Shown here: piece by piece, positions 1 to 63,326 of the stretch
Layout of the letters: each line of letters begins with the position of its first letter
How positions within the stretch are numbered: position 1 is the first letter of the stretch
Program-made: the position numbers and the translations under genes
NCBI GenBank assembly: GCA_026397595.1
Contig: JAPLUO010000214.1
Span: 1-63,326 of the forward strand
From: a candidate division WOR-3 bacterium
GTDB taxonomy: Bacteria > Hydrothermota > Tepidihabitantia > Tepidihabitantales > Tepidihabitantaceae
Reading direction: 5' to 3'
DNA: 63,326 bases
Notes under the pieces: generated by a model
Seen by the model: only the letters and a program-made list of their open reading frames with translations
Told to the model about the DNA's origin: nothing
Database searches by the model: none

Positions 1-805
1 GGGAAAAGGTACTGCAAGCGATACAGCCATGGCTGGTCCGGTTAATCGGACATTGCCCCTACTGCAAGACGCAATTCCCTCCACCTCTCATTGACTACAC
101 ATAACATAGTAATACTAGGAGCGATACTAGGCAAGATTCTAGCACTCCTATGTCCTGGCATAGACCCTGCCCATATACTTGACTCCGTCCCAATGGGACT
201 AGCCCCTGGGCTACCCCCGGGCTCCCCCCAGGGAGGCCCCAGGGTAGGCGGTCAGGACGTATGTCGTATACATCCTGCGGTACGCCGGCGCATACGCCAG
301 CAGCGTATACGTCGCCATCTACCACACTACTTATCGACCAATGTACCTTAGGTAGTAAGAGAGGTAGACATTGCAGGTCACCTGTCGCGTTCTCTTGGCT
401 GTCGGATTCGGTTGCCTATGTACCGTTCTTGCAGCCATTTATGTCGCCAGTGCGAGTCCAACTGCGATTGCTGCCCTGCCATATCTGGTTTTACCACGAA
501 CGTGCAGGATTCTGATTGATTCAGCGCCAGAAACGCCGATGCAGACGATGATAGCCCTGCTTTCAGCCTCGGCGTCGCGGTTCGCTCAACCAAGAGCAGC
601 TCGGGAGACAAGGGAATGCCCATCCCTCTCCGTCCTCCGTCCCCTTTCCTCCCCTCCGGCGTGCCATTCTGCACTCTGCATTCTGCATTCTGCATTTTGA
701 TTCGGTTCCGCCAACTTCCAGTCTTCAGTCCTCAGCCCTCCCCTCCGGCCTGCCGTCTTGTGCTCTGCGAAGCTCGCACAGGCCGGCGAACTGCGGCCCG
801 CGCTC

Positions 806-834
806 TTGACCTAACGCCGAGAAGAGGTTATATT
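806..834 (+). promoter_or_regulatory. sigma70-like promoter candidate for the first toxin-antitoxin pair
   Basis: TTGACC (806-811), 17-nt spacer, TATATT (829-834). It lies about 25 nt upstream of the ATG at 859, which follows a GAGGTAGG Shine-Dalgarno-like run. Confidence 0.4.
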
Positions 835-858
835 GACCCATGAAAAGTGAGGTAGGAA

Positions 859-1068
859 ATGAAGGCACTTGATGAAGTTGTTGAATACACTCGTGGGTTG
901 CCTGAAGACTTGCAGGAGCGCGTACGAGACTACGCGAAGTCACTCAGAGCGAAGAGGGCAAGGAGACCAATCGGCAAGATGCGCCTCGACTGGCGGGGGC
1001 TTCTTCGGGACATGCGCGACGAGTACACCTCGGTTGAGCTTCAGCACAAGATTAGCGAATGGCGGTGA
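859..1068 (+). CDS. small antitoxin (DUF2281/VapB-like) paired with the PIN toxin
   Basis: 69 aa. The C-terminal segment ...LDWRGLLRDMRDEYTSVELQHKISEWR is typical of antitoxins encoded just upstream of PIN genes. Its stop lies 3 nt before the vapC start. Confidence 0.6.
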   Translation: MKALDEVVEYTRGLPEDLQERVRDYAKSLRAKRARRPIGKMRLDWRGLLRDMRDEYTSVELQHKISEWR

Positions 1069-1071
1069 GCC

Positions 1072-1536
1072 GTGTCCTATCAGCTTGACACGAACATCCT
1101 TCTCGAGTTCCTGTTGGACCAGGAGAGGGCCGACGATGTCGAGCGTTTTCTGAGAGTCGTTCCCCAGGAATTGCTGTTCGTCACCGAGTTCAGCGTCCAC
1201 TCTATCGGGGTCCTGCTTCTGCGGCGCAAACTCCATGCCGGATTCATCCGTTTTGTCGAGGATATTCTGATCACCGGAGCAATCACGATTGTTCGGCTTG
1301 AGGTGGAGGACCTGCCTGCCGTCAGCAGGACCGCCGAGCGGAAGGGCCTGAGCTTCGACGATGCCTATCAGTACGTCGCGGCGGAGAAGCACAACCTGAC
1401 TCTGGTCAGCTTCGACTCCGACTTCGACCGAACCGACCACGGCAGAAAGACGCCCGCAGACATACTCGGTGAACCACCAGTTGCCCACGACAAGCCGCCG
1501 ACGAAACCTGCCCGCCGTCGAAGCCGCAAGCGGTGA
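1072..1536 (+). CDS. vapC: PIN-domain ribonuclease toxin VapC with an atypical basic C-terminal tail
   Basis: The conserved acidic PIN positions are visible (LDTNIL..., TEFSV..., FDDAYQ..., FDSDFD). The last ~16 aa (DKPPTKPARRRSRKR) are encoded by a 73-bp repeat shared with the ParE-like gene. Confidence 0.8.
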   Translation: MSYQLDTNILLEFLLDQERADDVERFLRVVPQELLFVTEFSVHSIGVLLLRRKLHAGFIRFVEDILITGAITIVRLEVEDLPAVSRTAERKGLSFDDAYQYVAAEKHNLTLVSFDSDFDRTDHGRKTPADILGEPPVAHDKPPTKPARRRSRKR

Positions 1537-1561
1537 GCCGTCCTGCTTGTGAATTGCCAAC
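1489..1561 (+). repeat. 73-bp direct repeat copy 1, forming the 3' end and stop codon of vapC
   Basis: gacaagccgccgacgaaacctgcccgccgtcgaagccgcaagcggtgagccgtcctgcttgtgaattgccaac. About 90% identical by eye to 2276-2348. Confidence 0.85.
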
Positions 1562-1727
1562 TGCAGATTGATACTTCGTACCTCACGCCGCTGGCGCGGC
1601 TTGGCCCCGTCCAGAACCGGCCTATCCTCATTCTGATGGAGACCACGTTCCTTCAGGTATTAGCGGGCAGACGACATTCCGTAGCTGCCGCTGGAAGGGA
1701 ACGTGATACCTGCGAAAGGAGCAAGAC

Positions 1728-1949
1728 ATGACACGACGTGCGCAGGACGTTGTTGAGCAAATCAAGGCGCTTCCTGATACCGAGAAACTGGCGGTGGTTG
1801 ACAGCATCCTGTACGAGCTGGACAAGCCTGACCCGGCAATAGACCGGGTCTGGGCCGATGAGGCCAGAGCCAGATGGCGGGCGTACCGGCAGGGCCGCGC
1901 TGACCATGTCTCTTACGCTGAAGTCATGGCCCGGTACCGGCGCAAGTGA
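1728..1949 (+). CDS. addiction-module antitoxin (putative addiction module component family, TIGR02574-like)
   Basis: 73 aa with ...QIKALPDTEKLAVVDSILYELDKPDPAIDRVWADEARARWRAYRQGR.... It overlaps the downstream toxin start by 4 nt. Confidence 0.7.
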   Translation: MTRRAQDVVEQIKALPDTEKLAVVDSILYELDKPDPAIDRVWADEARARWRAYRQGRADHVSYAEVMARYRRK

Positions 1950-2323
1950 CAATCCGCTTCCTCTCCGTAGCACGGCAGGAACTCGATGATGCCTTCGCAT
2001 GGTACGAACGTCAATCGGCCGGACTTGGCTATGAGTTCCTCGATGAGCTGGACCGGGTGGTTCGTCGCATCAATGCCTACCCTGACTCATGCGCGGAGTT
2101 GACTCACGGTCTGCGCCGGGCGTTACTCAGTCGCTTTCCATACGGCCTGGTCTATGGCAGAGAAGCTGACTCAATCGTGATAGTAGCCGTGGCGCACCTC
2201 CACCGCGAACCGCGTTACTGGATGGACCGCCTTGCGTCAGAGGGCGAGGAACAAGGTGGCGAGTTCCGAGCTTCAGACAAGCCGCCGACGAAGCCTGCCC
2301 GCGCTCGAAGCCGCAAGCGGTGA
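1946..2323 (+). CDS. ParE/RelE-family toxin (plasmid stabilisation type) with the same basic C-terminal tail
   Basis: IRFLSVARQELDDAFAWYERQSAGLGYEFLDELDRVVRRINAYP...RFPYGLVYGREADSIVIVAVAHLHREPRYW is ParE-like. The tail DKPPTKPARARSRKR comes from repeat copy 2. Confidence 0.75.
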   Translation: MTIRFLSVARQELDDAFAWYERQSAGLGYEFLDELDRVVRRINAYPDSCAELTHGLRRALLSRFPYGLVYGREADSIVIVAVAHLHREPRYWMDRLASEGEEQGGEFRASDKPPTKPARARSRKR

Positions 2324-2348
2324 GCCGTCCTGCCTGCAAACTGCCAAC
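2276..2348 (+). repeat. 73-bp direct repeat copy 2, forming the 3' end and stop codon of the ParE-like gene
   Basis: gacaagccgccgacgaagcctgcccgcgctcgaagccgcaagcggtgagccgtcctgcctgcaaactgccaac. Confidence 0.85.
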
Positions 2349-2418
2349 CGGGAACTGGAAACTCGCGCGCTAGCGGGTCTGCTTGACTCGCGCGGCGCTG
2401 CGCTTATTCTCTTGCCGC

Positions 2419-2652
2419 ATGGGTACGCCTGCCCCCGCACCGATTCTTGACCTTGTCGACCGCTTCGACCAAGACCGCAAGGTCTTCCTCTCCGGCGACT
2501 ACAAGGAAGAACAACTCCGCGCCGAGTTCGACCAGAGGACTTGCCATCTTCGATTCCTCAACCCCTTGTTGACTGTGCTCGGTCAGATCTACGAACAGTT
2601 CCTCGGCAAAGTCATCCGGCTCACTGCCGGCCATCAGGCCAAGGTCGAAGAA
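2419..2652 (+). pseudogene. 5' remnant of a type IIG RM enzyme / Eco57I-like N6-adenine methylase gene, with an internal deletion
   Basis: PILDLVDRFDQDRKVFLSGDYKEEQLRAEF matches the N-terminal motif of this family. It is fused directly to LGQIYEQFLGKVIRLTAGHQAKVEE, a motif that normally lies well downstream. No catalytic NPPY region follows. Confidence 0.55.
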
Positions 2653-2868
2653 AGGTCCAAGGGCCTTGTTCCCACCCGTGCACTTGACGGGTCGTCCGCC
2701 CCGCGTAAACTGTCCGCGATGCCATGCGAACCCCGTCCGGCATTGACGGAAGTAGAATTGTTTATCATGTCAACGGAATTGCCCGAGCTTGGCGAACGAC
2801 GCCACCCGGGCGCGTAATCGGAAAGGCGACGCGGACATGGACTGCGTCTCAAGCGATCCACTGGCGGG

Positions 2869-3819
2869 ATGCCGCGGCTAGGGCTCTCCAGGAACGTATC
2901 TATCAAAATCCACTTGGATACAGACATTGGCGGGGACATTGACGACCTATGCGCAATGGCAATGCTGCTGAAGTGGGATGACCTGGAAGTCACCGGGATT
3001 ACTACAACTGCGGACGACGGTGGTAGACGCGCGGGATACGCCAAGTACGTTCTGAAACTGGCCGAAAGAGAGGAGATTCCAGTCGCCGCCGGGGCAGATG
3101 TCTCCTCGTCGGACTATCGCTACAAGCCAGGCTATCCACCTGAAGAAGTGTATTGGCCTGAGCCGATTGACCCAGCACCGAATCCCGCTGATGACGCGAT
3201 TGAGCTTTTGAAGAAGAGCATTGAGAAGGGAGCACTTGTCGTTGGCATTGGCCCATACACAAACCTAGCTCTTCTAGATAGAAAGTACCCCGGGTTGCTG
3301 AACAAGACGAAGCTCTTCCTGATGGGTGGATGCATCTACCCCGCAAGAGAGGGCTTTCCCATCTGGGGCAACGATATGGACTACAATGTCCAGCTTGATG
3401 CTGCTTCTGCGAAACACTGTATTGAGTGTCTGAATCCAACGCTCATTCCACTTACCGTGACAATCGAGACCGCTCTTCGGAAAGCCTATTTACCCGAGCT
3501 GGAAAGATCAGGCCCTGTCGGCAGGCTCATCGCCAGACAAGCGCGGGCTTTTGCAGGAGACTGGGATAACGAACGCAGGTACGGAAGAACATGTGACGGG
3601 CTACCGCCGGACATGATCAGCTTCCAGCACGATTCTCTAGCCTGTGCCGTGGCGGCAGGATGGTGTGGCGCAAGAACTGAGATGGTCCCACTGGAACTGG
3701 AAGCAGAGGATGGATGGTTGTGCGAGAGCGTCTCGAAGTCAGGCAGACCGACTTCCGTGGTAACAGAGATCGACAGAGGAGCATTCAATCAGTTCTGGCT
3801 GGACACCGTCATCTCGTGA
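2869..3819 (+). CDS. nucleoside hydrolase (IUNH family)
   Basis: N-terminal DTDIGGDIDD aspartate cluster, with family-like similarity continuing through ...GPYTNLALL.... Confidence 0.8.
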   Translation: MPRLGLSRNVSIKIHLDTDIGGDIDDLCAMAMLLKWDDLEVTGITTTADDGGRRAGYAKYVLKLAEREEIPVAAGADVSSSDYRYKPGYPPEEVYWPEPIDPAPNPADDAIELLKKSIEKGALVVGIGPYTNLALLDRKYPGLLNKTKLFLMGGCIYPAREGFPIWGNDMDYNVQLDAASAKHCIECLNPTLIPLTVTIETALRKAYLPELERSGPVGRLIARQARAFAGDWDNERRYGRTCDGLPPDMISFQHDSLACAVAAGWCGARTEMVPLELEAEDGWLCESVSKSGRPTSVVTEIDRGAFNQFWLDTVIS

Positions 3820-3888
3820 GCGGGAATTCCAGTTCACGTGAGGGGGAAATGCGGGGGGAAATGCGGGACACTTCCCGTACTTCAGAGC

Positions 3889-3960
3889 GATGTCAAGGCG
3901 CGGCAGGAAGAGGTGGTCGAGTTGGTGGAAATGCGGCTGAAGTCGCACAAGGACTTGCCC
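3889..3960 (+). repeat. RM-tail repeat R1
   Basis: GATGTCAAGGCGCGGCAGGAAGAGGTGGTCGAGTTGGTGGAAATGCGGCTGAAGTCGCACAAGGACTTGCCC, reading DVKARQEEVVELVEMRLKSHKDLP. Homologous to 4985-5060. Confidence 0.8.
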
Positions 3961-3990
3961 CTGAGACAAGCGAGGGAGGGGTCGCACCCG

Positions 3991-4941
3991 GTGACGTTCG
4001 TTGACCGCCTTGTGTCAGGCGTGCTGGCGAAGAGAAGCCACGTTGTTGTTGGGCTCGACCCTGTGTACGAGGACATACCGGCACCTGTACGCCGTCGATA
4101 CGCCAAAACGCTTCGCGGAGCAAGCCTCGCCAGCGCCGAGTTCAACTTCCGCATCATAGACGCAGTATGCGACATCGTACCGGCTATCAAACCACAGATT
4201 GCTTTCTACGAGAGGTACGGCATCGAAGGAATCAAGGCATTCCTTCAGACCGTCATCTACGGGAAGAAGAAGGGGTTGGTTGTTATCGAGGATGCCAAGC
4301 GAAGCGACATTGGCTCAACTGCGGCAGCCTACTCGCAGGGCCACATCGGGCGGGTGAGCATTGCCGGTCGCAGCTTCTCGCCGATCGACGTGGATGCCAT
4401 GACAGTGAATGCATATCTGGGCAGCGACGGCGTGCTGCCCTTTGTAGAGGATGTGGTGAACCACGGCAAGGGCATATTCGTACTGGTCAAGACATCAAAC
4501 CCGACATCAATCGAGATACAGGATGTGACCGTTGTCGTTCGTGGAAAGCGCTTGAAGCTGTACGAGGTCATGGCGCATCTTGTCGACAACTGGGGCAGAC
4601 GTGCGATGGGGGATTGCGGGTATTCTTCTGTGGGAGCTGTCGTCGGCGCCACGTTCCCGGAGGAAGCCAAGAAACTGCGCGAGCTCATGCCCAGAGCGTA
4701 TTTCCTTGTCCCAGGCTTCGGTGCCCAGGGTGGCACAGCGGCTGATGTGGTTGGCTGTTTCAATAGCGACGGCCTCGGGGCCTTGGTTTCCGCCTCAAGA
4801 AGCGTGATCTATGCCTACAAGCGCACTCCCGGCTTGGCCGGGCAGCGTTTCGCTGACGCAGCCAGAGCCGCCATTGTCACGATGAACGAGGATGTGAACG
4901 GCGTGCTGGCCAGGGACAAGAAACTTCTTTGGCAGAGGTGA
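3991..4941 (+). CDS. pyrF: orotidine-5'-phosphate decarboxylase, type 2
   Basis: HVVVGLDPV..., IKPQIAFYERYG..., VIEDAKRSDIGSTAAAY..., FVLVKTSNP.... I trimmed the start to the in-frame GTG at 3991, after a GGAGG run. The ORF-track N-terminus (3838-3990) is repeat R1, not PyrF. Confidence 0.8.
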   Translation: MTFVDRLVSGVLAKRSHVVVGLDPVYEDIPAPVRRRYAKTLRGASLASAEFNFRIIDAVCDIVPAIKPQIAFYERYGIEGIKAFLQTVIYGKKKGLVVIEDAKRSDIGSTAAAYSQGHIGRVSIAGRSFSPIDVDAMTVNAYLGSDGVLPFVEDVVNHGKGIFVLVKTSNPTSIEIQDVTVVVRGKRLKLYEVMAHLVDNWGRRAMGDCGYSSVGAVVGATFPEEAKKLRELMPRAYFLVPGFGAQGGTAADVVGCFNSDGLGALVSASRSVIYAYKRTPGLAGQRFADAARAAIVTMNEDVNGVLARDKKLLWQR

Positions 4942-4975
4942 AGGGAAGAAGGGCAAGCCCTGAACGCTCCCCATA

Positions 4976-5224
4976 ATGCTGAGCGGTGTCAAGGCGCGGC
5001 ATGACAGGATGGTCGGTCTGGGCGAGATGATGCTGAAGCTGCACAAGGACCTGCCCAAGGCCAAGACGCCGCACGAGCAGGAATCCCTCCAGCGCCAGAT
5101 AGCGGCAACCGATAGGCAGATAGACACCTTCGTGTACGAGCTGTATGGACTGACGGAAGAGGAGGTTAGGATTGTGGAGGCAGTGCCAACTCGCGAGGCG
5201 AGCGTGGGAGGTAAGTCGAAATGA
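4976..5224 (+). pseudogene. 3' remnant of the type IIG RM/methylase gene (repeat R2, the most complete copy)
   Basis: VKARHDRMVGLGEMMLKLHKDLPKAKTPHEQESLQRQIAATDRQIDTFVYELYGLTEEEVRIVEA is the characteristic extreme C-terminus of TaqI_C/Eco57I-like enzymes. It is the only copy that is open to a stop codon, and that stop overlaps the next gene's start (ATGA). Confidence 0.6.
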
Positions 5225-5499
5225 AGATCTTCTTCTACATGAAGCGCAATCCCCGGAACATCAGCGGCGTTAGCTACAAGATATGGAAGATTGAGCGGAA
5301 AGGACGGAAGGTCACCACATGGTGGGCGCCGGCCGAGTGCATTGGTCGCAGGGTATGCCCAGCGCGAGCCCTTCAAACCCATGCACTTCGCTTCCGTTCG
5401 GAACGTGATGCTGTCGACGACGAACGGCGGCGCGTGCAGAGCAAGCTTGCCAAAGGCTACGAACGGTTGCCCCGGATTCGACCGTGGGCACGTTTGTAG
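5221..5499 (+). CDS. small WGR-domain protein
   Basis: YKIWKIERKGRKVTTWWAP...ERDAVDDERRRVQSKLAKGYE resembles the WGR fold pattern (W..G...f.s...A......K..KGY). Confidence 0.45.
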   Translation: MKIFFYMKRNPRNISGVSYKIWKIERKGRKVTTWWAPAECIGRRVCPARALQTHALRFRSERDAVDDERRRVQSKLAKGYERLPRIRPWARL

Positions 5500-5576
5500 G
5501 CTCAATGCAATGGGATAACCATGGACAGTCCCCTACTTGATGACGATATCAAGGCGCTGCGTGACGGAGCTGCTGT

Positions 5577-6029
5577 ATGACATGCTTTGAAAGCCTGAGC
5601 GTCTGGACTGCCGTCGCTTCAGCGCTCTCAGCCACTGTGGGCCTGCTACTGACTGCCAAAGCCCTCCGGGCCAACACTATACAGCGGAACTTGGACCTCT
5701 TCGTCAAGTACTACCAGCGAGTGGTCGATGCTGCCGACCGAATGACGCAAGCAGGCGATCCCAAGGAGCACCGGCGCTTAGTATTCGGTCTTGGCGTAGA
5801 GCTAGAGGGATTCGCGTTCCTCGTCAACAACGGGTACTTGAATGACCGCAAGATGATTGACTTCTGGAAGCCAACTCTGCTCGGCTGGCATGAGGAGCTG
5901 TTCCCGCCCCGCATTCCCGACTGGAGTGACCCCAAGAACTACGTTGAGTTCAAGAAACTGTGTCGTAGTCTGAAAGTCTCTGAGAACAACATGCCTGATG
6001 TTGACAGCCGGCACGGCACGACCGGGTAG
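5577..6029 (+). CDS. hypothetical protein with an N-terminal membrane anchor
   Basis: 150 aa with one hydrophobic helix (VWTAVASALSATVGLLLTA). No family recognised. Confidence 0.4.
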   Translation: MTCFESLSVWTAVASALSATVGLLLTAKALRANTIQRNLDLFVKYYQRVVDAADRMTQAGDPKEHRRLVFGLGVELEGFAFLVNNGYLNDRKMIDFWKPTLLGWHEELFPPRIPDWSDPKNYVEFKKLCRSLKVSENNMPDVDSRHGTTG

Positions 6030-6037
6030 TCGCGGCG

Positions 6038-6140
6038 ATGCTGAATCTGCACAAGGCCTTGCCCAGGGCCAAGACGCCGCATGAGCAGGAATCCCTCCAG
6101 CGCCAAGTCGTCGCTAGCGACAGCCAGACTGACTCGTTGG
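6038..6140 (+). repeat. RM-tail repeat R3
   Basis: Reads MLNLHKALPRAKTPHEQESLQRQVVASDSQTDSL. The DNA is clearly homologous to 5025-5130. It starts 9 nt after the upstream stop codon. Confidence 0.8.
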
Positions 6141-6239
6141 CATGTAGCCGGGAAGCTGCCACGGATGCGTGGCGGGAAAGAGTGTCATGATGAAGGACTT
6201 GACCCCGCTTCTCAGTACGTCCTATTGTGGTGTTGAGAG

Positions 6240-6692
6240 ATGACATTCCCGACTAGGCATGTCGCGCGTGTCATAATCATTGACGGTGCGGACTCCGTCT
6301 TGCTTTGCAGGTACTCGGAGACCATTGACGACCTCGCGGTCTGCTATTGGGTTCCTCCCGGAGGGGCGCTGGAGGCGGGAGAGGACCATCATGCGGCGGC
6401 TCTTCGTGAGACCAGAGAGGAAACCGGTCTGGTCGTGCAACTTGGCCGTCAACTCTGTGAGAGGCGGTTCATCTTACACATGCAGGATGGACCCGTTGAC
6501 CAGATCGAGCGCTACTTTCTTGCCCGACTCTCTTCAGTGAAGCCCGAGGTGGCCAACTCTCTCGGTGAGGACATTCAGGAACTGCGCTGGTGGCCGTTCC
6601 ACGACCTTCGGTTCACGACCGAGAGGATCTATCCGGAGGGTCTTGTGGAGCAGCTCTCGAGTCTGATGGCTGGGACCCGTATCTCCAAGTGA
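6240..6692 (+). CDS. NUDIX hydrolase
   Basis: Nudix box GGALEAGEDHHAAALRETREETGL. The stop codon lies inside repeat R4. Confidence 0.85.
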   Translation: MTFPTRHVARVIIIDGADSVLLCRYSETIDDLAVCYWVPPGGALEAGEDHHAAALRETREETGLVVQLGRQLCERRFILHMQDGPVDQIERYFLARLSSVKPEVANSLGEDIQELRWWPFHDLRFTTERIYPEGLVEQLSSLMAGTRISK

Positions 6693-6800
6693 TGTCAAGG
6701 CGAGGCATGACAAGATGGTCGAGTTGGTCGAGACGATGATGACAACCGATAGCTTACGGCTGACAGCTTGCGGCTTGCAGCTCACGGCTGACAGCCTCGG
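6691..6800 (+). repeat. RM-tail repeat R4 plus a low-complexity word tail
   Basis: GATGTCAAGGCGAGGCATGACAAGATGGTCGAGTTGGTCGAGACGATGATG (DVKARHDKMVELVETMM), followed by cggctgacagc/gcttgc word repeats. Confidence 0.8.
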
Positions 6801-6809
6801 CAAAGCGGT

Positions 6810-7553
6810 GTGAGTGAGATGTCTCCGAAATCCGGCCGGGTCGTGAAGCCAGCGACGGGCAGTTCGGAATCACCTGTTTCCGGTGAACTCGTAAGCGCCC
6901 GGGAGTTCTGGGACCGTTGCTTCAAGGAGGTCGCTCCCGATGTTAAGGATGCGCCTCCTGGCCGCGACCTCTCTGAGATCGTCAACCGCCTGCGAGCAGC
7001 GTCGGCGGTCGATGTGCTTGATGTGGGCTGCGGGCTCGGCCGCTGGAGCGTGACTCTGGCACGAGCCGGGTTTCGGGTTCTCGCGGTGGACGTGTCGTCC
7101 GAAGCGGTGAGGATCGTACGCGAGAGAGCGCAACGTGAGGGTCTGGCCATCAGCACGGCAGTCTGCGCCGCTCAGGAGCTATCTCGGCCGGGCGTCCATG
7201 TTGATGCGGTGGTGTGCAACTCGGTGCTCGACCACATGCGCCCGCATGATGCGGACATGGCCGCAACGAACATCATGCAGACGTTGAAGCCTGGCGGCCT
7301 GGCGTACGTATCGTTCGACGGCCTCGACATCGGAGACACCGGTCCTGAAGTGCGACAGAACTACCGTGTCGCCGCGGACGGTACATGGGAATACGTGCGC
7401 GGCCCGCGAAGAGGAATGATCTGGCGGTACTACCAGGACCCGGAGATACGCAGGCTGTTTCGGGAGTTCGAGGAAGTAGAGTTCTCTGTCTGGAATACCG
7501 GGCAGCGACGCACCTGGTTCCGCAAACCAATCAGGGACAGTCACCCGACATGA
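6810..7553 (+). CDS. class I SAM-dependent methyltransferase
   Basis: Motif I VLDVGCGLGRWSVTLARAGFRVLAVDVS, and later LKPGGLAYVSF. Confidence 0.8.
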   Translation: MSEMSPKSGRVVKPATGSSESPVSGELVSAREFWDRCFKEVAPDVKDAPPGRDLSEIVNRLRAASAVDVLDVGCGLGRWSVTLARAGFRVLAVDVSSEAVRIVRERAQREGLAISTAVCAAQELSRPGVHVDAVVCNSVLDHMRPHDADMAATNIMQTLKPGGLAYVSFDGLDIGDTGPEVRQNYRVAADGTWEYVRGPRRGMIWRYYQDPEIRRLFREFEEVEFSVWNTGQRRTWFRKPIRDSHPT

Positions 7554-7635
7554 AGACGGCGGCAAGGTGCGGCGGGTGACGCGTGCCGGAGTTGCCATAT
7601 CTGCTAAAAGCAGGAGAATAGACGCTCTGCTATCA

Positions 7636-8976
7636 ATGAAAGGAACGCGAATGCTCAGAACCTCAGTCTTTGGTCTGGCCCTGTTGTCCCTGGTCTTGGC
7701 CGGGCCGGCAGATGATTTCGAGTCCCGGGTGACCGAGTTCAAGCTTGCGAACGGCCTGCCGGTGCTGGTCTACACGGATTCCTCGGCGCCGGTAGTGACC
7801 GTCGCGGTCGCCTACAAGGTGGGCTCGAACTACGAGCCGGCCGGCAAGACCGGCCTGTCCCACATGCTCGAACACATGACTTTTCAGCACAGCGACATCT
7901 ACAAGCCGGGCGAGTTCTTCCGGACTATCCAGGCGAACGGAGGTGTGAACAATGGCTTCACCTCCGGTTACTATACCGCCTATTTCGAGGTCTTCGCGCG
8001 CGAGAAGTGGGAACTCGGAATGAAGATCGAGGCCTCACGCATGGGGCGCTGCGTCTTTCTCGATTCCGATTTCGCAAGCGAGCACCAGGTCGTGGCCGAG
8101 GAGCAGCGACTCAGCGAGAACAGCCCGTCCAGTGTCTTCTGGACCCAGCTCAACGCCGCGGCACTGCTTGCCCACCCGGCGCGCAACCCAACGGTGGGTT
8201 GGGCCGACGATGTCGCGCATTTCACGACCGACGCAGTGCGTGACTGGTACCAGCACTACTACAGCCCGTCCAACGCGTTGTTGGTCGTAGCGGGCGATGT
8301 CCGGCCCGACGAGGTGCGAGCGAAGGCCCAGCAGTACTTCGGCAAGTACAAGGCCCGGCCGGTCAGTCTGCCGGACTTCTACAACACTGAGCCGAAGCAG
8401 GTCGGCGAGCGTCGCATGGTGGTCCATAAGATCGTCACGCAGCCGTCTCTGGCCATCGCCTATCACTCGCCGGGTATCCTCGACTCCGCGTTTTACGCCT
8501 CGGTGGTGGCCGGCGGCGTACTCGGCCAGGGCCGGGGTTCCCGCCTGTACCAAAGGCTGGTGGTCGATTCCGGACTGGCCACCAGCGCATCGGCCTACTC
8601 CGAATCCGGGCGCGACCCGGGCCTGTTCTGGGTGAGCGTCACCCCGAAGGCTGAGAGCCTGATTCCGCGCATCGAACGGATCGTCTATGCCGAGATCGGC
8701 CGATTGGGCAAGGAATCGATCACCGACCGCGAGTTGCAGCGGGTGAAGAACCAGGTGGTTGCCGACTACATCTACAGCCGCGATGCCATCATGTGGATGG
8801 CTATCATCCTGGGCAGCTACCAGCTTACCCATGGTTCGTGGCGAGAATTCAAGCTGTATCCCGAGAAGATCGGCCGAGTGACCGCGGCCGAGGTGCAGAG
8901 CTTCTGCCGGGGGTTTCTGACGGCCGACAATCGTACGGTCGGGACGTTGCTCCCGATTGCGCAGGAGGAGAAATGA
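7636..8976 (+). CDS. M16 family zinc peptidase (catalytic subunit), secreted
   Basis: HxxEH zinc motif (LSHMLEHMTF). Signal-peptide-like N-terminus from the ATG at 7636. Confidence 0.85.
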   Translation: MKGTRMLRTSVFGLALLSLVLAGPADDFESRVTEFKLANGLPVLVYTDSSAPVVTVAVAYKVGSNYEPAGKTGLSHMLEHMTFQHSDIYKPGEFFRTIQANGGVNNGFTSGYYTAYFEVFAREKWELGMKIEASRMGRCVFLDSDFASEHQVVAEEQRLSENSPSSVFWTQLNAAALLAHPARNPTVGWADDVAHFTTDAVRDWYQHYYSPSNALLVVAGDVRPDEVRAKAQQYFGKYKARPVSLPDFYNTEPKQVGERRMVVHKIVTQPSLAIAYHSPGILDSAFYASVVAGGVLGQGRGSRLYQRLVVDSGLATSASAYSESGRDPGLFWVSVTPKAESLIPRIERIVYAEIGRLGKESITDRELQRVKNQVVADYIYSRDAIMWMAIILGSYQLTHGSWREFKLYPEKIGRVTAAEVQSFCRGFLTADNRTVGTLLPIAQEEK

Positions 8977-9035
8977 GACGCGGCCATTTCAGATTTCAGA
9001 TTGCAGATTGCAGATTGAGGAATTGCGGAAACCGA

Positions 9036-10361
9036 ATGACACGAGTGATTGTCGCGGCGTGCATTATGGGCGGCCTGGCCTCAGCCGTGCCGCTGTATCG
9101 CGATACCCTGCCGAACGGGCTGGCCGTTGTCAGCTACGTGGATCATCGCCTGCCGATGACCGACATCGCGTTTGTCTGCCGGTCCGGCTCGGCCAGCGAT
9201 CCGGAGGGCAAGTGGGGACTCGCCAACGGCACCGTGACCCTGATGACCCGGGGCACGAAGTCGATGACCGCGGATTCGATTGCGAGCATCGTCGAATTCC
9301 TCGGCGCTCAGTTCAACGGCTATGCGGGCAACGACAACAGCATGATCTCCCAGCGCGTTCTGGCCAAGGACCTCGTGACCGGGCTGGACCTGCTGACCGA
9401 CGCTGTGCGCAATCCGAGCTTCGAGGCGAAGGAGGTCGAGCGCGCCCGGGCTGAAGGGATGGCTCAAGTCCGGGAGATGTCCGACTATCCGCTGGCCCGG
9501 GTGATGGTGGACTTCTACCAGACGCTCTTACCCGGTCACCCGTACGCTCACCAGACCATCGGCGACACGGTATCGCTGATGGCGATTACGCGGGAAGACC
9601 TCATCGCCTTTCACAAGACCAACTACGTGCCCAACAACTGCTTCATCGTGGCGGTGGGCGACTTCGACCGGCCCGAGTTGCTGAAGATGATTCAGGCCCG
9701 GTTCGGCGACATGACCCGGGGTGAGGTTACGGAGGTCAAAGCTCCGGACATGCCTTTCCCGGCCAAGCTGCGAGTGAAGCTCATCGCCCGCCCGGACATG
9801 AACCAGACCTACATCATGTTCGGCCATCCCGGCATCGCGTACTCTGATTCAGACCGGCTGGCAACGAACCTGGCCGTCCACATCCTCGGCGGCGGCGCCC
9901 TCGCCTCTCGGATTGGTGATGCCGTGCGCGAAGAGGCCGGCCTGGCGTATGAGGTCCGCACCGTCTTCGACCAGGACCGTCTGCGTGGGGCATTCTGGGC
10001 CTGGGTGCAGACCGCCAAGCCCAAAGAGGCAATCGCCATCATGTTCCGGGAGATCGAGAGAATGCGGAAGGACGGCGCGAAGAAGAGCGAACTCGAAGAG
10101 GCGCAGAACTACTACGCCGGTAGCTACCCGATTCGGTTCAGCTCCAACCAGGGCAAGCTGTACGAAGCGGTCAATATCGAGTTCTACCAGCTCGGTCTGG
10201 ACTGGGTTGACAAGTACCCGGACAAGATCCGCGCCCTGACCCTTGACGAGGTCAACCGGGCCGCGCGCGAGCGCCTGCATCCCGGGCACTACGTTATGGT
10301 CGTCATGGGCAACGTGAAGAAAGAGGACCTTGGACTGAGCGACGTCGAATGGATTGAATAG
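9036..10361 (+). CDS. M16 family peptidase, non-catalytic partner
   Basis: M16 fold similarity throughout, but no HxxEH motif. Start trimmed to the ATG at 9036 (MTRVIVAACIMGGLASA). Confidence 0.8.
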   Translation: MTRVIVAACIMGGLASAVPLYRDTLPNGLAVVSYVDHRLPMTDIAFVCRSGSASDPEGKWGLANGTVTLMTRGTKSMTADSIASIVEFLGAQFNGYAGNDNSMISQRVLAKDLVTGLDLLTDAVRNPSFEAKEVERARAEGMAQVREMSDYPLARVMVDFYQTLLPGHPYAHQTIGDTVSLMAITREDLIAFHKTNYVPNNCFIVAVGDFDRPELLKMIQARFGDMTRGEVTEVKAPDMPFPAKLRVKLIARPDMNQTYIMFGHPGIAYSDSDRLATNLAVHILGGGALASRIGDAVREEAGLAYEVRTVFDQDRLRGAFWAWVQTAKPKEAIAIMFREIERMRKDGAKKSELEEAQNYYAGSYPIRFSSNQGKLYEAVNIEFYQLGLDWVDKYPDKIRALTLDEVNRAARERLHPGHYVMVVMGNVKKEDLGLSDVEWIE

Positions 10362-10625
10362 GCGCGGCGTGATAAGATGGTCGGGTTTCGTACATCGTTA
10401 CTTCGGCGGACTCGTACATCGTCCAACGCGGACCGCGAGGAATGATTCCGGCCAACGATGAACGTTGCAAGGTTTCTGCCGCGCTGTCGGACAGGGGCCG
10501 CCGAGGCCAACCAACGCGGCTGGTCGAGACGATGCGGGGTTCGTACATCGTTGCATCGAAGGACTCGTACATCGTTGAGAGCCTGACGTGAGATGCAGAC
10601 GATGCTGAAGCTGCACCGTGACAGC
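10362..10625 (+). repeat. composite RM-tail repeat R5 interrupted by 'cgtacatcg' word modules
   Basis: GCGCGGCGTGATAAGATGGTCGG ... CTGGTCGAGACGATG ... ATGCAGACGATGCTGAAGCTGCAC, separated by two ~45-bp modules of the form GTTCGTACATCGTT.C.TCG..GGACTCGTACATCG. Confidence 0.75.
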
Positions 10626-10667
10626 TCACGGCCAACGGCTAGCAGTTTCAAGCAGAAGGGGAGTCAG

Positions 10668-11666
10668 ATGAAGAGAAGGACGATTTCGATACTCGGGCTG
10701 TTGACGGCACTGCTAGGCATTGGTTGCAGCGACGCGAACAACCTGCGGATTACCCTCCGCCCGGCCGATACCACGCAGTACTCGGCCAGGGGCGCTCGAA
10801 GGCTCAGGGGCGACTCGAGCAGAATCCAGTTGCGCCTTGACTGGCTCTACGACGAACCGGGCTTTCGTCCGCCCAGTGAGAGGGCGAAGGTCGAGCCCAC
10901 GGACAGCACGATTACGGTCTCGGTCTCGGACACGTCCGGCGCGGCGCGGATCGAGTACCTGGCCTCGACGCGCGGGCTAATCACGTTCCGCCAGATTGCC
11001 GGGGATTCGATTGCAGGGGCGATACTCGACAGTGTTGACGGCTGGCTCCAGTTACACCCCGGGGCGGCCGCCGCAGGCCCGGGCTTGTTGGACAAATCGA
11101 TCTTCTACCGTAGTTACCAGTGCCGGGTCCTTGAACGGGATTATCCACTGGTCAGCAACGTTTTGAAGGCGGTTGATACTGCGGTCTACGATAGCTGGGA
11201 ACCGGCGTTTGGGGTGCTCGACGCAGGCAAGATCGACACGTCTCGAATCCTCTACTTCGTTGCACGGCAGCCGGAGATGTCGAACGCGAGGGGAAGGTTG
11301 GTCGCGTCCGCGGTTGCGCATCGGGGACGTGGCACTCGGCCTCCCAACGCTCCCCCGGTGGCGCGTGAGACCCAACCTTTCCTTGTGGACATGCAACTGT
11401 CCCATGACACGTTCTGGGGCCCCGACCCGGTTCTGAAACTGGCCGAGTTCACGGCTTCTCACGTAGGCCAGCGACTCGCCATGATGCTGGATACGGTTGT
11501 GCTCTCGGCGCCAATGATTCAGGATACGATTCGGGATGGGTCGTTCATGGTTGTAACCCGCGATACCCTGGGAGCCTATGCCCGGGACTTGACGACGATC
11601 TTCCTGAGCGGACCGCTCTACCCGCCGCTGGTCGTGGAGCGGGTCGAACGAGTCGGCGGGAAGTGA
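10668..11666 (+). CDS. lipoprotein with a SecD-head-like C-terminal region
   Basis: Lipobox LLGIGC after the ATG at 10668. The C-terminus ...FTASHVGQRLAMMLDTVVLSAPMIQDTIRDGSFMV resembles the SecD periplasmic head motif. Confidence 0.5.
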   Translation: MKRRTISILGLLTALLGIGCSDANNLRITLRPADTTQYSARGARRLRGDSSRIQLRLDWLYDEPGFRPPSERAKVEPTDSTITVSVSDTSGAARIEYLASTRGLITFRQIAGDSIAGAILDSVDGWLQLHPGAAAAGPGLLDKSIFYRSYQCRVLERDYPLVSNVLKAVDTAVYDSWEPAFGVLDAGKIDTSRILYFVARQPEMSNARGRLVASAVAHRGRGTRPPNAPPVARETQPFLVDMQLSHDTFWGPDPVLKLAEFTASHVGQRLAMMLDTVVLSAPMIQDTIRDGSFMVVTRDTLGAYARDLTTIFLSGPLYPPLVVERVERVGGK

Positions 11667-11684
11667 GGCGCCCGGGGCACCATG

Positions 11685-11802
11685 CAAGGCGCGGCGTGAT
11701 CGTATGGTCGGACTGGCGAGAGGATGCGGCCTCGTACAGCGTTGCATCGGAGGAATCGTACATCGCGCGGAGCCACCGCTAGCCGTGAGCCGTAAGCCGA
11801 GG
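11685..11802 (+). repeat. RM-tail repeat R6 plus word tail
   Basis: CAAGGCGCGGCGTGATCGTATGGTCGG..., then a third cgtaca(t/g)cg module, then gccgtgagccgtaagccgag words. Confidence 0.7.
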
Positions 11803-11946
11803 GTCCTCCCCGACGCGCTGGGGTTTCGGCGTGAGCGGTGAAGAGTTGACCGGACCACGTTCGAACCCTATGATTTGAGAGACCGTACGGCCCGTGCGTC
11901 GCATCGGGCCGGCGGAATGACCGCATCAGGAGGCACATTGAAGAAA

Positions 11947-12984
11947 ATGTCAGTATTGGCCGCTTTGCTGCTTCTGGTTGCCATGGCGCCGGCGTTCGAC
12001 CGCGTCGTGGTGGCCGAAGAGCCGTACTCTGAAAGCTGAGGGTCCTGCGCTGCTGCCAGCCGTGCGCTGGATCAGGTCCTTGAGGACTATGCCGGATCCG
12101 CCGTGGGTATCGAGTGGCACATAGTGAACGGCTCCCCATTGTACAGTCCCGAGGGGTGGGCCAAGTGGTGGCAGTATCCGCCGCCGTACGAGGGCGGCTA
12201 CGCCACGCCGTGGTGCTGGATTGACGGTAAGAGCCGCGGTTACCAGCCCAACTTGTGGGCCGGGTACGTAGCGGATGAGTTGCTCGTGCCGACCGAAGTC
12301 AGCTTGGCCCTGTCCGGGGAGTACAACCGATCCGCTCGGACGGGCACGCTCACTGCGGTCATCCACAACGCGGCGACATCGTCCCTGGATGCCGCGCTCC
12401 TCGTTGCCATCACCGAGGACAGCATCTACTACGTCGGCTCGAACGGCGACACCTGGCAGAACCACGTGCTCCGCGACTATGTACCCGACCAGAACGGCAC
12501 CACAATCTCGATTCCGTCGGGCGCGTACGACACGGTGACGATCAACTACGCACTCGACTCGACATGGGTCGAGCATTTCACCAAGGTCGTCGCCTACGTT
12601 CAGTCGTCGTCCACCCAGCCCGATTCGTCCCGGCCCTGCTACCAGGCCCAGGCCGCGCCGGTGCTCTCGTTCGTCGGTACCGCAGAGCCGCGGATTCCCG
12701 AGTCGTTCTACGACAACGCCACGGTCGCGGTCGGGCCGAACCCCTGCCGCGCCAATGCGCAGTTCCGGTTCACCGGCAGGGCCGGCCGAGGCTATCGTCT
12801 CGATATCTACTCGCGTGACGGCCGGCTCGTGCGCGAACTCGCCGGCACGATCAACCCGGGCATGAACACCCTCGCATGGGATCGGACCGACGTTCGTGGG
12901 CGGAAAGTCGCGGGCGGCGTCTACGGCTTCCGCCTGGTTTCGACCGGGACCTCGGCCCCGGGCAAGCTCGTTCTCACGGACTAG
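11947..12984 (+). CDS. candidate selenoprotein: secreted Omp28/thioredoxin-like protein with a T9SS C-terminal sorting domain; TGA at 12037-12039 read as Sec
   Basis: AGGAGG (11928-11933), ATG at 11947 and a signal peptide. An in-frame TGA at codon 31 sits in ...VVVAEEPYSES-U-GSCAAAS.... The frame then stays open for 315 more codons into the ORF-track ORF 12103-12984. The C-terminus is a T9SS/FlgD-Ig-like CTD (...LDIYSRDGRLVRELAG...WDRTDVRGRKVAGGVYGFRL...). Confidence 0.55.
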
Positions 12985-13048
12985 AACCGACAAAGATCCG
13001 AATACAGTAGTGAGCGGCGCAGGCATGGAACAAGGATAGGAGCCAGGA

Positions 13049-13681
13049 ATGAGAGTATTGCTGGTGAACGGCAGTCCCCGCGCCAAAGGGTGTACGCATA
13101 CCGCGCTGGAAGAAGTAGCCAAGTCGCTGAGTTCAGAAGGGATCGGAACCGAGATATTCCATATCGGAACCGAGCCTCTGTCCGGCTGCACTGCCTGCAG
13201 GAGCTGCCGGGAAACCGGGCGGTGTAAGATCCCCGACCGAGTCAATGAGTTCCTCGATATTGCGGGAGACGCGGACGGCTATGTGTTCGGCTCACCCGTA
13301 CATTATGCGGCCGCGGGAGGTGCCATTGCCTCATTCATGGCTCGCGTTTTCTATACCGCCGGCCTTTCCGGCAGCGGAATCTTCTACTTGAAGCCGGCCG
13401 CCGCTGTCGTCTCGGCCAGAAGGGCGGGAACGACCGCAGCGTTCGACCAGCTCAACAAGCTCTTCACCCTGGCCGAAATGCCGGTCATCTCGTCGAGGTA
13501 TTGGAACATGGTTCACGGCTCCACACCGGAGGAGGTAAGGAGAGACCTCGAGGGAATGCAGATAATGCGCATACTGGGAAAGAACATGGCCTGGTTCCTG
13601 AAGTGCAAGAAGGCGGGTATCGAGGCCGGTGTCCCGTTCCCTGAGCGAGAAGAGACCGTGTTTACCAACTTCATTCGCTGA
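13049..13681 (+). CDS. iron-sulfur flavoprotein-like / flavodoxin-family FMN reductase
   Basis: MRVLLVNGSPR.... Compact CX2CX2CX5C motif (CTACRSCRETGRC). ...GYVFGSPVHYAAAGG.... Confidence 0.75.
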   Translation: MRVLLVNGSPRAKGCTHTALEEVAKSLSSEGIGTEIFHIGTEPLSGCTACRSCRETGRCKIPDRVNEFLDIAGDADGYVFGSPVHYAAAGGAIASFMARVFYTAGLSGSGIFYLKPAAAVVSARRAGTTAAFDQLNKLFTLAEMPVISSRYWNMVHGSTPEEVRRDLEGMQIMRILGKNMAWFLKCKKAGIEAGVPFPEREETVFTNFIR

Positions 13682-13911
13682 CCAGCGCTGCTCAGGACCA
13701 TGACTCATGCTGCCTGGTACGGAAATGGCTGAAGCGGAATAGTGTAAGTGCACTGCCCGGGCAATCTCGGTGCCGCAATCCCCGATTGCCTCCGATGCGC
13801 GGCAAGCGACTTCGTCTGCCCGGACGACTCGGTCGCAGATCAAGCCCGGCCCGGCTCAAGCCGCATACTGTGAGCCGTCAGCCGCAGGCTATCGGACGAC
13901 CACCCCGCCCA

Positions 13912-13940
13912 TTTGACACGCCCGCACGCACGTCCTAGAA
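13912..13940 (+). promoter_or_regulatory. sigma70-like promoter candidate
   Basis: TTGACA (13912-13917), 17-nt spacer, TAGAAT (13935-13940). About 90 nt upstream of the ATG at 14030. Confidence 0.4.
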
Positions 13941-14029
13941 TCAGCCATGACCGGACCGGAATCAACCCTAGCGGATGCCGGAAACGCGGGAAGTATCCCC
14001 GCCGAAAACCAGGGCCGGAGCAAGCCACG

Positions 14030-14302
14030 ATGAAAAGGAAACAGCCCGAGACCCGGGAAGAATTCTACAGCGAACTCGATCGGCGCTGGCGGGTGACGGC
14101 CCAGCCGAAGCCGAAGGTGTTTACCGCAATCAATACCATCATTTTGGTCGTCGTCCTCGCGGTTCTGTGTGTCGCCGCGTACATGAACCGCGCGCGCATC
14201 GGCGCGCTCTGGCAGCAGGTGACCGGCAAGGCCCCGCCCATTTGGGTCATGCCCGAGAAACCGGAGCGCGAAGGCCCGGAAATCGAGGGCCGGGACTTCT
14301 AA
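14030..14302 (+). CDS. small single-pass membrane protein, hypothetical
   Basis: 90 aa from the internal ATG, with one TM helix (AINTIILVVVLAVLCVAAY). Confidence 0.35.
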   Translation: MKRKQPETREEFYSELDRRWRVTAQPKPKVFTAINTIILVVVLAVLCVAAYMNRARIGALWQQVTGKAPPIWVMPEKPEREGPEIEGRDF

Positions 14303-14514
14303 TCGCGCGGGGAATCCCGAGACGCAAACCGGATTCCGTCCGCGCCTTTTACTGCCTGTTCTCCAATCAGGACTGTGTTCCTGTCCCGCGGAGTCGTGCC
14401 GGAGAACGTGCCCGCAGCCGAGAGCCGTGAGCCGATAGCGACCCTGGACGTGTTGCTGCGGGAATTGTACGGAGTGATGGAAGAGGAGATCATGATTATC
14501 GAAGGAGAGCAAAG

Positions 14515-15072
14515 GTGACCGACGGTCAAGTCAACATGGGCATGAACCGGAAGGGTGGTGACGCTCGGCCACCTTCGCGCTGGTCGGAATTCGCTAATCT
14601 GCGGAACTACATTTTTGGCAGCTCGGCCGCGATCATCACAGACATCAGTCTTATCGTCGGACTGGGTTCGGCCCGGACCGGCAAGGAGCCGATTCTCGCC
14701 GGGCTCTTGACCATCGCCGTTGCCGACAACATCTCCGACTCCCTCGGAATCCACATGTACAAGGAGAGCGAAGGATATGGCCAGAAGCTGTCGCTGTTTT
14801 CAACCCTGTTGAACTTCCTCTCGCGTCTGCTGATTTCCTGCACCTTTGTCGCGATTGTCCTGGTGCTTCCCATGGCTCACGCCATTGTCGTGGGGCTGAT
14901 CTGGGGGTTGTTGCTGATCGTCCTCATCAGCTACCTTATCAGCCGCAGCAACAGAGAGAAGCCGCTCAAGGAAATAGTCATACACCTTCTAGTTGCGGTC
15001 GTCGTGATCGCGCTAAGTCTGTACCTGGGACGCGCAATAGCGACGTACTTCCATGCGACAGGGCGAGCGTAA
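14515..15072 (+). CDS. VIT1/CCC1-like membrane protein (short form)
   Basis: Polytopic. The segment ...FGSSAAIITDISLIVGLG...LAGLLTIAVADNISDSLGIHMYKESE resembles VIT-family membrane domains. Confidence 0.45.
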   Translation: MTDGQVNMGMNRKGGDARPPSRWSEFANLRNYIFGSSAAIITDISLIVGLGSARTGKEPILAGLLTIAVADNISDSLGIHMYKESEGYGQKLSLFSTLLNFLSRLLISCTFVAIVLVLPMAHAIVVGLIWGLLLIVLISYLISRSNREKPLKEIVIHLLVAVVVIALSLYLGRAIATYFHATGRA

Positions 15073-15115
15073 TTCCGGGAGGGAGGAGAAGCGGCTGCTT
15101 TCCATATTCCTGAGC

Positions 15116-15195
15116 GATGTCAAGGCGCGGAGTGACAAGACAGCCGAGTTGGTCGAGCGGATGGTGACGGCTGGCGGCTTGAGGCTTGTGGTTTG
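15116..15195 (+). repeat. RM-tail repeat R7 plus word tail
   Basis: GATGTCAAGGCGCGGAGTGACAAGACAGCCGAGTTGGTCGAGCGGATGGTG (DVKARSDKTAELVERMV), followed by ggcggcttgaggcttgtgg words. Confidence 0.8.
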
Positions 15196-15206
15196 AAACC
15201 CGCAAC

Positions 15207-18200
15207 CTACAACTTGGTCCGGCGCAGGCGGAGGGAGTTGGTGACCACGTTCACTGAGGAAAGGCCCATCGCCACTTCGGCCATGATGGGATGGAGCAGC
15301 CCGAGCATGGCCAGCGGTATCGCGACCACGTTGTAGGCGAACGCCCAGAAGAGGTTTTGCCTTATCTTCACAAAGGTGGCGCGGGAGAGCTTGATTGCGG
15401 AAACAACACCTGTCAGGCTGCCGCGCACGAGTGTGACGTCCGACGATTCAATGGCCACTTCGGTGCCGGTGCCGATGGCGATGCCGACGTTGGCGGCCTT
15501 CAAGGCCGGCGCGTCGTTGATGCCGTCGCCGACCATGGCCACGCTGCCGAACTCTTTCTGCAGGTCCATCACGACCTGCTGCTTCTGCGCGGGCAGGACT
15601 TCCGCGACCACGCGCTCGATTCCGACTTCGCGGGCAATCGACTCCGCAGTCTCATGGTTGTCGCCGGTCAGCATCACTGGCACGATGCCGAGCGCCTTGA
15701 GGCCGGCAATCGCCTCGGCTGAGTCCGGCTTGACCGTGTCGGCCACGCCGATGACGCCGAGCAGTTTTCCTCCGGCCGCGACGTAGAGCGCACTCCGCGC
15801 CCGCTTCTGGAGTTCTGTCGCCGCATCGGTGAGAGCACGGCAGTCAACCCCGCATTCCTTGAGCAGTTCCTCTTTGCCGACCACCACCTCGACGCCACTC
15901 ACCAGGCCTTTCACACCCAGGCCCGGAACAGCTTGAACTTCCGTTGCCTGCGAGAGAAGTTCTTTGGAGTGCGGCAGCGGAGCTGCCGCCTTTCCGGGCT
16001 CGTCCGTCCGGTTCGGAAAAGCGGGAGCTGCGCTCCCGCACTCCAAGGCCCCGGAAGCACCGCAATCCGGTACGGTCCCCACGATTTCGGTCATGTCCCG
16101 CGCCGCGGCGATTACCGCTCCTGCCAGAGGATGTTCCGACCCCTGTTCCACTGCAGCAGCCATCCTCAGTACATCGGCTCGCTGCACCCCGGCGGCCGGA
16201 ATCACGTCGGTGACCGCGGGCCGGCCCTGCGTGATGGTGCCGGTCTTGTCGAGCACGACCGCGCGGACGTCTTTCAGGGTCTGAATCGCCTCTCCCGAGC
16301 GGAAGAGAATCCCGCGCTCCGCGCCCATGCCGGAGCCGACCATCAAGGCGGTCGGAGTCGCAAGCCCCAAGGCGCACGGGCAGGCAATCACCAACACCGC
16401 GACTCCGGCAAAGAACGCGAGCGATACCACCGGTAATTGCGGGTTGACCCATGGCAGGAACTTCGCGGCCCATACGAGCATCGGCTTGAGGCTCGGCGTC
16501 AGGAAGAACCACGCGGCAAAGGTCACCGCTGCGACCAGCAGGATTACAGGTACGAAACGGGCCGTTACCTTGTCGGCAAACGCCTGAATGGGAATCTTGG
16601 TGCCCTGTGCCTGCTCGACCAGCTTGATAACCTGGGAGAGGAACGTGTCTTTGCCTACACGGGTAGCCTCGACCTTGATGAGGCCGTTGCCGTTCACTGT
16701 CGCGCCGATGACCTCGTCGCCGGTCTTCTTCTCGATCGGCAACGACTCGCCGGTCGCCATTGATTCGTCCACGCTGGTGCTGCCTTCGACAATCCGGCCG
16801 TCGGTGGGAATCTTCTCTCCGGGCCGGACAACCATCACGTTGCCGGGCGCGAGTTGCGCAACCGGCACTTCCTTCTCGACGCCCTCAGCCGTTTGAATCC
16901 GCGCGGTGCGCGCACCGAGGGCGACGAGCTTCTTGATCGCCTGTGAGGCCCGGCCCTTTGCGCGCGCCTCGATGTACCGGCCGGTCAGGAACACGGCCAT
17001 CACCATGCCACCGGCGTCGGCAAAGCTCTTTATCGGCAGCCCGGCCAGCACGGCGACCCCGGAAGCCAGCGCCGCGCTCACGCCGAGCACAATCAGCACG
17101 TCCATCGAAGCGGACCCGGCGCGCACCGAACCCCATGCCCCGCGTATCGTGGTCCATCCCGGGCCGAACAGCACCGCGGTGCAGAAGGCGACGTCAATCC
17201 AGACCATCCCCGGGATGTGGACCGCGTGGAGGCCGTGCAGCACCATCAGCAGCATCGGCACCAGCCCGAGAATCCAGGCCCAGACCAGCCGGCTGGAGGC
17301 ACGGCGAAGTTCGGCCTCGGCATGGTCTTCGCTGCCGGCCGTTTCGTGCCTGACTTCGTAACCGACGTCGGTAACCGCCTTCTCAAGCGCGGCGACCGGC
17401 GACACCTTGGGGTCGAACTCGACGATCGCCTTCTCAATGGCGAAGTTCACTGTCGCTGTCTTTACGCCCGGCAGCCGGTTGAGCGCCTTCTCCACGGTGG
17501 CCACGCAGCTCGCACAGCTCATGCCGCCGACCGCAAGTGTCACGGTCTGGGTCTTCCCCAGTTCCGCCTTGTCGAGCAGCACGGGCTCGGGCAAACCGCT
17601 GTCCGCGATTTGTCCTTCGTCCTTCGTCCTTTGTCTTTCTCCCTGCAAGAACCTCTCCGGTTCGGACTGGAACCGCTTCAGGCAGTTCGGGTTGCAGAAG
17701 TAGAAGGTAGTGCCCTTGTAGTCCCACTTCGCCGCCTCCTGCCCTTCCTGAACCACCATCTTGCACACCGGGTCAATGTGAGATTGCCGATTGACGGTTG
17801 CGGATTGTAGAATGTCCGGACCCTTTGTGTCTTCGAGTCTTGGTGGTAAGGTGCCGTCAGTTCTGACTTCTGACTTCCCCCGTACTTTCGTGTCCTTGTG
17901 TCTTTGTTGTGGGATTCCAGCAGTTCTGACCTCTGGACTCTGCATTCTGACTTCTGCCTTCGGTTGCGCTGCCGGCTGAGGTTTGGGCTTGAGTCCAAGG
18001 TACAGGTCCGGGTCAGCCTTGAACTGCTCAAGGCAGCTTTGGCTGCAGAAGTAGTACGTCTTTCCATTGTACTCCCACTTGCCCGCCTCACGGCCCTCGA
18101 TAACGTGCATTCGGCACACCGGGTCAACGTGCGACTTCGCCAGTCCCTCGGCCACCGGCACGACTTCAGGCGTCTTCTGCTCGACCGGCGGTTTCGTATC

Positions 18201-18356
18201 GAAGTGCGACTCCGGGTTCTGCTGGAACTTGCGGGCGCAGACCTTGGAACAGAAGTAGTACGTTACGCCGTCGTACTCGCGCCGGGCAGCCTCCTGCCCC
18301 TCCACAACTTCCATCTTGCAGACCGGGTCAATGTGTCGAATCGGAACTGTCTTCAT
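15207..18356 (-). CDS. copA: copper-translocating P1B-type ATPase with three N-terminal YHS/TRASH domains and one HMA domain
   Basis: Three copies of DPVC(K/R)M.V...YYFC.. modules. [11 protein letters not shown] motif, CPC (ACPCALG), [13 protein letters not shown]. Confidence 0.95.
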
Positions 18357-18382
18357 GTCGTGTTAACTCCTTGACCCATGGT

Positions 18383-19003
18383 CTAGTCCGCGCGCCGGAA
18401 CAGAGACCCAAGAGGGTCAAACAGCGCCCGGATTGGCGCCTTGTGGAAGAAATCCCGCTTCAGTCGCGGCATCAGGCCGATGACGCGGATTATCTCGCTG
18501 GGCGGGAACTCCTCGCGCTCGCCCACGGCGAGCACGTAACGTCCCTCGTTGCCCGGACGCGATACGGTTGCGGCGTACGTGCCCGGCCCGACGCGCAGCC
18601 GCTCCTCCGGGCCCATCAGGTACGAATCCCCACCGTGCGGTTCGTAGAACTCCGTCCACTTGTACGCGCGCCCGTCGAGCAGGACGATTGTATCCGGCCC
18701 GCTGGTCACATTGACTGAAAGGTCAGTGGGTATGCTGACCTCATCGGAAACAAGGATATTGACGTAGAGGTCGAACGAGTCCGGGCTCGCAATCTCGTAG
18801 ACCGCGGGCTTGCCGTGCAACTCCGCGTAGAACGCCTTCGACACCTCTGGTTTCTCCACCCGGGTGACGCCGGTGTCGGTCACCATGTGCGGCTGGTGCG
18901 CGTAGGCGGTCCCGGCAGCGCCCAAAGCTATCAATGTTGACACGAGGAAGAAGAGAGGGATTCTGGTACCGTCTCGCCTGACCCCGTCGTACTCCATCTG
19001 CAT
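18383..19003 (-). CDS. hypothetical exported protein downstream of copA
   Basis: Signal/anchor segment LFFLVSTLIALGAAGTAYA. No family recognised. The start was chosen at an internal ATG. Confidence 0.35.
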   Translation of the reverse strand: MQMEYDGVRRDGTRIPLFFLVSTLIALGAAGTAYAHQPHMVTDTGVTRVEKPEVSKAFYAELHGKPAVYEIASPDSFDLYVNILVSDEVSIPTDLSVNVTSGPDTIVLLDGRAYKWTEFYEPHGGDSYLMGPEERLRVGPGTYAATVSRPGNEGRYVLAVGEREEFPPSEIIRVIGLMPRLKRDFFHKAPIRALFDPLGSLFRRAD

Positions 19004-19125
19004 GGGGCCGCGCGGGGCCCGTTCAGCTCGTCCTGGCACGAACCTATTCATGCTACGCTATTAGACGCGGAAGTACGGGTTTGAGACTCTGCGCCGCCGG
19101 CCGGAAGCGCGGAGTCGACAGGCGC

Positions 19126-19722
19126 TCAATCATAGAGTGAATCGATGCCCGGCTTGCGGTTCTCGTGTGCCCGCCGGACCACCGCTGCTATCCGTCGTTG
19201 CCGTGTTTCAGACCGCTTCGCGTCCGTCACCCATCCGACGTACATCGTCCGGTAGGTCGGAGCGAACCGGCTGAAGTTGCGCCACACCTCAGCCACGGCC
19301 TTCAACGCTCTCCGCAGGTCCGGCGGTAGTGCGGGCGCTGTTCGTGACGTGTATGCGGCCTGCCATCTGCCGCTCCGCTTGGCGGCACGCGCCGCAGCCA
19401 TGCCGGCATCGGCCATCCTGCCGTCGGCAATCAGGCGCTTCACCCTGGCCTTGTTGACCTGTGACCAGATGCTGCCCTGCCTCCGGGGAGTCCAGCGTTG
19501 CCGGAACTTGTCACTGTCGACTGCCTTGATTTGGCCATCAATCCAGCCGAAGCAGAGTGCCTCGTCGAGCGCATCCTGGTAGCGTAGCCCGCTGCAACCC
19601 GCACCCTTCTTGTACATGTACACCCACTCGCCCTGCGACTTCGCGTGATTGCGCTGCAACCACCTGCGCCACGCCGCCGCGCTCTTGAAATCCAGCGGCT
19701 TCATTTCATCACGTCCACTCAT
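19126..19722 (-). CDS. YdeI/OmpD-associated family protein
   Basis: ...FKSAAAWRRWLQRNHAKSQGEWVYMYKK...LCFGWIDGQIK...RQRRIAAVV.... The ORF-track N-terminus overlaps the tRNA, so I trimmed to the ATG at 19722. Confidence 0.65.
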   Translation of the reverse strand: MSGRDEMKPLDFKSAAAWRRWLQRNHAKSQGEWVYMYKKGAGCSGLRYQDALDEALCFGWIDGQIKAVDSDKFRQRWTPRRQGSIWSQVNKARVKRLIADGRMADAGMAAARAAKRSGRWQAAYTSRTAPALPPDLRRALKAVAEVWRNFSRFAPTYRTMYVGWVTDAKRSETRQRRIAAVVRRAHENRKPGIDSLYD

Positions 19723-19832
19723 GGAGGTCACACCAGCCACGCGAATTCCCCATTCTGGCTTCGCGCCTGGTCTTGTATTGGGGTTTCGGGCTTGATTCGT
19801 CATTCGGACTTCGTCATTCGGACTTCTGCGAA

Positions 19833-19918
<86 letters not shown>

Positions 19919-19926
19919 GAGAAACT

Positions 19927-20015
19927 AAGGGGTCAGGGGGGCAGGGGGTCAGGGGTTCCGGGGTTCAAGGGTTCCGGTTCCGGCACCAGAACCCCAAGAC
20001 CCTCGAACCCGCTAA
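19927..20015. repeat. imperfect low-complexity palindrome (ggggt/ggttc words) between the tRNA and the transpeptidase operon
   Basis: gggttcaagggt on the left is complementary to accctcgaaccc on the right. The flanking arms are built from related words. Confidence 0.5.
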
Positions 20016-20063
20016 CCCCTCTGCAGCAGCATAACCGATGCTGCGCGAGTGTCAACGTGCGGG

Positions 20064-20717
20064 CTACTTGATGAGAACCAGGGTCCCCGGCTTGACCGCG
20101 TCCACGATGGTCTTGAGTGGCATCGAATCGAGCTCGATGTAGGTGTGGTCGATCGCCTCGGGCGGCACTTCGTCGCTCACCCGGCCGTGAATCACAAGGT
20201 TCCCGCCCAGATAGATCGCGCCCGCGCCGAAAGCGTCCCTCACGCAACGCGAGGCCGAGTCGGGCGCCGGCGCGACGCCCTCGAGCCGATACAGCCAGTC
20301 CGGCCGGCACCACGTTGTCCGGACCTCCTTGCTCAAGACCTCGAGCGTCGCCCTGGGCAGGGCCGCGAACTCATCCTCCTCATCTTTCGCCAGCCATAGC
20401 CGGAACTTCGTTTCCAGTATCGTCTTGTCCTGAAGCGCGAGCGTGAGCTTCTGGTCGGCCCGATTGATGACGAGATACGGCTCGCGCCTCGACAGCGAGG
20501 CGATCCGGTAGTTCAGGAACTGCTCGTCCTGAGCGAGCTTCTGCCTGACCGCCTGCAGGCTGTCGTACTGACGGGTGATGACCTGCGCCTCGACGTCTGT
20601 CTCCAGGGCCGCGCGCATCAACTCGCGCTTGCCCACCGCGTCGGCCAGCCGTACCAGCGCCAGGCTGCCGACCACGGTCGCGACCGCGGCGATGAAGCTG
20701 GTTGTTCTCCTGCCCAT
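20064..20717 (-). CDS. L,D-transpeptidase-like protein lacking the catalytic Cys (degenerate YkuD domain)
   Basis: The C-terminal half parallels the upstream paralog (RPDWLY..., GAIYLGGNLVIHGR...). The H-G-C-I-R position reads IDHTYIELD instead. Confidence 0.55.
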   Translation of the reverse strand: MGRRTTSFIAAVATVVGSLALVRLADAVGKRELMRAALETDVEAQVITRQYDSLQAVRQKLAQDEQFLNYRIASLSRREPYLVINRADQKLTLALQDKTILETKFRLWLAKDEEDEFAALPRATLEVLSKEVRTTWCRPDWLYRLEGVAPAPDSASRCVRDAFGAGAIYLGGNLVIHGRVSDEVPPEAIDHTYIELDSMPLKTIVDAVKPGTLVLIK

Positions 20718-21403
20718 CAGAAAATGAACACCTTGGTCCCGACCGGCACGGAATCGTAGAACACCTTCAGGTCCTCCCTGCCCACCCGGATGCAGCCGTG
20801 GGTGACGCTCCGGCCCAGCAGGTTCTCCTGTGGCGTGCCGTGAATCATCACGCCGCCACCGAGGTCAAGCATATACGCGCCCAGCACGCCCTTATCTCTT
20901 CGCAACGGCGAGTTGAGGGGCGGTATCGTCTCGCCCTTTTCAAGGAAAGCCCAGTCCGGCTTTATCCAGACCGGGTCCTTCTTCTTGCGGATGACGGTCA
21001 TGATTCCGCGCGGGGTCTGAAAAATCCACTTCTGGCCCCGGTACGTCAGAGTGTCGTTCTTGCCGGTCGAGATGGCGGCCTCCAGAATCACTTTCTGCCC
21101 GCGCCGCAAGTCGAGCCGGTTGCCATTGGGGATGACGACTATGTAGAGCTCATTGGTGAACGCAGTGGCAAACTGCTCGGACAGTTGTTTGACCGCACCG
21201 GTGAGTTCCTCTATCTCTGGCCCGAACTTCGGCATCTCGAGTCTCATCTTCATCGTGCGGGCACGGGTCCTGGACATCTGGAACGCCAGGCTGAAGATAT
21301 CGAGGCCCGCGCTCTCCCTGACCGGCAGGTAGAACTCGGCCCAGACCATGACCATGGCCGACAGGACGACTATGCCAATTGATTTTACCGGGCTCAGGCT
21401 CAT
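20717..21403 (-). CDS. L,D-transpeptidase (YkuD domain)
   Basis: ...GVMIHGTPQENLLGRSVTHGCIRVGREDL... catalytic His/Cys motif. Confidence 0.8.
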   Translation of the reverse strand: MSLSPVKSIGIVVLSAMVMVWAEFYLPVRESAGLDIFSLAFQMSRTRARTMKMRLEMPKFGPEIEELTGAVKQLSEQFATAFTNELYIVVIPNGNRLDLRRGQKVILEAAISTGKNDTLTYRGQKWIFQTPRGIMTVIRKKKDPVWIKPDWAFLEKGETIPPLNSPLRRDKGVLGAYMLDLGGGVMIHGTPQENLLGRSVTHGCIRVGREDLKVFYDSVPVGTKVFIF

Positions 21404-22413
21404 TGATGCCAGCGGGACGCCTTGCCGCGGACATCAACGTGGATGAACGCCCCGCGTGACCGGGTGCGGCTGTACCAGCCCACGCCGCCGACCAGTTCCG
21501 GGTGCTGCGCTTCCAGGTCATCAACGTAACCGGCCAGGAGCTTGGCATCCTTCCGGTTCGACTGGCCGTCGTGGTTCAGGTCGTCAAGCTGACCATCCTT
21601 GTTGCCGTCAAGGACTATGTCGGCCGCCCCACCGTAGATGTGCGCGCTGTTGCGGCCGCGCTCCACGCGGTAGTTGTGGGACGGGGGTCGATACCCGCTG
21701 AAGACCGTGAACCGATCAAACTTGACCCCCCGGCTCTGCACCAGGTCGGTCAACAATTCCAGCTTGACCAGCAATTCCTCGCGCAGGACCGTGTACTTGG
21801 GGAAACCCTCCATCGTTCGCGGCGTGAAGTCGCGAAGCGTGTAACGCGGCGATACCGGCGTGTCCAGGTTGTCGGGCGTCACGACGATGAACCCCTTTGG
21901 CCTCGTGAAGTTCGGGAACTCCGCGATAGGCTTCGGGTACTTCCCGATTCTGACACCTTTCAGGTACCCCTTCTTGTCAAGACTGTCATAGGGAATCATC
22001 ACAAAAGCGTTGATGCGCCGAACAGTAGACCCGCTCGTGACTATTATCGGGTACAGGCCCGGCTCCTGGGGCGCGACCCAGCAGGTCGCGTTTCCTTCGT
22101 CCACCAGTTCTCCGGCCGACGCGACCCAGCCGCTGCTGCTCGCGTAGTCCGAAGTTGCCAGCCGGAGCGTCTCGCCCGGCAGTACAAACCGGCCGATATT
22201 GTCCCAGTCGTAGACGTAGCCGTCGACGTCAACCGAGAGCTTCGGTCTAACCTGTCCCCTGACTGCTGCATCACTGAGGGTCGAGCCGGCTCCGACGCCG
22301 GCGAGAAAGATGAAGGAAACCAGTATCGCGCGCAATGTATTGCCTATTTTAGTCGACCGGCCCCGACTGGTTCGGACCGGGTCGAGGCCGAGGAAGTATA
22401 GCCGGGGCCGCAA
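21400..22413 (-). CDS. peptidase M15A-like (YcbK/DUF882-type) cell-wall peptidase
   Basis: ...FSGYRPPSHNYRVERGRNSAHIYGGAADIVL... and ...AFIHVDVRG.... Stop/start overlap (ATGA) with the transpeptidase gene. Confidence 0.6.
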   Translation of the reverse strand: MRPRLYFLGLDPVRTSRGRSTKIGNTLRAILVSFIFLAGVGAGSTLSDAAVRGQVRPKLSVDVDGYVYDWDNIGRFVLPGETLRLATSDYASSSGWVASAGELVDEGNATCWVAPQEPGLYPIIVTSGSTVRRINAFVMIPYDSLDKKGYLKGVRIGKYPKPIAEFPNFTRPKGFIVVTPDNLDTPVSPRYTLRDFTPRTMEGFPKYTVLREELLVKLELLTDLVQSRGVKFDRFTVFSGYRPPSHNYRVERGRNSAHIYGGAADIVLDGNKDGQLDDLNHDGQSNRKDAKLLAGYVDDLEAQHPELVGGVGWYSRTRSRGAFIHVDVRGKASRWHQ

Positions 22414-22513
22414 GCAGTGTCAACGTAGCCCCGCTCTTGCCGAACGCCGGCCATTCCTGTACAGTGTTAGCCGTTTCGAACGCCGACAATCAAATCCACG
22501 CTGTTGAGGAGGC

Positions 22514-24103
22514 TTGATGAAGTTAGCTGTCACGTTGGTAACTCTCTGTGGCATCGTTCTTGCCGCCGGGCCCGCGCTCCCGGTCGGCGTAGTCGACACG
22601 GTCGGCGGGACGACCTTCGACGACCAGAACTCCGGCCCGGCCCTGCAATGGGTCGCCTACGATCCCGCGTACGGGATCCACGTCACGTGGATGTACTCGG
22701 CCTCGGCCTCGAACTGGCCGGACCGCACTATGCGTTACAACTTCTATGATCGGAGCGCGGGTTCATGGAACTGGAACGACCCGGATTTCATGGCGTCGGG
22801 CGTTAACTCCCAGTTCCGCAAGACCGGGTACGGAACCCTTGAACTCGACCCGGCCGACGGCTCCGCTCGCATCGCCTGCCACTACTCTGCGGGCATGCCG
22901 GGCTTCACGCCGGTCGTGGTCGACGATATTGCCCCCGGCGGCGGGGCCTTCGACGAGTGCCTCGGGGCACCGAACCTGACCGACTACTTCCTGCCGGTGA
23001 TCGCCATGCCGCAGGACGGATCCATCAGCCTGCTCCTCATCCGCTTCTCGACGTCGGACAACCTGTACTACACGCGCGCGACGACGTGGTGCAACTGGGA
23101 CGCGCCGGTCTGGTGGGGCGTCACCGGCGGGTTCGGCCACAACATCGTCGCTTCCCACGCCTCGAACAAAGTGCTCGCGACTTGGATGAGCGGCACCAAC
23201 GACAGCCTGGCGCTCGGCTACCGGTTCTCCTCGGACGGCGGTGCCAACTGGGGCGATGCCCGGACCCTGACCCCGCCCTCGGCCTTCGGCGGGGACTCGG
23301 GCACGGTCTGCTTCATCGGTGCGACCGCCATGTTCGACAAAGACGACAACTGGCAACTGGTCACGACACTCGTGCCGCTAGTCGCCGACTCCGCCATGCA
23401 GAACCCGGCCCAACTCTGGCTGTACAACTCCGGCACCAGCGAATGGCATTTCATACACGGCGCCGGCGCGCAAAACCTCTCGGGCGAGATCGGTGGCAAC
23501 GCCGCGTACTGCGGCCGTCCCAGCATCGGCCAGAACCCGGCCGACGGCAGATTCTACGTGGCCTGGGAAGAATTCGACTCCACCAACTTCGAATCCAGCA
23601 CCGGGCAGCTCCGAGCCGACATCTTCCTTTCCGCCTCACTGAACGGAACAGACTGGTCCGACCCGATGCGCCTGACCAATGCCGACGAAACATCCAAGCG
23701 CTTCCCGTTCCTCGCGCGGAACTGCGCGGGCGACTCGCTCGCGGTTGGGTTCGAGCAGGACTCAATCGCCGGTTTCAACTCTAATGGCGTCGGCGCCATC
23801 TCAAACAACCCCATCTGCGTCTGGCACGGCGAGGTCAGCGGCATCTCCGAATCCCGGCCCTCGTCCCCCGCCCCTCGCCCGCTCCTCGCCCCCACCATCA
23901 TCCGCAGCGTCCTGTTCCTGCCCTCCTCCCTCCTCTCGCCTCCCTGCTTACTCCTTTCGCCCGATGGCCGCCGCGTCATGTCCCTTCGCCCCGGCCCCAA
24001 CGACATCAGCCGCCTCAGCCCGGGCGTGTACTTCGTACGCGAGGAGCCACAAGCCTCAAGCCACAAGCCGCAGGCTGTTCGGAAGGTCACGATAGCCCGC
24101 TAG
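22514..24103 (+). CDS. secreted beta-propeller-like protein with a T9SS C-terminal sorting domain
   Basis: Signal peptide, then W/Y-rich repeated blades. CTD ...LLLSPDGRRVMSLRPGPNDISRLSPGVYFVRE...VRKVTIAR. Confidence 0.6.
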   Translation: MMKLAVTLVTLCGIVLAAGPALPVGVVDTVGGTTFDDQNSGPALQWVAYDPAYGIHVTWMYSASASNWPDRTMRYNFYDRSAGSWNWNDPDFMASGVNSQFRKTGYGTLELDPADGSARIACHYSAGMPGFTPVVVDDIAPGGGAFDECLGAPNLTDYFLPVIAMPQDGSISLLLIRFSTSDNLYYTRATTWCNWDAPVWWGVTGGFGHNIVASHASNKVLATWMSGTNDSLALGYRFSSDGGANWGDARTLTPPSAFGGDSGTVCFIGATAMFDKDDNWQLVTTLVPLVADSAMQNPAQLWLYNSGTSEWHFIHGAGAQNLSGEIGGNAAYCGRPSIGQNPADGRFYVAWEEFDSTNFESSTGQLRADIFLSASLNGTDWSDPMRLTNADETSKRFPFLARNCAGDSLAVGFEQDSIAGFNSNGVGAISNNPICVWHGEVSGISESRPSSPAPRPLLAPTIIRSVLFLPSSLLSPPCLLLSPDGRRVMSLRPGPNDISRLSPGVYFVREEPQASSHKPQAVRKVTIAR

Positions 24104-24106
24104 ACC

Positions 24107-26401
24107 ATGCACCGGTTGCCGGCCGCAGGACTGCTCCTTTTGTCGCTAGCCATATCCTGCGGCACGACCACACCGCGCCTGCAAGCTGCGGACGAATCCG
24201 GCCACAATCAAACCACCGTCCTTCCAGCGGGTTCCATCGTACTGCCTGACTCCCTGGGGGGCCTCGCGGAGCCCAGCCGGATTGCGCTGAACCCGACAAA
24301 CAACCGGGTCTATGTCTGCGGAGTAGGCTTGGGCGTAGTCGTGATTGACGCGGCTACAGGCAAGCGGGTGGACATCATACCGGCATCAAACGCTGGCGAG
24401 ATGCAGTACAACCCGATTGCGAACGTCCTCTATGTCTGGGGTGGCCACGGTGAGTCCTACGAGTTGACAACCGTGGACTGCACAACTGACACGGTTGTAG
24501 CGCGGGAGTCGCTTACACTGTGGCCGACCTGCGTCAACCTGAGAGACAACAAGCTGTACGCGGCGATGGGAAAGGAGCACACATCGGCAGTTGCCGTGCT
24601 CGACGGCTACACTCGTCGGCTGGTCGCGACGGTGGGTAGCGCTCAACTATCCAAAGGAGCCATCGGATGGGAGGCCATCGTCTGGAACCCAGCAAACGAC
24701 AGGGTCTACTACTCAGACGGAGGTGGCGCGATCGTGGCGATTGACGGCCGCACCGATCGAGAGGTGGCTCGCATACCGAACAGCGCAGCCCTGCAGCCGC
24801 GTTGCGCTAACCCCAGAAACAACAAGATCTATGCGTCGTCGCCCCGCAATCCCGACTCGTCCCTCGCCGTTATCGACTGCGGAACCAACCGCATCGTCGC
24901 GTGGCTCCCGGTCAACGTCAACATCGCGGACGTTGTGTACAACCCGGTCGAAAACAAGGTCTACTGCTCGGGTGGCGGCGGTCTCTATGGTGGTATGCCG
25001 AGCGTCGCCGTGATCGACGGGAAGGATGACGCGATAGTCGAACGAGTGAACTTCCGTAGCCCGCCGGGCGAGCTGTGCTACGACTCGCTCAATGCCCGAG
25101 TCTACTGCTTGGCGTCTCACGGAGGGTGGATCGCAGCGATTGACTGCCGCCGGGACTCGGTGGTAACGACAATCCGTACCGATGCTCACCGGGCCGTTTT
25201 CTCTACCCGCGGCGACAGACTCTTCTGCCTCGACTGGTCACAGGGCGACGTCAACGTGGTGGACGGAGCAACTCTTCGCGTGATCGACACGCTCACGCTC
25301 GGCTACCGCGTCGAGTCAATGCTCTACAACCGCCAGCAAGACAAGCTCTACTGCGCCAACGACGGAGGGCACGCGCTGGCGGTCATCGACTGCGGGACGG
25401 GACGAGTGCGTAGCACAATCGAGGTGGGAAGGAAGCCGAGGGCACTCGCCTGTTCTCCTGACGGCGAAAGGCTCTACTGCGCAAACGAAGCCGACGGCAC
25501 TGTCAGCGTCATTGACTGTGAGTCTGACCAGGTCGTTGGATCAATCAAGACAGGAGGCGAACCGACTTCGCTGTGCCTCAGCCCTCCTAATCACCGCCTC
25601 TTCTGCGCAGCAAACAGTGGCGGGTATGGCGAGAAGTCGACGATTTCGGTCATCGACTATCGCACCGATTCTGTTGTCTCAAGACTCGTGGCTGGCAAAT
25701 ACCCGACCGTAATCTATGACTCGGTGAATGACCGTGTCTTCTGCGCCTCTCGTACCGATCGCCAGTGGAACCAGCCGATCGTGCGGATCAGCGCTTTCGA
25801 GGCGAATAGCCTTAGCCGCAGCTTCAGTGTGGAGTTCCAGGGCGGCTATCTTGTGGACATGTGCTACGACCCGATTCTCGATCGGATGTACGTCGCGCGG
25901 ACGGAGCCCGACGAAGTCTCAGCCATAGACTGCAAGACAGGCATCACAAGGTGGGTAATGCGAACAGCAGGTCAGCCCAGCAAGCTCCTCTGCAGCCCCC
26001 GCCAGCACAGGCTGTACGTAGCCAGCATCGAATGGACCCCAGGCAAGAGCAACCAAGAAAACGACAACTCGGGTCTCTTGGTGAGAAGAACTGCAGCCGG
26101 GACTGTCGAGGTCGTGGATCCGAACGCCGGTAGCTCCATTGCCAGAATCGAAGTCGCAGCCGAACCGAGAGATCTCCTCTATGTGCCGGAAGTGGACCGC
26201 ATCTACTGCGCGTGCGCAAGCTCGGACACAGTAGTAGTGATAGACTGTGCGACCAACAGGATCGTGGACCGCAAGCCCGTCGGAGCTCGTCCGGCCGCCC
26301 TCGCCTACTCGCCCAAACACGGAGTCGTGTACGTCGCCAATTCCGCGGCCAGCAGCATCTCGTACATCAGGGACGCGTCCGTTTCCGAGCCCAAACACTA
26401 G
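24107..26401 (+). CDS. lipoprotein with YVTN/YncE-type beta-propeller repeats
   Basis: Lipobox LAISC. More than 12 repeats of the N.(V/L)Y(V/C)....G.V.VID......V pattern. Confidence 0.75.
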   Translation: MHRLPAAGLLLLSLAISCGTTTPRLQAADESGHNQTTVLPAGSIVLPDSLGGLAEPSRIALNPTNNRVYVCGVGLGVVVIDAATGKRVDIIPASNAGEMQYNPIANVLYVWGGHGESYELTTVDCTTDTVVARESLTLWPTCVNLRDNKLYAAMGKEHTSAVAVLDGYTRRLVATVGSAQLSKGAIGWEAIVWNPANDRVYYSDGGGAIVAIDGRTDREVARIPNSAALQPRCANPRNNKIYASSPRNPDSSLAVIDCGTNRIVAWLPVNVNIADVVYNPVENKVYCSGGGGLYGGMPSVAVIDGKDDAIVERVNFRSPPGELCYDSLNARVYCLASHGGWIAAIDCRRDSVVTTIRTDAHRAVFSTRGDRLFCLDWSQGDVNVVDGATLRVIDTLTLGYRVESMLYNRQQDKLYCANDGGHALAVIDCGTGRVRSTIEVGRKPRALACSPDGERLYCANEADGTVSVIDCESDQVVGSIKTGGEPTSLCLSPPNHRLFCAANSGGYGEKSTISVIDYRTDSVVSRLVAGKYPTVIYDSVNDRVFCASRTDRQWNQPIVRISAFEANSLSRSFSVEFQGGYLVDMCYDPILDRMYVARTEPDEVSAIDCKTGITRWVMRTAGQPSKLLCSPRQHRLYVASIEWTPGKSNQENDNSGLLVRRTAAGTVEVVDPNAGSSIARIEVAAEPRDLLYVPEVDRIYCACASSDTVVVIDCATNRIVDRKPVGARPAALAYSPKHGVVYVANSAASSISYIRDASVSEPKH

Positions 26402-27159
26402 GAGTCTGTCGGAGAACCCCTCAACAGAGTCACGATGCTACGACCTATTGCGGTACTGCGCGAGGCCGGTGTCAACTGGTGGTGGTTGTGCGTCCAGAAT
26501 AGCCGGTTCTCCGACACACTCCTAGCCCAAGCCACCCTCAATCCTTCCGGCCGACGCCCTCCTCAAACGACCCAGCAGGGGCACTCTTGCGAGTGTCCCT
26601 GCTGTACTTTGCAGTAGGGTCTGCATCGAGAGAGGCGCTTCCCGATGCACCTTATTAGACGACGCCGGATTCAAAAGGGTGCGCCTGCCTGCAACCCCGA
26701 TTCCATCCGCGCCGGGAATCCCGACTGCATCCGAGTCGTCGCTCTACGGCTGACATCGCAGTTCGCCCGGCAACTCAAGTCGGGACTCGATTCAGGACTC
26801 AGCCACGAACTCAGCGAGGGGTTCGGCCCGCGCGTGAAACCGCCAGTCACGGCACGACTTGACCCCGATTCCAGCCTGCGCCTCAAGGCGCGGTTGAGCA
26901 TCCTATTCTGCCCGCGTCTGACCTCTCGATTCACCGCTCAACTCGTCTCTCGAATCGCGCCCTGTTTCGGACCGCGATTCACCCCGAAAGTCACCCCGGG
27001 GGTGACCCCCGGATTCCGGGCCAGAATCCACTAACACCTTCCCGCCGCATGGCCTAACCAACTGCCACAGCCACTGCGCATGATACTGAACAGTCTCACG
27101 CGTGGCCTATCGGCTGGATGTGTTGCCGCCGGCGATGCACGACGGAAGCTGGAGGAGAG

Positions 27160-28626
27160 CTAGTTCAGAATGACGACGGTAGAAGGCCTGGCAGCGGGCT
27201 GACGTACGATGAAGTAGACTCCGGCCGGCAGTCCCCGGATGTCGTTCGGGCCAGGAACGAGAGACGCGACGCGACGGCCGGATACATCCACCAGAGCGAT
27301 CAGCGAATGACGAGTGGCGCGCGGCGATTCGAGCAGAATGAAGCGGCCACGCACGATGGTCGCGTTGGGCGCAAAGCGTGTGGCGTCAGGCGCCTTACGT
27401 TCTTCCTCGACACCCAGACCCGGCATGACGCCGTGCAGGTAGTAGACGTCCTGGTTGCCGGAACTGTTGTCGTACCACACGATGTGGATGCCGCTGCCCG
27501 CGTCACAGGTGATTGACGGGTGGTTGACGCTGCCGGAGTCGAGCCCGGTGAGAATCATCGGCGAACTCCAGATGCCGTCCGTGTCTTTCTGCGCGTAGGC
27601 AAGCTGCAGATGCTCGGTGCCGCCTTTGCTGCACCAGACCGCGTGGCAGCGTCCCGCAGCGTCGCACGCGATTGACGGGTACTGCTGCTGGTAGGCCCGG
27701 ATCCCACTGATGCTGTCGATGCCCGACCAGCCAATCGAGTCCCGCTCGCGGTGGAACACCTGCTGGTAGATGTTCATCGGCGACCGGCCATGCCAGACAA
27801 CATGAACTGCGCCGCCCCGGTCTATCGCGACGCCGGGCGAGTACTGCGACATATCGCCGGGAATGTCCGATACCAGTTCGGCGTCCTGCCAGACACCGCC
27901 CGTCCGGCGGCGACAGCAGACCTGGTTGTGGCTGCCGCCGAAGTCCATCCCGCACCAGACCACGGTAACGTCGCCGTTCTTGCCGGCGGCGACCGAGACC
28001 TGGTCGTGATTGACGGACGCGGTCGAAGTCTGCATCGCCGAGTCCCAACCGCTTGATTGACTCCACTCCTTGAAGAACACCTGGGGCAGGCCGCCCGTGT
28101 CAGGGGTCCCGTACCAGACGACATCGACATCACCTGGGCCCGGCACGCACGCAACCGAGGGATACTGCTGGAGCTGCGATGTGCTCGCCGAATCGATCAG
28201 CGTGTCTGCCCTCCAGTGATGGGTGGTAGCATTGTAGCGCTTGGCCCAGATACCACAGTCGGGCCAGGTCCCTACGTGCCAGAGCACGTGAACATCGCCT
28301 GCTGAGTCACATCCGACACCTGGCTGGAAGCAGTTGGATTGGCGGTTCGTCAGCACCGTCTCGGCCTGCCATGTGCCCGTGCCTGCATCGTACCGGCGAT
28401 ACCAGACTTGGTAAGGCACGTTGCGCTGGTCCAGCCAAGCGACATGGACGTTGCCTGCGGCATCGACCGCGATGCTGTGCTGCCCACCATAACCGGTGTA
28501 CTGGCTGGCGGGGTTGGTGGTCAGGCGGATGATGGTATCCCACGTCACGTCGGCAGCGAACGCCGCCGCGGCGAGGGCAGGCAGCAGGATGAGACATATG
28601 GGTCCCATGTGTCCTATGCGTCGCAT
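27160..28626 (-). CDS. secreted BNR/sialidase-like repeat protein with a T9SS C-terminal sorting domain
   Basis: Signal peptide from the ATG at 28626. Repeated ...G.VHV.W... blades. CTD ...LVDVSGRRVASLVPGPNDIRGLPAGVYFIV.... The ORF-track 5' extension overlaps nikR and was removed. Confidence 0.65.
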   Translation of the reverse strand: MRRIGHMGPICLILLPALAAAAFAADVTWDTIIRLTTNPASQYTGYGGQHSIAVDAAGNVHVAWLDQRNVPYQVWYRRYDAGTGTWQAETVLTNRQSNCFQPGVGCDSAGDVHVLWHVGTWPDCGIWAKRYNATTHHWRADTLIDSASTSQLQQYPSVACVPGPGDVDVVWYGTPDTGGLPQVFFKEWSQSSGWDSAMQTSTASVNHDQVSVAAGKNGDVTVVWCGMDFGGSHNQVCCRRRTGGVWQDAELVSDIPGDMSQYSPGVAIDRGGAVHVVWHGRSPMNIYQQVFHRERDSIGWSGIDSISGIRAYQQQYPSIACDAAGRCHAVWCSKGGTEHLQLAYAQKDTDGIWSSPMILTGLDSGSVNHPSITCDAGSGIHIVWYDNSSGNQDVYYLHGVMPGLGVEEERKAPDATRFAPNATIVRGRFILLESPRATRHSLIALVDVSGRRVASLVPGPNDIRGLPAGVYFIVRQPAARPSTVVILN

Positions 28627-28679
28627 TACGACCTGAGCATATGACCGGACCGGCCGCCTGTCAATCCGTGCCGCTGCGC

Positions 28680-28707
28680 TTGACCTTTGGCCTTCCGGTG
28701 TTACGAT
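28680..28707 (+). promoter_or_regulatory. sigma70-like promoter candidate immediately upstream of nikR (possibly a leaderless transcript)
   Basis: TTGACC (28680-28685), 16-nt spacer, TACGAT (28702-28707). The ATG lies at 28714. Confidence 0.3.
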
Positions 28708-28713
28708 TTGCGG

Positions 28714-29196
28714 ATGCGTAACACTGAGAACCACGACGAGGAAGACGGTGCGACCCGGTTCAGCGTTTCGATGGAACCGGACCTGCTGGCCCGGTTCGAC
28801 GCGCTGCTCGGCCGCTCCGGCTCGAATCGCTCCAAGGCAATTCGCGACCTTGTTCGGCTTCGCCTCGCCCGACATGAACTCGAATCGGGCCGCGTCCCGG
28901 CCGTCGGCGTGCTCGCCTACATGTACGGGCACGATCAGCCGGACCTCGCGCGCCGGCTGATGGAGGTACAGCACGAACACCACACCGAGGTGGTCTCCTC
29001 TTCCCACGTGCACCTCGACCGGCATGACTGCATCGAGGTGCTGATTCTGCGCGGCACTGCCGACCGGCTGCAGAAGCTGGCTGACCGGCTGCTCGCGCTC
29101 AAGGGCGTACGCCAGGGCCAACTGACGCTGACCCCGGCGACCTGCCCGCTTGCCCGCACGCACCGGCACGGCGGCCACCGGCCGGGGAGTTCCTGA
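28714..29196 (+). CDS. nikR: nickel-responsive regulator NikR (RHH plus ACT-like metal-binding domain)
   Basis: RFSVSMEPDLLARFDALL...NRSKAIRDLVR (CopG/RHH). The C-terminal domain has a His cluster (VQHEHHTEVVSSSHVHLDRHDCIEVLILRG). Confidence 0.8.
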   Translation: MRNTENHDEEDGATRFSVSMEPDLLARFDALLGRSGSNRSKAIRDLVRLRLARHELESGRVPAVGVLAYMYGHDQPDLARRLMEVQHEHHTEVVSSSHVHLDRHDCIEVLILRGTADRLQKLADRLLALKGVRQGQLTLTPATCPLARTHRHGGHRPGSS

Positions 29197-29197
29197 C

Positions 29198-29998
29198 ATG
29201 GTAGGGAAGTTCTTCGTTCAATGGCTGCTGCTTGGAGTTGCCGTCTTCGGCTGCGCGCAGCCGAAGACGAGACGTATTCCCGTCGTTGCTTCGACCACGC
29301 TCATCAGCACAATTATCCAGTCGGTCGGCGGCGACCGGTTCGAGGTGACGACAATTGCACCGGCAGGACTCTGCCCTGGGCACTTCGACCTGAAGCCATC
29401 GGACATCACCGCGGCCAACCAGGCAAAGCTGCTGCTCAACCATGGCTGGGAGGGTTGGTTTCCCCGTCTGGAAAAGGCGGTGTGGACTACTGACCAGCGC
29501 CGGGTGACGCTTACGACCCAAGGCAACTGGATGATCCCCGACTTGCAGAAACGGGCGGCAGCCGAAATCACCGTCCTGCTGATGGAACTGGACTCGACTC
29601 GCGCGGACACTTACCGGCTGGCCTTGGGGCGGTATCAGACGGACGTTGACTCAGCCGCGGCGGCCGCGCTGGCGATGCTCGACGGGAAGGCTCTGCCCGC
29701 GGTCATCGCCACCGAACAGCAGGCGCCGTTCGTGGCGTGGCTGGGTCTGCGCGTGGTCGCGACCTACGGCCGGGCCGAGGACTTCACGGCGCAAGAGATG
29801 ACCCGGCTGGCGCGGGTGGCGATTGACTCCGGTGTGAAGCTGATTGTGGACAACCTTCAGTCCGGACCCGATGCCGGCGCGCCGCTGGCCGAAGCACTCA
29901 AGGTGAAACACGTAACGCTGACCAACTTCCCGATGGAGGGTTCGTACTCCCGGTCGCTGCTCGACAACACGGCGGCGCTGGCGCGGGCCATCGAGTGA
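29198..29998 (+). CDS. metal ABC transporter substrate-binding lipoprotein (cluster-9 ZnuA/TroA-like)
   Basis: Lipobox VFGC. ...VVASTTLISTIIQSVGGDRFEVTTIAPAGLCPGHFDLKPSD.... Confidence 0.7.
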   Translation: MVGKFFVQWLLLGVAVFGCAQPKTRRIPVVASTTLISTIIQSVGGDRFEVTTIAPAGLCPGHFDLKPSDITAANQAKLLLNHGWEGWFPRLEKAVWTTDQRRVTLTTQGNWMIPDLQKRAAAEITVLLMELDSTRADTYRLALGRYQTDVDSAAAAALAMLDGKALPAVIATEQQAPFVAWLGLRVVATYGRAEDFTAQEMTRLARVAIDSGVKLIVDNLQSGPDAGAPLAEALKVKHVTLTNFPMEGSYSRSLLDNTAALARAIE

Positions 29999-30738
29999 CG
30001 CCGGGCGACATCGCGGTTTCGGTTCGCTCGGTCACGGTCAGCTACCGCGAGCACATCGCCCTGCGCGACGTCTCGATCGACATCCGGCGCGGCGACTTCT
30101 GCGGCATCATCGGCCCAAACGGCGCGGGCAAGACCACGCTCCTCACGGTCATCAACGGCCTCGGTCACATCCACTCCGGCACGGTCCGCATCATGGACGA
30201 ACCGGCGACGCGCGCGAACTTCGGCCGCCTGCGCCGCCGTATCGGCTATGTCGCCCAGCAGGAACGCGTGGACCCGCGAGTACCCATCTCGTGTCTTGAA
30301 GCCGTGCTCGTCGGCCGCTGCGGTCGCGCCGGCCTGCTCCGACGGCTGAACGCCAACGACCGGGAACGCGCCCGGCAGATGATGGAACTCACCCGCACGT
30401 CCCATCTTACCGACCGGCCGGTGGGACGGCTGTCCGGCGGCGAGGCCCGCAAGATTGCGCTGGCCCGCGCCCTGGTCCAGGAACCCGAAATCCTTCTGCT
30501 CGACGAGCCGACGTCGAATCTCGACCCGCGCGCAGTCCACGAACTGAGCGAGTTGGTTGTAGACGCATACCGCCGCTTCAACCTGACGGTGGTAATGGTC
30601 ACGCACCAGCTTGACCACCTGCCGCCGGTCGCCAACCGGGTCATCATGGTCAAGAACGCCCGTGTCACCTTCTTCGGCGACCGCACCGCGCTCTCCGACC
30701 CGCGCCTGATTGCGGAACTCTTCGCCGATGCCGCCTGA
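29995..30738 (+). CDS. metal ABC transporter ATP-binding protein
   Basis: Walker A GPNGAGKTT, signature LSGGEARK, Walker B LLLDEPTSNLD. Confidence 0.9.
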   Translation: MTPGDIAVSVRSVTVSYREHIALRDVSIDIRRGDFCGIIGPNGAGKTTLLTVINGLGHIHSGTVRIMDEPATRANFGRLRRRIGYVAQQERVDPRVPISCLEAVLVGRCGRAGLLRRLNANDRERARQMMELTRTSHLTDRPVGRLSGGEARKIALARALVQEPEILLLDEPTSNLDPRAVHELSELVVDAYRRFNLTVVMVTHQLDHLPPVANRVIMVKNARVTFFGDRTALSDPRLIAELFADAA

Positions 30739-31537
30739 ACTCATCATCCTCTGGCGACCGCTGGTCGCCGCGGTGCTCGGCGGGCTGGTCTGCGGCGTGG
30801 TCGGCGTCTGGGTGGTGATGATGAACATCCCCTTTGTCGGCGTCGCGATGTCGCACGCGGCCTTTGCCGGCGCGGTCACGGGGCTCCTGCTTGGAATCAA
30901 CCCGCTCCTCACCGCCGCGGTCTTCTGCATCGCGGCATCGCTGCTCATCGGCCCGGTCGCCGAGCGCGCCGACATCGAACCCAACGTCTCGCTCGGCATC
31001 ATCTTCTCGGTCGTGCTGGGCTTCGCCTTCCTCGCCATCGGCCTGATGCGCGGCCCGCGGTCTGACGCTCTCAGCCTGATATGGGGAAGCATCCTGCTCG
31101 TCTCCGCGCGCGACCTCGCGCTGATGGCCGGCGCGACCGTGGCCGTGCTGCTCTTCCTCGGGTTGTTCTACAAGGAGATTCAGGCCGTACTGTACAACCG
31201 CGAAATCGCCCGTGCCGTCGGGATACCCGAGCGCGCGCTCTTCTTCGCGATGCTGGTCCTCTGCGGCCTGTCGGTCACCGCCAATCTGAGCACCATCGGC
31301 GGCCTACTCATCTTCAGCCTCATCGTCAACCCGCCGTCCGCGGCCTTTCAGTTGACCTACCGGCTCAAGACGATGTATTTGCTGTCGGCGCTGTTCGGGG
31401 TCCTGTCCTGCCTGGTGGGATTGTTCGTGTCGTGGCTGACCGACGCGCCGGCCGGCGCGGTCATCATCATCGCATCGAGTGTGGTATTTGTGGTGGCGTT
31501 GCTGCTATCGCCCAAGCGAAGTAAGTTAGTGAGTTAG
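30728..31537 (+). CDS. metal ABC transporter permease (ZnuB/TroC family)
   Basis: Polytopic with family-typical ...FVGVAMSHAAFAG.... The start overlaps the ATPase stop. Confidence 0.85.
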   Translation: MPPELIILWRPLVAAVLGGLVCGVVGVWVVMMNIPFVGVAMSHAAFAGAVTGLLLGINPLLTAAVFCIAASLLIGPVAERADIEPNVSLGIIFSVVLGFAFLAIGLMRGPRSDALSLIWGSILLVSARDLALMAGATVAVLLFLGLFYKEIQAVLYNREIARAVGIPERALFFAMLVLCGLSVTANLSTIGGLLIFSLIVNPPSAAFQLTYRLKTMYLLSALFGVLSCLVGLFVSWLTDAPAGAVIIIASSVVFVVALLLSPKRSKLVS

Positions 31538-31620
31538 GAGTTAGTAGGTTAGCAGTCCAGAGTCGGACAGAAGCCGGACAGGCTCCTAACTGCTAACTCC
31601 TAACTGCTACCTGCTAACTA
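31525..31620. terminator. bidirectional hairpin built from GTTAG/CTAAC words between convergent genes
   Basis: The left arm gttagtgagttaggagttagtaggttagcag is complementary, in several registers, to the right arm ctcctaactgctaactcctaactgctacctgctaac. It fills the whole gap between the permease stop and the pckA stop. Confidence 0.6.
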
Positions 31621-31624
31621 CCAG

Positions 31625-33280
31625 CTACTTCCCCGGGCACTCTCTCGCTACCGCGGGGTCTATCGCCTTCGCGCCGTACGCCTTGTCGAACTGAGCGCAG
31701 AACTCGGCCGCGAGCTTCTTGGCTCGCTCGTCGTAAGCCGCCTTGTCCGGCCACGTATTCCGCGGGTTCAGCACGGTCGGGTCGGACACACCCGGGCAGC
31801 TCTTCGGCACATCGAGGTGGAAGATCGGATCGGTGACGCAGTCGACCTTGGCGAGCGAGCCGTTTAGCGCGGACTCGACGATTTCCCGGGTCAGGCTGAT
31901 GTCCATCCGTGTCCCGACGCCGTACGGTCCGCCGCTCCAGCCGGTGTTCACGAGGTAAACGTTCGCGCCGTGCCGGTCCAGTTTCTCCCCGAGCAGGTGG
32001 GCATAAACGTCCGGGTTGAGCGGCATGAACGGCGCGCCGAAGAACCGCGAGAACGTACTCTTCGGGTCGACGATGCCGGTTTCGGTCCCGGCCAGCTTCG
32101 AAGTGTAGCCCATCAGGAACCAGAGCATCGCCTGGTTGCGGGTTAGACGCGCGACCGGCGGCAGCACGCCGTTCGCATCCGCGGTAAGGAACAGGATGGT
32201 CTTCGGGTGGCCGCCGACCGGCGGCGTCTTCACGTTGGACAGGAACGAAAGCGGGTAGGAACCGCGCGAGTTGGGCGTGTAGCGCTCATCGTCAAGGTCA
32301 AACCGGCCGTCCGGGTAAACCATCGCGTTCTCGACAATCACCCCGTGCTCAAGATACGGCGCTTCGTGGAAGCAGGCCCGGTAGATGTCCGGCTCTTTCT
32401 TCGGGTCCAGGTTGATGAGCTTGGCGTAGCAGCCGTCCTCGAAGTTGGCCACACCGTTGTCGCTCCAGCTATGTTCGTCATCGCCCAGCAAAGCCCGACG
32501 CGGGTCGGCTGACAGCGTGGTCTTGCCCGTGCCGGAAAGCCCCAGGAGCAACGCCACGTCGCCGTTCCGGCCCTCGTTGGCCGAACAGTGGAGCGGCAGA
32601 ATGCCCTGCAGCGGCAGCAGGTAGTTCATTACAGTGAACATGTGCTTCTTCACGCTGCCGCAGTAAGCCGAGCCGAAGACCACGCCGCAGCGGCGGTCCA
32701 TGTCCATCGCGATGACCATGCTTGAAGCCTTGCCGGTCTCCGGAATCGTCCGCAGCCGGCCGGCATAGCGGGCCGGGTCGAGCTTGTCGTAAGGGAGCAC
32801 GACAAGCGTGTAGGGCCGGGAGGCAAAACAGGACTTGCCGATGTCGGGCGGGACCCGCCGGAACATGCTGTCGGCAAACAGGACCGAGAGCGCCCGGTCG
32901 GAGACGACCCGCACCGGCAGTGCGTGACTCGGGTCGGCACCGAGCACACGGTCCGTGGCGTAGAGCCGCGGCTTCCTTGCGAGCGCGGCCAGCGCGTCCG
33001 CGACGACCATGTCAAACGTGTCCGGCGTAATCGGCAGGTTGTTCGGCGCGTCCCAGTCGATGTTCTTCTCGGATTCGACCCGGCGCACGGTGACCGTGTC
33101 CTGCGGGCTGCGCCCGGTCGATTCCGGCGGGGTCCATGTCGCGAGGCAACCGCACGCCGCGACCATCGCCTCGCGCCGCGCCACCGCGTCCGCGATCATC
33201 GCCTTGCGGTCCGGGTTGGCTTTCACGCCCCCGTGCCGACTGAGGAGCCCATCGAGCTTCTGCTTCAGTTCGCTTTCCAT
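31625..33280 (-). CDS. pckA: phosphoenolpyruvate carboxykinase (ATP)
   Basis: GLSGTGKTTLSADP kinase-1a motif, with full-length similarity to ATP-dependent PEPCK. Confidence 0.95.
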   Translation of the reverse strand: MESELKQKLDGLLSRHGGVKANPDRKAMIADAVARREAMVAACGCLATWTPPESTGRSPQDTVTVRRVESEKNIDWDAPNNLPITPDTFDMVVADALAALARKPRLYATDRVLGADPSHALPVRVVSDRALSVLFADSMFRRVPPDIGKSCFASRPYTLVVLPYDKLDPARYAGRLRTIPETGKASSMVIAMDMDRRCGVVFGSAYCGSVKKHMFTVMNYLLPLQGILPLHCSANEGRNGDVALLLGLSGTGKTTLSADPRRALLGDDEHSWSDNGVANFEDGCYAKLINLDPKKEPDIYRACFHEAPYLEHGVIVENAMVYPDGRFDLDDERYTPNSRGSYPLSFLSNVKTPPVGGHPKTILFLTADANGVLPPVARLTRNQAMLWFLMGYTSKLAGTETGIVDPKSTFSRFFGAPFMPLNPDVYAHLLGEKLDRHGANVYLVNTGWSGGPYGVGTRMDISLTREIVESALNGSLAKVDCVTDPIFHLDVPKSCPGVSDPTVLNPRNTWPDKAAYDERAKKLAAEFCAQFDKAYGAKAIDPAVARECPGK

Positions 33281-33304
33281 AGCCTCTCTCCCTTCAATGA
33301 CCGG

Positions 33305-36070
<2,766 letters not shown>

Positions 36071-36165
36071 GAGCTAAACTCCGTTCTGCGGTCTCGCCTC
36101 ATCGAACATCAAATCAATAGCTAGTCGTAATTCCGTCTGTGCGGCGTCGGCGCCGCAACGGTGGG

Positions 36166-36492
36166 CTACTCCTGCTTGCCGACGTCGCCGGCATCCGTGG
36201 CGAGGAAACCCTGGAGGAGCTCCTTGGCTCGGACCAGATTCTCCTCTTCTACCAGCACCTCTCCCCAGACCGACCGCATGATCTTCGCCAAGCCGTCATA
36301 AGCCGGAATCTGGAACGAACGAATCATGGCCGGTATGCCGTTATCCTCGAACAGATCGCGCACCGCATTCGCCATGAGTTCATTCGGAGGCCAATAGATA
36401 GCTTTAAGTGCCACGGAGTGAACAGTGTACGCCCGATCGCCGCTACAGTCAAACCAGCCGGAGGGTCCGGGCCGCGCCTCGCTTGGGCGCAA
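36166..36492 (-). CDS. DUF2007-type putative signal-transducing protein
   Basis: ...ELMANAVRDLFEDNGIPAMIRS...GEVLVEEENLVRAKELL.... The exact start is uncertain. Confidence 0.45.
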   Translation of the reverse strand: MRPSEARPGPSGWFDCSGDRAYTVHSVALKAIYWPPNELMANAVRDLFEDNGIPAMIRSFQIPAYDGLAKIMRSVWGEVLVEEENLVRAKELLQGFLATDAGDVGKQE

Positions 36493-36512
36493 CCGGTCAC
36501 CCGAAGCCGGTT

Positions 36513-38525
36513 TTATCGCACACTGCCAACGCGGCCGGTGTTCTTGATGTCATGGTGGAACTTGGGCCAGGCAGAGTTGGCCAGCGTGCCCGTGCCTCTC
36601 AGCGCGTACAGGTAGCCGTCATCGCTCACGAAATAGATCGTTCCATCAGGCCCGATGGTCGGTGATGACTCAACATGGGCGCCGGTCCGGTACCGCCATA
36701 TCAGTGTGCCGTCTGGACCCAGGGCGTAGAGGCAGTTGTCGTCCGAGCCGCAATAAACCGTGCCGTCAGAGCCGATGGCCGGCGAGGCATCAATGTTGCT
36801 GCCGGTCAGGTACCGCCACTTCAGAGTGCCGTACGGGTTCAGGGCATAGACGTAGTTATCCTGCGACCCAAAGTAGATTGTGCCGTCAGCAGCGATTACC
36901 GGGGAGGAGCTGATATTCCTGCCGGTCGAGTCGCGCCACTTGAGGGTGCTGTCCGAGTTCAGGGCATAGAGGAAGTTGTCGTACGACCCGACGTATATCG
37001 TGCCGTCAGCGGCGATGGCTGGCGAGGACCGCACATCGGAGCCGGTCTGGTACCGCCACTTGAGCGTGCCGCCGGTGTCCATGGCGTAGAAGTAGTTGTC
37101 GTCCGAGCCGCAATAGACCGTGCCGTCAGAACCGATGGCCGGCGAGGCAGCGACGGCCCTTGCTGTCGGGTAGCTCCATCTTAAAGTGCCGTCCGTGTTC
37201 AGGGCATAGAGGTAGTTGTCATCTGAGCCAAAATAGACCGTCCCGTCAGCCGCAATGGCCGGGGACGAAACGACATGGCCACCGGTCGGGTACCTCCACT
37301 TGAGAGTACCGTCATGGTTCACGGCATACAGGCAGTAGTCATATGAACCGAAGTAGACCGTGCCGTCAGCCGCGATTGCCGGGGAGGACTGCACATCGCC
37401 GCCGGTCGGATAGCGCCACTCAAGCGTGCCGCCGGAGTTGATCGCGTATAGCGAGTCATCCGGAGACCCGACGTATATTGTGCCGTCCGGACCGATGGCC
37501 GGCGATGAATTCATCACGAGATCTACGCCGTAGGCCAAACGGAAGCGCCACTTGCGCATCGTGTCCGGCGGCTGGATGACGATGGAATGCGGGAATGACC
37601 ATTGGGACAGCACATTGCCCGTGTCCTTTGCCTGCGCCCTTATTTCGTAGATGTCAGGCACCGACCAGGCGTGGCTATCCGTCACCGGTTCGCCGGAGGC
37701 AACGTAGCGGCTCCAGTCGGAAGTGTCGCCATCGCCCCAGGCAAACCTGATCGCCACCGTGATTCCGTCGGGATGGGAAGCAGCGGCGGTGAAGACGTAG
37801 GATGAGTCCCTCCCCCCTTCCTCCGGCCCGGTCGGAGCAGCCGGCGTATTAGGCGGCCTGCGGGGCACCACACAAACCGAGAGCGCGCCGGACCAACCGG
37901 AGCCGAGGAGCTTCTGGTCCCTCGCCTGAGCAGTGACCTTGTAGGCCCCGGTATCGGACCAGGCGTGGCTCATTGCCGCCGGTTCGCCGGAGGCAACGTA
38001 AGGGCCCCAGTCTGACGTGTCGCCATCGCTCCAGGCGAAGCGAACGGCCACGCTATCGCCGGCCGGATGGGTCGCGACGGTCGTGAAGGTATAGGTCATG
38101 CCCTTGAAACAGGTGTCGGGGCCGATCGGAACGGCCGGCACGTTCGGCGGGTGGAGAACCACTCGCACCGAGCGCACGCCGGACCAGTCGGAGCTGAGGA
38201 ACTTCTGGTCTCTTACCTGGGCAGTGACTTCGTAGGTCCCGGTGTCAGGCCACGCATGAGTCAGCGCGATCATGTCCCCGCTTGGGGACCAGCCTTTCCA
38301 GTCCGAAGTCGTCGAATCGCCCCAGTCGAAACGGACGGCCACGCTGTCGCCGTCCGGGTCGGTCGCGATTACCGAGAAGACGTAAGTTGTGTCTTTGAAA
38401 CAGAGTTGGGGGCCGGCCGGCACGTCCGGCACGTCAGGTGCGTGATTCTTCCTGCAGGAAGAAACCGCAACGAGCGCCAGCGCAGCAGACAGCACGAGAA
38501 ACGGTCGGACGTAATTTCGAAGCAT
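36513..38525 (-). CDS. secreted protein with four PKD-like domains and a PQQ/BamB-like beta-propeller
   Basis: Four copies of ...F.....DPDGDSVAVRF.WGDG.TSDW... modules, then ~8 repeats of GTL.WRY.TG..V.SSPAI..DGT(I/V)Y.GS.D..LYA. Confidence 0.75.
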   Translation of the reverse strand: MLRNYVRPFLVLSAALALVAVSSCRKNHAPDVPDVPAGPQLCFKDTTYVFSVIATDPDGDSVAVRFDWGDSTTSDWKGWSPSGDMIALTHAWPDTGTYEVTAQVRDQKFLSSDWSGVRSVRVVLHPPNVPAVPIGPDTCFKGMTYTFTTVATHPAGDSVAVRFAWSDGDTSDWGPYVASGEPAAMSHAWSDTGAYKVTAQARDQKLLGSGWSGALSVCVVPRRPPNTPAAPTGPEEGGRDSSYVFTAAASHPDGITVAIRFAWGDGDTSDWSRYVASGEPVTDSHAWSVPDIYEIRAQAKDTGNVLSQWSFPHSIVIQPPDTMRKWRFRLAYGVDLVMNSSPAIGPDGTIYVGSPDDSLYAINSGGTLEWRYPTGGDVQSSPAIAADGTVYFGSYDYCLYAVNHDGTLKWRYPTGGHVVSSPAIAADGTVYFGSDDNYLYALNTDGTLRWSYPTARAVAASPAIGSDGTVYCGSDDNYFYAMDTGGTLKWRYQTGSDVRSSPAIAADGTIYVGSYDNFLYALNSDSTLKWRDSTGRNISSSPVIAADGTIYFGSQDNYVYALNPYGTLKWRYLTGSNIDASPAIGSDGTVYCGSDDNCLYALGPDGTLIWRYRTGAHVESSPTIGPDGTIYFVSDDGYLYALRGTGTLANSAWPKFHHDIKNTGRVGSVR

Positions 38526-38744
38526 ATTATCTCCCGCGACACGCGAGTGTCATCGATTCAAGCCTCTGCCGTCAGATTGAGTCTAAGGCTGCCGGTCAGT
38601 TGTGTCAATCCGCTGCGGCCATGGAGACGCAACAGGAATCCACTACCAGGGCACAACTGGAACTGGTAGGAAATGTCGCGGTCTGCCCGGTGTCCCGGAT
38701 ATCCTGGCGGTTCCATGCCGGATTGCGGGGCCGGGCGGGCAGCC

Positions 38745-39932
38745 CTACTGCCTCGGGTCGAAGATAGCACCGAGAAAAAGCACCGAGCCGGTGACGTCGT
38801 CCCGGATTGCACACAGGAACGGATGGTCGCAGATAAAGGAAAACCGTTCGACTTCGCCCGGCATCGCTGTGGCAAGCATCTTGACCACGGTGACGGCCGC
38901 AGCCTCGGTTCCCTCTTCGTTAACTTCGACGAATGTCTTGTGCAAGACGTCGCTGATTGCAGCGGTCGTGGGCGGCACGACCATCTCGGAGAAATCGGCC
39001 GCCGGTGTGAAAGCCTGCCCCATGCCGAGGAGTTTCAGGACCTTCACGAGGCTCTGCTCGAACTCAATCTTGAACCGTGGCAGCACGACCTCGCCCTTCT
39101 TCTCCCCGAACCCTTCGAAGAAGCCGGCAAGCTCTTCCGGGTTCAGCCGGTCAATGAGCATGCCGATCCCTTGCTGTTCCCTGGGCAGAAAGACGTACAT
39201 GTTCAGCCGGCCGTCGCCGTAGGGCAGCGCCACGGCCTGCATCAGCTCGTCCGACTTGTACCGGAACTCGGCGTCTCGCCGCATCATCTTTCGCTGGGAG
39301 GAGCTGCCCGCGGCCAGTTGGAACTCCCGCTCCGACGTAAGCTTTGGGTCGAACGCTGTGGTCCAACTACCTTTGAAGTAGATGGCGTTGATGAGGACCA
39401 TGATTTCGTCCGGCATGAGCTGGCTCACTGCCTGTTTGATTCGGCCCTCGGTGTTCTGACTGACCCAGTTGTTGATGACCGTCACCGCGTCGGGCCGGTT
39501 GAAATCGAGCGCTGTGACCGATGCGGAGTAGTACTCTCTGCAGTCGCTGGTGAATCGCTTCTGGAGTTTCGTTCCTTTGCGCAGCCAGAGCGAGTTGGCG
39601 ATGTCAAGCCGCACCTTCTTGTCTGCGCCGGTGAGCTGGTCTCGTAGTGCCTGGTTGCCGACACCAACCGCGACACGGTCCTGGCCGGCCAGGTTCAGCG
39701 CGCCGGCCATGGCGTCGAACGTCTGACTGCCGGCGCCGTGCATGGTCATCTGGAGCGCGAGCGCGATGCTCAAGGGCGATATGAACACGTTCTCCTGCGG
39801 CCTCGAGACCGTGAGGTAGCTGAAGATGTCGAGGCCGAGTTTGTTGTCGGCCCGGACGAGTTCGGTCATTGGGGCCGGGGCGGGCTGCGCGCCGGCCGAA
39901 CTGACGATGGCAATCGCGAGCAATAGACTCAT
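38745..39932 (-). CDS. serpin family protease inhibitor
   Basis: Full-length serpin pattern, including the hinge/RCL ...VNEEGTEAAAVT... and C-terminal ...DHPFLCAIRD..TGSVLFLGAIFDP. Confidence 0.9.
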   Translation of the reverse strand: MSLLLAIAIVSSAGAQPAPAPMTELVRADNKLGLDIFSYLTVSRPQENVFISPLSIALALQMTMHGAGSQTFDAMAGALNLAGQDRVAVGVGNQALRDQLTGADKKVRLDIANSLWLRKGTKLQKRFTSDCREYYSASVTALDFNRPDAVTVINNWVSQNTEGRIKQAVSQLMPDEIMVLINAIYFKGSWTTAFDPKLTSEREFQLAAGSSSQRKMMRRDAEFRYKSDELMQAVALPYGDGRLNMYVFLPREQQGIGMLIDRLNPEELAGFFEGFGEKKGEVVLPRFKIEFEQSLVKVLKLLGMGQAFTPAADFSEMVVPPTTAAISDVLHKTFVEVNEEGTEAAAVTVVKMLATAMPGEVERFSFICDHPFLCAIRDDVTGSVLFLGAIFDPRQ

Positions 39933-40151
39933 GGTTCCTCCTGGCTGCTACTCCGGTGGCTTGCTGCCTGTTCCGGCATCGGACGTTCAGCGTGATACGC
40001 CGGACGTCCCTTGAGACAGGCTAACCGGGCCGTGGTACTCTGTCAAAGACAACTTACCGCGGGCAGGCGGCGACTATTCCCGGACGGAGGGCTCTTGCGG
40101 TCGGCGGCAAGGGACGGAAAGAGAACAGAGATGGGGGGTCGAGCGGCGGCG

Positions 40152-40263
40152 CTACGCGAAGACGGAAAGCAAAGCCGATGCGACGACGGGTATCTCGTCA
40201 CGCCGGATAGTACGGAAGTCGAGCACGTACTCACCGTGTTCGGCCCGGCCGAACACCGACGGC
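40152..40263 (-). pseudogene. duplicated, frameshifted 3' fragment of selA
   Basis: The minus strand reads ...GRAEHGEYVLDFRTIRRDEIPVVASALLSVFA*. The SelA C-terminus reads ...GRVERGEYVLDFRTIRRDEIPIIAAALLSVFHQ*. DNA identity to 57574-57690 is roughly three quarters by eye. Confidence 0.75.
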
Positions 40264-40279
40264 CGGCAGCCTTGAGTCG

Positions 40280-40675
40280 CTACAGCTTGATGAGTCGGGC
40301 GACTTCCCGCAGCAGTACTTCGGGCTCGACCGGTTTCTCAAGAAACCCGTCGACCGGCAGGTAGTCGCCGTCGGCGTTGGGGTCGAGGTGGAAGCTGCTG
40401 GCACCGGACTCCTTGTTGACCGCAGTGATCATCAGTATCGGGATGCCGCTGAATCGCTCGTCACCCTTGATTTTCTGGCCGAGCCAGACTCCGTCGCCGA
40501 TTGTCTTCATCATCACATCGAGCAGGATGATGTCGGGCTTTTCTTTCTGCAACTGGGCCAGCGCCTCGTTGCCGTTTGCGGCCGTGCGTGTTTCGTAGCC
40601 GCCTGATTCAAGGATGATCTTCGTGGTCTCGACAAACTCCGGGTCGTCGTCAACCATGAGTACCCGTTTCGCCAC
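40280..40675 (-). CDS. single-domain response regulator (CheY-like receiver)
   Basis: VLMVDDDPEF..., phospho-acceptor DIILLDVMM, ...PILMITA.... Confidence 0.9.
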   Translation of the reverse strand: MAKRVLMVDDDPEFVETTKIILESGGYETRTAANGNEALAQLQKEKPDIILLDVMMKTIGDGVWLGQKIKGDERFSGIPILMITAVNKESGASSFHLDPNADGDYLPVDGFLEKPVEPEVLLREVARLIKL

Positions 40676-41648
40676 CGGCTCCTCCTTTCGTGTATTCCAA
40701 GAACCGCACAGTCACCGTGGTTCCCAGGCCGAATCTGCTGTTTACCGAGATGGTTCCCCGGTGGTCGTCAACAATCCGCTTTACCAGGGAGAGTCCCAGC
40801 CCCATTCCTTCCGCCTTACTCTCGGCCCGGGCCCGGCTGCCGCGGAAGAAGATGTCGAAGACCTTGGGCAGCTCCTCGTCGGGAATGCCGACCCCGGTGT
40901 CAACCACGCGGAACAGGAATGTGTCGCCGTCCTTTCTGGCTTCGACCTCCACGGTTCCGCCCGGGTCGGTGTACTTGATTGCGTTGTCAACGATGTTTAC
41001 AAAGACCCGCTTCAGCAGCTCCGGGCTGCCGAACAGGACCGGCAACTCGTCGCCCCACTGCCACGAGAATCGGACCTGGCGCTCAGCCGCATACTCTTTC
41101 ATCTCTTCGTAGACCGGGACCAGAATCCCCTTCATGTCGAGCGGTTCCTTCTTCAATTTCCCGGTGCTCTCTTCGAGCAGCGACAGCATCAGGAGGTCGT
41201 TCAAGAGGGCGATAACTTCCCTCACCCGATACCGGGCCCGGGTCAGGAGGTCCATCTGTTTCTCGGGGTTGCCCTTGAGATAGCCGTCGACGACAACGTT
41301 CAGGATGTTGTAGACTGCGGCCAGCGGCGCTTTGATTTCGTGGGAGACTTCGTAGGTGAACCGCGTCTTGGCGCGGGTGAGGTCCGCAATCTTGGAGTAA
41401 TTACGGCTGCATTCGACGCGCGCCTGCTTGGACCGGCTGCTCAGGTCCTGAAGATAGGAGATGAGCGAGTCGATTCTCGTCTCAAAGTCATCGTGCCAGT
41501 CCCGCATCCGCGCGAGATGGCCGGCGGTATCGTAGGGCTCGCATTTGCCGGGCTGGGCCCGCTTCGCGGCGTCGGGCTTCTTGAGGGGATCGGCGGACCG
41601 GGAAGTCGGCCCCGGCGCCTCAGTGTCCTGCTGGCGGTCGTTCTTCAT
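40650..41648 (-). CDS. cytoplasmic sensor histidine kinase (no TM segments; short coiled-coil N-terminus)
   Basis: H box SHEIKAPLAAV, N box VDNAIKYT, G boxes DTGVGIP and GMGLGLSLV. Confidence 0.9.
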   Translation of the reverse strand: MKNDRQQDTEAPGPTSRSADPLKKPDAAKRAQPGKCEPYDTAGHLARMRDWHDDFETRIDSLISYLQDLSSRSKQARVECSRNYSKIADLTRAKTRFTYEVSHEIKAPLAAVYNILNVVVDGYLKGNPEKQMDLLTRARYRVREVIALLNDLLMLSLLEESTGKLKKEPLDMKGILVPVYEEMKEYAAERQVRFSWQWGDELPVLFGSPELLKRVFVNIVDNAIKYTDPGGTVEVEARKDGDTFLFRVVDTGVGIPDEELPKVFDIFFRGSRARAESKAEGMGLGLSLVKRIVDDHRGTISVNSRFGLGTTVTVRFLEYTKGGAGGETGTHG

Positions 41649-41702
41649 CCGCGCTATATCTTCGCGGACATTCTCGGACTGTCAACTATTTCCGGGGCGG
41701 GG

Positions 41703-43166
41703 CTAGCCGGAGTTGCGCAACTCGCGGATGAGCGAGCCGTCCGGGCCGCGGAGACTGACGACCAGCGGCGGCCGGCCCAGCACGTGCGTCGCGCAGGCGA
41801 AGCACGGGTCATACGCCCGGAAGAACATCTCGACCATGTTCAGCAGCCCGTCGTCCGCCTTGCCGCCGTGGATGAGCTCTTTTGCCGCGTTGCGGATTGA
41901 CTGGCAGATTGCGCCCGCGTTGTTGGTGGTTGCGACAATCAGATTGACCTTCTTGATGAGCCGGTCCTCGGTCAGCCAGTAGTGGTGGTAGAGCGTGCCC
42001 CGCGCCGCCTCGACCACGCCGATTCCCTGCTCCTGCATCCGGTAGTCCATGTTCCGGATGTCGGTGCCGGTGATGTCCGGGTCCCGGGCAAGTTCGAGCG
42101 CGTGCTCGGCCGCGTACAGCAGTTCAATCAATCGAGCCCAGTGGAACGCCAGGGTCGAGTTGACCGGCTTGGTGCCGAAAGTATCGAACATCGTCTTGTA
42201 GTGCACGTTCGCCTTCGGGGTCGCCATGCCGTCAGCGGCATTGAGCCGGCCCAGCGGCCCGACCCGGTAGATGCCCGAGTCCATGCCGTCGGTCAGCCCC
42301 TTGAACCCGACCGCCTTGAGATATGCAATCTTCACGTAGGTCCACTCGTACACGTGCTCGCGGATGTGTTCGAGATAGTCCTTGCCTTCGAACTTCAGGA
42401 ACTCCTTGCCGGCCGGGTCGGTCACCCGCACATTGCCGTCGTAGAAGTTGACGTGGTTGTTTGAGTCCACCATGCCCATGTTGTAGAGGGCGAGGCCGAG
42501 ATTCGGGTTCAAGACGAGTGCCATGTAGTCTTTGTTGGCGAGCACCAAGTCGGCGAAGAGCTTGAGCGTGAACTCCGCGAACCCGACGCACGACTCGGCC
42601 ATCGTTTCGATTTCCTTCCGCTCGGATTCGTTGATGGGCTTGGTCTGGCCGCCAGGGATACCTGAGACCGGATGGGTCGGCTTGCCTCCGAGTATCTCGG
42701 TTATCTTCTGGCCAAAGGCCCGGTGTTTGATGACCTCTTTGGCGACGTCGAGCCCGACCTTCTCGATGACCCCGAGGATGTTGCGCTTGGCCTTGGGCGC
42801 GGTCGGCCCGACCACGAAGTCGGGCGCGGCCAGGAAGTAGAAGTGCAGGATGTGGTCGTAGATGAAGTAACCGGAATAGAGCAGGTCACGGAGCTTGAGC
42901 GCGGTTGGCGTGGGCACCACCCCGAACGCCATGTCCAGCGCCTTGGTCGAGGCATAGTGGTGCGCGACCGGGCAGACCCCGCAGATTCGGCTCGTAAGCT
43001 GGGGCATGTCCTCGGCCTTGCGGCCGACGCAGAACTGCTCGAACCCGCGCAGCTCGGGCACCTGGAAGTACGCGTCGTCAACGTCGCCCTTGTCGTTCAG
43101 GAATATCTCGATCTTGCCGTGGCCTTCAAGCCGGGTAATCGGGTCGATCGTTATCCGGGAACTCAC
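41703..43166 (-). CDS. mvhA: [NiFe] hydrogenase large subunit, group 3c (MvhA/VhuA-like)
   Basis: RLEGHG, RICGVCPVAHH and C-terminal DPCFACATH motifs. Start set at the GTG after GAGGAGG, overlapping the mvhG stop (GTGA). Confidence 0.9.
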   Translation of the reverse strand: MSSRITIDPITRLEGHGKIEIFLNDKGDVDDAYFQVPELRGFEQFCVGRKAEDMPQLTSRICGVCPVAHHYASTKALDMAFGVVPTPTALKLRDLLYSGYFIYDHILHFYFLAAPDFVVGPTAPKAKRNILGVIEKVGLDVAKEVIKHRAFGQKITEILGGKPTHPVSGIPGGQTKPINESERKEIETMAESCVGFAEFTLKLFADLVLANKDYMALVLNPNLGLALYNMGMVDSNNHVNFYDGNVRVTDPAGKEFLKFEGKDYLEHIREHVYEWTYVKIAYLKAVGFKGLTDGMDSGIYRVGPLGRLNAADGMATPKANVHYKTMFDTFGTKPVNSTLAFHWARLIELLYAAEHALELARDPDITGTDIRNMDYRMQEQGIGVVEAARGTLYHHYWLTEDRLIKKVNLIVATTNNAGAICQSIRNAAKELIHGGKADDGLLNMVEMFFRAYDPCFACATHVLGRPPLVVSLRGPDGSLIRELRNSG

Positions 43167-44140
43167 GGCTGCCTCCTCAGGCTGAGCGTAGCCTTGGCCA
43201 GGCTGTACATGTACAGTGTGCCGGCCGGGTCGGCCAGCTTGTTCACGAGCCCGGCGGTATCCTGTTCTGACAGGTCTTTCTCGTCGTCCACCCTCAGGAT
43301 GCCGCTCAGGGCCGAGATCATCTTCGCGCCCTGGTCTGAGACCTCGGGGCTCGGGCCCATGCACCCGGTGCAGGGAGAGTTGCCGTTGATGCACCGGGTC
43401 TGGCACCCGGCTCTCGTAGCCGGGCCCATGCAGACAATGCCCTGCTCAAGGAAACACTTTTCCCGGTCGGCCTGGACTTCCCAGGTGCGCTTGAGGTCGG
43501 GCATTTTCTTGGCCACGTGTTTATTCCGCTCGCACTCGTCGCACAGGGTCTTGGCCGGAGCCAGCACCGTTCCCTTGGGCGGGAGCTTGCCCGAGAATAT
43601 CGCGGTGACGGCATTGAGAATCAGCGGCACCGGCGGCGGGCACCCGGGCAGGTAGTAGTCAACGTCCACGACCTGGTCCAGGGCAAACACCCGGTCGTAG
43701 AACTCAGGCAGGTGCAGCTCGCCCTGCTTCACTTGTAGCCTCGTCTGCGGTCTGGTCCGGTTCGGGTTCTCAGTAGACGCGGTCGACTGGTAGGCGGTCT
43801 CGATGATGTCGGACTTCCGGCAGAGGTTGGCGAGGCCCGGAATCGAGCCCTGATGCGCACAGGCGCCGAACGCGACCAGCGCCTTCGACTTCCGTCGCAT
43901 CAGGTGCGCCATCTCCTCCTGCTCCGAATTCCGCACCGAGCCGTTGAAGAAGCAGACGTCCATGAAGCCGTCCGCCATGGCCCGGACGTCGTCGTACTTG
44001 AAGTCCATCGCTACCGGCCAGAGTACGATGTCGGCGTGTGCCACCACGTCGAGAACCGCCTCGTTGATGTCAAGGACCGCAATCTCGCAGCCGCCGCAGG
44101 ATGCTGCCCAGTAAAACCCGAACTTGAGCTTATCCGCCAT
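43163..44140 (-). CDS. mvhG: [NiFe] hydrogenase small subunit (MvhG-like)
   Basis: ...YWAASCGGCEIAVLD..., ...FGACAHQG..., plus distal FeS cysteine clusters. Confidence 0.9.
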   Translation of the reverse strand: MADKLKFGFYWAASCGGCEIAVLDINEAVLDVVAHADIVLWPVAMDFKYDDVRAMADGFMDVCFFNGSVRNSEQEEMAHLMRRKSKALVAFGACAHQGSIPGLANLCRKSDIIETAYQSTASTENPNRTRPQTRLQVKQGELHLPEFYDRVFALDQVVDVDYYLPGCPPPVPLILNAVTAIFSGKLPPKGTVLAPAKTLCDECERNKHVAKKMPDLKRTWEVQADREKCFLEQGIVCMGPATRAGCQTRCINGNSPCTGCMGPSPEVSDQGAKMISALSGILRVDDEKDLSEQDTAGLVNKLADPAGTLYMYSLAKATLSLRRQP

Positions 44141-44690
44141 CTCTCTGCTCCTGTCCGACCAGTCCGACGTGTCCGACCGGTCCGACTCCGGACAGCGGTC
44201 CCAGACTCCTTATCTGGTCGGTGTACTCCCGCACGACCTGGGCGAACTTCGCACCCTCAGCCGCGGAAATCCACTCGAGCCGGAGCCGTTCCTCTTCGAC
44301 GCCCAGTTGCTGCATCAGCCGCTTGAGCATCATGGTCCGCTTCAGGGTCTTGTAGTTGCCGCTCTGATAGTGGCAGTCGCCCGGATGGCAGCCACCGATG
44401 AAGACTCCGTCCGCGCCGTCGCGGAAAGCCTGGAGCACGAGCGCGGGGTCCACGGAACCCGAGCACATTACCCTTATCGCCCGCATGTTGGTCGGGTACT
44501 GCAGCCGGGAGGTGCCGGCCAGGTCTGCGCCGGCATACGTGCACCAGTTGCACAGGAATCCGACAATCCTCGGTTCAAACACCTGTCCGCTGTCCGTTGT
44601 CCGCACCTCTGACTGCTGACTTCCGACCTCCGACCTCTGACTTTTGACTTTTGACTTTTGACCCTTGACTTCTAACTTCTCCGTTCCCAC
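44130..44690 (-). CDS. mvhD: methyl-viologen-reducing hydrogenase delta subunit (MvhD/FlpD family)
   Basis: IVGFLCNWCTYAGADLAG...MCSGSV...GGCHPGDCHY. The ~35 N-terminal and ~20 C-terminal residues are low-complexity word DNA, so the true start is uncertain. Confidence 0.85.
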   Translation of the reverse strand: MGTEKLEVKGQKSKVKSQRSEVGSQQSEVRTTDSGQVFEPRIVGFLCNWCTYAGADLAGTSRLQYPTNMRAIRVMCSGSVDPALVLQAFRDGADGVFIGGCHPGDCHYQSGNYKTLKRTMMLKRLMQQLGVEEERLRLEWISAAEGAKFAQVVREYTDQIRSLGPLSGVGPVGHVGLVGQEQRDGG

Positions 44691-44693
44691 GAG

Positions 44694-47600
44694 TTACTCC
44701 TTCAGGGCCGGCTCCGGTGCCGCCCGCAAAGCCGCGCGCAGCATTGCCCGGGTTTGCCGGCTGTTGAACCCGAGGTGCGACATCGCGCCGGACGGGCAGG
44801 CTGCGGTGCAGTTGCCGCAGCCTTTGCACAGCGCCTCGTTGACGCGGGAAACGGTCTTGCCGTCTTTTTCAACCAGCCCGGGAGCACCGTACGCGCAGAC
44901 TGAGACGCAAATCCCGCACCCGGCGCAGACAAGGTCGTTCACGACTGCGGTAGTCGCTCCGGCCTCGTACGTGTCCTTGGCGAGAATCGTGGCTGCGCGC
45001 GCCGCAGCAGCCTTGGCCTGGGCCACGGTCTCCTGGATGTTCTTGGGCGAATGAGCCAGGCCGGCCAGAAACACGCCCTCGGTCGCGAAATCCACCGGCC
45101 GCAGTTTGACGTGCGCCTCGAGAAAGAACCCGTCCTCGTTCAGCGGGATTTTCAGCATCCTTGAGACCACGGCCGCGTCGTCGTGCGGGACAATCCCCGA
45201 GGCCAGCACCACGAGGTCCGGGTTGATGCTCAGGGCCGCGCCCAGGATGGAATCCCGGGCCTTGACCACGAGCTTGTCGCCGTCGCGCTCGACCGTCGGC
45301 TTCTCCTCCGGCTCGTAGCGCACGAACACCACGCCTAAGTCTCTGGCCCGCTGGTAGTACTCCTCAAGGAACCCGTACGTCCGGACGTCCCGGCAGAGCA
45401 CGTACACGTTCACCTTCGGGTTGAGCTCTTTCAGCTTCAGCGCGTTCTTCACCGCGTCCTGGCAGCAGACGCGCGAGCAGTACGGCCGTTCCTCGTCGCG
45501 CGAGCCCACGCACTGAATCATCACCACGTTCTTCAGCCGGGCAAGCTGGGTCGCGTCCGCGTCGGCAATCCGCTGCTCCAGTTCGAGCTGGGTGATTACC
45601 CGGTCGTCCTCGCCGTACAGGTACTCCTTGGGCCGCGCCTCCCTGGCTCCGGTCGCCACGACCACGACTCCGTGCTCTACTTCGGGTTCGTAGTCCCGGC
45701 CGGCGAGCTTGATCTTAGTCTTGTAGTTGCCGATGTACCCTTGGATGGACTCCGCGCTCGCGCCCTTATAGACCTTGATACGCGGGTGGGTCTCAACCCG
45801 GGCCATCAGCGAGCCGAGATAGGCCTTGACGTCCGCGCCTTCGAGCGAGTAGCGCAGGTTCCGGGCGTTGCCGCCGAGCTCTTTCTCCCGCTCGATGAGC
45901 GTCACCTCGAACCCCTGCTCGGCAATAGACAGGGCCGAAACCATGCCGGCCAGCCCGCCGCCCAGCACCAGCGCCTTCTGGGTTACCGGCAGGACCACGC
46001 TCTTCAGCGGTTCCAGCAGCCCGGCCTTGGCCACCGCCATCTCGACCAGGCTCTTGGCCTTGGCCGTTGCCCGCTCCGGCTCCCGCATGTGAGTCCAACT
46101 GCACTGGTCCCGGATGTTCGCCATCTCGAACAGGTGCGGGTTCAAGCCCGCCTCGCGCAGCGTCTCCTGGAACAGCGGCTCGTGGGTTCTGGGCGTGCAG
46201 GACGCCACGACCACGCGGTTCAGCTTGTGCTCCTCGATGGCGGTCTTGATCTTATGCTGCGTGTCCTGAGAACAGGTGAACAGGTTCTCGTCCACGTGGA
46301 CCACGTCCGGCAGCGTGCGGGCGAATTCGGCCACGCCCGGCACGTCAACGGTGCTCGCGATGTTGATGCCGCACCGGCACACGAACACGCCGATTCTAGG
46401 GCGCTCGCCGGCCACGCTGCGCTCCGGCGGATAGGTTTTCTGAACGACCTCGGTCCCGCGGGCGTCGTGCATAATCTCGGCCGCGCCGCTTGCCGCCGCC
46501 GATGCCTGGGTCACTGTCTCGGGAATGTCCTTGGGCGCGGCCGCGGCTCCGCACACGAAGATGCCGGGCCTCGTGGTCTCGGTCGGGCAGAACCGCGCGG
46601 TCTGAAAGAACCGGTGCCGGTTCAGCCTGATGCCCAGCTTGTCCGCGAGTTCCGGCGCATCTGCGGGCGGGCTGAACCCGACCGACAGCACGACCATGTC
46701 GAACTCCTCGGTCTTCATCCCGCCGTTGCCCTCATTGGCGTAGTGCACGACGAGGTCGCCCGACTCCGGCCTCTCGTCCACCTTTCCCACCCGGGCCCGG
46801 ACAAACCTGACCCCCTGCTCCTTCTGCGCGCGCTCATAGTACCGGTCAAAATCCTTGCCGTGCGCCCGGATGTCCATGTAGAAGATGGTCGGCTCGATGT
46901 CGCGCGCGTGCTCCTTGGCGATGACCGCCTCTTTGATGCCGTACATGCAGCAGACCGAAGAGCAGTAGCTGTTGCCGGCTTCGTCGTCTCGGGACCCGAC
47001 GCACTGGACCCAGGCAATCCGCTTCGGGGCTTTCCCGTCGCCCGGGCGCTGGAGATGCCCGCCGAACGGCCCGGACGCGGCCAGAATGCGCTCGAACTGA
47101 ATGCTGGTGACTACGTTGGGGTACATGCCGAACCCGAACTCGTATTTCAGCCGCGGATTGTACTTCTCCGCCCCGTTCGCGAGGATGATTGCGCCAACGC
47201 CGATTTCCCGGTGCTGCGCCGGCATCTCGTGCACGACGGCATGCGCCTCGCAGACCCGCTCGCACTCCAGGCACTCTGAGCAGACTCCGCACTCAAGGCA
47301 GCGGCTCGCCTCAGCCAGCGCTTGCTCTTCGCTCAAGCCGAGCTCGCACTCCGCGAAATTCCTGACCCGCTTGCCGGCCGCCAGCACCGGCATCTGCTGC
47401 CGGGGCTTCTTCTCAACGAACTCCGGCAGTTCCTTCTCCGGCAATTCCTCGTTCGTTCGTCGTTCCTCGTCCTTTGTTCTTCGTCCTTCGCGCAGGTCCT
47501 CGCCCGCCAGATAGCGGCTGATGGAAACCGCGGCCTCGTTCCCGTGATGCACCGCCTCGACAATCGAAGCCGGCCCGCTCACAATGTCCCCGCCCGCAAA

Positions 47601-49358
47601 GACACCCGGAACGCTCGTCTCCAGCGTCACCGGGTCCGCCTCAATCCGACCCCGGGTCTGCTTGAGCGTCTCAAGACCTTCGAGCTGCGACCGCTGGCCG
47701 ATGGCGACGATGACCGTGTCGGCCGGGATGGTCTCACTTGCGCACTCCTTGTCGTACACCGGTGCGAAGCTGCCGTCGTCCGAGTACACCGAGGTACAGC
47801 GCATTGTCTCCACGCCGGTAACCCGGCCGTTCTTCGTGACGATTCTCTTCGGCCCGAGGCAGCAGCGGACCACAACGCCTTCCTCCTCGGCCGCCTCAAT
47901 CTCCCAGGCGTGCGCCGGCATCCGGTCCCGCGAATCGAGGTTGCGCGTCTCCAGGCACACCATGCTCACCTCTTCCGCGCCCAGACGGGCTGCGGTCCGC
48001 GCGCAGTCTACTGCCACGTTCCCGCCGCCGATAACCACGACCTTCCGGCCCAATCCCTCAATCTTGGCCCCGCGCTTCACCTGTCGCAGGAAATCCAGAC
48101 CCAGCAGCACGCGTGTCTTTGTTCCTCGTTCCTCGTTCTTCGTTCTTCCGTCTTCTCCTGGCAGCTCGGCCCCGGCCTGGCATCCGACCGCGACATACAC
48201 GGCGTCGTGGCGCTTCTTGAGTTCGTCAATCGTCACGTCACGGCCGACTCTCGTTCCCCGCTTCAACTCAATCCCGGCCTCAAGAATCCGTTCAATGTCC
48301 TGCATCGCGCACGCTTTGGGGATGCGGTACTCAGGCAGGCAGGACACGAGCATCCCGCCCGGCTCGCCGGCCTCGTCATACACCGTCACCGCATAGCCCT
48401 GGTCGCGCAGCCGCAACGCGCAAGTGAGGCCCGAGGGCCCCGCGCCCACGACGCCGACCGTTTTCTTGCTGGTTATCTCCGCCTTGGCGCTCTTCGCGGC
48501 TTCCCCTCCGCTCCTCTCCGCCCCTTCGTCATTTCCCCTTTCCCCTTCTCCCTTGGCACTCTTGGCGTCCTTGGCGGTTTCCCCTCCGGCGTTCTCCGTT
48601 CCTCGTTCTTCGTACTCCCTGTCCGCGATGAACCGCTTAATCGCCGCAATCGCTATCGGCTCATCGTACTCACCGCGCCGGCAGTTGGCCTCGCACGGAT
48701 GATGGCATACCCGGCCGCATATCGAGACGAACGGATTGTGCTTCCGGACCAGTTCGTACGCTTCGTGGTACTTCTTCTCACGCACCAGCGCCACATAGCC
48801 CTGGGCGTGAACCCCGGCCGGGCACGACACCTGGCACGCGGGCCGCGCCTTCTTGTCAATGGAGAACGCACTCGGGTAGGCCTGCGCGAAGAGGCGGTAT
48901 GCCGCCCGCCGGTCCACAAGCTGCTCGTCGAACTTCGACGGCAGCTTGACCGGGCAGACCTTCTCGCACTCCCCACACCCGGTGCACTTCGCCGGGTCGA
49001 CGAACCGCGGTCGCTTCAGCACCTTGACCCGGAAGTCGCCGGCCTCGCCGGTTACCGCTTCGATTTCCGCGCCCGACAACAGTTCGATGTTAAAGTGCCG
49101 GCCGCACTCCACCAGTTTCGGGGACATGATGCACATCGCGCAGTCATTGGTCGGAAACGTCTTGTCGAGCTGGGCCATGATGCCGCCGATTGCCGGCCCG
49201 CGCTCGAGCAGATAGACCTTGAACCCCGCGTTCGCCAGGTCGAGCGACGACTGGATGCCCGCGATTCCCGCGCCGACGACCAGCACCGCTCCGGGCTTGC
49301 CGCCTCGGCCTGACCTCTCCGTTCCGCCGGCCGTCATTGGAACTTGCTCCTTCGTCAT
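44694..49358 (-). CDS. HdrL-like giant fusion: an HdrA module split by a GltD/NfnB-like NAD(P)H oxidoreductase insert, followed by a second HdrA module
   Basis: The first HdrA module has an FAD fold (VVGAGIAGIQ) and TFPTNDCAMCI. The GltD-like insert has SCPAG...ICGRVCHHPCE.NCRRG and VVGAGPSGL...GGGNVAVDCART...AGGD. The first module continues with QCVGSRD...YCSSVCC. The second module has GVFVCRCG...ASCTPRTHE...QCVGSRD...CSRVCC and terminal ferredoxin motifs. Confidence 0.85.
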   Translation of the reverse strand: MTKEQVPMTAGGTERSGRGGKPGAVLVVGAGIAGIQSSLDLANAGFKVYLLERGPAIGGIMAQLDKTFPTNDCAMCIMSPKLVECGRHFNIELLSGAEIEAVTGEAGDFRVKVLKRPRFVDPAKCTGCGECEKVCPVKLPSKFDEQLVDRRAAYRLFAQAYPSAFSIDKKARPACQVSCPAGVHAQGYVALVREKKYHEAYELVRKHNPFVSICGRVCHHPCEANCRRGEYDEPIAIAAIKRFIADREYEERGTENAGGETAKDAKSAKGEGERGNDEGAERSGGEAAKSAKAEITSKKTVGVVGAGPSGLTCALRLRDQGYAVTVYDEAGEPGGMLVSCLPEYRIPKACAMQDIERILEAGIELKRGTRVGRDVTIDELKKRHDAVYVAVGCQAGAELPGEDGRTKNEERGTKTRVLLGLDFLRQVKRGAKIEGLGRKVVVIGGGNVAVDCARTAARLGAEEVSMVCLETRNLDSRDRMPAHAWEIEAAEEEGVVVRCCLGPKRIVTKNGRVTGVETMRCTSVYSDDGSFAPVYDKECASETIPADTVIVAIGQRSQLEGLETLKQTRGRIEADPVTLETSVPGVFAGGDIVSGPASIVEAVHHGNEAAVSISRYLAGEDLREGRRTKDEERRTNEELPEKELPEFVEKKPRQQMPVLAAGKRVRNFAECELGLSEEQALAEASRCLECGVCSECLECERVCEAHAVVHEMPAQHREIGVGAIILANGAEKYNPRLKYEFGFGMYPNVVTSIQFERILAASGPFGGHLQRPGDGKAPKRIAWVQCVGSRDDEAGNSYCSSVCCMYGIKEAVIAKEHARDIEPTIFYMDIRAHGKDFDRYYERAQKEQGVRFVRARVGKVDERPESGDLVVHYANEGNGGMKTEEFDMVVLSVGFSPPADAPELADKLGIRLNRHRFFQTARFCPTETTRPGIFVCGAAAAPKDIPETVTQASAAASGAAEIMHDARGTEVVQKTYPPERSVAGERPRIGVFVCRCGINIASTVDVPGVAEFARTLPDVVHVDENLFTCSQDTQHKIKTAIEEHKLNRVVVASCTPRTHEPLFQETLREAGLNPHLFEMANIRDQCSWTHMREPERATAKAKSLVEMAVAKAGLLEPLKSVVLPVTQKALVLGGGLAGMVSALSIAEQGFEVTLIEREKELGGNARNLRYSLEGADVKAYLGSLMARVETHPRIKVYKGASAESIQGYIGNYKTKIKLAGRDYEPEVEHGVVVVATGAREARPKEYLYGEDDRVITQLELEQRIADADATQLARLKNVVMIQCVGSRDEERPYCSRVCCQDAVKNALKLKELNPKVNVYVLCRDVRTYGFLEEYYQRARDLGVVFVRYEPEEKPTVERDGDKLVVKARDSILGAALSINPDLVVLASGIVPHDDAAVVSRMLKIPLNEDGFFLEAHVKLRPVDFATEGVFLAGLAHSPKNIQETVAQAKAAAARAATILAKDTYEAGATTAVVNDLVCAGCGICVSVCAYGAPGLVEKDGKTVSRVNEALCKGCGNCTAACPSGAMSHLGFNSRQTRAMLRAALRAAPEPALKE

Positions 49359-49368
49359 TGCCGCGCCC

Positions 49369-50505
49369 CTACGCCCTCAACTGGCTGAGCCGCTTCTCAC
49401 CGCGGCTCCGCTTCTTCTCGGCCGCGGCCTCAATCAGCCCCAGGATTCTGGCTCGCTCCGCCCGCTCGGCGTCGCGGCCCTTGCCCCGACCCTCTCCCCG
49501 GCGCTCCTCGATGTAGCCGCGGCGCACGGCTTCGGTGAAGACCCGCTTCCCGCCGATGCTCCGTATCAAAGTCGTGGTGTAGCCGTCGGGCGAGCCAAGG
49601 CCGCCGACCGCGATGTCCGCGTACTCGTTCGCGAAATCCACGCACGCCAGACACGCCGGCCGGGCAATCGTCTCGATCTCGTCCAGCGGGATGTGCATGG
49701 TGATGCCCGACTTCATCTTCAGGACGAAGTCGTCTTTGATGTTCACCTTGGCCACGTCCCTCATGTCCAACTGGTGTTTCCGGGCGAACTCTCTTTCCAT
49801 CAACTCGTTCAGGGCAAAACTCTGCATGCAGAACAGGCCCACGGCAAACGTGACCACGTCGGCCGGCAGGATTCGCAGCACCTGCATCTTCCGAATCGAC
49901 TCGATCTGGCACGGAGTCCCGACCACGGCCAGTTTGATGACCGACTTGGGCGCAAGCTCCCTGATGGTCGGGATAATCGAAACATAGGTCGAGTATTCGG
50001 ACCCGACGTGCTCAAGATGGCTGGTTTCCGCCCAGTGGGAACCGGCGGCGCGCAGCAGCGCCTCGCGCGAGGTCGCGACCACGGCCCGGCGGTCGAACAG
50101 CCCGGTCCGCTCTGATACGATGGCACCGTCGATCAGCCCGGACTCAAGCATGAACAAAAGCAGCCCGGTGACCACGCCGCCGTCGGTTGCGGCCTTCTGG
50201 ACCTCCGGGTCGGTCGCCCGGGCCGAGAGTACGTCTTGGCACAGGCCGACCGGCTCGCTCCAGCCGAACTTCTCCCGGACTTCCTCTTTCAGCGGGTGGG
50301 TCTGCGGGCAGATGAGGTAGCAGATGCCGCACTCCAGGCACTTGTCCCGGTTGGCATAGCGCGGGAATCCATCCTTGCCCATCTCCAGCGCGCCGATGCG
50401 GTCCGCGGAGCAGAACGATACGCACCCGCCGCAGCGATTGCAGAGCTTCCGCTCCACCACTTCCTTGAGCAGGGTGTCGAAACTCGCCTTCTCCTTCAGT
50501 TTCAT
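49369..50505 (-). CDS. FrhB/FdhB/FpoF-family protein (F420 hydrogenase/dehydrogenase beta-like FeS flavoprotein)
   Basis: N-terminal 2x[4Fe-4S] motifs (CNRCGGCVSFC..., CLECGICYLICP). ...ATDGGVVTGLL... and ...VVGTPCQI... family motifs. Confidence 0.75.
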   Translation of the reverse strand: MKLKEKASFDTLLKEVVERKLCNRCGGCVSFCSADRIGALEMGKDGFPRYANRDKCLECGICYLICPQTHPLKEEVREKFGWSEPVGLCQDVLSARATDPEVQKAATDGGVVTGLLLFMLESGLIDGAIVSERTGLFDRRAVVATSREALLRAAGSHWAETSHLEHVGSEYSTYVSIIPTIRELAPKSVIKLAVVGTPCQIESIRKMQVLRILPADVVTFAVGLFCMQSFALNELMEREFARKHQLDMRDVAKVNIKDDFVLKMKSGITMHIPLDEIETIARPACLACVDFANEYADIAVGGLGSPDGYTTTLIRSIGGKRVFTEAVRRGYIEERRGEGRGKGRDAERAERARILGLIEAAAEKKRSRGEKRLSQLRA

Positions 50506-50512
50506 CGTCGGC

Positions 50513-50983
50513 TCACGCCTTGGCGGCAATCCGCTTGTCCACCATCGCCTTGATCTTCTCGCCCTGCTTCTTTTCCGGGTTCAGCGCGTACTTGATGATG
50601 TTGCAGCGCAGGTCCTGGGTAAACCGGTCCAGGTCGTCAATCATCGCAAGCCGTTCCTTGGGCGCGTGGCCTTCCTTGACCGCCAGCTTGCGCAGCACCT
50701 CCATCACGTCGGCGAACTTGACGTTCTGCGGGCAGCGGGCATAGCAGGTGTAGCAGCGGGCGCACAGCCAGATGGTGTCCGAGGACAACACCTGCTTGCG
50801 CAGGCCGAGCACGGCCATCCGGATGATTTTGCGCGGGTCGTACTCCTCCATCACCTCCGCGACCGGGCAACTGGCGGTGCAGGTCCCGCAGGAGAAGCAG
50901 CGCTTGAAATTCTCGGCTCCCGGCTGGCTCGCAATCTCGTGTTTGAACTGGGAGTCGGATTCACTGAGGTTGATTTCTTCCAT
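50513..50983 (-). CDS. hdrC: HdrC-like 2x[4Fe-4S] protein
   Basis: CFSCGTCTASCP and CARCYTCYARCP motifs in an HdrC-sized protein. Confidence 0.7.
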   Translation of the reverse strand: MEEINLSESDSQFKHEIASQPGAENFKRCFSCGTCTASCPVAEVMEEYDPRKIIRMAVLGLRKQVLSSDTIWLCARCYTCYARCPQNVKFADVMEVLRKLAVKEGHAPKERLAMIDDLDRFTQDLRCNIIKYALNPEKKQGEKIKAMVDKRIAAKA

Positions 50984-50995
50984 TTTGGCTCCTCT

Positions 50996-51826
50996 CTAGA
51001 CCCCTTCCGGCAGGCTGGCCAGCTCGGCATAGGAGAATACCGGGCCGTCGGTGCAGACGTACCTGGGTCCGATGTTGCACCGGCCGCACTTGCCCACGCC
51101 ACACTTCATTCTGCGCTCGAGCGAGGTGTAAATCCGGTCGCCGGGGAACCCGAGGTCCAGCAGCACCGGCATTGTGTACTTGATCATCACCGGCGGGCCG
51201 CAGACTACTGCCCAGCCGTCTTTCGGGCTGGGCCTGACCTTCTCGGTCACGGTCGGCACGAATCCGACCGCCTTGTCCCAGCCTGCGGCCGGCTGGTCAA
51301 TCGTCAGGTGGACCTCGACGTCGCCGCGCTTTCCCCATTCGGCGAGCTCGTCGCGGTACAGGAGCAGTCCGGGCCGGCGCGCGCCGTAGATGACCGTGAT
51401 GTCGCCGTAGTCGCTGCGGTTTGCCAGCAGGTAGGCGGCCAGAGACCGGAGCGTGGTGAAGGCGAACCCGCCGCCGACCAGCACCACGTTCTGGCCCTTG
51501 AACTTCTCGACCGGGTAGTGATTGCCCAGGGGCCCGCGCAGGCCGAGTTCCTCGCCTTCCTTGAGATAGTGCAGCGCGGTCGTGACGGTCCCGACCCGGT
51601 TGACCGTGAACCGGAGGGACTCCCTTTCGGTCGGCGAGGACGCGATGCCGAACGCCGCCTCGCCCTTGCCCAGTATCGAAAGCTGGCAGAACTGGCCCGG
51701 CAGGTACTCGAACGGCTCGGTATCGTCCCCGAACGCAAGGTCGAACGTCCGCAGGGTCCGGTCGTCGGACTCGACCCGGACGTTCTGTACTCTCACCGGA
51801 ATCGGGACGTACGAATTATCCGGCAT
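50996..51826 (-). CDS. FAD/NAD(P)-binding oxidoreductase with a C-terminal 2Fe-2S motif (sulfhydrogenase gamma HydG / FlxA / AsrB-like)
   Basis: ...PGQFCQLS..., ...LVGGGFAFTTL..., ...CGPPVM..., C-terminal CGVGKCGRC. Confidence 0.8.
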   Translation of the reverse strand: MPDNSYVPIPVRVQNVRVESDDRTLRTFDLAFGDDTEPFEYLPGQFCQLSILGKGEAAFGIASSPTERESLRFTVNRVGTVTTALHYLKEGEELGLRGPLGNHYPVEKFKGQNVVLVGGGFAFTTLRSLAAYLLANRSDYGDITVIYGARRPGLLLYRDELAEWGKRGDVEVHLTIDQPAAGWDKAVGFVPTVTEKVRPSPKDGWAVVCGPPVMIKYTMPVLLDLGFPGDRIYTSLERRMKCGVGKCGRCNIGPRYVCTDGPVFSYAELASLPEGV

Positions 51827-52919
51827 GCCTGACGTCCTTCGTTCCCGCCTCTTGGCGTTCTTGGCGGCCTTGGCGGTTCTCCTGCTTTCCGGACTTGCCT
51901 TCGACTTTCACCCGCTCAAGCACCAGCCGCACGTCGAAATCTGCCGGGCACAGCCGGATGCACCGGCCGCAGCCGACGCAGGCCGTCTCTCCGAAATTGT
52001 CTACGAAGTAACTGAACTTGTGCATGACGCGCTGCCGGATTCGCTCTTTGGCACTCGGCCTGGGGTTGTGCCCGGAGGCCTCCTTCGTGAACAGGGCCGA
52101 CTGGCAGGTGTCCCAGATTCGCACCCGCCGTCCCTGCATGGTGCCGGGCGCGGTCTCGTCCTGGACGTCGAAGCAGTGGCAGGTCGGGCACAGATAGGCG
52201 CAGGCTCCGCACGACAGGCAGCCAAGCGCGACCTCGTCCCAGAGTGCGCTGTCCCAGAGCGTTGCCAGTGCGGCCTTGACCCCGGAGAAATCGGCCGCCG
52301 GCGCCAGCGATTCCAGTGCCTTGCCGCGCACCTGTCCGGCCTTGTCCAGGTCGGCCTGACTCGGCCGCTGCACCTGGGATTTGTACGCCGCCTTGAGGAA
52401 TCGCTCGCCCTTGTCCGTGCACGACTCCGCGAGGAACGCATCGCCGATGTCGGTGAGCATGATGTCCGACCCCTGGGAGTCGAACGGGCCCAGGTTCATC
52501 GAGTTGCAGAAGCAGGTCTCAAGCGGCGTGCCGCACCCGAGGCCGATTATCAGGCTGTCGTCATGCCGCCGCTGCCATAGCGAGTCCCGGTACTTGCCCG
52601 TGCCGAACACCTTGTCCAGCAGGAGCAGGCTTCGGGCATCGCAGGGCCGGACCCCGAGAACAGCCGTCGGTTTGTCCCTGCCCGGCGGTGGCTCGCTCGT
52701 GGTTCCGTCATAGGACAAGAGCATTTCGGTCTGAGGGAAAAACGCCGCCTTTACCGGCCCGTCAAGCGCCGCGTCGAGCGCAAGCTCGTCCGCGCTCTTG
52801 ACCTCGCGCAGCACGGTCGCGCCGTCAACGTCAACCGGCCCGAACAACCGGTAGCGCGACGTGAGCGCCGAAACCAGTTGGTCCATGTCCTGCTTGGCGA
52901 TTCTGAGCGACGAGCTCAC
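51816..52919 (-). CDS. FeS protein (sulfhydrogenase beta HydB / FlxB / AsrA-like)
   Basis: ...VRPCDARSL..., CLSCGACAYLCPTCHCF, CVGCGRCIRLCP. The C-terminal ~30 aa are low-complexity word DNA. Confidence 0.75.
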   Translation of the reverse strand: MSSSLRIAKQDMDQLVSALTSRYRLFGPVDVDGATVLREVKSADELALDAALDGPVKAAFFPQTEMLLSYDGTTSEPPPGRDKPTAVLGVRPCDARSLLLLDKVFGTGKYRDSLWQRRHDDSLIIGLGCGTPLETCFCNSMNLGPFDSQGSDIMLTDIGDAFLAESCTDKGERFLKAAYKSQVQRPSQADLDKAGQVRGKALESLAPAADFSGVKAALATLWDSALWDEVALGCLSCGACAYLCPTCHCFDVQDETAPGTMQGRRVRIWDTCQSALFTKEASGHNPRPSAKERIRQRVMHKFSYFVDNFGETACVGCGRCIRLCPADFDVRLVLERVKVEGKSGKQENRQGRQERQEAGTKDVRHAG

Positions 52920-53851
52920 AGTATGAACTCCTGCTTATCTTCTTCGCCGTAGGTGGCCAAGGCCGGTGTCGCTTCCATGCTCAGGCCAGCGGTGTACCCG
53001 AAACGTTCGCGGACTTCCTGCTCAATCCGTTTGTTCAGCAGCCCGAGCCGGACCCCGAGCGGGCAGGCGCGCTCGCACGCGCCGCAGTCAACGCACCGGC
53101 CCGCGGTGTGCAGGGCGCGCACGAGGTGGAACAGGGTGGTGTCCGGCCGCTCCGCGCTCTTGCCGAACCACTGCGGGTTCGTCTGGTCAACAAAGCACTC
53201 TTCGCAGTAGCACATCGGGCAGGCGTTCCGGCAGGCATAGCAGCGGATGCACTTGGCCAGCTCGCGCTCGAACCACGCCCACCGGTCTGCCGGTGCCAGC
53301 TTCTCGAACTCAGCGACCCCGGCGAATTCGTCACCGGTTCTGGCCTCAGCCGGCTCGCCGACGAATACGTCATACACCGGCGGATTCGGATACCGGCACC
53401 GTCGGCACGAGTCTGACAGAACGCCGGACGCTTCACGCTCGACGCTCGACGCCTCCTGCACAGGGCGTCTGGCGTCGGACGGATGGCGTCGTGCGTCAAC
53501 CACTCCGCCACAGCCGACGCCGATAATCACGACCTGGTCGCGCTTAAGCTGGCCCTCGGCAACCTGCTGCACCAAGGCCCGGCCGTCGCAGCCTTTGGCA
53601 ACAACCGCGACTCTGGTGCCCGGCTGCGCGGCCCGGAGCGCCTTGCGCACGAAGGGGACCAGGCTGAGGCCGCAGGTATTGTCGAAAATCAGGCGGTCCA
53701 CGTCTTTCTCGTCCGTGATGACCGCGGGCCGGGTGCGCCGCCCGGACGAACCGCGCTCATATCCGATGACGAGGTCGGCCTTCTTCTCCTTCAGGAGTCT
53801 GCCGGCCGTCTCTTTGAGTTGCTGCCCGGTATCGGGCGCGCCGCGCTTCAC
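52916..53851 (-). CDS. FeS protein associated with MvhD/HdrA (FlxC-like)
   Basis: CIRCYACRNACPMCYC and CVDCGACERACP motifs. Start set at the GTG that overlaps the upstream mvhD-like stop (GTGA). Confidence 0.65.
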   Translation of the reverse strand: MKRGAPDTGQQLKETAGRLLKEKKADLVIGYERGSSGRRTRPAVITDEKDVDRLIFDNTCGLSLVPFVRKALRAAQPGTRVAVVAKGCDGRALVQQVAEGQLKRDQVVIIGVGCGGVVDARRHPSDARRPVQEASSVEREASGVLSDSCRRCRYPNPPVYDVFVGEPAEARTGDEFAGVAEFEKLAPADRWAWFERELAKCIRCYACRNACPMCYCEECFVDQTNPQWFGKSAERPDTTLFHLVRALHTAGRCVDCGACERACPLGVRLGLLNKRIEQEVRERFGYTAGLSMEATPALATYGEEDKQEFIL

Positions 53852-54279
53852 TGCCCGCCCCCTGCGGCCTTGACCAGCCGCTTGGCCGGCCCCAGCTTCT
53901 TCACGTCGTCCGTGACCCGGGCGACGACCTGCGCGAACTTCTCGCCCTCGCCCGCAGAAACCCACGCGAACTGAACCCGGCCCGGCTCGACGCCGATGAA
54001 CTCCAGCGCCGTCTTCAGTGTCGCGAATTTCCGGCGTGCGATGTAGTTGCCCGAAATGTAATGGCAGTCGCCCGGATGACAGCCCGATACCAGCACGCCG
54101 TCAAAGCCGTTCTCAAGGCTCTTCAGGACGAAGAGCGGGCTCACCCGGCCCGAGCAGGGAACACGCACGACCCGGACGTTGGGCGGGTACTGGATCCTCG
54201 ACACCCCGGCCAGGTCCGCGCCCGCATACGAGCACCAGTTGCAGAGGAAAGCGACAATCTTCGGTTCCCAGTCGTTCAT
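53848..54279 (-). CDS. second MvhD/FlxD-family protein
   Basis: IVAFLCNWCSYAGADLAG...PCSGRV...SGCHPGDCHY. Confidence 0.85.
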   Translation of the reverse strand: MNDWEPKIVAFLCNWCSYAGADLAGVSRIQYPPNVRVVRVPCSGRVSPLFVLKSLENGFDGVLVSGCHPGDCHYISGNYIARRKFATLKTALEFIGVEPGRVQFAWVSAGEGEKFAQVVARVTDDVKKLGPAKRLVKAAGGGQ

Positions 54280-57200
54280 GTTCGAAGCGCGCTCACCGCC
54301 TCATAAATCTGGTCGTCGGTGAACCCCTTCAGATTCACCGCGCCGCACCGGCACGACGCCGCGCACACGCCGCACCCCTTACACAGCGCCTCGTTCACCT
54401 GCGCCACGGTCACGGTCTGCCCATCGCCCCGCTTCATCTCCTTCAGTTCCAAGGCCGCGTACGCGCAGGTCGCCACGCAGACTCCGCAGCCGGTGCACCG
54501 GTCCGGGTCAACCCACGAGACCGTGCCTTCGACCGCGACCTGCTTCTTGCACAGCACGCCCAGAGCCCGGGCTGCGGCTGCACGTGCCTGAATGATGGAT
54601 TCATCAATATCCTTGGGTGCATGGGCCAGACCGGCCATGAACACGCCATCAGTAGCGAAATCCACCGGCCGCAGCTTCATGTGCGCCTCGAGGAAGAATC
54701 CGTCCCGATTCAGCGGGACCTTCAGCATCTTGGCCAGTGCCTGGTTGCCGGCCGGGGGCGTGATGGCGCTGGCGAGCACCAGCAGGTCGGCGTCAATCAC
54801 AATCTCCTTGCCGAGCAGCCGGTCCCCGAACCGGACTCTGACCCGGCTGGTCACGTCACCCGGCTTCACCGGCTCGACCTTCGGCTTGCTGTCGAGCTCG
54901 TACCGTTCGAATATCACGCCCAGTTCCCGCGCCTCGGTGTAGTACTTCTCGGCCAGGCCGTAGGTCCGCAGGTCCCGGTACAGCACGTAGACCTCGGTAT
55001 TCGGGTGCTTGCGCTTTATCAGCGCCGCGTTCTTCACGGCCTCGGCGCAGCAGACCCGGCTGCAGTAGTCACGGTCCGGCTCGCGTGAGCCCACGCACTG
55101 AATCATCACCACGGTCTTGAGCCGCAGCAGCGCGTCCATCCGCCGCTCGAGTTCGAACTGAGTAACCACGCGCTGGTTCTTGCCGTACAGGTACTCGGCC
55201 GGCACCGCTTCCTTTGCCCCGGTCGCGACAATCACCACGCCATGCTCGACCTTTATCGGGGACGTGCCGTTTGGGGTTTGGGATTGGGGATTTGGGATTT
55301 CCACGGAAGTGGTGTACTTTCCGACGTACCCCTCGATGCTCTTCACGTCGGCGCCGGTATAGACCGTGATGAGCTTGTGACCCTTCACCCGCTCGACCAC
55401 CGAACGCAGTAACTCCTGCGGGGCCGCGCCGCTCAGCGTGTGGCGGATTCCCTTCAGGTTTCCGCCCAGCTCGTTCTCCCGCTCCAGTAGCACCGCTTCA
55501 TACCCGGCGTCGGCAATCGCCAGGGCCGCGGTCATCCCGGAAAGCCCGCCACCGATGACGAGCGCCCGCGGGTTGATGTCAATCAGCAGCTCCTCGAGCG
55601 GCCCCAGGTTCCGCGCCCGGGCAATTCCCATCTGTACCGTGTCCTTCACCTTTTCGGTCGCCGCTGCCGGCTCGTTCATGTGCGCCCAGGAACACTGGTC
55701 CCGGATGTTGGCCATCTCGAACAGGTACTGATTCAGCCCGGCCTCGCGCAGGGTTTCGCGGAACAGCGGCTCGTGCGTGCGCGGGGTACAGGCCGCAACC
55801 AGCACCCGGTTCAGGTCAAGCTCCCTGACCTTCTCCTTGATGGTCTCCAGCGAGTCCTGCGAGCACGCGTACATCACGTCCTGCGCGTGCTCGACGTTGG
55901 GCAGGGTCTTCGCGAACTCGACGACCGCGTTCACGTCAACCACGCCCGCGATGTTGGTCCCGCAGTGGCAGACGAACGCGCCGATTCTCGGCCGCTCGCC
56001 GACCACCACCTTTTCCTTCGGGAATTCCTTGGTCGAGGCCCGCTCGCGCCGCTCCAGGCCCAGGTACGGGGCGCAGCCTGCCGCCGCGGCCGAGGCCGAC
56101 ATCACCGACTCAGGGATGTCTTTGGGCCCGCCGGCTGCCCCGCACACGAACACGCCGGCCCGGCTGGTCGCGAGCGGCTCGAATGGCAGGGTCTTACAGA
56201 ACCCGTACTCATCAAGCTTGATGTCAACCTGGTCGGTGAGCCGGGCCAGCCGGCGCCGTGCCTCCAGCCCGACCGAGAGCACGACCAGGTCAAAGTCCTC
56301 GCTCTCGCGCTGGCCGTACTCCGGCATGAAATGCAACTTCAGGCTGCCGCCGTCAACCGGTTCGACCCGGCCGACCCGGGCTCGGGCGAACTTCACGCCG
56401 AAGTGCGACTCGGCCCGCTCGCAATACCGGTCGAAATCCTTGCCGAACGCGCGCAGATCCATGTAGAAAATCGTCGGCTCAATGCCTTTCCCGTGTTCCC
56501 TGGCAATGACCGCTTCCTTGACCGCGTACATGCAGCAGACCGAACTGCAATAGGCGTTCTTTTCAAGGTCTCGGGAACCCACACACTGGATGAACGCTAT
56601 CTTCTTCGGCTCCCTGCCGTCCGACGGCCGCACCACGTGCCCGCGCTGGGGCCCGCTGGCCGACAGCATCCGCTCGAACTCGATGGCCGACACCACGTTC
56701 GGGTATTCGCGGTAACCGTACTGGCCATAGCCAACCGGATTGTACGGGTCAATCCCGCTCGCGATGACCACTGCCCCGCAGTTCAGGCTGACAATCCGGT
56801 CCGCATCCTCGAAGTTGATGGCGTCGGCCGCGCAGGCCTTCTCGCACAGCCGGCACGCGCCCTTGGTCAGATAGAGACAATGGGCCGCGTCAATCAGATA
56901 GTTGGAAGGAATGCTCTGGGCGAAGTGCCGGTATATCGCCTTGCGCGACCGCAGTTCCACGTCGAACTCGTCCGGCACCTTGACCGGGCACTTCTCCGCG
57001 CACAACCCGCAGGCAACGCACTTCTCCGCGTCAACGTATCGGGCACGTTCCCGGATTGTGCACTGGAAGTTCCCGGGCGTGCCGGACACCGAAACTAGTG
57101 ACGAGTGCGTGTGCAGCGTGATGTTCGGATGACGGGCGCACTCGCTCATCTTCGGAGAGAGGATGCAGATTGAACAATCGTTGGTGGGGAATGTCTTGTC

Positions 57201-57347
57201 CAGTTGCGCCATCCTGCCACCGATTGACGGCGTCTCCTCAAGCAGATGAACGTCCGCGCCCAACTCGGCCAAGTCCAGCGCCGCTTGGATTCCTGCAATG
57301 CCGGCGCCGACCACAAGAGCTGACCTGCTTGATGAAGGTCGCTGCAT
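54276..57347 (-). CDS. hdrA: tandem-HdrA heterodisulfide reductase subunit A-like flavoprotein (two HdrA modules)
   Basis: Module 1: VVGAGIAGIQ, TFPTNDCSICI, QCVGSRD...YCSSVCC. Module 2: GAFVCHCG, ACTPRTHE, QCVGSRE...CSRVCC, terminal CTGCGVCVATC / CKGCGVCAASC. Confidence 0.9.
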   Translation of the reverse strand: MQRPSSSRSALVVGAGIAGIQAALDLAELGADVHLLEETPSIGGRMAQLDKTFPTNDCSICILSPKMSECARHPNITLHTHSSLVSVSGTPGNFQCTIRERARYVDAEKCVACGLCAEKCPVKVPDEFDVELRSRKAIYRHFAQSIPSNYLIDAAHCLYLTKGACRLCEKACAADAINFEDADRIVSLNCGAVVIASGIDPYNPVGYGQYGYREYPNVVSAIEFERMLSASGPQRGHVVRPSDGREPKKIAFIQCVGSRDLEKNAYCSSVCCMYAVKEAVIAREHGKGIEPTIFYMDLRAFGKDFDRYCERAESHFGVKFARARVGRVEPVDGGSLKLHFMPEYGQRESEDFDLVVLSVGLEARRRLARLTDQVDIKLDEYGFCKTLPFEPLATSRAGVFVCGAAGGPKDIPESVMSASAAAAGCAPYLGLERRERASTKEFPKEKVVVGERPRIGAFVCHCGTNIAGVVDVNAVVEFAKTLPNVEHAQDVMYACSQDSLETIKEKVRELDLNRVLVAACTPRTHEPLFRETLREAGLNQYLFEMANIRDQCSWAHMNEPAAATEKVKDTVQMGIARARNLGPLEELLIDINPRALVIGGGLSGMTAALAIADAGYEAVLLERENELGGNLKGIRHTLSGAAPQELLRSVVERVKGHKLITVYTGADVKSIEGYVGKYTTSVEIPNPQSQTPNGTSPIKVEHGVVIVATGAKEAVPAEYLYGKNQRVVTQFELERRMDALLRLKTVVMIQCVGSREPDRDYCSRVCCAEAVKNAALIKRKHPNTEVYVLYRDLRTYGLAEKYYTEARELGVIFERYELDSKPKVEPVKPGDVTSRVRVRFGDRLLGKEIVIDADLLVLASAITPPAGNQALAKMLKVPLNRDGFFLEAHMKLRPVDFATDGVFMAGLAHAPKDIDESIIQARAAAARALGVLCKKQVAVEGTVSWVDPDRCTGCGVCVATCAYAALELKEMKRGDGQTVTVAQVNEALCKGCGVCAASCRCGAVNLKGFTDDQIYEAVSALRT

Positions 57348-57353
57348 GACACC

Positions 57354-57382
57354 AGATTAGCAACCCCTCAACCGCATGTCAA
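57354..57382 (-). promoter_or_regulatory. sigma70-like promoter abutting the hdrA start codon (a leaderless transcript is plausible)
   Basis: On the minus strand: TTGACA (57382-57377), 17-nt spacer, TAATCT (57359-57354), then 6 nt to the ATG at 57347. No Shine-Dalgarno sequence is visible. Confidence 0.45.
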
Positions 57383-57399
57383 GCTTGGCAGCTAGCGAA

Positions 57400-57520
57400 C
57401 CATGTATGTTGTAACTGAGAACAATCAGGATAGTTGTAGTCTCAACTGATACATAACAACACTATAGTAACTAACATCTGTTGAGTACACCTCTTATGAT
57501 TTCGATGTGAATCTACTAGA
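57400..57520. promoter_or_regulatory. AT-rich island upstream of the hdr/flx/mvh operon
   Basis: The only conspicuously AT-rich stretch in the window (…tgtatgttgtaactgagaacaatcaggatagttgtagtctcaactgatacataacaacactatagtaactaac…), with partial inverted repeats around ctcaactga / tgtaactgag. Confidence 0.4.
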
Positions 57521-57570
57521 GGCGGGGTTGCCACAGGAAGTGGCGATTTGCGAGTGGCGGGAGGGGCGAG

Positions 57571-59028
57571 CTATTGATGGAAAACGGAGAGGAGAGCGGC
57601 GGCGATGATGGGGATTTCGTCGCGGCGGATGGTGCGGAAGTCGAGGACGTATTCGCCGCGCTCTACCCGGCCGAACACCGGCGGGCGATGCAGGCGCATC
57701 CGGCGGGCGAGTTCGTCAACGTGCATCGTTTTGGGCCGTATTGCGACCACGCGCGATTCGAGGCTCTCGGTCGCAAGCGACCCGCCGCCGATTTCCGATA
57801 GCGCGGGCTTGACGGTGAACCCTGCTCTGTCCTGCAGGTCGGCCTGCACCCGCCGCACAAGGTTTCTTGCCTCGCGCTGCATCTGGACCGGGGTCTTGAG
57901 CAGCAACTGGAACAGCGCGTGCTCTTTCACCAGCCGCTCTTCGTCAAGGAAGAGTTCGAGCGTCCGTTCGAGCACCGCATAGGTGAGTTTGCCGCAGCGT
58001 AGCGCGCGGGTGAGCGGGTGTTTCTTCAGGAGGTCGATGTGTTTCTTTTTGCCGACAATGATTCCCGCCTGCGACGCGGCAATCAGCTTGTCCCCGGAGA
58101 AGCAGATGACGTCCGCACCCGCCTTGACCGAGTCCTGCACCAAAGGTTCTTTGGGCAGGCCGTACTTCGAAAGGTCAACGAGCGCCCCTGACCCGAGGTC
58201 GTCAACCACGAGGACCTTGGACTCCCGCGCCAGCGCGACCAACTCATCGAGGCTCACTTCCTTGGTGAACCCGGTAATCTTGTAGTTGGAGGTGTGGACC
58301 CGAAGCAGCAAGGCGGTCTCGGGCGTTAGCGCATTCTTGTAGTCCCGCAGGTGGGTCCGGTTCGTGGTGCCGACCTCGACCATCTTGCAGCCGCTCTGCT
58401 GCATCACATCTGGGATGCGGAACGCGCCGCCGATTTCGATAAGCTGGCCGCGCGAAACAATGACCTCTTTGCCCCTGGCCATCGACGAAAGGATGAGCAT
58501 CGTGGCCGCGCAGTTGTTGTTGACGACCATCGCCGCCTCGGCACCGGTCAGTTCGCACAGCAGCGGCTCGATGTGCCGATAACGGCTGCCCCGCCGTCCG
58601 GTCTCAAGGTCTATTTCAAGGCTCGAGAAATGCTCGCTCACGTCAGCCAGGGCTTCTTGCGCGGCCTTGGCCAGGGGCGCGCGCCCGAGCCCGGTGTGCA
58701 GGATCACACCCAGCCCGTTGATCGCCCGCGTCAGCGTCGGCTTGCGCTCGCGTTCCAGCCGCCGCACCAGTTCATCCTGCGCGAATGCCGCGCTCTCGCC
58801 CGCCTGTATCTTCTGACGCAGTTCGTCGAGGTAAACCCGGATTGCCCGTACTGCCATCCGGCGATGCAGGTGCTCAAGCACCGGCTTCAACTCCTCGCTC
58901 TCGAGCAGCTTGTCCACCGACGGTAGCGCACGGAATCCGGAATCCGCACTCTGACTTCTAGCCTCTAGCTTCTGACTTCTGACTTCGCCCGACCCCTGAC
59001 CCCTGATCCCTGACCCCTTTCCCTTCAC
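57571..59028 (-). CDS. selA: L-seryl-tRNA(Sec) selenium transferase
   Basis: LPSVDKLL..., ...INGLGVILHTGLGRAPL..., ...NNCAATMLIL..., ...FSGDKL.... The GTG start overlaps the mcsB stop (GTGA). The first ~30 aa are word DNA. Confidence 0.9.
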   Translation of the reverse strand: MKGKGSGIRGQGSGEVRSQKLEARSQSADSGFRALPSVDKLLESEELKPVLEHLHRRMAVRAIRVYLDELRQKIQAGESAAFAQDELVRRLERERKPTLTRAINGLGVILHTGLGRAPLAKAAQEALADVSEHFSSLEIDLETGRRGSRYRHIEPLLCELTGAEAAMVVNNNCAATMLILSSMARGKEVIVSRGQLIEIGGAFRIPDVMQQSGCKMVEVGTTNRTHLRDYKNALTPETALLLRVHTSNYKITGFTKEVSLDELVALARESKVLVVDDLGSGALVDLSKYGLPKEPLVQDSVKAGADVICFSGDKLIAASQAGIIVGKKKHIDLLKKHPLTRALRCGKLTYAVLERTLELFLDEERLVKEHALFQLLLKTPVQMQREARNLVRRVQADLQDRAGFTVKPALSEIGGGSLATESLESRVVAIRPKTMHVDELARRMRLHRPPVFGRVERGEYVLDFRTIRRDEIPIIAAALLSVFHQ

Positions 59029-60071
59029 GGATGCACCAGCGTCTCTCTGACAAATGTCGCCCGGCGCTCGTCGCGCTCTGCCGCAGTCAGGCTTTCGCCC
59101 AACATAACCTGCAGGTTCGCCGGCCGGACCAGGATAAGCAACCGCGTCACCTCGGCGAGACTGATTTCGTTCACGATGCCGAGCGCGACCCCGAGCCTGA
59201 GGCTCGCAATCAGGTTTATTGCCTCGTCCGACGAAAGGACGCGCGCGCTCCGCAGCAGCCCGAGCGACCGAAAGACCTTGTCCTCAACCTCGACCCGCAG
59301 CTTGTTCATCAGGTACTCGCGCGCCTTGCGTTCGTATTGAATCACTTGCCGGCTGATGTCGGCAATCGTCTCGATGATTTCCCATTCGGTCTGGCCCACG
59401 GTCTTCTGGTTGGAAATCTGGAAGAAGTTGCCCTTGGTCTCGCTGCCCTCGCCGTACAAGCCACGCACCGCGAGCCCGATGTGCAGGGCCCCGCGCAGCA
59501 CCTTCTCAATCTCGCGGGTGATGACCAGCGCGGGCAGGTGCACGAGCACCGAGGCCCGCATGCCGGTGCCGAGGTTGGTCGGGCACGCGGTCAGGAAACC
59601 GAACTCGGTTGAGAACGCGTACTGCAACTGCGTCTCCAGCTTCTCGTCGAGCGCCGCTGCGGCGGTGAATGCCTCAGGGAAGTCGAGGCCGGAAGCCATC
59701 ACCTGGAACCGGAGGTGATCCTCTTCGTTGACCATCAGGCTAACGGTCTCATCCTTGCTGACGTACAGCCCGCGCCTCGCCTTGGAGGCGACAAAGTCCG
59801 GTGACGCCAGATGCCTCTCTACCAGGTACTGGCCGTGCGGTTCGGAGAGCTGCTCGTTGTCGAGAAACTGACCCTGGGTCAGGTAGCCGGCGTCGGAGAG
59901 CGCCCAGCGTACGCCTTCAACGGTACGCTCGTGGTCGCTCGGCCTTGCCCGGTGCGGGAACGGCACGTCCGACAGGTTCCGTGCGAGGCGCACGCGCGTC
60001 GAAACAACGACGTCGGCTTCCGGACCGGTAGCCGAGAGCCACTTGCCGACGACGTTGCTTGCGAGTTTCAT
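59025..60071 (-). CDS. mcsB: protein arginine kinase (ATP:guanido phosphotransferase)
   Basis: ...STRVRLARNL...PFP..., ...VNEEDHLR..., ...LTACPTNLGTGMRASV.... Confidence 0.9.
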   Translation of the reverse strand: MKLASNVVGKWLSATGPEADVVVSTRVRLARNLSDVPFPHRARPSDHERTVEGVRWALSDAGYLTQGQFLDNEQLSEPHGQYLVERHLASPDFVASKARRGLYVSKDETVSLMVNEEDHLRFQVMASGLDFPEAFTAAAALDEKLETQLQYAFSTEFGFLTACPTNLGTGMRASVLVHLPALVITREIEKVLRGALHIGLAVRGLYGEGSETKGNFFQISNQKTVGQTEWEIIETIADISRQVIQYERKAREYLMNKLRVEVEDKVFRSLGLLRSARVLSSDEAINLIASLRLGVALGIVNEISLAEVTRLLILVRPANLQVMLGESLTAAERDERRATFVRETLVHP

Positions 60072-60177
60072 GTCCGGAGTAGTGACCTAGTGGTCAAGTG
60101 ACCCAGTGCCCCAGTGAAGGAGATGCAGGCAGTGTCTGCGCGCCCGGCCACTTGGACACTAGACCACTGGACCACTT

Positions 60178-60666
60178 TCATTCGGTCTCTGCTTTCCGTA
60201 ACTGATCGCGCAGGGCCGCGGCCTTTTCGTAGTCCTCTGCCTGAATCGCGCTGGACAGGGCCTCGCGGATCTTCTGGACGTTCATCTTCACCTGTGCCTG
60301 CTTCCGGCCGCCGCTCGCGGTCCGGCCGACGTGCCGCACCGCGCCGTGAATCCGGCGCACCAGCGGCACCAGCTCGTCGTGGAACGAAACGTAGCACTCG
60401 CCGCAACCCAGCCGCCCCTGTCGCTTGAACTCGGCGTACGACATGCCGCACTTCCCGCAGACCAGCTTGGTGTCGCCTTCGTCAACGCGGTTCTTCAGCT
60501 CGGCAATGATCTCCGCGACCCCGGCCTTCAGCTTTTCGACTTCGGTGAACCCGCGCTGCCGCGCGCACGTGCCGCAGACCGAAATCTCCGTGACCTTGCC
60601 GTCCTTGTCGAGCTGGCTGACCTTCATGGTCGCCTCGCCCTTGCCGCACAGGTCACAGAGTTTCAT
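60178..60666 (-). CDS. mcsA: McsA-like protein (zinc-finger pairs plus a UVR motif)
   Basis: CDLCG...CGTC, CGKCG...GCGECY, and the C-terminal UVR motif ...AIQAEDYEKAAALRDQL.... Confidence 0.8.
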   Translation of the reverse strand: MKLCDLCGKGEATMKVSQLDKDGKVTEISVCGTCARQRGFTEVEKLKAGVAEIIAELKNRVDEGDTKLVCGKCGMSYAEFKRQGRLGCGECYVSFHDELVPLVRRIHGAVRHVGRTASGGRKQAQVKMNVQKIREALSSAIQAEDYEKAAALRDQLRKAETE

Positions 60667-60672
60667 AGGAAA

Positions 60673-60804
60673 GGATTCAAGGGGTCAAGGATTCCAGCAT
60701 TCAAGGGATCGGGCAAACGAGGGATCAGAGAATTGAGGGGTCGAGGATTTCGGGATTCGAGGGTCAGGACACTTGACCCCTCGATTCCTTGACTCCTTGA
60801 ATCC
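60673..60804. mobile_element. 132-bp MITE-like intergenic element with ~23-bp terminal inverted repeats
   Basis: ggattcaaggggtcaaggattcc (60673-60695) is complementary to cgattccttgactccttgaatcc (60782-60804) at about 20 of 23 positions. The interior consists of related gggat/gaggg words. The element fills the mcsA-lolD gap. Confidence 0.5.
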
Positions 60805-60812
60805 TCTCCTGC

Positions 60813-61586
60813 TCACTTCTCCTCGGCAAGCTTACCGTCGGCAAGCTGCAGCCGGCGCGTCGCCCGGTCCGCCACTGCTCGATTGTGGGTCACTACCAGA
60901 ATCGTCATCTTCCTTTCACTGCTAAGTCGCACCATCAGGTCAACCAGCGCCGCTGCCGAAGTCACATCGAGGTTGCCCGTCGGCTCATCCGCCAGAATCA
61001 CCGCCGGGTTGTTTACCAGCGCGCGCCCCATTGCCGCGCGCGCCTGCTCGCCGCCCGAAAGCTCAGCCGGCCGGTGAGTGAGCCGGGACACGAACCCAAT
61101 CTCCTCAAGCACCTGGTGCGCCCGGGCTGTGGCCTCGGGCCGCGCCACACCCGCGACCAGCAGCGGCATCGCTACATTCTCCAGAACTGTGAACTCAGAC
61201 AGGAGGTGATGAAACTGGAAAACGAAGCCCACTTTCCGGTTTCTCAGCTCGTGGAGCTGCGATTCAGAGTAGCTGAAAACGTCCAGCGAATCAAGAAACA
61301 CGCGGCCCCGGGTCGGCCGGTCGAGTGCGCCGAGCACGTGGAGTAGCGTCGACTTTCCAGTACCGGACGGCCCGAGAATCGCCAGCAGTTCGCCCCGCTG
61401 CACCTCCAGGTCCACACCCCGCAGGATTTCCAGCCGCTCGGGCCCGGTCTCGAAGACACGCCAGACGTCCTGCGCCTGTAGGACAGGCGAGTGGTCAAGT
61501 GGTCTAGTGGTCAAGTAGTCTAGTGCGGATTGTCCGGCCGGACACTGGTGCACTGAACCACTGGACCACTTCTTCTCTTTACTCAT
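60813..61586 (-). CDS. lolD: lipoprotein-releasing / MacB-type ABC transporter ATP-binding protein
   Basis: GPSGTGKST, LSGGEQARAAMGRAL, ILADEPTGNLD. The first ~33 aa are encoded by ccactggaccac-type word DNA. The ATG overlaps the lolC/E stop by 8 nt. Confidence 0.85.
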   Translation of the reverse strand: MSKEKKWSSGSVHQCPAGQSALDYLTTRPLDHSPVLQAQDVWRVFETGPERLEILRGVDLEVQRGELLAILGPSGTGKSTLLHVLGALDRPTRGRVFLDSLDVFSYSESQLHELRNRKVGFVFQFHHLLSEFTVLENVAMPLLVAGVARPEATARAHQVLEEIGFVSRLTHRPAELSGGEQARAAMGRALVNNPAVILADEPTGNLDVTSAAALVDLMVRLSSERKMTILVVTHNRAVADRATRRLQLADGKLAEEK

Positions 61587-62799
61587 ACCGGATCGCTTCC
61601 AGCGGCACCAGCCGCGCCGCCTTCAGTGCCGGGTAGACCGTGGCCGCAAACGTGATGACGATGGCGGCGACGCAGACTAATACGAAGTCCTGCGGCAGCA
61701 TCTGTACCGGCAGGTTCTTGATGAAATAGACGTCGCCGGGCAGCGAGACGAAACGGTACTTGTTCAGCAGCCAGCACGCCACGAGGCCGAAGCCAGCCCC
61801 CGCGAACGTGCCGATGATGCCGATGAACCCGCCGGCCAGCACGAAGATGCGCGTCACCGTCGATGACTTCGCGCCCATCGCCTTCAGGATGCCGATTTCG
61901 CGAGTCTTGCGGATGACCATCATCGTCAGCATGCCGATGATGTTGAACGCGGCAACGAGCACAATCAGTACCAGCACGATGAACGTCACGGCCTTTTCCA
62001 GCCGCAGCGCGGTGAAGAGATTGCGGTTCTGCATTATCCAGTCCGTTGCCCGGTAGGGATAGCCGAGTTGCCGCGTGATGCGCCGCGAGATGCGGTCCGA
62101 CGCATAGACGTCCTTCACCCGAACCTCGAAGCCGGTAATCATATCCTCCATGCCGAGAAACTGCTGGATAGCGGCAAGCGAGAGGTAGATGAAGCTCGAA
62201 TTGTACTCGTACATGCCGGAGTCGAAGATGCCGTTCACGCGGAAGTAGCGGGTACGGGGCATGAACCCGAGCGGCGTGCTGGTCCCGCCGAACGGCGAGG
62301 CGAGGTTCAGCCGATCACCGACCGAAAGGCCGAGCATTCGCGCCAGTTCCACGCCGATGACCACGCCGCTCGAATCGAAGGCAAACTTCCCCTGGACGAT
62401 GGTGCCCGAGATACCGGTGACCTCGCGCTCGTGCTGCGGGTCAACGCCCCGAATCACCACGCCTTCGACCCCGTTATCGGTCCGCACCAGCGTCTTGGCG
62501 TAGACGAACGGCGCGACCGACACGACGCCCGCAACCCGGGCAATCTGCCGGCGGAGCGAGTCGCCGGTCTCCGCGTACGGGATCGGCGCGTACGAGTACT
62601 TGGCCACGACGATATGGGGAGTCGCGCCGAGAATCCGGTCCCTCAGTTCCTGGTGGAACCCGTTCTCGACTGAGAGCACGATGAGGATTGCCGCAACGCC
62701 GACAAACACACCGCCCATGGCAATCGCGGTGATGCCGGATATGGCGCGCCTGCCCCGTCCGCGCAGGTACCGCCCCGCCATGAAAAGCTCAAAGCGCAT
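61579..62799 (-). CDS. lipoprotein-releasing system permease (LolC/LolE family, FtsX/MacB-type)
   Basis: FELFMAGRYLRGR..., a periplasmic MacB-PCD-like middle region, and a C-terminal FtsX domain. Confidence 0.85.
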   Translation of the reverse strand: MRFELFMAGRYLRGRGRRAISGITAIAMGGVFVGVAAILIVLSVENGFHQELRDRILGATPHIVVAKYSYAPIPYAETGDSLRRQIARVAGVVSVAPFVYAKTLVRTDNGVEGVVIRGVDPQHEREVTGISGTIVQGKFAFDSSGVVIGVELARMLGLSVGDRLNLASPFGGTSTPLGFMPRTRYFRVNGIFDSGMYEYNSSFIYLSLAAIQQFLGMEDMITGFEVRVKDVYASDRISRRITRQLGYPYRATDWIMQNRNLFTALRLEKAVTFIVLVLIVLVAAFNIIGMLTMMVIRKTREIGILKAMGAKSSTVTRIFVLAGGFIGIIGTFAGAGFGLVACWLLNKYRFVSLPGDVYFIKNLPVQMLPQDFVLVCVAAIVITFAATVYPALKAARLVPLEAIRYE

Positions 62800-62850
62800 A
62801 CGCTACCCCGGACAATTCAGAAGTCAGAATGCAGCTACCAGAATTCAGAA

Positions 62851-63210
62851 CTAGGACCTCGACTTTGCGGTGACGACCGACTTGACTACAATCCGAATGA
62901 GCTCGTCCGCCTCGACCAGCGGGGCAGTCAGCAAGTCCGCAGGCATCAGCTTCGTTCGACGGAGCAGCTTCAGCCAGTACTCAGCCTCGCGCAACTCCTT
63001 CAGGACGACCTGTAGCTTGTGTACGAAATCGGCCCGGCTCTCTGCGCCACGTGCCTCCTGGAAGTTCGCACCGGCAGAGGCGCTTGCCCGCACCAGTTGC
63101 CCGACCAGATGCCTGCCGGTCGGCGAACGCTGCAGACGCACGGTCAGCGCTATCACGTCGGCCGCAAAGTCCAGCAGCCTGTCCCCAAGGTCCTTCTGAC
63201 AATTCTGCAT
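62851..63210 (-). CDS. four-helix-bundle protein (23S rRNA intervening-sequence protein family, TIGR02436-like)
   Basis: ...LVRASASAGANFQEARGAESRADFVHKLQVVLKELREAEYWLKLL.... Confidence 0.85.
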   Translation of the reverse strand: MQNCQKDLGDRLLDFAADVIALTVRLQRSPTGRHLVGQLVRASASAGANFQEARGAESRADFVHKLQVVLKELREAEYWLKLLRRTKLMPADLLTAPLVEADELIRIVVKSVVTAKSRS

Positions 63211-63326
63211 TCTAGTCTCTGAATTCTGACTTCTGAATTCTCCGTGTCAACCCGCCAGCCTGCGTCCGAGTTCCTTCCGGTAGTTCTGCATTCTAGTCTC
63301 TGAATTCTGACTTCTGAATTCTCCGT
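63203..63326. repeat. two identical 43-bp direct repeats (63203-63245 and 63284-63326) separated by 38 bp
   Basis: ttctgcattctagtctctgaattctgacttctgaattctccgt occurs twice. Each copy carries an ATG on the minus strand (MQNCQKD... intact; MQNYRKELGRRLAG* truncated). Confidence 0.85.

Follow-up and report, generated by a model that had tools for sequence, protein, structure and literature searches.

Genes in a 13-kb stretch of our window (the whole 63,326-nt stretch of WOR-3 bacterial DNA that we analysed) stand in a one-directional row, with full or partial copies of the tail of a restriction-modification (RM) gene between them. Our best reading, tentative and a little short of even odds, is that such operon-like cassette arrays use the RM-tail copies both as handles for recombination and as couplers of translation. 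The array looks like an undescribed, integron-like way to assemble genes without a visible integrase.

A 229-nt repeat profile, built from 20 independent copies, was used to search the 63-kb window with nhmmer. It matched nine copies (E 1e-67 to 3e-3), on the + strand throughout and confined to 3869 to 15167, that is, within 11.3 kb; the same search found no credible copies in the window's remaining 48 kb. The sole match outside the array, at 62187-62233 (E 0.015), is antisense within an FtsX/MacB gene, and we took it as chance. The copies are listed here, the ninth profile match (10597-10635) being counted within R5 and the remnant at 7533-7580 being additional to the nine:

3842..3960, + strand: R1, profile match 3869-3960 (profile positions 4-95, E 3e-15)
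4962..5224, + strand: R2, a complete unit, match 4967-5184 (positions 6-223, E 1e-67)
5999..6143, + strand: R3 (positions 23-174, E 2e-31)
6668..6813, + strand: R4, a short tail variant, match 6676-6742 (positions 9-75, E 4e-13)
7533..7580, + strand: a remnant with leader variant b and the start of segment A, found by eye, by comparison with loci L093 and L049 and by exact motif match
10353..10635, + strand: R5, one unit split by insertions, match 10353-10385 (positions 24-56, E 3e-3)
11684..11798, + strand: R6, match 11684-11727 (positions 28-72, E 7e-4)
14416..14518, + strand: a 3′-end piece, match 14432-14509 (positions 148-224, E 4e-8)
15093..15196, + strand: R7, with leader, segment A and an LRL-type end, match 15098-15167 (positions 6-75, E 5e-8)

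A first-pass annotation of this DNA had placed R1 to R7 here on the + strand, and all seven were found again with blastn and the profile. It lacked the copies at 10597-10635, 14432-14509 and 7533-7580, the RM head at 2381-2655 described below and the abutment of copies to the next genes. It had also derived all copies from one sequence. This has to be qualified: the window copies are mosaics of tail segments and unrelated small modules, and every one of them is closer to copies in other genomes than to those of its own array.

The mosaics can be read along the array. R1 opens with a duplicated G-rich decamer (3842-3864), continues through the leader and tail segments A and Mid to profile position 95, and is joined in frame to pyrF, a junction we compared with that in L090. 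The tail ORF of R2 is open (82 aa, 4976-5224). An upstream ORF of 150 aa terminates within R3, in the tail frame (stop 6027-6029), and R4 is segment A followed by a degenerate 'LRL' end. A methyltransferase stop (7551-7553) lies inside the 7533-7580 remnant, which forms the left edge of a block of M16-peptidase genes. In R5, segment A (10353-10389) is followed by two TCGTACATCG modules (10384-10424 and 10537-10577) and then, beyond the inserted module, by a continuation of the unit at 10597-10635 (positions 64-103, E 6e-4 by nhmmer). R6 runs from segment A (positions 28-72) into a TCGTACATCG module and a AGCCGTGAGCCGTAAGCC module, and a AGCCGTGAGCC module precedes the 3′-end piece. R7, the final copy, faces a convergent copA gene. 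Taken singly, R5 and R6 are weak candidates, backed by their position and strand and, for R5, by an orthologous segment A piece in L093. Another small module, D7, ends two toxin genes:

1489..1561, + strand: D7 module, first copy, the last ~16 codons of a PIN toxin gene (repeat search, Pfam PIN)
2276..2348, + strand: D7 module, second copy, the last ~16 codons of a ParE toxin gene

The two copies are 90% identical, and D7 recurs after a PIN gene in L046 and before a tail 3′ piece in L052.

Judged by sequence comparison, the repeat unit is the 3′ coding tail (~225 nt, the last ~70 codons) of an Eco57I/MmeI-like type IIG RM gene family. The first-pass annotation had proposed an RM-tail origin, and the alignments bear it out: R2 aligns to the final 66 residues of a 994-aa RM protein in L017 (tblastn E 7e-14), which carries the Pfam domains Eco57I, N6_Mtase, MmeI_Mtase and HSDR_N and whose C-terminal end is the tail. 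TaqI_C (PF12950) is present in a few database relatives. Variability in the 3′ segment is 0.39 at the third codon position versus 0.15 and 0.12 at the first two, and pN/pS among stand-alone copies is 0.31-0.46; both point to a coding past for the repeat. The apparent conservation of the middle segment at the DNA level stems, at least in part, from ascertainment in the 20-mer search.

Just 5′ of the array sits a remnant of the other end of such a gene:

2381..2655, + strand: decayed type IIG RM head (promoter scan, sequence, tblastn with the L017 RM protein)

It has a promoter-like TTGACT-16-TATTCT (2384-2410) and an ATG at 2419, and it joins RM residues 1-46 to residues 326-354 in a frame that stays open to 2817; the L017 protein matches 2419-2655 with tblastn E values of 3e-8 and 7e-10. 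Its promoter and N-terminus are also found in L017 and 11 mini-elements. Stand-alone copies in unrelated contexts agree in their 5′ edge and, compared with RM genes, in a deletion of 15 nt, and so they multiplied as stand-alone units. Such propagation fits recombination alone only if units travel with cassettes, which counts against our best reading.

The unit is not peculiar to this window. About 80 further loci, in WOR-3 and related MAGs and metagenomes of sediment origin, contain it, and the profile gave 152 matches, all comparison sequences being metagenome assemblies, in which repeats can break or mis-join contigs. Copies are co-oriented in 41 of 41 multi-copy loci, and neighbouring ORFs lie on the copy's strand by 80:5 upstream and 67:12 downstream. 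In these one-directional arrays, every gene, or every small block of genes, has a copy at its boundary, and the array can be headed by an RM gene with its own promoter, intact in L017 and decayed in our window. The L017 order is RM, gene, tail (positions 88-217), gene, tail (90-222), gene, with an NTGA at every junction. As a description of architecture, then, the earlier term cassette-like stands, and the behaviour of the blocks between copies agrees with it. Two of these blocks in the window have close relatives:

3962..4975, + strand: pyrF block, 90% DNA identity to L090 and L091 (blastn, alignments), whose flanks are unrelated
7561..10387, + strand: M16-peptidase pair block, 88% DNA identity to L093 (blastn), with different neighbours on both sides

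Homology of the pyrF block to L090 begins at the pyrF start codon beside R1 and stops about 15 nt into R2; that of the M16 pair to L093 extends from the copy remnant to profile position 58 of R5. The high identity (88-90%) of both is limited to the region between repeats. L092 has the order MTase-pyrF-MTase with copies at the flanks, and a radical-SAM cassette between copies is 94.7% identical in L033 and L080, where the one comparable outer flank differs (on the opposite side the short contig of L033 has run out). Across related loci, 13 of 21 internal synteny breakpoints fall no more than 60 nt from a copy, versus 9.7% of bases. Between related genomes it is these inter-copy blocks that vary as units. 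Within the unit the breakpoints are scattered, at about profile positions 16, 30-45, 56-58, 72-77 and 85-98, which fits general or illegitimate recombination and, equally, simple decay. In the metagenome assemblies compared we saw no recombination intermediate, circle or filled-versus-empty site for the whole unit. The pyrF and M16-peptidase genes are housekeeping genes, odd cargo for a capture system, and this too goes against our best reading.

The copies also lie close to the neighbouring genes. The NUDIX stop (6690-6692) is inside R4 and the M16 stop (10359-10361) adjoins R5, both as the first-pass annotation had it; apart from that of the 150-aa ORF, inside R3, the remaining upstream stops are 18-45 nt ahead of their copy. 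Downstream, the unit's 3′ edge is the stop codon of the tail. The TGA of R2 overlaps the ATG (5221) of the following ORF (ATGA, 5221-5224), the R4 stop (6811-6813) overlaps the methyltransferase GTG at 6810 (GTGA, 6810-6813), and the TGA of the 3′-end piece (14516-14518) overlaps the next gene's GTG at 14515 (GTGA, 14515-14518). TGA is the stop in 57 of 65 non-redundant intact 3′ ends, and in 27 of the 65 the tail stop overlaps the start of the next long ORF (NTGA, the start lying 1 nt before the stop). An SD-like motif, encoded by the last tail codons (...IVEGG), lies 4-18 nt upstream in 21 of these 27 junctions. For the placement of unrelated genes exactly at NTGA the mechanism we propose gives no account; selection on outcomes may be responsible.

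In that mechanism, tail copies would be portable stretches of homology. Two co-oriented copies could recombine, excising a block along with one copy; excised or incoming DNA bearing a tail could recombine with a resident tail, inserting a block and adding one copy. This recombination might be of RecA type, of the homology-facilitated illegitimate kind or a case of insertion with long target duplication. Arrays would therefore grow and reshuffle with their orientation kept. Copies would be retained, and retained co-oriented, because the 3′ end of the tail gives the downstream gene a ribosome-binding site and stop/start coupling, with the RM head providing a promoter. Partial copies and small-module insertions would represent later decay.

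Several other explanations deserve a hearing. One, which we consider unlikely, is plain debris: one type IIG RM gene or several decayed where they stood, in a variable region resembling a defence island, the copies having no role and the rearrangements being incidental. Speaking for it are the decayed head at 2419-2655, the stops, frameshifts or deletions in many copies and the defence-type genes in arrays elsewhere (AbiU2 HEPN, DUF3800, RhuM, a SacI RM pair, a pPIWI-associated nuclease). At least 11 loci have an RM gene shrunk to promoter, 30 codons and tail, with two junction variants that suggest recurrent microhomology deletion. Nine copies, however, would require about nine RM genes within 11 kb, and tblastn finds no RM-body remnants upstream of the other window copies. 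The common 5′ edge and 15-nt deletion speak for propagated units, and neither uniform co-orientation nor an NTGA/SD junction with 27 different downstream genes is expected under random decay. We think it quite improbable that the ~225-nt unit and the mini-element of promoter, N-terminus and tail are MITE-like, non-autonomous elements moved by a transposase in trans with a preference for stop-to-start gaps. Such elements would have defined edges and many unrelated contexts, as the unit has; the mini-element retains both ends of its parent gene, as MITEs do with theirs; contig breaks are frequent at the unit, as expected of a multi-copy repeat; and a filled site (L080) versus an empty one (L033) exists for the small TCGTACATCG module. 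Yet no such pair was found for the whole unit, which has no terminal inverted repeats (best match 7/12), no target duplication that we could see and no subterminal hairpins, its folding showing no advantage over that of shuffled sequence (z +1.2 and +1.0). Nor is there a transposase in the 63-kb window, and the copies are clustered in arrays rather than dispersed.

A site-specific cassette system, integron-like or an integrase-less island accretion at the RM 3′ end, would need a recombinase encoded either ahead of the contig start or at some other genomic site, and we rate it as decidedly doubtful. The array does lie at the contig start, with upstream genes out of view; L017 has a complete RM tail and 5′-truncated tails (from profile position 88-90) after each inserted gene, as integration at the 3′ end of a gene would leave them; and about 25 copies begin at positions 85-98. 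But the N-terminus/tail deletion derivative, or a short tail variant ahead of the copy, accounts for many of those starts, the edges of blocks in the window are spread over several positions in the unit, and attC-like folding and R''/R' core pairs are absent at the copies. No integrase or other recombinase is encoded in the 63-kb window, and none had a Pfam match among the scanned ORFs (a minority) of the compared loci. It is very improbable that the repeats are a family of small protein genes (about 60-80 aa, two helices and a LVYELYGLTEEEI motif), duplicated in arrays and perhaps modulating RM enzymes. Databases contain more than 100 ORFs, 54-140 aa long and for the most part intact, with 75-90% identity to R2, the tail frame is open for at least 70 codons in most full copies, and the pN/pS values suit selection on a protein. 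That signal may be inherited from the RM-gene past, however; R2 is the only intact copy in the window, many copies are fragments unable to encode a protein, the ORF has neither a consistent start codon nor a consistent ribosome-binding site ahead of it, and there are no relatives in Pfam, Rfam or PDB. Least probable of all, and barely credible, is an assembly artefact in which chimeric joins at a repeat common to co-assembled populations mimic arrays and synteny breaks. Every sequence here comes from a metagenome assembly, and many contigs stop within the unit, but the window copies have only 62-85% identity to one another and no long exact stretches in common, block edges fall where the unit is divergent and lacks long exact matches, and the same arrays are found, identical, in independent assemblies (L001 = L069 = L081; L008 = L068).

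We return, then, to recombination handles and translation couplers. The observation in the first-pass annotation is confirmed and its interpretation partly supported; it knew of no described element of this kind, and our limited literature search found no published description of one either. The integron analogy it drew is a good place to begin a comparison with known systems. Like integron cassette arrays and CALINs (attC clusters lacking an integrase), this is a one-directional row of mostly promoterless genes, with a conserved 3′ module after each gene that abuts or overlaps its stop codon, a promoter-bearing platform at one end and toxin–antitoxin genes in the array (here PIN and ParE, 1072-2323). 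Translation help from an upstream site is comparable to that of ORF-11 in integron attI1. The analogy fails on the defining parts. There is no IntI here, and breakpoints are heterogeneous rather than at a single crossover point. The repeat is a ~225-nt tail of a coding gene, without palindromic attC structure (z > 0) or R''/R' cores; copies are often partial and mosaic, and cargo includes housekeeping genes.

The orphan arrays of rhs and cdiA, formed by C-terminal displacement, are similar in another way: a large platform gene is followed by co-oriented, 5′-truncated copies of a conserved 3′-proximal coding sequence, each leading into new downstream genes, a layout seen in L017. Those arrays are attributed to recombination within the conserved segment, with older ends pushed downstream. 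Their variable part, however, is a toxin tip with an immunity gene of the same system, whereas our conserved piece comes from the very end of a gene, the variable parts are unrelated whole genes, and 3′-truncated copies and small-module insertions are also present. Tandem accretion of integrative elements and integrase-less CIMEs likewise leaves direct repeats of a gene 3′ end between successive blocks and the target gene intact, but it depends on an integrase (tyrosine or serine) and on a crossover site that is fixed; we found neither, and our blocks are single genes. Insertion with long target duplication gives RM-linked inserts between direct repeats that are tens to hundreds of bp long and involves no transposase or integrase (Furuta, Abe and Kobayashi 2010, PMC2853133). 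There, RM genes are the insert and an arbitrary target is repeated, whereas here an RM tail is repeated and other genes are inserted, in many-repeat arrays not described in that work. Finally, the BIMEs of E. coli, the NIMEs and dRS3 of Neisseria and minimal mobile elements are, like our copies, modular intergenic repeats assembled from several short modules, lying between genes and coincident with points of rearrangement and gene exchange. Those repeats are short, often palindromic and spread genome-wide in both orientations, whereas ours come from the tail of a coding gene, lack structure, form clusters and strictly keep one orientation.

The repeats between the genes of this contig are stand-alone, propagated copies of the tail (the 3' coding end) of a type IIG restriction-modification (RM) gene. 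The first-pass annotation had numbered seven of them, R1 to R7, and self-comparison and blastn with R2, the complete unit (4962..5224, + strand), recovered them all, every one on the + strand; its statements on their placement at stop codons were also correct. Searching the window with a 229-nt profile of the unit, built from 20 full-length copies of other genomes, gave nine matches at E < 0.01, to which comparison with a related locus, L093, and a motif match add one remnant. That makes nine or ten copies within 11.3 kb and none in the other 48 kb. A marginal match at 62187-62233 lies antisense within an FtsX/MacB permease gene and was taken as chance.

Copies of the RM gene tail in the window (profile, coordinates in the 229-nt profile)
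3869-3960, + strand, R1: profile 4-95, E 3e-15
4967-5184, + strand, R2: profile 6-223, E 1e-67
5999-6143, + strand, R3: profile 23-174, E 2e-31
6676-6742, + strand, R4: profile 9-75, E 4e-13
7533-7580, + strand, further remnant, leader and start of the unit: comparison with L093, motif match
10353-10385, + strand, R5: profile 24-56, E 3e-3
10597-10635, + strand, continuation of R5: profile 64-103, E 6e-4
11684-11727, + strand, R6: profile 28-72, E 7e-4
14432-14509, + strand, 3'-end piece: profile 148-224, E 4e-8
15098-15167, + strand, R7: profile 6-75, E 5e-8

The genes separating these copies encode PyrF, NUDIX, an SAM methyltransferase, M16 peptidases, Omp28 and an FMN reductase, and from ~860 to 15,072 all credible genes are on the + strand.

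Genes of the array and its surroundings
1072-1536, + strand: PIN gene of a VapBC-like PIN toxin module (Pfam)
1946-2323, + strand: ParE toxin gene (Pfam)
2419-2817, + strand: 132-aa frame
2869-3819, + strand: nucleoside hydrolase
3991-4941, + strand: PyrF
5221-5499 and 5577-6029, + strand: two small ORFs without assigned function
6240-6692, + strand: NUDIX
6810-7553, + strand: SAM methyltransferase
up to 10361, + strand: two M16 peptidases
after the M16 pair, + strand: SecDF-head lipoprotein, then Omp28/T9SS protein, then FMN reductase
14515-15072, + strand: membrane protein
15207-18356, minus strand: copA (copper ATPase), convergent, following the array

Across the whole window, Pfam assigned the large ORFs to metabolic, envelope and toxin-antitoxin genes. 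The 63,326-nt contig, part of a candidate division WOR-3 MAG, has a G+C content of 62.6%; the first ~6.6 kb (1-6600, with the toxin-antitoxin genes, RM remnant, hydrolase, pyrF and small ORFs) lies at 54-59%, and the M16 genes with everything after them, like the window overall, are at ~62-63%. Other repeats are present too. One of 73 nt (90% identical, at 1489-1561 and 2276-2348) codes the last ~16 codons (..DKPPTKPAR..) of the unrelated PIN and ParE genes; the same module terminates a PIN gene in another metagenomic locus (L046, 10530-10991) and stands before a tail 3' piece in L052. The copA coding sequence holds a 33-nt inverted repeat at 15964-16046 (88% complementary, 17-nt loop); it corresponds to an extra 27-residue stretch of protein and is possibly an in-frame palindromic insertion. 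Low-complexity TCTGCACTCTGCATTCTGCA-type repeats are intergenic at 632-768, near the contig start, and recur in copA at 17824-17974, in the N-terminal linker between YHS domains, where they code ..SEVRT..-like stretches.

Translated in its reading frame, R2 gives ...VKARHDRMVGLGEMMLKLHKDLPKAKTPHEQESLQRQIAATDRQIDTFVYELYGLTEEEVRIVE..., and its ORF is NCBI protein NTX53_09240. The parent gene survives intact in L017, a comparison locus. Its 994-aa product carries the Pfam domains Eco57I (1e-43), N6_Mtase, MmeI_Mtase and HSDR_N, its C-terminus is a variant of the R2 tail sequence, and R2 matches its residues 925-990 (tblastn, E 7e-14). Its nearest relatives of solved structure are CamA and BseCI, both methyltransferases, and BREX PglX/BrxX; database relatives of R2 that bear TaqI_C (PF12950) are P0106-P0108. 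The L017 protein also matches the window at 2419-2583 (residues 1-46) and 2569-2655 (residues 326-354) by tblastn. A promoter-like site, TTGACT-16-TATTCT, lies at 2384-2410, ~8 nt 5' of the ATG, and the intact L017 gene is preceded by the same promoter and has the same N-terminus. A decayed type IIG RM head therefore lies directly upstream of the array. So the derivation of the repeats from an RM C-terminus, proposed in the first-pass annotation, is upheld by homology to the end of the L017 protein; the decayed head (2419-2655) it had overlooked.

This head is all that the window retains, with no intact RM reading frame ending in a copy. Across all loci, a reading frame longer than 900 codons runs into only 3 of ~77 5'-intact copies. 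In a set of 31 full-length copies that stand alone, variability of the 3' segment falls mostly on third codon positions (0.146, 0.117 and 0.387 by position), and pN/pS is 0.31 there and 0.41-0.46 in the two segments 5' of it. This codon signature combines decay with protein-level constraint, whether past or present. An apparent conservation of the middle segment in its DNA, considered as evidence of a recombination site, was withdrawn, being absent from copies not picked by the 20-nt pattern with which loci were collected.

The unit has well-defined edges. Its 3' edge is the tail stop codon, where copy-to-copy similarity ends. That stop is TGA in 57 of 65 non-redundant intact 3' ends, and in 27 of the 65 the next long ORF starts one base before it (ATGA, GTGA or TTGA), as happens in three window copies (5221-5224, 6810-6813 and 14515-14518). 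An SD-like motif, encoded by the last tail codons (..IVEGG..), lies 4-18 nt upstream in 21 of the 27 overlapping junctions. The tail end is a predicted coupler, SD plus stop/start, for the gene that follows. At the 5' edge, stand-alone copies have a common leader in two variants, one of them GGGACACTTCCCATATTTCTGAGCGATGTC; aligned by eye, it is homologous to RM codons, ..LPVRAIDV.., less 15 nt that are deleted. The stop codon of the upstream gene usually lies no more than ~40 nt from this edge and is often an out-of-frame TGA of the leader itself, so that different genes have C-termini in common which the unit encodes: the window methyltransferase ends in ..IRDSHPT*, an unrelated protein of L049 in ..IRDSHQI*. 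A G-rich decamer similar to the start of the leader is duplicated in tandem directly 5' of the unit, as GGGGGAAATGC twice in the window (3842-3864) and GGGAGAATTA twice in L093 (~455-475), and again in L080 (~170-190).

R1 is continuous in frame with pyrF. The deposited PyrF (P0121, 367 aa) is read from GTG 3838 through R1 to 4941. The ATG that starts pyrF in the closest relative, L090, is CTG in the window (~3962), so R1 forms an N-terminal extension of the window PyrF, either in the protein itself or in its annotation.

Incomplete copies are interrupted or end at recurrent points (profile ~56-58, 72-77 and 85-98). One short tail variant, to which R4 and R7 belong, consists of segment A (a 5' part of the unit) and then a degenerate 'LRL' stretch with a diverged tail end as its 3' half; at first view this piece was an insertion, a reading dropped for a partly degenerate tail end (DEDEIRIVE). 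The TCGTACATCG and GATGAGCG modules, first treated in the same way, are not accounted for as tail sequence. Two unrelated small modules, TCGTACATCG... and GATGAGCGATAAGCGCGGAACGATG..., occur in copies, an AGCCGTGAGCCGTAAGCC module stands 5' of 3' pieces, and in the window such modules are confined to the array. A small module within tail copies reads TCGTACATCGTT, ~12 nt and TCGTACATCGTT again, often then GAGAGCCTGAAGTGAGAGACGGTG (window 10384-10424, 10537-10577 and 11728-11766). It is present in L080 (1537-1606), and a 94.7% identical copy in L033 is uninterrupted; it therefore looks like a separate miniature insertion element. A mini-element of another sort, in which the RM promoter and ~30 codons of the N-terminus join the tail at profile position ~90-94, recurs in several contexts in at least 11 loci, with two junction variants. 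The RM N-terminal remnants of L066, L051, L063 and L042 hold a ~45-nt palindromic insert (..ATGACCGAAATGTCCGACATTTCGGATCGTGTCC..), which matches itself in both orientations and which other mini-elements do not have.

The unit is widespread. A second contig of the MAG carries a copy too (P0014). A protein search with R2 returned 1390 matches, of which the best 120 are almost all metagenomic ORFs of 54-140 aa, 58-92% identical to R2 (three quarters at 75% or more), with TaqI_C in only three. The 20-nt DNA pattern, a mid-unit sequence, matched 10 stretches of GTDB species genomes, including two WOR-3 MAGs and several further MAGs (one of the latter with at least five matches), and 77 in JGI metagenomes, mostly from freshwater sediment and wetland. 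Its absence from 2.9 million viral contigs ruled out a phage vehicle; a plasmid or cultured-organism context was set aside with only two weak haloarchaeal plasmid matches, neither annotated.

In the stretches collected from GTDB and JGI the profile has 152 matches, and copies are co-oriented in 41 of 41 multi-copy loci. The nearest long ORF is on the strand of the copy in 80 of 85 cases upstream and 67 of 79 downstream. Tail copies thus form co-oriented arrays, and these can be headed by the RM gene, as in L017: intact RM, NucS-like gene, tail (88-217), secreted BNR protein, tail (90-222), 356-aa gene, with NTGA at every junction. Elsewhere the cargo is often of defence or mobile-element type (AbiU2 HEPN, DUF3800, RhuM, Bro-N, SacI endonuclease with D12 methylase, pPIWI-associated nuclease, a large AAA ATPase) and also includes surface proteins. 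L058 has a complete type II pair at 5917-8311, a D12-class methylase fused to a UPF0758 N-domain and a SacI-family endonuclease, and a tail 3' piece (profile 98-222) begins 30 nt past its stop; RM systems of other types thus have tail copies beside them as well.

Do these blocks move? Conserved blocks between related genomes end at tail copies. The closest pyrF relatives, L090 and L091 (89% protein identity, 90.4% DNA identity over 993 nt), are homologous only to window 3962-4953. The left edge is the pyrF start codon, which in L090 is an ATGA right after the stop of a different upstream gene and in the window a CTGA in frame with R1 at profile position 95. Past the stop on the other side, a weak similarity extends ~35 nt into the R2 leader and no further; L090 continues with an AIRS-domain gene and has no tail there. 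More distant relatives place pyrF in an MTase-pyrF-MTase block with unit fragments on its flanks (L092, 72%) or between an AdoHcyase-like gene and a second OMPdecase gene (L088, 75%). The M16 pair is 88% identical to L093 over 2829 nt (window 7561-10387), from a leader/A remnant common to both to profile position 58 of R5, past which the window has an TCGTACATCG module and the lipoprotein gene, whereas L093 has the other of the two unrelated small modules, then a YgjP-like gene; in two more relatives the pair is retained among different neighbours. L033 and L080 share a radical-SAM cassette between copies (94.7% identical) with non-homologous flanks on the sole comparable outer side, L033 ending ~70 nt past the other copy. 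In L002/L032 and L037/L079, a copy and its downstream gene are common and the upstream sequence is not. Overall, 13 of 21 internal synteny breakpoints in related locus pairs lie within 60 nt of a copy, against 9.7% of bases (binomial p ~1e-8, a value inflated by locus choice).

All comparison sequences are metagenome assemblies, in which repeats can break or mis-join contigs. An assembly artefact is nevertheless scarcely credible: the window copies are mutually only 62-85% identical, block edges fall in divergent parts of the unit, and identical arrays recur in independent assemblies. That the tails are a real small-protein family is very improbable; the short database ORFs and the low pN/pS sit with that idea. 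A site-specific system with an unseen recombinase we think improbable. Pfam found no integrase, transposase or reverse transcriptase in the large ORFs of the whole window; the contig starts 2.4 kb upstream of the RM head, and a recombinase gene may lie further upstream. Barely more probable is a MITE-like element with an unseen transposase. No filled and empty sites for the whole unit turned up among 95 loci, most of them short, and identity with a MITE was rejected on the unit's termini: the best 12-mer match between its ends is 7/12, giving no terminal inverted repeats, and an alignment of 22 copies with their flanks shows no target-site duplication.

Other known structures were also tried. 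The unit folds no better than shuffled sequence (RNA z +1.16, bottom-strand DNA z +0.96), and attC-type RYYYAAC...GTTRRRY pairs number 2 per strand against a chance expectation of 0.8, none at a copy; with no IntI, these results ruled out an integron attC. A structured RNA or terminator was excluded by the lack of any Rfam match over 1-15400, even at E <= 1, and by terminator-like sites no commoner than in shuffles, none at a copy. A retro-type origin, with a common 3' end and random 5' truncation, was discarded: starts are clustered, 3'-truncated copies are equally common and there is no RT. Plain RM debris, unlikely in our judgement, is the most serious of the rivals; it would accommodate the decayed head.

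We lean, with slightly less than even confidence, towards tails that act as portable homology for block recombination and carry selected expression signals. Recombination between co-oriented copies would excise a block together with one copy; tail-bearing DNA recombining with a resident tail would insert a block and add one. The recombination may be general, homology-facilitated illegitimate, or insertion with long target duplication, a process that Furuta et al. 2010 (PMC2853133) described for RM genes. The L017 layout is compatible with the last; an empty RM tail site between matching flanks did not turn up. Selection would keep the tail 3' end for its part in translating the downstream gene, and the RM head for its promoter. 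With portable homology, the strict orientation and clustering of the copies, the differences block by block and the layout of L017 would be explained; unrelated genes exactly at the NTGA junction and the small modules would not, and the mechanism is drawn from comparison of short metagenomic contigs.

A bolder proposal, tentative and on balance rather unlikely, is that WOR-3 and related sediment bacteria have a gene-capture system, integrase-independent or with an unknown recombinase, built on a type IIG RM gene. A near-leaderless promoter would drive the array; the tail, duplicated with each captured block, would be both recombination handle and translation coupler (SD with overlapping stop/start); defence, surface and even housekeeping genes (pyrF) would travel as cassettes; and the promoter, N-terminus and tail mini-elements would be portable expression modules. 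If true, this would be a second, mechanistically different answer to the integron problem, genes stacked one-way behind a promoter with a reusable junction securing translation; the end of a defence gene would provide that junction, apparently with no need of a dedicated integrase. It would explain why short 'hypothetical proteins' with ...KTPHEQESLQRQIAATD.QID.LVYELYGLTEEEIRIVEG are so common in sediment metagenomes, why contigs break at such ORFs, and why gene order in the lineage is fluid even around core genes. If the copies are debris only, they still document the ends of an RM gene (promoter, N-terminus, tail) outliving the gene and co-opted as expression signals. In practice, the 229-nt profile flags variable regions and likely mis-annotations, such as the 367-aa 'PyrF' that includes R1.

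A full-text literature search found the peptide motif in no paper, and searching for RM-tail direct repeats or cassettes gave only general papers on RM mobility. Repeat-bounded, co-oriented cassette arrays of this kind are a robust feature, widespread in an uncultured lineage and apparently undescribed. Their layout is like that of an integron cassette array or of the orphan arrays behind rhs and cdiA. The cassette layout recognised in the first-pass annotation thus stands, as in integrons and CALINs, with co-oriented cassettes that each end in the repeat; what defines an integron does not, since the large ORFs of the window include no IntI-type tyrosine recombinase and the unit has neither the attC inverted-repeat fold nor R''/L''-L'/R' cores. 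MITEs differ in their terminal inverted repeats and target-site duplication, diversity-generating retroelements in the RT domain that no large window ORF has, and REP/BIME elements in being short, palindromic and genome-wide, whereas the unit is unstructured and all its copies lie in 11.3 kb of a 63-kb window. With rhs/cdiA orphan arrays the likeness is clearest in L017, where an intact platform gene is followed by 5'-truncated copies of its 3' segment leading into new genes. In the window, by contrast, the platform is decayed and copies are both 5'- and 3'-truncated; and where the variable part of rhs/cdiA is a toxin domain with its cognate immunity gene, here unrelated genes stand between the copies.

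Follow-up and report, generated by a model that had tools for sequence, protein, structure and literature searches.

Mosaic intergenic repeats such as REP/BIME, BOX, ERIC and SDR elements are known from a few cultured bacterial groups, and their origin is mostly obscure. The STRRs of cyanobacteria are intergenic arrays of degenerate 7-nt words that belong to several families and occur genome-wide, while the SDRs of the Nostocaceae are very short (20-30 nt), dispersed, located within other repeats and found at preferred short targets. The latter were reportedly described as 'nano-elements' by Elhai et al. in 2008, a study that PMC5861425 and PMC3116915 cite.

The origin of the repeat family described here (R) can be traced: it derives from the 3' end of a type IIG restriction-modification (RM) gene. 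Hundreds of copies exist in an uncultured phylum, and nested within R are word modules that combine in a grammar-like way. The family was analyzed in a 63,326-nt stretch of DNA from a candidate division WOR-3 bacterium, all of which is referred to as the window, along with related loci (L numbers) from MAGs and metagenomes. A preliminary description of the window had interpreted the modules as small non-autonomous elements; its statements about the sequence hold, with the changes given below, and the interpretation is supported only in part. On balance, and with modest confidence, we favor the view that the word modules are parts of a BIME-like mosaic intergenic repeat family of candidate division WOR-3 and close relatives, reshuffled by slippage and homologous recombination.

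R is approximately 200-250 bp long and shares homology with the final 60-85 codons of type IIG RM genes of the MmeI/Eco57I type, corresponding to the ~60-85 residues that follow the TaqI_C domain of type IIG enzymes. For example, the ORF of copy R2 matches the tail of the 1017-aa RM protein of L094 (53% over 58 aa, E 4e-12, tblastn), which has MmeI_Mtase/Eco57I/TaqI_C domains, and the PF12950-carrying fragments P0084, P0137, P0138 and P0141 terminate in the same tail. The R2 ORF has no significant match in Pfam, NCBIfam or PDB, and two weak haloarchaeal matches were obtained against plasmids (tblastn). Its protein relatives number 944 and are mostly stand-alone ORFs with lengths of 54-140 aa; among the best 120 of these, nearly all stand alone, with lengths of 54-142 aa and 61-92% identity. 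Differences between R sequences at codon positions 1, 2 and 3 (0.20, 0.17 and 0.38) follow a coding-type pattern. R is known as hundreds of stand-alone copies, some with intact small ORFs and many broken. The family is a source of spurious small-ORF calls (the 944 'hypothetical proteins') and also extends called gene starts, the lipoprotein being an example, with the ORF that begins at 10593 and the calls of 375 and 383 aa for P0002 and P0003.

Mapping with nhmmer and an R-head profile of 38 sequences placed ten or eleven R pieces in the window, all on the + strand between 3.8 and 15.2 kb, with none in the remaining 51 kb. All of these copies stand alone after unrelated genes, with no methyltransferase or endonuclease body attached, and the only trace of an RM body in the window is a small N-terminal remnant matched by residues 2-58 and 326-348 of the L094 RM protein (tblastn); the ORF at this position (2383-2817) has no Pfam match. 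The features of the array are as follows.

2419 to 2637, + strand: N-terminal remnant of an RM gene of the MmeI/Eco57I type, bordering the R array on its upstream side.
3855 to 3960, + strand: R1, with the R upstream part, the head and the start of the middle; junction uninterrupted (GAAATGCGGCTGAAGTCGCAC); E 2e-11.
4950 to 5224, + strand: R2, full-length and uninterrupted, with an intact 82-aa ORF (4976-5224); the empty-site reference.
5512 to 5567, + strand: R head fragment after a 92-aa ORF (nhmmer E 7.5e-4), absent from the preliminary description.
6005 to 6164, + strand: R3, a diverged head followed by an uninterrupted middle (6038-6141); E 1e-16, 82% over 102 nt.
6659 to 6800, + strand: R4, with a head ending TGGTCGAGACGATG (6725-6738), then a CGGCTGA/CAGCTTG word array (6739-6800).
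7524 to 7574, + strand: tentative R head fragment with a weak match (nhmmer E 0.27 and by eye), which takes in the stop codon of a methyltransferase gene; absent from the preliminary description.
10358 to 10384, + strand: R5a, an R head truncated after GATGGTCGG.
10382 to 10422, + strand: module M1, centre variant ACTTCGGCGGAC.
10423 to 10520, + strand: spacer S, containing the 25-nt matched core (10484-10508) of a ~27-nt mini-module, CTGTCGGACAGGGGCCGCCGAGGCC.
10521 to 10535, + strand: second R head end, TGGTCGAGACGATG (10521-10534) plus C, including the left copy of AGACGATGC (10527-10535).
10535 to 10596, + strand: module M2 (10535-10575, centre GCATCGAAGGAC) and its right flank X (TTGAGAGCCTGACGTGAGATGC); the insert of the preliminary description.
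10597 to 10646, + strand: right copy of AGACGATGC (10597-10605), resumed R middle GATGCTGAAGCTGCAC (10601-10616) and CGGCT-type words (10617-10646).
10668 to 11666, + strand: lipoprotein gene (332 aa, SecDF_P1_head-like C-terminal part), a discrete block between two R copies.
11685 to 11726, + strand: R6, an R head ending CGAGAGGATG.
11726 to 11766, + strand: module M3, centre GCATCGGAGGAA, its first word being the variant TCGTACAGCG.
11775 to 11850, + strand: AGCCG words (11775-11800), then a putative decayed R end (~11806-11850), assigned from position and partial similarity (compare ...GACGCGCTGGTGTATGAGTTGTACGGGCTGACGGAAGAG in L060).
14410 to 14514, + strand: AGCCG words (14416-14439) and R end fragment LLRELYGVMEEEIMIIEGE, preceding a 185-aa ORF (E 0.0017); absent from the preliminary description.
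15081 to 15200, + strand: R7, the last array copy, with a head ending TGGTCGAGCGGATG (15150-15163), then GGCTKG words; E 7e-10.

Toxin-antitoxin genes lie at the edge of the array (PIN, 1072-1536; ParE, 1946-2323), and the gene blocks within it include housekeeping genes (pyrF and an M16 peptidase pair). Every gene block of this co-oriented 11-kb array has an R copy after it. The three cgtacatcg modules do lie in direct orientation around the lipoprotein gene, as had been described, but the gene is bracketed because an R copy trails every block, and bracketing is not a property of the modules, which themselves sit within R copies.

Copy R2 reads GAGATGATGCTGAAGCTGCAC unbroken at 5024-5044, as described earlier. 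In R5, TGGTCGAGACGATG is followed by a 61-nt insert (10536-10596) and then by GACGATGCTGAAGCTGCAC, with R resuming at point R65. R4, R6 and R7 likewise depart from R after ...GA(C/G)GATG (at 6738, 11726 and 15163); the earlier statement that these three continue with different words fails for R6, where cgtacagcg belongs to the same module family. The modules interrupt sequence that is continuous in other copies, namely R1-R3 of the window and, in L096 and L093, the R that precedes a lipoprotein homologue. The filled state of R is probably derived, judging from a comparison of R copies whose orthology is unproven because their flanking genes differ.

The insert in R5 is flanked by an exact duplication of 9 nt (AGACGATGC), longer than first noted. 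Two fixed boundaries would share 9 nt by chance with a probability of ~4e-6, but the same 1.5 kb holds four other exact 9-10-nt repeats that are due to chance. The duplication had been proposed to be a target-site duplication, a proposal that does not survive comparison with other loci. Flanking duplications are restricted to copies in which a module follows GACGATG, and their length is inconsistent: the exact 9 nt occurs only in the window, 4-5 nt are duplicated in L005, L028, L031 and L058, and the duplication is less clear in L046 and L053. In eight further copies (L011, L019, L020, L029, L050, L071, L080 and L089) the same module and right flank are present with R sequence deleted or the duplication absent. 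One tidy flanking duplication is insufficient for calling a transposon, and the 9-nt duplication is more probably a feature inherited by a single subfamily of composites, ordered head, M, S, head end, M, X, R middle, than a fresh target-site duplication.

The preferred insertion site of the preliminary description stands in part. The R head end ...GACGATG is a genuine hot spot, followed by CGGCT words ~25 times, by the cgtacatcg module 15 times and by uninterrupted R 7 times, counts that are biased by the choice of loci through the module pattern. The head-to-word junction of R4 recurs at ~25 other loci, and the R head end is also the conserved 3' end of spacer S in many loci. It is not a single site, however: the module junctions fall into five classes, R55-59 (20 copies), R72-73 (15), R38-42 (10), R64-68 (5) and R43-46 (3).

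M1, M2 and M3 are direct 41-nt repeats, with M2 and M3 88% and 76% identical to M1. The window has 12 occurrences of TCGTACATCG with no more than 1 mismatch, where 3.5 are expected, and six of these fall within 10388-11765. As the preliminary description anticipated, the modules are present outside the window: a pattern search of MAGs and metagenomes gave 78 non-redundant matches. In 53 of them the module comes immediately 3' of a co-oriented R head; ~16 are part of word hairpins that lack R, and 8 can be put down to chance. Among the 70 genuine copies, an R head precedes 53 and the rest belong to word hairpins; because of these ~16 copies outside R, spread need not strictly require R. A period of 12/24 nt characterizes the module, with the 24-nt period in all copies, an array length of 2-5 words and extra 12-nt words in L002, L008, L021, L031, L034 and L037. 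The arrays consist of head-to-tail units whose copy number differs between homologous loci, as in tandem repeats and minisatellites.

The three modules of the window are three different variants, each common to other genomes. The M1 centre ACTTCGGCGGAC has 9 non-redundant copies, and the M3 variant is also found in L003 and in L007/L039/L075/L090. We considered that the three might be local duplicates and rejected this, as each has a different centre variant found in other genomes. Variants are partly linked to junctions: ACTT is at R55-59 in 11 of 12 cases and GGTT at R72-73 in four of five, while GCAT occurs at all five junction classes. To the right of a module may stand X, S, Y or AGCCG words, and left and right neighbors are freely combined. 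M1-S is a recurrent unit in at least 10 loci, and the full order M, S, M, X, R middle, CGGCT words is seen in L058, with part of it in L028, L031 and L046. Composites such as those in L058, L028, L031 and L003 form an extragenic mosaic of recurrent motifs in variable order, in which module variant, junction and right neighbor enter into many combinations.

The same recurrence bears on whether the pattern is an artefact of chance similarity or of chimeric assembly at repeats. The source is metagenome-assembled, repeats can mislead assemblers, and exact 9-10-nt repeats do arise by chance in the region. However, the same composites recur on dozens of independent contigs from many samples, motif counts are far above those in shuffled sequence, and the longest exact repeat among the R copies of the window is only 23 nt, making an assembly chimera unlikely. 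Recurrence across samples effectively rules this reading out, and we find it hardly credible.

In the mosaic-family interpretation, R is the scaffold, and at a few hot spots short periodic word arrays interrupt its interior or take its place. The arrays nested in R (the cgtacatcg module, the CGGCTGA/CAGCTTG heptamer words, the 27-nt mini-hairpin and others) behave like minisatellites within a dispersed repeat. They would arise or expand by slippage and be copied along with the R that carries them. Reshuffling may then come from gene conversion or homologous recombination among R copies, for which the modules and the internal repeat of R (GGTCGAG...GGTCGAG) would serve as patches of homology. 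The anatomy, dispersal, mosaic combinations and breakpoints at R are observed directly; recombination and slippage are the mechanism that we infer from them.

The ~27-nt mini-module CTGTCGGACAGGGGCCGCCGAGGCC behaves differently. It is present in at least 15 unrelated contexts with flanks CG/CA | AAC(C)AACG, and it forms a stem, GGCC-N5-GGCC, with compensatory changes (GACC/GGTC, GGCT/AGCC). Spacer S contains it in the window, L003, L058 and L069 and lacks it in L023, L028, L056, L067, L081 and L089; similarly, it is present in a hairpin loop of L025 (the L025/L065 copy) and absent in L038. It is the only module that, in the manner of an SDR, is a 20-30-nt unit present or absent in homologous repeats at a preferred short target. 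Imperfect-palindrome hairpins are seen in the mini-module and in word hairpins elsewhere, not in the cgtacatcg module.

These observations raise the alternative that modules are enzyme-mobilized nano-elements, like cyanobacterial SDRs or REP/REPIN elements; this would apply to the 27-nt mini-hairpin at least, and the cgtacatcg block may be another case. Their insertion at short preferred targets, in R and in other word arrays, would depend on an enzyme acting in trans, for instance a HUH transposase of the RAYT/IS200-like kind. There is precedent in the Nostocaceae, where insertion of SDR5 at HIP1 sites has been reported (work cited in PMC5861425). Modules occur in many genomes and contexts, and the mini-module is present or absent in homologous spacers (L069 or the window versus L081, L023 and L089) and in the L025/L065 copy versus L038. 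Its stem shows the compensatory changes given above, and its many unrelated contexts with like flanks resemble site-specific insertion more than recombination; hot spots exist at defined R points, and the exact 9-nt duplication in the window is the expected trace of a staggered-cut insertion. Against this, the cgtacatcg module is made of direct words, with no palindrome and no terminal inverted repeats at its ends (inverted-repeat search of 10340-11880) or significant fold; its length is variable, its junctions fall into five classes with an inconsistent duplication, and its variants are partly linked to junction type. No transposase was found among the Pfam-scanned ORFs of the window or the gene calls of L094 and L096, which cover a small part of any genome, although the gene list of one contig with a lipoprotein homologue includes a Transposase_mut gene. 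Comparison of 11 pairs of close contigs (90-99.6% identical) found no module indels, only three small, unrelated ones (one in a word-hairpin loop), and the presence/absence polymorphism for which the preliminary description proposed to compare strains did not appear between contigs 92-99% identical. Its proposal of small non-autonomous elements, in effect MITEs, falls on the lack of terminal inverted repeats, stable fold and fixed length, and we regard enzyme-driven mobility of the modules as doubtful.

A third explanation is that the modules are cis-acting sites under selection, which would be conserved because they regulate neighboring genes. They might, for example, be paired TCGTACATCG boxes to which a protein binds in DNA or RNA, or belong to 5' leaders or terminators. 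The modules are intergenic and mostly co-oriented with flanking genes, an R copy is found upstream of lipoprotein homologues in five genomes, and module copies from many genomes share the 24-nt spacing and a second TCGTACATCG word, though the search patterns fixed both, so that the conserved positions are set by the patterns themselves. The window is also rich in 7-8-nt word arrays (dozens, TRF), and some between genes form strong hairpins (z -4.7 at 31505-31635 and -3.1 at 61480-61585). The modules in R do not share this property. When R5, R6, M1+S, M2+X and M3+words were folded as RNA or DNA on both strands, z was +0.39 for M2+X and +1.27 for M3 plus words, with no stable fold, and -0.87, -0.54 and +1.06 for the R composites; with all values between -0.9 and +1.3, a structured-RNA or MITE-hairpin reading of R-context modules was rejected. 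An Rfam scan of the whole window returned tRNA-Ser only. Furthermore, neighboring genes are unrelated between loci, the lipoprotein homologues in L091, L093 and L096 have no module, and a spacing of 24 nt does not match an integral number of helical turns. Regulation by the modules is therefore, in our view, quite improbable.

The lipoprotein gene illustrates how R relates to gene order. An exact-protein look-up of the encoded protein gave no record. A 23-nt inverted repeat of CGGCT/AGCCG words (10624-10646 and 11775-11797, 83% complementary) flanks the gene. Homology to L091 (85.8% nt) is limited to 10649-11675, i.e., the lipoprotein gene. L096 is 93% identical to the window over 7628-10357, its homology ends at R on both sides, and R fragments are present at every junction. 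The R upstream of the lipoprotein homologues takes several forms: in L096 it is an intact, uninterrupted ORF of 64 aa, in L093 it is decayed but uninterrupted, in L091 a head is followed by CGGCT words, in L094 there is another word module at another point, and in the window there are M1, S, M2 and X. R copies are the places where gene order differs between close relatives, and they coincide with gene-order differences between genomes 93% identical in shared M16 genes. Because of this coincidence, the R family may be a major driver of genome rearrangement in WOR-3-type bacteria.

A stronger version of this idea is that R is more than debris and serves as the exchange site of a cassette-like gene shuffling in WOR-3 bacteria. 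Gene blocks, each trailed by its repeat of RM-tail origin, would come and go or change places at R, through homologous recombination or through some recombinase. The word modules would then be fast-evolving patches of homology that decide which R copies pair, and the lipoprotein gene (10649-11675) would be one cassette. L003 joins the left part of R5 of the window to the right part of R6 at the module, in a different gene context, and would be the junction expected after excision of the lipoprotein cassette by recombination between two modules. As proof of an empty site for the lipoprotein gene, L003 was rejected, since its flanking genes differ; it stays a family member with fused architecture. 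We consider cassette exchange at R rather unlikely.

Compared with known systems, the array resembles an integron cassette array (attC/VCR) in that its co-oriented genes are each trailed by a copy of one repeat family whose ends are conserved and whose middle varies, in having toxin-antitoxin genes at its border, and in that the repeats are the very places where relatives differ in gene content. Unlike integrons, no integrase was found near the array (no integrase or transposase among the ORFs beside the array, and no Phage_integrase match among the ORFs flanking it, the left side being limited by the window edge at 1), R is coding-derived and its composites gave no attC-like hairpin signal when folded (z -0.87, -0.54 and +1.06), and housekeeping genes occur in the blocks. 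Plain homologous recombination is enough to explain the integron-like pattern. The modules are, like MITEs, short, non-coding and dispersed, with an exact short flanking duplication at one copy; they differ in having no terminal inverted repeats, constant target-site duplication or fixed length, in being almost confined to one host sequence (R), and in the lack of a related autonomous element in the sequence covered. With STRRs the window shares intergenic degenerate 7-nt word arrays of several families, although the phylum and the words are others and the arrays lie at defined points of a dispersed repeat, paired into long hairpins. The mini-module at 10484-10508 fits SDRs best, despite a different phylum and no sequence similarity, whereas the cgtacatcg block is longer, consists of tandem words of variable length and showed no mobility between close relatives. 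Unlike BIMEs and REP elements, the R scaffold is homologous to protein-coding DNA (the RM gene tail) and retains coding-type substitutions, the cgtacatcg module is not palindromic, no RAYT was seen in the sequence covered, and the host lineage is an uncultured phylum. The family nevertheless shares with the BIMEs and REP mosaics of enterobacteria and the REPIN clusters of Pseudomonas an extragenic location, often at gene 3' ends, a high copy number and a few motifs in ordered but variable combinations, as well as the nesting of elements inside or beside existing ones that one study reports (PMC3116915).

The repeat copies on which the preliminary description was built are real. Direct-repeat search and alignment place R1 to R7, copies of a repeat (R) of ~200-250 bp that is homologous to the 3' end of MmeI/Eco57I-type restriction-modification (RM) genes, at ~3866, 4962, 6037, 6668, 10358, 11685 and 15093, within a plus-strand run of genes at 3.8-15.2 kb of a window with a G+C content of ~62%. 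A profile search of the window found R pieces at 3858, 4955, 5521, 6038, 6674, 7529 (weak), 10335, 14432 and 15097, to which R6 at 11685 is added; all are on the plus strand, and the same search found none in the other 51 kb of the window. The pieces additional to R1-R7 are:

5512-5567, + strand, R piece
7524-7574, + strand, R piece, weak
14410-14514, + strand, R piece

An assembly artefact is unlikely to have produced this pattern, because the longest exact repeat among the R copies of the window is only 23 nt and the composites of R and inserted modules recur in many samples.

The 82-aa open reading frame (ORF) of R2, the tail of which reads GAGATGATGCTGAAGCTGCAC and is uninterrupted as first described, has no match in Pfam, NCBIfam or PDB. 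It aligns to the C-terminal ~58 residues of a protein of 1017 aa at locus L094, which has MmeI_Mtase, Eco57I and TaqI_C domains. A database search returned 944 relatives; the best 120 of these, with the shared core MVGLVETMLKLHKDLPKAKTPHEQESLQRQIAATDKQIDALVYELYGLTEEEIRIVEG, are nearly all stand-alone ORFs of 54-142 aa that are 61-92% identical, one of them named candidate division WOR-3. Pairwise differences at codon positions 1, 2 and 3 (0.20, 0.17 and 0.38 in 19 ungapped R DNA copies) indicate that uninterrupted R is, or was until recently, evolving as a coding sequence. Directly upstream of the R array, the N-terminus of a type IIG RM gene survives as a small remnant with heavy deletions at 2419-2637 (inside ORF 2383-2817), in which residues 2-58 and 326-348 of the protein from L094 are matched. 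Taken together, the match of R2 to an RM tail, the coding-type pattern and the nearby remnant indicate that R is RM-tail DNA turned dispersed repeat. The ATG of GACG-ATG-CTGAAG and that of AAG-ATG-GTCG, the two main junctions between R and modules, coincide with the start codons of most called R ORFs of ~60 aa. PIN (1072-1536) and ParE (1946-2323) toxin genes directly precede the RM remnant.

The interruptions were also confirmed. The head of R5 ends in TGGTCGAGACGATG (10521-10534); a foreign stretch of 61 nt separates it from the point at which R continues as GACGATGCTGAAGCTGCAC. R4, R6 and R7 each depart from R after ...GA(C/G)GATG. The 41-nt cgtacatcg module recurs in direct orientation at 10382 (M1), 10535 (M2) and 11726 (M3), three copies whose clustering is far beyond chance. 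Scanning one genome per species for the exact pattern gave seven loci, one of them named WOR-3, with the module directly after the R head in six, and a looser pattern gave 83 loci in metagenomes. After removal of duplicates there were 78 matches: 53 after the R head in the same orientation, ~16 in long R-free word hairpins, and eight chance occurrences in coding sequence. The module is therefore a genuine dispersed sequence, and the occurrence elsewhere on which the preliminary description depended is seen in other genomes and metagenomes. Among all loci collected, a sample biased towards module-bearing loci, TGGTCGAGACGATG is followed by CGGCT-type words ~25 times, by the cgtacatcg module 15 times and by uninterrupted R seven times; the R head end is thus a real hot spot at which words, module or plain R alternate.

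The lipoprotein encoded at 10668-11666 (+ strand, 332 aa) has 30 homologues with 55-84% identity, and an R piece lies directly upstream of the gene in every readable locus. Its state differs among loci:

L096: R intact as an ORF of 64 aa, with no interruption
L093: R decayed, with no interruption
L091 (84% aa identity): R head, then CGGCT words; cgtacatcg module absent
L094: another word module (AATGGTGAATTAGGAATGATGAAT...) inserted in R at another point, and also present in a further R copy at a distance of 1.6 kb
Window: R with two inserted blocks, M1 with the spacer S and M2 with its right flank X

Empty R copies have a single GA(C/T)GATG, and therefore the duplication flanking the R5 insert is no part of the ancestral repeat, as had been supposed. 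The filled state is probably derived, in a comparison of putatively orthologous R copies whose flanking genes differ.

That duplication is 9 nt long (AGACGATGC, at 10527-10535 and 10597-10605) and had been read as a target-site duplication at one fixed insertion point, neither part of which survives wider comparison. The R-module junctions fall in five classes (after GATGGTCG in 20 copies, GACGATG in 15, GGCGCGGC in 10, GTTGGKCG in five and CATGAC in three), and the two main classes coincide with the ends of an internal direct repeat of R, GGTCGAG-TT-GGTCGAG. Where R resumes on the right, eight copies have lost R sequence or have no duplication; overlap is seen only in copies with the module after GACGATG and is exact only in the window. 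At L089, the M1 and S block stands alone between two GGTCG repeats with nothing gained or lost. The composite runs head, module, S, head end, module, X, R middle and CGGCT words; it is also complete at L058, and three further loci (L028, L031 and L046) have its second half (the head end from S, then module, X and R middle). This shared architecture shows that the duplication within the composite is old and inherited.

No terminal inverted repeats or stable fold were found in the module, and whole composites fold no better than shuffled sequence. Assignment of the module to the MITEs was rejected, since the three defining features tested fail. Module length varies from two to five words. There is a partial link between centre variant and junction (ACTT in 11 of 12 cases at positions 55-59 of R, GGTT in four of five at 72-73), and GCAT is present at all five classes; X, S, AGCCG words and Y combine freely as neighbours on the right. 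The three window modules are three different variants, each also found in other genomes, and contigs that are 92-99% identical have no module indels between them. Hence, of the proposed small non-autonomous elements with a preferred site, the dispersal and the hot spot stand, but the five junctions, the inconsistent duplication and the lack of transposon anatomy speak against the remainder. Together with variable length, free combination and no recent movement, these features characterize a mosaic repeat in which recombination and slippage rearrange the parts. On balance we lean towards an intergenic repeat family of mosaic build that derives from an RM tail and has minisatellite-like word modules nested in it; its spread and the rearrangement of its parts would be due mainly to recombination.

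The main rival, that the modules are site-specific nano-elements, seems rather unlikely to us; its best support is the behavior of a 27-nt mini-module, CTGTCnGACAGGGGCCGCnnnGGCC, held in S (window 10484-10508). This sequence occurs in at least 15 contexts (including L018, L025, L044, L046, L047, L058, L060, L069, L072 and L090), is present or absent in otherwise homologous spacers and hairpin loops, and has similar flanks across contexts (CG/CA | AAC(C)AACG) and a 4-bp stem with compensatory changes (GACC/GGTC, GGCT/AGCC). Its behavior is closest to that of a small dispersed repeat. In other parts of the window, and also at L018 and similar loci, long hairpins form from words and their reverse complements (z -4.7, -3.1, -3.4).

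Degenerate 7-8-nt tandem word arrays occupy nearly every intergenic region of the whole window (for example, 665-696, 8986-9017, 17612-17639, 44583-44679, 47452-47490, 58950-59018 and 63201-63322), with CATTCTG, ATTGCAG, GTCCTTC, TGACTTT, TTCGTTC, GACCCCT and other families, and look like a genome-wide habit. Inverted pairs of arrays form long imperfect intergenic hairpins at 31505-31635, 61480-61585 and 60070-60190 (DNA fold z -4.7, -3.1 and -1.1), which may act as terminators built of periodic words. A tRNA-Ser(GGA) gene at 19833-19918 (- strand) lies between arrays of TTCGTCATTCGGAC (two units, 19796-19826) and GGGGTCAG (five units, 19929-19977). A further word module (AATAGTGAATTAGGAATAGTGAAT...) interrupts the R middle at the same fixed point in two L094 copies (8046-8340 and 9717-9950) and lies outside R at L096 (7870-7930), L003 (3480-3510) and L016 (6630-6650).

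The modules do bracket the lipoprotein gene, as had been remarked, and CGGCT and AGCCG words form an inverted repeat of 23 nt with one arm on each side of it; but R pieces lie throughout the array, and an R piece therefore follows every gene block, which explains the bracketing. L096 (GCA_936419715.1) and the window share two M16 peptidase genes at 93% identity. The homology begins ~25 nt ahead of the first start codon and ends with the second stop codon, and each genome has R fragments at either end of it. In L096 there follow two additional genes and a lipoprotein gene of just 64% identity, with R fragments at every junction. At L091 the homology spans 10649 to 11675, the lipoprotein gene alone. 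These breaks at R show that R copies mark places where gene order changes. L003 joins the left part of the window's R5 to the right part of R6 at the module, the expected product of recombination between M2 and M3; its flanking genes differ, however, and the case is no more than suggestive. L016 has four co-oriented R heads and neighboring ORFs that are not all co-oriented. We consider it improbable that genes are shuffled like cassettes with R as their site of exchange.

Starting from an in-frame ATG supplied by R (MQTMLKLH...), the lipoprotein gene reads as a 357-aa ORF (10593-11666), and gene callers likewise extended two close homologues, P0002 (375 aa) and P0003 (383 aa); these N-terminal extensions are probably annotation artefacts due to R. 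A 1049-aa P-type ATPase (15207-18356, - strand) with three N-terminal YHS domains and an HMA domain closes the array on the right. Elsewhere, ~2.5-kb stretches at 44.2-47.0 and 54.1-56.6 kb, ~9.6 kb apart and 72-78% identical (repeat families D6-D8, D10 and D13-D15), look like paralogous gene clusters on the minus strand, and the coding region at 36599-37498 (- strand) holds a 120-nt (40-aa) tandem repeat of ~6-7 units resembling the PQQ/beta-propeller protein that adjoins the lipoprotein gene in L091.

Our literature search found no paper describing such repeats in WOR-3. The closest counterparts of the 27-nt mini-module are the small dispersed repeats of Nostocaceae, reportedly treated by Elhai et al. 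in 2008 (cited in PMC5861425), and the genome-wide heptamer arrays bring to mind the STRR repeats of cyanobacteria. The co-oriented gene-repeat-gene array resembles integron cassettes, but neither an integrase among the ORFs flanking the array nor an attC-like fold in the R composites was found. The closest functional analogues of the R family are the BIME/REP mosaics and REPIN clusters (PMC3116915).

Follow-up and report, generated by a model that had tools for sequence, protein, structure and literature searches.

A WOR-3 gene for a secreted, thioredoxin-like surface protein with an in-frame UGA that almost certainly specifies selenocysteine

Hypothetical protein GOS_C is a selenoprotein family predicted in 2008 by Zhang and Gladyshev (PMC2398784). 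It corresponds to NCBIfam NF045500, 'Omp28-related selenoprotein', and a GOS_C read scores 336.7 bits against that model. GOS_C is a marine family whose relatives end in TSP3-type repeats. Omp28 proteins (PF11551, NF033782) are lipoproteins with Cys. Dsb families act outside the cytoplasm. Dsb-type selenoproteins have a thioredoxin fold with Sec first in the redox motif, as in the protein described here, yet they are periplasmic and none has been described with an outer-membrane sorting domain. Predicted UxxC selenoproteins of this kind (DsbA-like, DsbG-like and thiol:disulfide interchange protein) are listed in the table of PMC13188914. HBP35 of P. gingivalis (5y1a), a protein of 344 aa, comprises a signal peptide, a thioredoxin domain with a CxxC-type motif, a β-sandwich and a C-terminal T9SS sorting domain. 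It has Cys-dependent thioredoxin activity; it is also a haemin-binding protein, without which growth fails under haemin limitation (PMC2907840). Its surface display is T9SS-dependent (PMC2907840, PMC3120885).

We analyzed a contig of a WOR-3 bacterium, the whole of which (63 kb; 63,326 nt) is referred to as the window. The gene of interest lies on the forward strand (11938..12984) and begins with TTG 11938 (MKKMSV...) or ATG 11947 (MSV...); the product from ATG 11947 is 345 aa. Direct reading confirmed the original prediction of a frame that runs to the stop codon TAG (12982–12984) with a single interruption, TGA 12037–12039, in the context ...RVVVAEEPYSES-TGA-GSCAAAS.... A Shine–Dalgarno sequence, AGGAGG (11928..11933, forward strand), precedes the ATG, which opens a signal peptide as described, and GGxGG-type sequences occupy the same place in homologues. 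To this we add TTG 11938 as an alternative start. It is in frame, 4 nt past the SD, and gives MKKMSVLAA..., with the usual basic n-region; it also lies 33 codons ahead of the TGA, which is the modal distance across the family. Further upstream, ∼70 nt 5′ of the start codon, is a promoter-like TTGACC-17-TATGAT (11846..11874, forward strand) with 10/12 consensus matches. A consensus scan found one such site versus 0.2 expected, and the assignment is a consensus match alone. The signal peptide, MSVLAALLLLVAMAPA (11947..11994, forward strand), has a likely cleavage site at APA/FD, judged by eye. By the same inspection, all homologues have a hydrophobic core followed by AxA, with a basic n-region if the TTG start is used. 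Hereafter, the read-through product of 11938/11947–12984 is called the window protein.

How does this protein compare with GOS_C? BLASTP placed U on U (E 9e-7), and residues 7–70 map to NF045500 profile positions 27–86, consistent with Sec 53 of GOS_C. The two families share a signal peptide, the pattern RVVxVE[ED]....-U-xxC-xAAS...D......EWH, a homologous Sec column of a thioredoxin-like fold and an ensuing Omp28-like region. Moreover, the database entries of either family lack everything N-terminal to the TGA. Yet the window protein scores only 45.7 bits on NF045500, for which the cut-off is 200, and thus represents a divergent subfamily. Its identity to GOS_C is about 33% over the first 55 residues, and GOS_C relatives, unlike this subfamily, show no T9SS sorting domain. 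GOS_C includes 74 Sec forms beside 312 Cys homologues, whereas TGA is found in 86/86 genes here. The original prediction assumed greater novelty than this comparison allows, because an Omp28-related UxxC selenoprotein family (GOS_C/NF045500) had already been described. What is new here is the probable T9SS-type C-terminal sorting domain, together with an overall fold that is probably like that of P. gingivalis HBP35.

To assess the TGA column, we compared related genes recovered from metagenomes. In all 86 subfamily genes, including that of the window, a single column of RVVVxEExYxEx-U-xxC is occupied by TGA and never by Cys. L082 also has TGA there. Start codons throughout the family lie 30–37 codons 5′ of the TGA, each with a signal peptide. 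The UGA (12037..12039, forward strand), read as selenocysteine, occupies the first position of U-G-S-C; the TGC codon of the resolving Cys of UxxC (12046..12048, forward strand) falls in an invariant column of alignments A2 and A5. In alignments, the TGA column corresponds to the Sec of GOS_C, and in Cys-type homologues and thioredoxins its counterpart is the leading Cys of CxxC. As had been proposed, then, the TGA sits on the first Cys of an Omp28/thioredoxin-like CxxC: more distant full-length homologues (P0145, P0151, P0152, P0156, P0169, P0174, P0186, P0194 and P0218) have CxxC at this column. A contig scan with the single truncated protein yielded one distant Omp28 relative only, the Omp28-like Bacteroidota protein L001, which reads EEFTGVQCVNC and likewise has CxxC there. 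With no Cys orthologue among the 86, Sec appears to be obligate in this subfamily. These data strongly support UGA 12037 as a conserved sense position.

The window sequence comes from a single metagenome-assembled contig, so a sequencing or assembly error, or a pseudogene, might be suspected. But two independent assemblies (L083 and L084) contain identical DNA, TGA included, so the TGA is not an assembly error, and the same TGA recurs in 85 other genes with 32–70% protein identity. This explanation is effectively refuted.

A second alternative is that the TGA is an ordinary stop, separating a 30-aa peptide from a leaderless Omp28-like protein of 293 aa that starts at GTG 12103. The GenBank record and all gene callers treat the locus in this way; UGA is also a normal stop elsewhere in the window. 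Several observations nevertheless make this reading very improbable. Orthologues do not begin at the position of 12103 with signal peptides of their own; rather, amino-acid conservation runs 5′ through the TGA and into the signal peptide in 86/86 copies. All 74 database homologues cover only 54–90% of the read-through protein, with called starts just past the TGA column or further downstream, scattered over several positions, and upstream of it gene callers produce mini-ORFs of 30–33 aa. The read-through protein aligns end to end with Cys-type homologues of 345–357 aa that share its architecture, and these full-length proteins place the N-terminal part in the same thioredoxin domain. An in-frame TGA in 86/86 copies would be inexplicable for two independent ORFs, and the downstream product would have a sorting domain for secretion yet lack a signal peptide. 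A conserved SECIS-like hairpin, described below, also counts against termination. We are highly confident that 11938/11947–12984 encodes one secreted selenoprotein of 345 aa rather than two products, a peptide of 30 aa and a leaderless protein of 293 aa.

The hairpin in question (12056..12070, forward strand) begins 16 nt past the UGA and consists of a 5-bp stem, CCAGC/GCUGG (12056–12060/12066–12070), closed by a 5-nt NGUNN loop, here CGUGC (12061–12065, with G12062 and U12063). In an alignment of 73 sequences, 98.9% of cells are paired, and RNAalifold independently predicts the same helix. The first conserved loop position is G in 73/73, and the next is U in 66 and G in 7. One compensatory pair, C-G to U-A, occurs in 6 of the 73 sequences, which answers whether the hairpin co-varies in homologues: the upper hairpin is kept, with one compensatory change. 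Because the stem is nearly invariant, true covariation rests on this one pair, and the six sequences probably reflect one or a few events. The nucleotides of the hairpin are conserved more than the amino acids they encode, with third-position entropy of 0–0.46 bit versus amino-acid entropy of up to 2.4 bits. Synonymous sites are nearly frozen: CTG is used for 70/71 Leu codons (37% in the background), AGY for 73/73 Ser codons (40%) and NCC in 73/73 cases (40%). A single match to CCAGYNGTNNRCTGG exists in the window, versus 0.02 expected.

We compared these features with the published bSECIS model, which specifies an apical loop of 3–9 nt, an upper stem of 4–16 bp, an MFE of at most –7.5 kcal/mol, a G among the first two loop nucleotides with U or G after it, and a distance of 16–37 nt from the UGA (PMC13188914, Figure 2). 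The hairpin agrees with every one of these constraints (PMC13188914), having a loop of 5 nt, a stem of 5 bp, G then U/G, 21-nt spacing and, folded alone, –7.6 kcal/mol. Relative to the bSECISearch consensus it is a minimal version, with its 5-bp stem and without the conserved lower stem. No curated Rfam SECIS family matched it at the gathering threshold or at E up to 10, where there were chance matches only. The hairpin motif is absent from Cys-type genes, and of two close relatives without TGA, one has lost the loop GU (L087, Gln) and the other the whole hairpin (L086, Val). In L029, L041 and L082_7929 the hairpin appears shifted by 3 nt, a by-eye reading that MFE folding reproduced only partly. 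The original prediction drew a two-tier structure, and a two-tier fold is indeed the MFE of the 48-nt window stretch, although stretches of 48–64 nt fold no better than shuffles (z = –0.03 and –0.64). The upper tier held up (98.9% paired, in line with the bSECIS model), but the lower tier did not. A conserved lower stem (12041–47/12073–79) was rejected, being paired in 50.5% of cells across the family and hence specific to the window; its three best pairs arise because of Cys and Gln codons. Collectively, these data strongly support 12056–12070 as having the shape of a bacterial SECIS core.

Also encoded in the window, as predicted, is selA, the gene for L-seryl-tRNA(Sec) selenium transferase (57571..59028, reverse strand), with a full-length match to TIGR00474 of 575.7 bits against a cut-off of 267.9. 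Among the ORFs scanned in the 63-kb window, selB and selD were not found, and the sole tRNA in the window is tRNA-Ser(GGA), with no tRNA-Sec. When the window was crudely scanned for further coding frames broken by a TGA, none that was convincing emerged, but the scan also missed the case at 12037 and is thus not informative.

Could the UGA be read through without Sec-tRNA(Sec), either by near-cognate insertion of Trp or Cys or by a lineage-specific reassignment? Read-through of this kind occurs in some bacteria, and the failure to see selB, selC or selD on the 63-kb contig would fit with it. On the other hand, the contig does carry selA, a gene specific to the Sec pathway, and UGA terminates many ORFs in the window as an ordinary stop. 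The UGA falls on the redox Cys column of CxxC, a bSECIS-type hairpin follows at the right distance, and GOS_C, a homologous family, is accepted as a predicted selenoprotein. We therefore judge read-through without Sec highly unlikely. Almost certainly, the in-frame TGA at 12037 is a selenocysteine codon, and the WOR-3 protein that contains it is secreted, thioredoxin-like and a surface protein. Those refuting conditions of the original prediction that could be applied to this contig all turned out in its favor, and its interpretation largely stands.

Downstream of the signal peptide is a thioredoxin-like domain (11998..12291, forward strand; about residues 18–115). Its profile matched 2axo (E 4e-5) as well as many thioredoxins, whose CGPC is aligned with CGSC. 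For the Cys-type homologue P0151, which is 30% identical to the window protein, the AF2 model has a thioredoxin fold, beta1-(CxxC)-alpha1-beta2-alpha2-beta3-(beta4)-alpha3, with the motif at the alpha1 N-cap (E26-32, C36..C39, H39-52, E57-63, H72-87, E95-98, H108-119). An AF2 model of the post-TGA part of the window protein is consistent with this, in that a helix begins 2 residues past GSC. The alignment and the models together support a thioredoxin fold for the mature protein, with Sec predicted at the place of the attacking Cys of CGPC. Next comes an Omp28 (PF11551) β-sandwich domain (12244..12663, forward strand; residues 100–239), scoring 49.4 bits against a Pfam cut-off of 34.9. This region is all-β in the AF2 model, with pLDDT above 90. 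Apart from the β-sandwich, the likeness to Omp28 proteins extends to Bacteroidota relatives with EEFTGxxCxxC at the same place. The window protein differs from the Omp28 lipoproteins in having Sec and a type-I-like signal peptide without a lipobox; its score on NF033782 (lipoprotein Omp28) was 46.8 against 150.

The top structural match of P0151 was HBP35 (5y1a), with E 2.5e-14 and TM 0.57/0.62. When the N-terminally truncated window model was used instead, 5y1a was not among the top 50 Foldseek matches, and only generic, uninformative tandem Ig-like matches were obtained (TM about 0.25). HBP35 belongs to the same length class as the window protein and has the succession of domains predicted for it, but carries Cys rather than Sec. 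Sequence similarity between the two is marginal (E 0.17 with the family profile; none with P0151 alone). By analogy with HBP35, we infer that the protein would act as an extracytoplasmic selenol/thiol-disulfide oxidoreductase of similar build.

Another view accepts a genuine selenoprotein but not disulfide exchange. Here U-x-x-C would bind a surface ligand such as a metal, haem or a chalcogen/polysulfide, much as HBP35 binds haemin. HBP35, the best structural relative, is indeed needed when haemin is scarce (PMC2907840), and no likely supplier of reductant (DsbD or CcdA, for instance) was seen in the vicinity. In addition, there are surviving relatives in which one redox residue or both are gone (P0106, Gln; P0142, Val; P0225, SSPS), which suggests that the scaffold is useful beyond redox chemistry. 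Yet HBP35 also has Cys-dependent thioredoxin activity (PMC2907840), and Sec lies exactly at the nucleophilic position of the thioredoxin CGPC. Redoxin/AhpC-TSA genes near homologues (L085, L091, L082) hint at a thiol relay. We consider ligand binding in place of disulfide exchange possible but rather unlikely.

With respect to gene neighborhoods, redoxin/AhpC-TSA genes adjoin Cys-type homologues in L085 and L091, and in L082 they lie 6 kb from a Sec-type pair. Searches by tblastn with the genes that neighbor ours in the window found no neighbors in common with the homologous loci, and hence no pointer to a substrate or reductant.

The protein ends in a putative β-sandwich sorting domain (12697..12981, forward strand) that is T9SS type-A-like/FlgD_ig-like, matching the PorU CTD at 20.3 bits (E 9e-5) and also 6za2, the PorU CTD structure. 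The original prediction called it a T9SS sorting domain, and here the evidence is divided. Homologues P0013, P0031 and P0056 pass TIGR04183 with 34–38 bits, and PF18962 is recorded for many homologues, whereas the window protein itself scores 13.8 bits against a threshold of 23 (profile positions 2–64 of 72). The T9SS assignment thus derives from the homologues and not from the window protein's own score. A family CTD HMM gave one weak additional match in the window, ORF 22508–24103 (E 0.0026), for which NCBIfam returned no family. Among the window ORFs scanned, no T9SS machinery (sov, porK/L/M/N, porU, porV) was seen. Literature searches found no report placing T9SS in WOR-3, nothing relevant on Omp28 with selenoprotein or WOR-3 with selenoprotein, and nothing relevant joining selenoprotein or selenocysteine with T9SS, the one co-occurrence being an unrelated rabbit-diet study. 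Tentatively, and with a little less than even confidence, we suggest that this subfamily is the first recognised T9SS selenoprotein cargo, with its Sec either exposed on the outer surface of anaerobic WOR-3 bacteria and their relatives or released from these cells. Its role would then be one of redox chemistry or ligand capture, as in HBP35, and extracellular haem, metals or polysulfides are examples of what it might reduce or bind.

A plausible route to such a protein can be outlined. By analogy with Sec decoding in other bacteria, SelB carrying Sec-tRNA(Sec) would bind the 12056–12070 hairpin and direct insertion of selenocysteine at UGA 12037, the charged tRNA being made by the product of selA on the same contig. 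The N-terminal signal peptide would then guide the chain, still unfolded, through the Sec translocon. The C-terminal β-sandwich, of T9SS type A in homologues, would next direct it across the outer membrane to the surface or medium. In the mature protein, Sec would lie ∼14 residues from the new N-terminus, at the alpha1 N-cap, with Cys three residues later. There it could serve as a more reactive nucleophile than Cys in an HBP35-like oxidoreductase.

These findings bear on annotation. At least 74 database clusters of the subfamily are annotated as leaderless proteins with a truncated N-terminus, as are the GenBank entry of this contig and the GOS_C relatives. The current NCBIfam selenoprotein model misses this branch; hence, both the annotations and the reach of the model can be improved. 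The regular mini-SECIS (CCAGC-NGUNN-GCUGG, 16 nt past the UGA) provides a clean signature for finding more members. The known extracytoplasmic UxxC selenoproteins gain a clade that is widespread in freshwater, sediment and the subsurface. The subfamily also gives the Omp28/GOS_C selenoprotein family a probable structural connection to HBP35, which alone among thioredoxin-like proteins displayed by a T9SS has been characterised, and with it a testable functional analogy for the GOS_C family of 2008. If the subfamily is indeed T9SS cargo, Sec-containing chains would pass both the Sec translocon and the T9SS, selenium would be spent on an extracellular protein, and selenoproteins would be deployed on the bacterial cell surface.

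Inspection of the sequence bore out the gene layout originally described: a Shine–Dalgarno element (AGGAGG, 11928–11933, + strand), an ATG at 11947 (+), and a frame open to the TAG at 12982–12984, whose sole interruption is an in-frame TGA at 12037–12039 (+; codon context RVVVAEEPYSES-TGA-GSCAAASRALDQ). The GenBank entry for this locus corresponds exactly to the annotated ORF, 293 aa from a GTG at 12103. Translation may begin not at the ATG but at an in-frame TTG (11938–11940), 4 nt past the Shine–Dalgarno and 33 codons upstream of the TGA. This spacing is the mode in the family, and the resulting N-terminus, MKKMSVLAALLLL... (MKKMSV...), would have the basic n-region shared by all homologues, which leaves TTG 11938 and ATG 11947 as the two candidate starts. 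Further upstream is a consensus-like match to a promoter, TTGACC-17-TATGAT (11846–11874, +). A 34–41-nt element, TCGTACAnCGTT.C.TCG..GGA.TCGTACATCG, itself a direct repeat of TCGTACATCG, lies at 10388–10421, 10541–10574 and 11732–11765 (+), and also at 10360–10384 and 11687–11711 (3 occurrences versus 0 expected in the window). It is confined to two intergenic regions, 5′ of a SecDF_P1_head-domain gene (10593–11666) and 5′ of the selenoprotein gene, and may act as an operator or promoter element common to both genes, or else represent a small REP-like repeat.

Searched against protein databases, the read-through product matched 74 clusters, all covering at most 90% of its length. Most begin a few residues past the TGA column (VLDQI..., MLDQI..., VASSSLLDTI...), and shorter entries begin further downstream. 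We fetched 80 metagenomic loci with the family alignment and translated the DNA preceding each match. A common layout emerged at all loci whose upstream sequence was long enough: an SD-like GGxGG, an ATG, GTG or TTG start, ∼20 hydrophobic residues leading to AxA, then [DEQ]R[VC]VV.E[ED].Y.E., an in-frame TGA, and ..C. Thus, orthologues do not start at the position of GTG 12103 with a signal peptide of their own; the upstream segment is coding and supplies the signal peptide. When a regular expression allowed either a stop or Cys at the Sec column, TGA was found in all 86 occurrences in these subfamily loci. Two tandem paralogues are present on eight contigs (L002, L003, L009, L016, L021, L074, L079 and L082), both copies having the in-frame TGA, the signal peptide and a hairpin (see below); the 86 occurrences include the pairs from seven of these contigs, the L082 pair being additional. 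Two independent assemblies (L083 and L084) carry identical DNA, TGA included. The orphaned N-termini have been called as 30–33-aa mini-ORFs by gene callers. The genetic code is standard, since numerous other ORFs of the window terminate at UGA.

When 1.84 billion representative proteins were searched with a profile, 158 relatives came up at E ≤ 1e-30. They include full-length proteins (345–357 aa) with a signal peptide, the same downstream domains, and CxxC at exactly the Sec column, where the TGA had been predicted to replace the first Cys. Motifs at this column include TNTGCPPCG (P0151), TNTNCIDCP (P0145), ATWCGCCP (P0156) and ATGCSYCR (P0218), and an Omp28-like protein from Saprospiraceae reads EEFTGVQCVNC there. 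These homologues make the column a classical Sec/Cys pair. In two close relatives, Sec has been lost without gain of Cys: P0106 (L087 501–1529) has CAG (Gln) and P0142 (L086 386–1147) has GTT (Val). In P0225, of the Cys-type clade, SSPS replaces CxxC. Evidently, the protein scaffold survives without the redox pair.

The original prediction also included a two-tier, SECIS-like hairpin, of which the upper tier stands. In a gap-free alignment of 73 distinct sequences anchored at the TGA, positions 20–24 (CCAGC) and 30–34 (GCUGG) are paired in 98.9% of cells, with pair 24–30 being C-G in 65 of the sequences and U-A in 6. RNAalifold independently predicts the same helix and no other. The 5-nt loop reads N-G-U-N-N, with G invariant and the following base U in 66 and G in 7. 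In the window, this pattern occurs once (stem 12056–12060/12066–12070, loop 12061–12065, +). The lower stem, part of the MFE fold in the window, is paired in only 50.5% across the family and was treated as window-specific.

The strongest argument for the hairpin is constraint at the codon level. Third-position entropy in the five hairpin codons is 0–0.46 bit despite varying residues, compared with 1.6–2.0 bits in neighbouring codons. The Ala/Ser/Thr codon is NCC in 73/73 sequences and the Ser codon is AGY in 73/73 (background 40% for each); the next codon is NGT regardless of residue (Ser, Arg, Gly or Cys), and Leu is encoded by CTG in 70/71 (background 37%). Third positions are thus nearly frozen while residues vary, indicating that the RNA is more constrained than the protein. 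A published model of bacterial SECIS elements specifies a loop of 3–9 nt, an upper stem of 4–16 bp, G then G/U in the first loop positions, a UGA-to-loop distance of 16–37 nt, and an MFE ≤ –7.5 kcal/mol (PMC13188914). The window hairpin agrees with its four structural constraints (loop 5 nt, stem 5 bp, G then G/U, UGA-to-loop 21 nt), and the 17-mer folds with an MFE of –7.6 kcal/mol. An Rfam search gave no SECIS family match, as is usual for bacterial SECIS elements. Relatives lacking Sec serve as natural controls. The gene of P0106 (Gln) keeps the CCAGC/GCUGG stem, with a CAAAC loop that lacks GU; in the gene of P0142 (Val) the hairpin is gone, the Ala-Ser residues being kept and the codons alone changed. 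Both cases support the role of the hairpin, and the motif is absent from the six Cys-type genes examined; such controls are limited in number and confounded with protein divergence. We conclude that the finding is real, that the original prediction is correct in its essentials, and that this is very probably one selenoprotein gene in which UGA 12037 is decoded as Sec via the hairpin at 12056–12070.

The selA gene noted previously is present at 57571–59028 (–), matching TIGR00474 with 575.7 bits (cut-off 267.9). No selB, selC or selD was found on the 63,326-bp contig, all of which the window spans and where the sole tRNA is tRNA-Ser(GGA). Adjoining selA is a cluster (41703–59028, –) with two giant HdrA-like flavoprotein/ferredoxin fusions (44694–49358, 1554 aa; 54276–57347, 1023 aa; both –) and a NiFe(Se)-hydrogenase large subunit (41703–43406, –). 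Hdr/hydrogenase-type complexes often have Sec subunits in other organisms; a crude check of this cluster revealed no evident TGA-interrupted frame. Elsewhere, a P-type ATPase of 1049 aa (15207–18356, –) has three N-terminal YHS domains and an HMA domain, with no TGA involved; one known selenoprotein family consists of YHS-domain proteins (review table, PMC13188914).

NCBIfam contains an 'Omp28-related selenoprotein' family, NF045500, which a 2026 review equates with 'hypothetical protein GOS_C', a UxxC protein with one Sec (PMC13188914). A GOS_C sequence (Dataset S2, Zhang & Gladyshev 2008, PMC2398784) scores 336.7 bits on NF045500. GOS_C SRVVMVEDFTGLN-U-PYCPAAS...VEWH aligns with window protein DRVVVAEEPYSES-U-GSCAAAS...IEWH (33% identity, E 9e-7), and this alignment puts the two Sec residues in one column, as the same Sec. 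On NF045500, the window protein reaches 45.7 bits, versus a cut-off of 200, and relatives of GOS_C end in TSP3-type repeats whereas the window protein's family has a T9SS domain. Judged from these sequence comparisons, it is a divergent subfamily of the known selenoprotein superfamily, outside the curated equivalog. GOS_C relatives P0075–P0090 are stored N-terminally truncated (73–78% coverage) in the large protein collection, and their C-terminal ends comprise TSP3 repeats and a dockerin-like tail.

Pfam places Omp28 (PF11551) on residues 100–239 (49.4 bits) and, below threshold, FlgD_ig at the C-terminus. Among PDB sequences, a profile built from the first 100 residues matches the thioredoxin-like DUF1223 protein 2axo (E 4e-5), along with dozens of thioredoxins at E 1e-3 to 0.04. 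The family C/U-G-S-C is superposed on thioredoxin C-G-P-C, putting Sec in place of the attacking cysteine. An AlphaFold2 model of the window protein downstream of the TGA (pLDDT 88.2) has a helix from two residues past GSC, followed by two successive beta-sandwiches. For full-length Cys-type P0151, 30% identical to the window protein, the model (pLDDT 86.8) has the canonical thioredoxin fold, in which CPPC lies at the alpha1 N-cap, and then the two sandwiches. In the PDB, this model is closest to 5y1a, the structure of Porphyromonas gingivalis HBP35 (345 columns, E 2.5e-14, TM 0.57/0.62), and next closest to 2axo.

We moderately favour a selenol/thiol-disulfide oxidoreductase, rather than or besides an HBP35-like ligand binder. 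In L085 and L091, Redoxin/AhpC-TSA/thioredoxin-family genes directly adjoin Cys-type homologues, and in L082 such genes lie 6 kb away from the Sec-type pair, which hints at a thiol relay; no such neighbour of the selenoprotein gene is present in the window. Both L082 and L089 contain DUF6029 genes. Either kind of neighbour (L085 1–504; L091 1726–2044; L082 1943–2485; L082 2460–3977; L089 1–366) may be a redox partner. The gene that immediately follows the selenoprotein gene (13049–13681, +) specifies a protein similar to NADPH-dependent FMN reductases (PF03358), in which a Cys-rich segment, CTACRSCRETGRC, is inserted; this protein is cytoplasmic and resembles iron-sulfur flavoproteins.

The product is predicted with high confidence to leave the cytoplasm via its signal peptide. 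Subsequent handling by a T9SS is slightly favoured, on family-level evidence: the C-terminal domains of homologues P0013, P0031 and P0056 score 34–38 bits on the T9SS type-A sorting-domain model (cut-off 23), and that of the window protein scores 13.8 bits on this model and 20.3 bits on the PorU CTD. No T9SS machinery was seen among the contig ORFs scanned. A 531-aa ORF at 22508–24103 (+) has no family match at all; its C-terminus (residues 482–518) weakly matches (E 0.0026) an HMM of the sorting domain derived from the selenoprotein family, and it may be a second cargo protein. Two reports (PMC2907840; PMC3120885) describe HBP35 as a T9SS cargo that is surface-anchored via its C-terminal domain, binds haemin, and requires both cysteines of its thioredoxin-like motif for thioredoxin activity in vitro. 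A literature search returned no relevant paper joining selenoproteins or selenocysteine with T9SS, Omp28 or WOR-3. The outcome solidly corrects an annotation and modestly extends a known selenoprotein family; the T9SS/HBP35 connection is the part worth follow-up.

Follow-up and report, generated by a model that had tools for sequence, protein, structure and literature searches.

The bacterial interspersed mosaic elements (BIMEs) of enterobacteria are extragenic. Palindromic repeats that are translated as part of a protein have, however, been described in several other bacteria. In Opitutus terrae, Thauera, Rickettsia conorii and other bacteria, Di Nocera, De Gregorio and Rocco (2013) reported GTAG/CGTC-tagged REPs, single or as dimers, inside genes; they are read in frame and contribute 20–30 aa in the case of dimers and 43–82 aa in the case of clusters (PMC3733652). 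The Rickettsia palindromic elements (RPEs; Ogata et al. 2000, 2002, reviewed in PMC10969869 and PMC3733652) are the classic in-frame palindromic repeats. In-frame REP insertion is hence already a documented kind of event (PMC3733652, PMC10969869), and the locus described here leaves the field unchanged in that respect; what is new is the lineage, candidate division WOR-3, for which our literature search returned no papers on such elements. An 81-bp palindrome within the copA gene of a WOR-3 bacterium is, in our reading, very probably a REPIN-like, non-autonomous inverted REP doublet, which belongs to a family served by a RAYT-like HUH/tyrosine transposase and is tolerated in an insertion-permissive loop of CopA. 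A sequence-only reading of the same DNA had likened the palindrome to the RPEs and had described such elements as known from Rickettsia. The likeness is supported, but the range given was too narrow, as REPs inside genes are on record for many phyla (PMC3733652).

The window, i.e., the whole stretch of 63,326 nt that was analysed, is a contig of a fragmented MAG (G000) of 4.7 Mb in 494 contigs, which is 94% complete and 6.6% contaminated. The source names of homologous proteins assign the lineage to candidate division WOR-3. As the sequence-only reading had stated, the palindrome is part of the reading frame of an ORF for a CopA-like protein. According to Pfam, this ORF has E1-E2_ATPase and Hydrolase domains and, at the N-terminus, one HMA domain and three YHS domains; the CPC, DKTGT, SEHP and GDGxND motifs are intact in the translation. 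The perfect pairing that had been noticed between TGGAGTGCGG (15965–15974) and CCGCACTCCA (16036–16045) agrees with the sequence. The loop had been put at about 30 nt, whereas a repeat finder places two arms of 33 nt at 15964–15996 and 16014–16046, which are 88% complementary and only 17 nt apart. The extent of 81 bp holds for the palindrome itself, but not for the inserted DNA, as the homology with other copies spans 148 nt (15952–16099). On the coding (minus) strand, the RNA of the hairpin region folds at −61.4 kcal/mol, compared with −40.2 ± 3.4 kcal/mol for 200 dinucleotide-preserving shuffles, none of which was as stable (z = −6.27), showing that the hairpin is far more stable than shuffled controls. 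The 149 nt from 15952 to 16100 fold at −79.2 kcal/mol. An Rfam scan of 15700–16400 returned one match only, a hairpin match to a plant miRNA family, which is meaningless with 27 bits against a gathering score of 168.

The inserted segment is missing from every CopA homologue inspected. Wherever relatives from the genus or the family have the gene, the alignment to CopA is broken and leaves out query residues ~135–184, even in orthologues that are 92–93% identical. A search of 5.8 billion proteins gave the same result for 14 of the best hits, which were inspected and aligned, and 8 of these were re-aligned around the site. The earlier reading had described an insertion into the nucleotide-binding (N) domain between the SEHPLA region and the PG.G motif; the insert maps to the loop after the SEHP helix. 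The solved P/N-domain of A. fulgidus CopB (3SKY) aligns to the query on both sides of the insert, and its residues 68–73 (6 residues), directly after the SEHP helix, correspond to 48 residues in the WOR-3 protein. An AlphaFold2 model of residues 690–969, built on a 36-sequence alignment, has a mean pLDDT of 88.6, with the domain above 95. Model residues 72–115 exhibit a pLDDT of 46–61 and no secondary structure, and the helix runs on through RDMTEIVG. Since the model shows this stretch as a low-pLDDT coil, the insert is predicted to be a disordered surface loop, in line with the surface-loop insertion that the earlier reading had suggested looking for in a CopA structure. The disordered-loop model, together with the intact motifs, suggests that CopA with the insert remains an active pump.

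A search of G000 with the 101-nt palindrome region gave dozens of matches, which bears out the suggestion that related palindromes might be found in the genome. An nhmmer profile built from 21 full copies places this family, family 1, at 46 places, of which about 27–30 are full doublets of 67–107 nt and the remainder are single units or partial copies; near-exact matches to two unit variants number 51 and 56. The family 1 unit is TTTGGAGTGCGGCAGC-N3/4-GCTGCCGCCTTTCC, which is a small hairpin by itself, and every unit contains the hairpin GCGGCAGC-N3/4-GCTGCCGC. A full element consists of two inverted units around a variable spacer, often with an additional outer mini-hairpin, GAGC-GAA-GCTC. 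Judged from this sequence organisation, the family 1 element has the anatomy of a REP doublet, or REPIN, and the unit consensus contains no GTAG or CGTC head tetranucleotide. Family 1 is present in each of the ten further species of the genus and, within the family, in 5 of 15 genera; it was not found in the remaining genomes searched. Most places (38/46) lie outside credible ORFs, and about ten copies begin directly after the stop codon of T9SS-tail genes. Read from the sequence, the unit has no stop codon in any of its six frames.

A candidate RAYT-like gene for this family is located in G000 at C375:9429–9949 and encodes 173 aa. Two family 1 doublets lie upstream of the gene (9967–10034 and 10057–10115), and a unit (9261–9291), a doublet (9307–9377) and another unit (9391–9431) lie downstream. 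Because a transposase-like gene is bracketed by the same REPs, the locus has the REPtron layout. Its homologue in G001 (C63), which is 78% identical, is also bracketed by family 1: one doublet lies upstream of the gene, and downstream there are three single units. In both G001 and G006 (C7), the Y1_Tnp match among family 1 units is a weak one. The C375 protein matches NCBIfam NF047646 (REP-associated tyrosine transposase) with E = 7.5e-22 and 77.8 bits (curated cut-off 80), and Pfam Y1_Tnp weakly, with 16.3 bits (cut-off 23). Its match to the E. coli TnpA-REP structure 4ER8 is not significant (E = 0.84). The motifs NHYHFV and YVHNNPV were seen in the protein by eye. We know of no system in which the transposition of REPINs by RAYTs has been demonstrated directly. 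By analogy with what is described for E. coli and Pseudomonas (PMC3116915, PMC3733652), the C375 RAYT-like enzyme probably moves the family 1 repeats.

The C375 gene was missed by a Pfam Y1_Tnp search of G000 and was located through the genes of relatives. Five Pfam Y1_Tnp genes in G000 were ruled out as the family 1 transposase, as none is flanked by family 1; the Y1_Tnp gene at C489, a RAYT, is flanked by a separate, GTAG-headed REP family. A "663-aa ORF" on the plus strand of C375 proved to be the antisense of the transposase locus.

Comparison of the copA orthologues revealed three states of the site. First, the site is empty (...AAAEADKLVLPQATDVQAVPGQG) in G001, G003, G004, G006 and G008, by DNA alignment, and in P0004, P0005, P0007 and P0008. 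Second, nine extra residues are found in G009, P0002, P0003 and P0012, of which P0003 is 94% identical to the window protein. Third, the window genome has the 50-residue version. The DNA of the second, intermediate state, GGGACATGACCGAAATCG-GCTCGG-CGATTTCGGGTCGTGTCCC, is itself a palindrome (a 43-nt hairpin) and belongs to a second family, family 2, which is represented in G000 by 29 short copies with loops of 4–9 nt and five long copies of ~92 nt. Two in-frame copies of family 2 lie in ORFs read by eye as UvrC-like (C60) and ApbE-like (C490).

The insert in the window is a mosaic of both families (Table 1). Positions 16047–16099 are the left arm and internal module of the family 2 long form, which are followed by the family 1 doublet (15964–16046) and the terminal mini-hairpin (15952–15962). 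Compared with the insert-free orthologues, the net gain amounts to 126 nt (42 codons), and compared with G009, to 102 nt. This mosaic recurs with the same junctions at two places upstream of gene starts, C201 and C437, and in part at C288, where the copy is in frame in an EamA-like ORF; these three copies are 86–91% identical to that of the window. The similarity of C201 and C437 to copA beyond the hairpin, by which they had been candidates for paralogous ATPases, is actually the common family 2 arm. The terminal mini-hairpin is common to C201, C288, C437 and two copies in G006, which consist of the REP doublet and the end hairpin, without the family 2 module. Outside G000, the mosaic was not seen in the few relative copies whose flanks were aligned.

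Table 1. Features of the copA locus and of the inserted DNA (positions of the window)
Feature	Position	Strand	Remarks
P1B-type Cu(+)-ATPase (CopA-like), 1049 aa	15207..18356	-	Pfam and motifs in translation
Whole inserted mosaic	15952..16099	-	148 nt, encodes ~50 residues; homology to other copies
Family 2 left arm, GGGACATGACCGAAATCG	16082..16099	-	common to the short hairpin in G009, P0002, P0003, P0012
Internal module of family 2 long form, TGGGGACCGTACCGGATTGCGGTGCTTCCGGGGCC	16047..16081	-	same module in all five long-form copies
REP unit 1 of doublet (family 1), hairpin GCGGGAGC-GCA-GCTCCCGC	16014..16046	-	translated as 10 residues
Variable spacer between REP units (loop of large hairpin)	15997..16013	-	
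REP unit 2, inverted orientation, hairpin GCGGCAGC-TCC-GCTGCCGC	15964..15996	-	translated as 11 residues
Terminal mini-hairpin	15952..15962	-	+ strand GAGAGAAGTTC; family consensus GAGCGAAGCTC

Taken together, the sequences of the three states suggest that a hairpin element already occupied the copA site when the REP doublet came in. The arrival itself may be explained without a transposase: the copA copy may stem from another mosaic copy through homologous recombination or gene conversion, seeded by the resident family 2 arm, in which case the RAYT would be irrelevant to the event. The nearest relatives indeed hold the family 2 left arm at exactly that position, and C201 and C437, at 86–91% identity, have the same arm, module and doublet with both internal junctions in common. 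Nor does the absence of the right arm and of ~20 nt of ancestral sequence sit well with a clean insertion. However, the homology available for such an exchange amounts to just 18 nt on one side, with none evident on the other, and REP elements are known as insertion targets of other elements (PMC3733652). Moreover, each mosaic copy is found on a contig of its own and in a context unrelated to the others, showing that the mosaic did spread somehow. We regard recombination as possible, though somewhat unlikely. No direct repeat (target-site duplication) flanks the copA insert in comparison with the empty sites, and likewise none flanks the insert in TrmFO (see below). In this the copA insert differs from a TIR-type MITE, which combines TIRs with a target-site duplication; the family 2 part has TIR-like arms, a MITE-like trait, but its right arm is absent from the window.

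If the insert is a mobile REP doublet, as we prefer, the following course would account for the locus. The host site is a loop of variable length following the SEHP helix of the nucleotide-binding domain of CopA, which would tolerate insertions. In the nearest relatives, this loop already carries the 43-nt family 2 hairpin, and in the G000 lineage the right half of that hairpin would have been replaced by the family 2 long-form module fused to the REP doublet. The copA copy would survive because its units are free of stops in six frames, its net change in length is a multiple of three, and the 42 extra residues, as a disordered surface loop, would spare the ATPase fold and the catalytic motifs. 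No benefit to the host would be necessary for its persistence.

The copA copy is one of eight family 1 copies (8/46 places) that are located within long ORFs whose composition is coding-like to either side of the copy. Genes around the other copies were called by ORF length, codon-position GC content and Pfam, without a gene finder. Five of the eight hosts are confirmed by Pfam, namely CopA, TrmFO, MnmG, a Type ISP restriction enzyme and a TPR-OmpA protein, the last of which carries a single family 1 unit. In MnmG, the 94 profile positions of the GIDA_C_1st domain extend over 126 residues, and in the Type ISP enzyme, Type_ISP_C is stretched from 340 to 432 residues. No Pfam domain was found in the other three hosts, i.e., the EamA-like ORF, a 1211-aa ORF at C283 and an ORF at C220. 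Long ORFs over further copies (the C375 plus strand, C229, C34, L161 and L171) were rejected as antisense or non-coding by composition, with low-complexity translations. Several of the coding copies are found in more than one genome: the MnmG copy is present in G000 and G004 and missing in G009, G003, G002 and G006, the copy in the C283 ORF is common to G000, G005 and G006, and that in the C220 ORF is common to G000 and G001.

These orthologous copies bear on the question of whether the insert is an artefact, i.e., a repeat collapsed or spliced into a MAG contig during assembly. The exact window protein is known from one assembly only, so its junctions rest on a single MAG contig; that assembly has 494 contigs and 6.6% contamination, and repeats are prone to misassembly. 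However, the contig is 63 kb long, and the insert, which is in mid-contig, preserves the reading frame and has colinear copA sequence at either end; analogous in-frame copies occupy orthologous sites in independently assembled genomes of other species. An artefact is extremely unlikely.

The coding copies also show a certain uniformity of reading frame, with LECGS in 6/8 first units and GKAAA..LPHSK in 6/9 second units. This frame preference is suggestive only, as the units are few and the frame was picked post hoc. Use of the LECGS...GKAAA.LPHSK frame in most coding copies, and the presence of two cysteines within a copper pump, would be expected if the segment were a lineage-specific functional loop of CopA, e.g., a Cys-containing regulatory or metal-binding loop (C-x9-C), that is merely repeat-like. 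Both cysteines, however, come from the repeat consensus and also occur in copies in unrelated genes and in intergenic copies. The segment is missing even in orthologues that are 92–94% identical, and it is predicted to be disordered, which makes a dedicated function of the peptide very improbable.

The TrmFO gene offers a second view of how such sites are occupied. Its site 1, which lies between YIT and FQPMNAN, has no insert in G003, G008 and G010. A family 1 doublet occupies this site in G000, G009 and G006; in G001 and G002 the occupant is a GGGACAGTCCCC-type palindrome, in G007 the family 2 short form and in G005 a different palindrome again. At site 2, before RLRGRDKR, five genomes are empty and five are occupied. 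Such re-use of the TrmFO sites could reflect survivorship, with few sites tolerating inserts, or it could reflect the targeting of existing hairpins.

The stems of orthologous coding copies are strongly conserved. Between G000 and G009, the TrmFO copies are identical at 63/65 arm positions, and between G000 and G005, the left arm of the C283 copy is identical at 33/33, whereas third codon positions in the genes flanking the orthologous copies are only 57–63% identical. The small hairpin loops and spacers vary freely between orthologous coding copies, with spacer lengths differing by multiples of three. This pattern could arise from selection at the RNA level, and the hairpin in copA may accordingly be imagined as retained for a role in RNA or DNA, e.g., as a translational pause between the parts of the N-domain or as an mRNA stabiliser; stems that stay near-identical across species while third positions diverge and spacers are scrambled are what such a role would leave. 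However, the intergenic copies have the same conserved consensus, the C220 coding copy is visibly decayed, and orthologues work without any insert. Conserved stems are, moreover, expected where REPINs replicate or are homogenised from master copies (PMC3116915, PMC8049555), and the stem conservation in the coding copies fits a REPIN population of this kind. We consider a retained RNA- or DNA-level role improbable.

A broader reading of the REPIN-like family would treat permissive loops, such as that in the CopA N-domain and the two TrmFO sites, as landing pads that are colonised repeatedly and independently by unrelated hairpin families, with the elements targeting existing hairpins or each other. 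The translated copies would then be active REPIN members, whose stems are preserved as DNA, with drift in the loops, the spacers and the synonymous sites. This reading is tentative and on balance doubtful. If it were true, intragenic copies would be the normal habitat of these elements, not dead ends.

The locus adds candidate division WOR-3 to the lineages with translated REP/REPIN insertions and connects a REP family lacking the GTAG head with a divergent RAYT-like gene. In addition, it provides a natural series at one protein site, from empty through a 43-nt hairpin to a 148-nt two-family mosaic, in orthologues that are more than 91% identical, and this series could be used to study the arrival and turnover of such elements. 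What seems to be uncommon is the mosaic of two families, the turnover of families at the same protein sites and the conservation of stems in translated copies. For annotation, such insertions account for unusually long loops in otherwise conserved WOR-3 proteins, and for protein evolution, they provide a further example of selfish DNA as a source of disordered loop material.

While similar to several known systems, the WOR-3 elements show differences from each of them. As with the intragenic GTAG/CGTC REPs, they are short palindromes, mostly intergenic and often abutting stop codons, with a minority wholly within ORFs, and RAYT genes are flanked by repeats. In contrast to those REPs, family 1 has no GTAG/CGTC head and its host belongs to WOR-3, the copA insert mixes two unrelated palindromic families, and the same protein sites hold different families in sister species.

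With the RPEs, family 1 shares in-frame palindromes in unrelated housekeeping genes, at positions compatible with the fold, and a peptide without evident function. The likeness concerns the way of working rather than membership, and no sequence kinship is expected. About 17% of the family 1 copies lie inside ORFs, whereas in some RPE families nearly half of them do. In addition, a candidate transposase has been identified for family 1, and its host is free-living and GC-rich.

A further parallel, in anatomy, is with the REPIN–RAYT systems (Bertels and Rainey 2011, PMC3116915; E. coli TnpA-REP, PDB 4ER8), which likewise have inverted doublets with a short spacer that form a long hairpin and occur in tens of copies, a transposase gene bracketed by its own REPs, inheritance within a genus, and conserved stems with variable spacers. 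Three differences are noted. First, the transposase candidate of family 1 is divergent, falling just below the NCBIfam cut-off and matching Pfam weakly. Second, ~46 places is a low number compared with the hundreds in Pseudomonas. Third, several of the family 1 copies are translated.

Finally, as in BIMEs, REP units and further short conserved motifs make up mosaics, which are found repeatedly, at several loci. Here, however, one mosaic copy lies within copA and another within the EamA-like ORF, whereas BIMEs are found outside genes.

[quoted passage not shown] No transposase for family 2 was identified. The 13-mer GGGGACTGTCCCC, which forms the core of the long-form module, occurs 131 times across G000 when both strands are counted, and is also the core of a palindrome in TrmFO of two sister species, G001 and G002.

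The TrmFO orthologues (loci L038 in G000, L039 in G009, L040 in G005, L041 in G001, L042 in G002, L043 in G007 and L128 in G006) were set beside loci with empty sites (L129–L131). Depending on the species within the genus, two sites in this gene are either empty or occupied by a palindromic element, and the family of the occupying element also differs between species. Site 1 alone has at least four distinct insert types.

In P0037, a CopA homologue from another WOR-3 assembly, the family-2 peptide ARDMTETSSAVSDRVPSR lies between VTDVIP and EDEVLRLAAS, upstream of the SEHP motif and at a different site from that used in the window's copA, and P0034, also from another WOR-3 assembly, carries an unrelated extra segment at this same second site. 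The linkers joining the three YHS domains of CopA are of low complexity with recurring KSEVR.QK.EVRTAG-like motifs. Close orthologues (P0002–P0008) differ from one another in how long these linkers are and in what they contain, and the linkers may be repeat-derived.

Another type of in-frame palindrome, distinct from family 1, was observed as a second palindrome in the Type ISP gene of G000 (observation loci for this gene and MnmG, C422:8196-8333 and C39:4522-4626). It is 138 nt long (−84 kcal/mol), is built on CCCTCTCCC...GGGAGAGGG and translates as SPQPSPKGRG...PLKGEGEGEGE, and a related SPLPSPRGGEGEKG insert lies near the N-terminus of MnmG.

About ten doublets of family 1 (REP-type hairpin units) start immediately 3′ of the stop codon of genes encoding a C-terminal T9SS type A sorting domain (...KVVVQR*). 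At their 3′ ends these genes carry GCAGCGGTAGCTGC, which itself forms a small hairpin similar to the REP stem and may be either a preferred family-1 target or part of the element.

Coordinates of the palindromic and associated features
Feature	Location	Genome	Remark
Family-2 copy	C196:1943-1987	G000	
Family-2 copy	C379:1629-1672	G000	
Family-2 copy	C186:6331-6422	G000	
Family-2 copy	C490:6796-6886	G000	In frame, ApbE-like ORF
Family-2 copy	C60:6125-6166	G000	In frame, UvrC-like ORF
CopA N-terminal linkers between YHS domains	window ~17600-18200		
Family-1 doublet after T9SS-tail gene	C323:3681-3783	G000	
Family-1 doublet after T9SS-tail gene	C14:6223-6325	G000	
Family-1 doublet after T9SS-tail gene	C34:36805-36907	G000	
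Family-1 doublets after T9SS-tail genes	C403, C10, C24, C41, C88, C168, C348	G000	
Second RAYT gene and flanking REPs	C489:2640-3330 (L024)	G000	155 aa

A family-1 doublet with an internal insertion also lies 150 bp downstream of a second gene for a REP-associated tyrosine transposase (RAYT), on contig C489. The REPs flanking this gene are classical GTAG-headed REPs (GTAGGAGGGACATCCCTGTCCC), with ~11 near-exact matches genome-wide in G000 on both strands.
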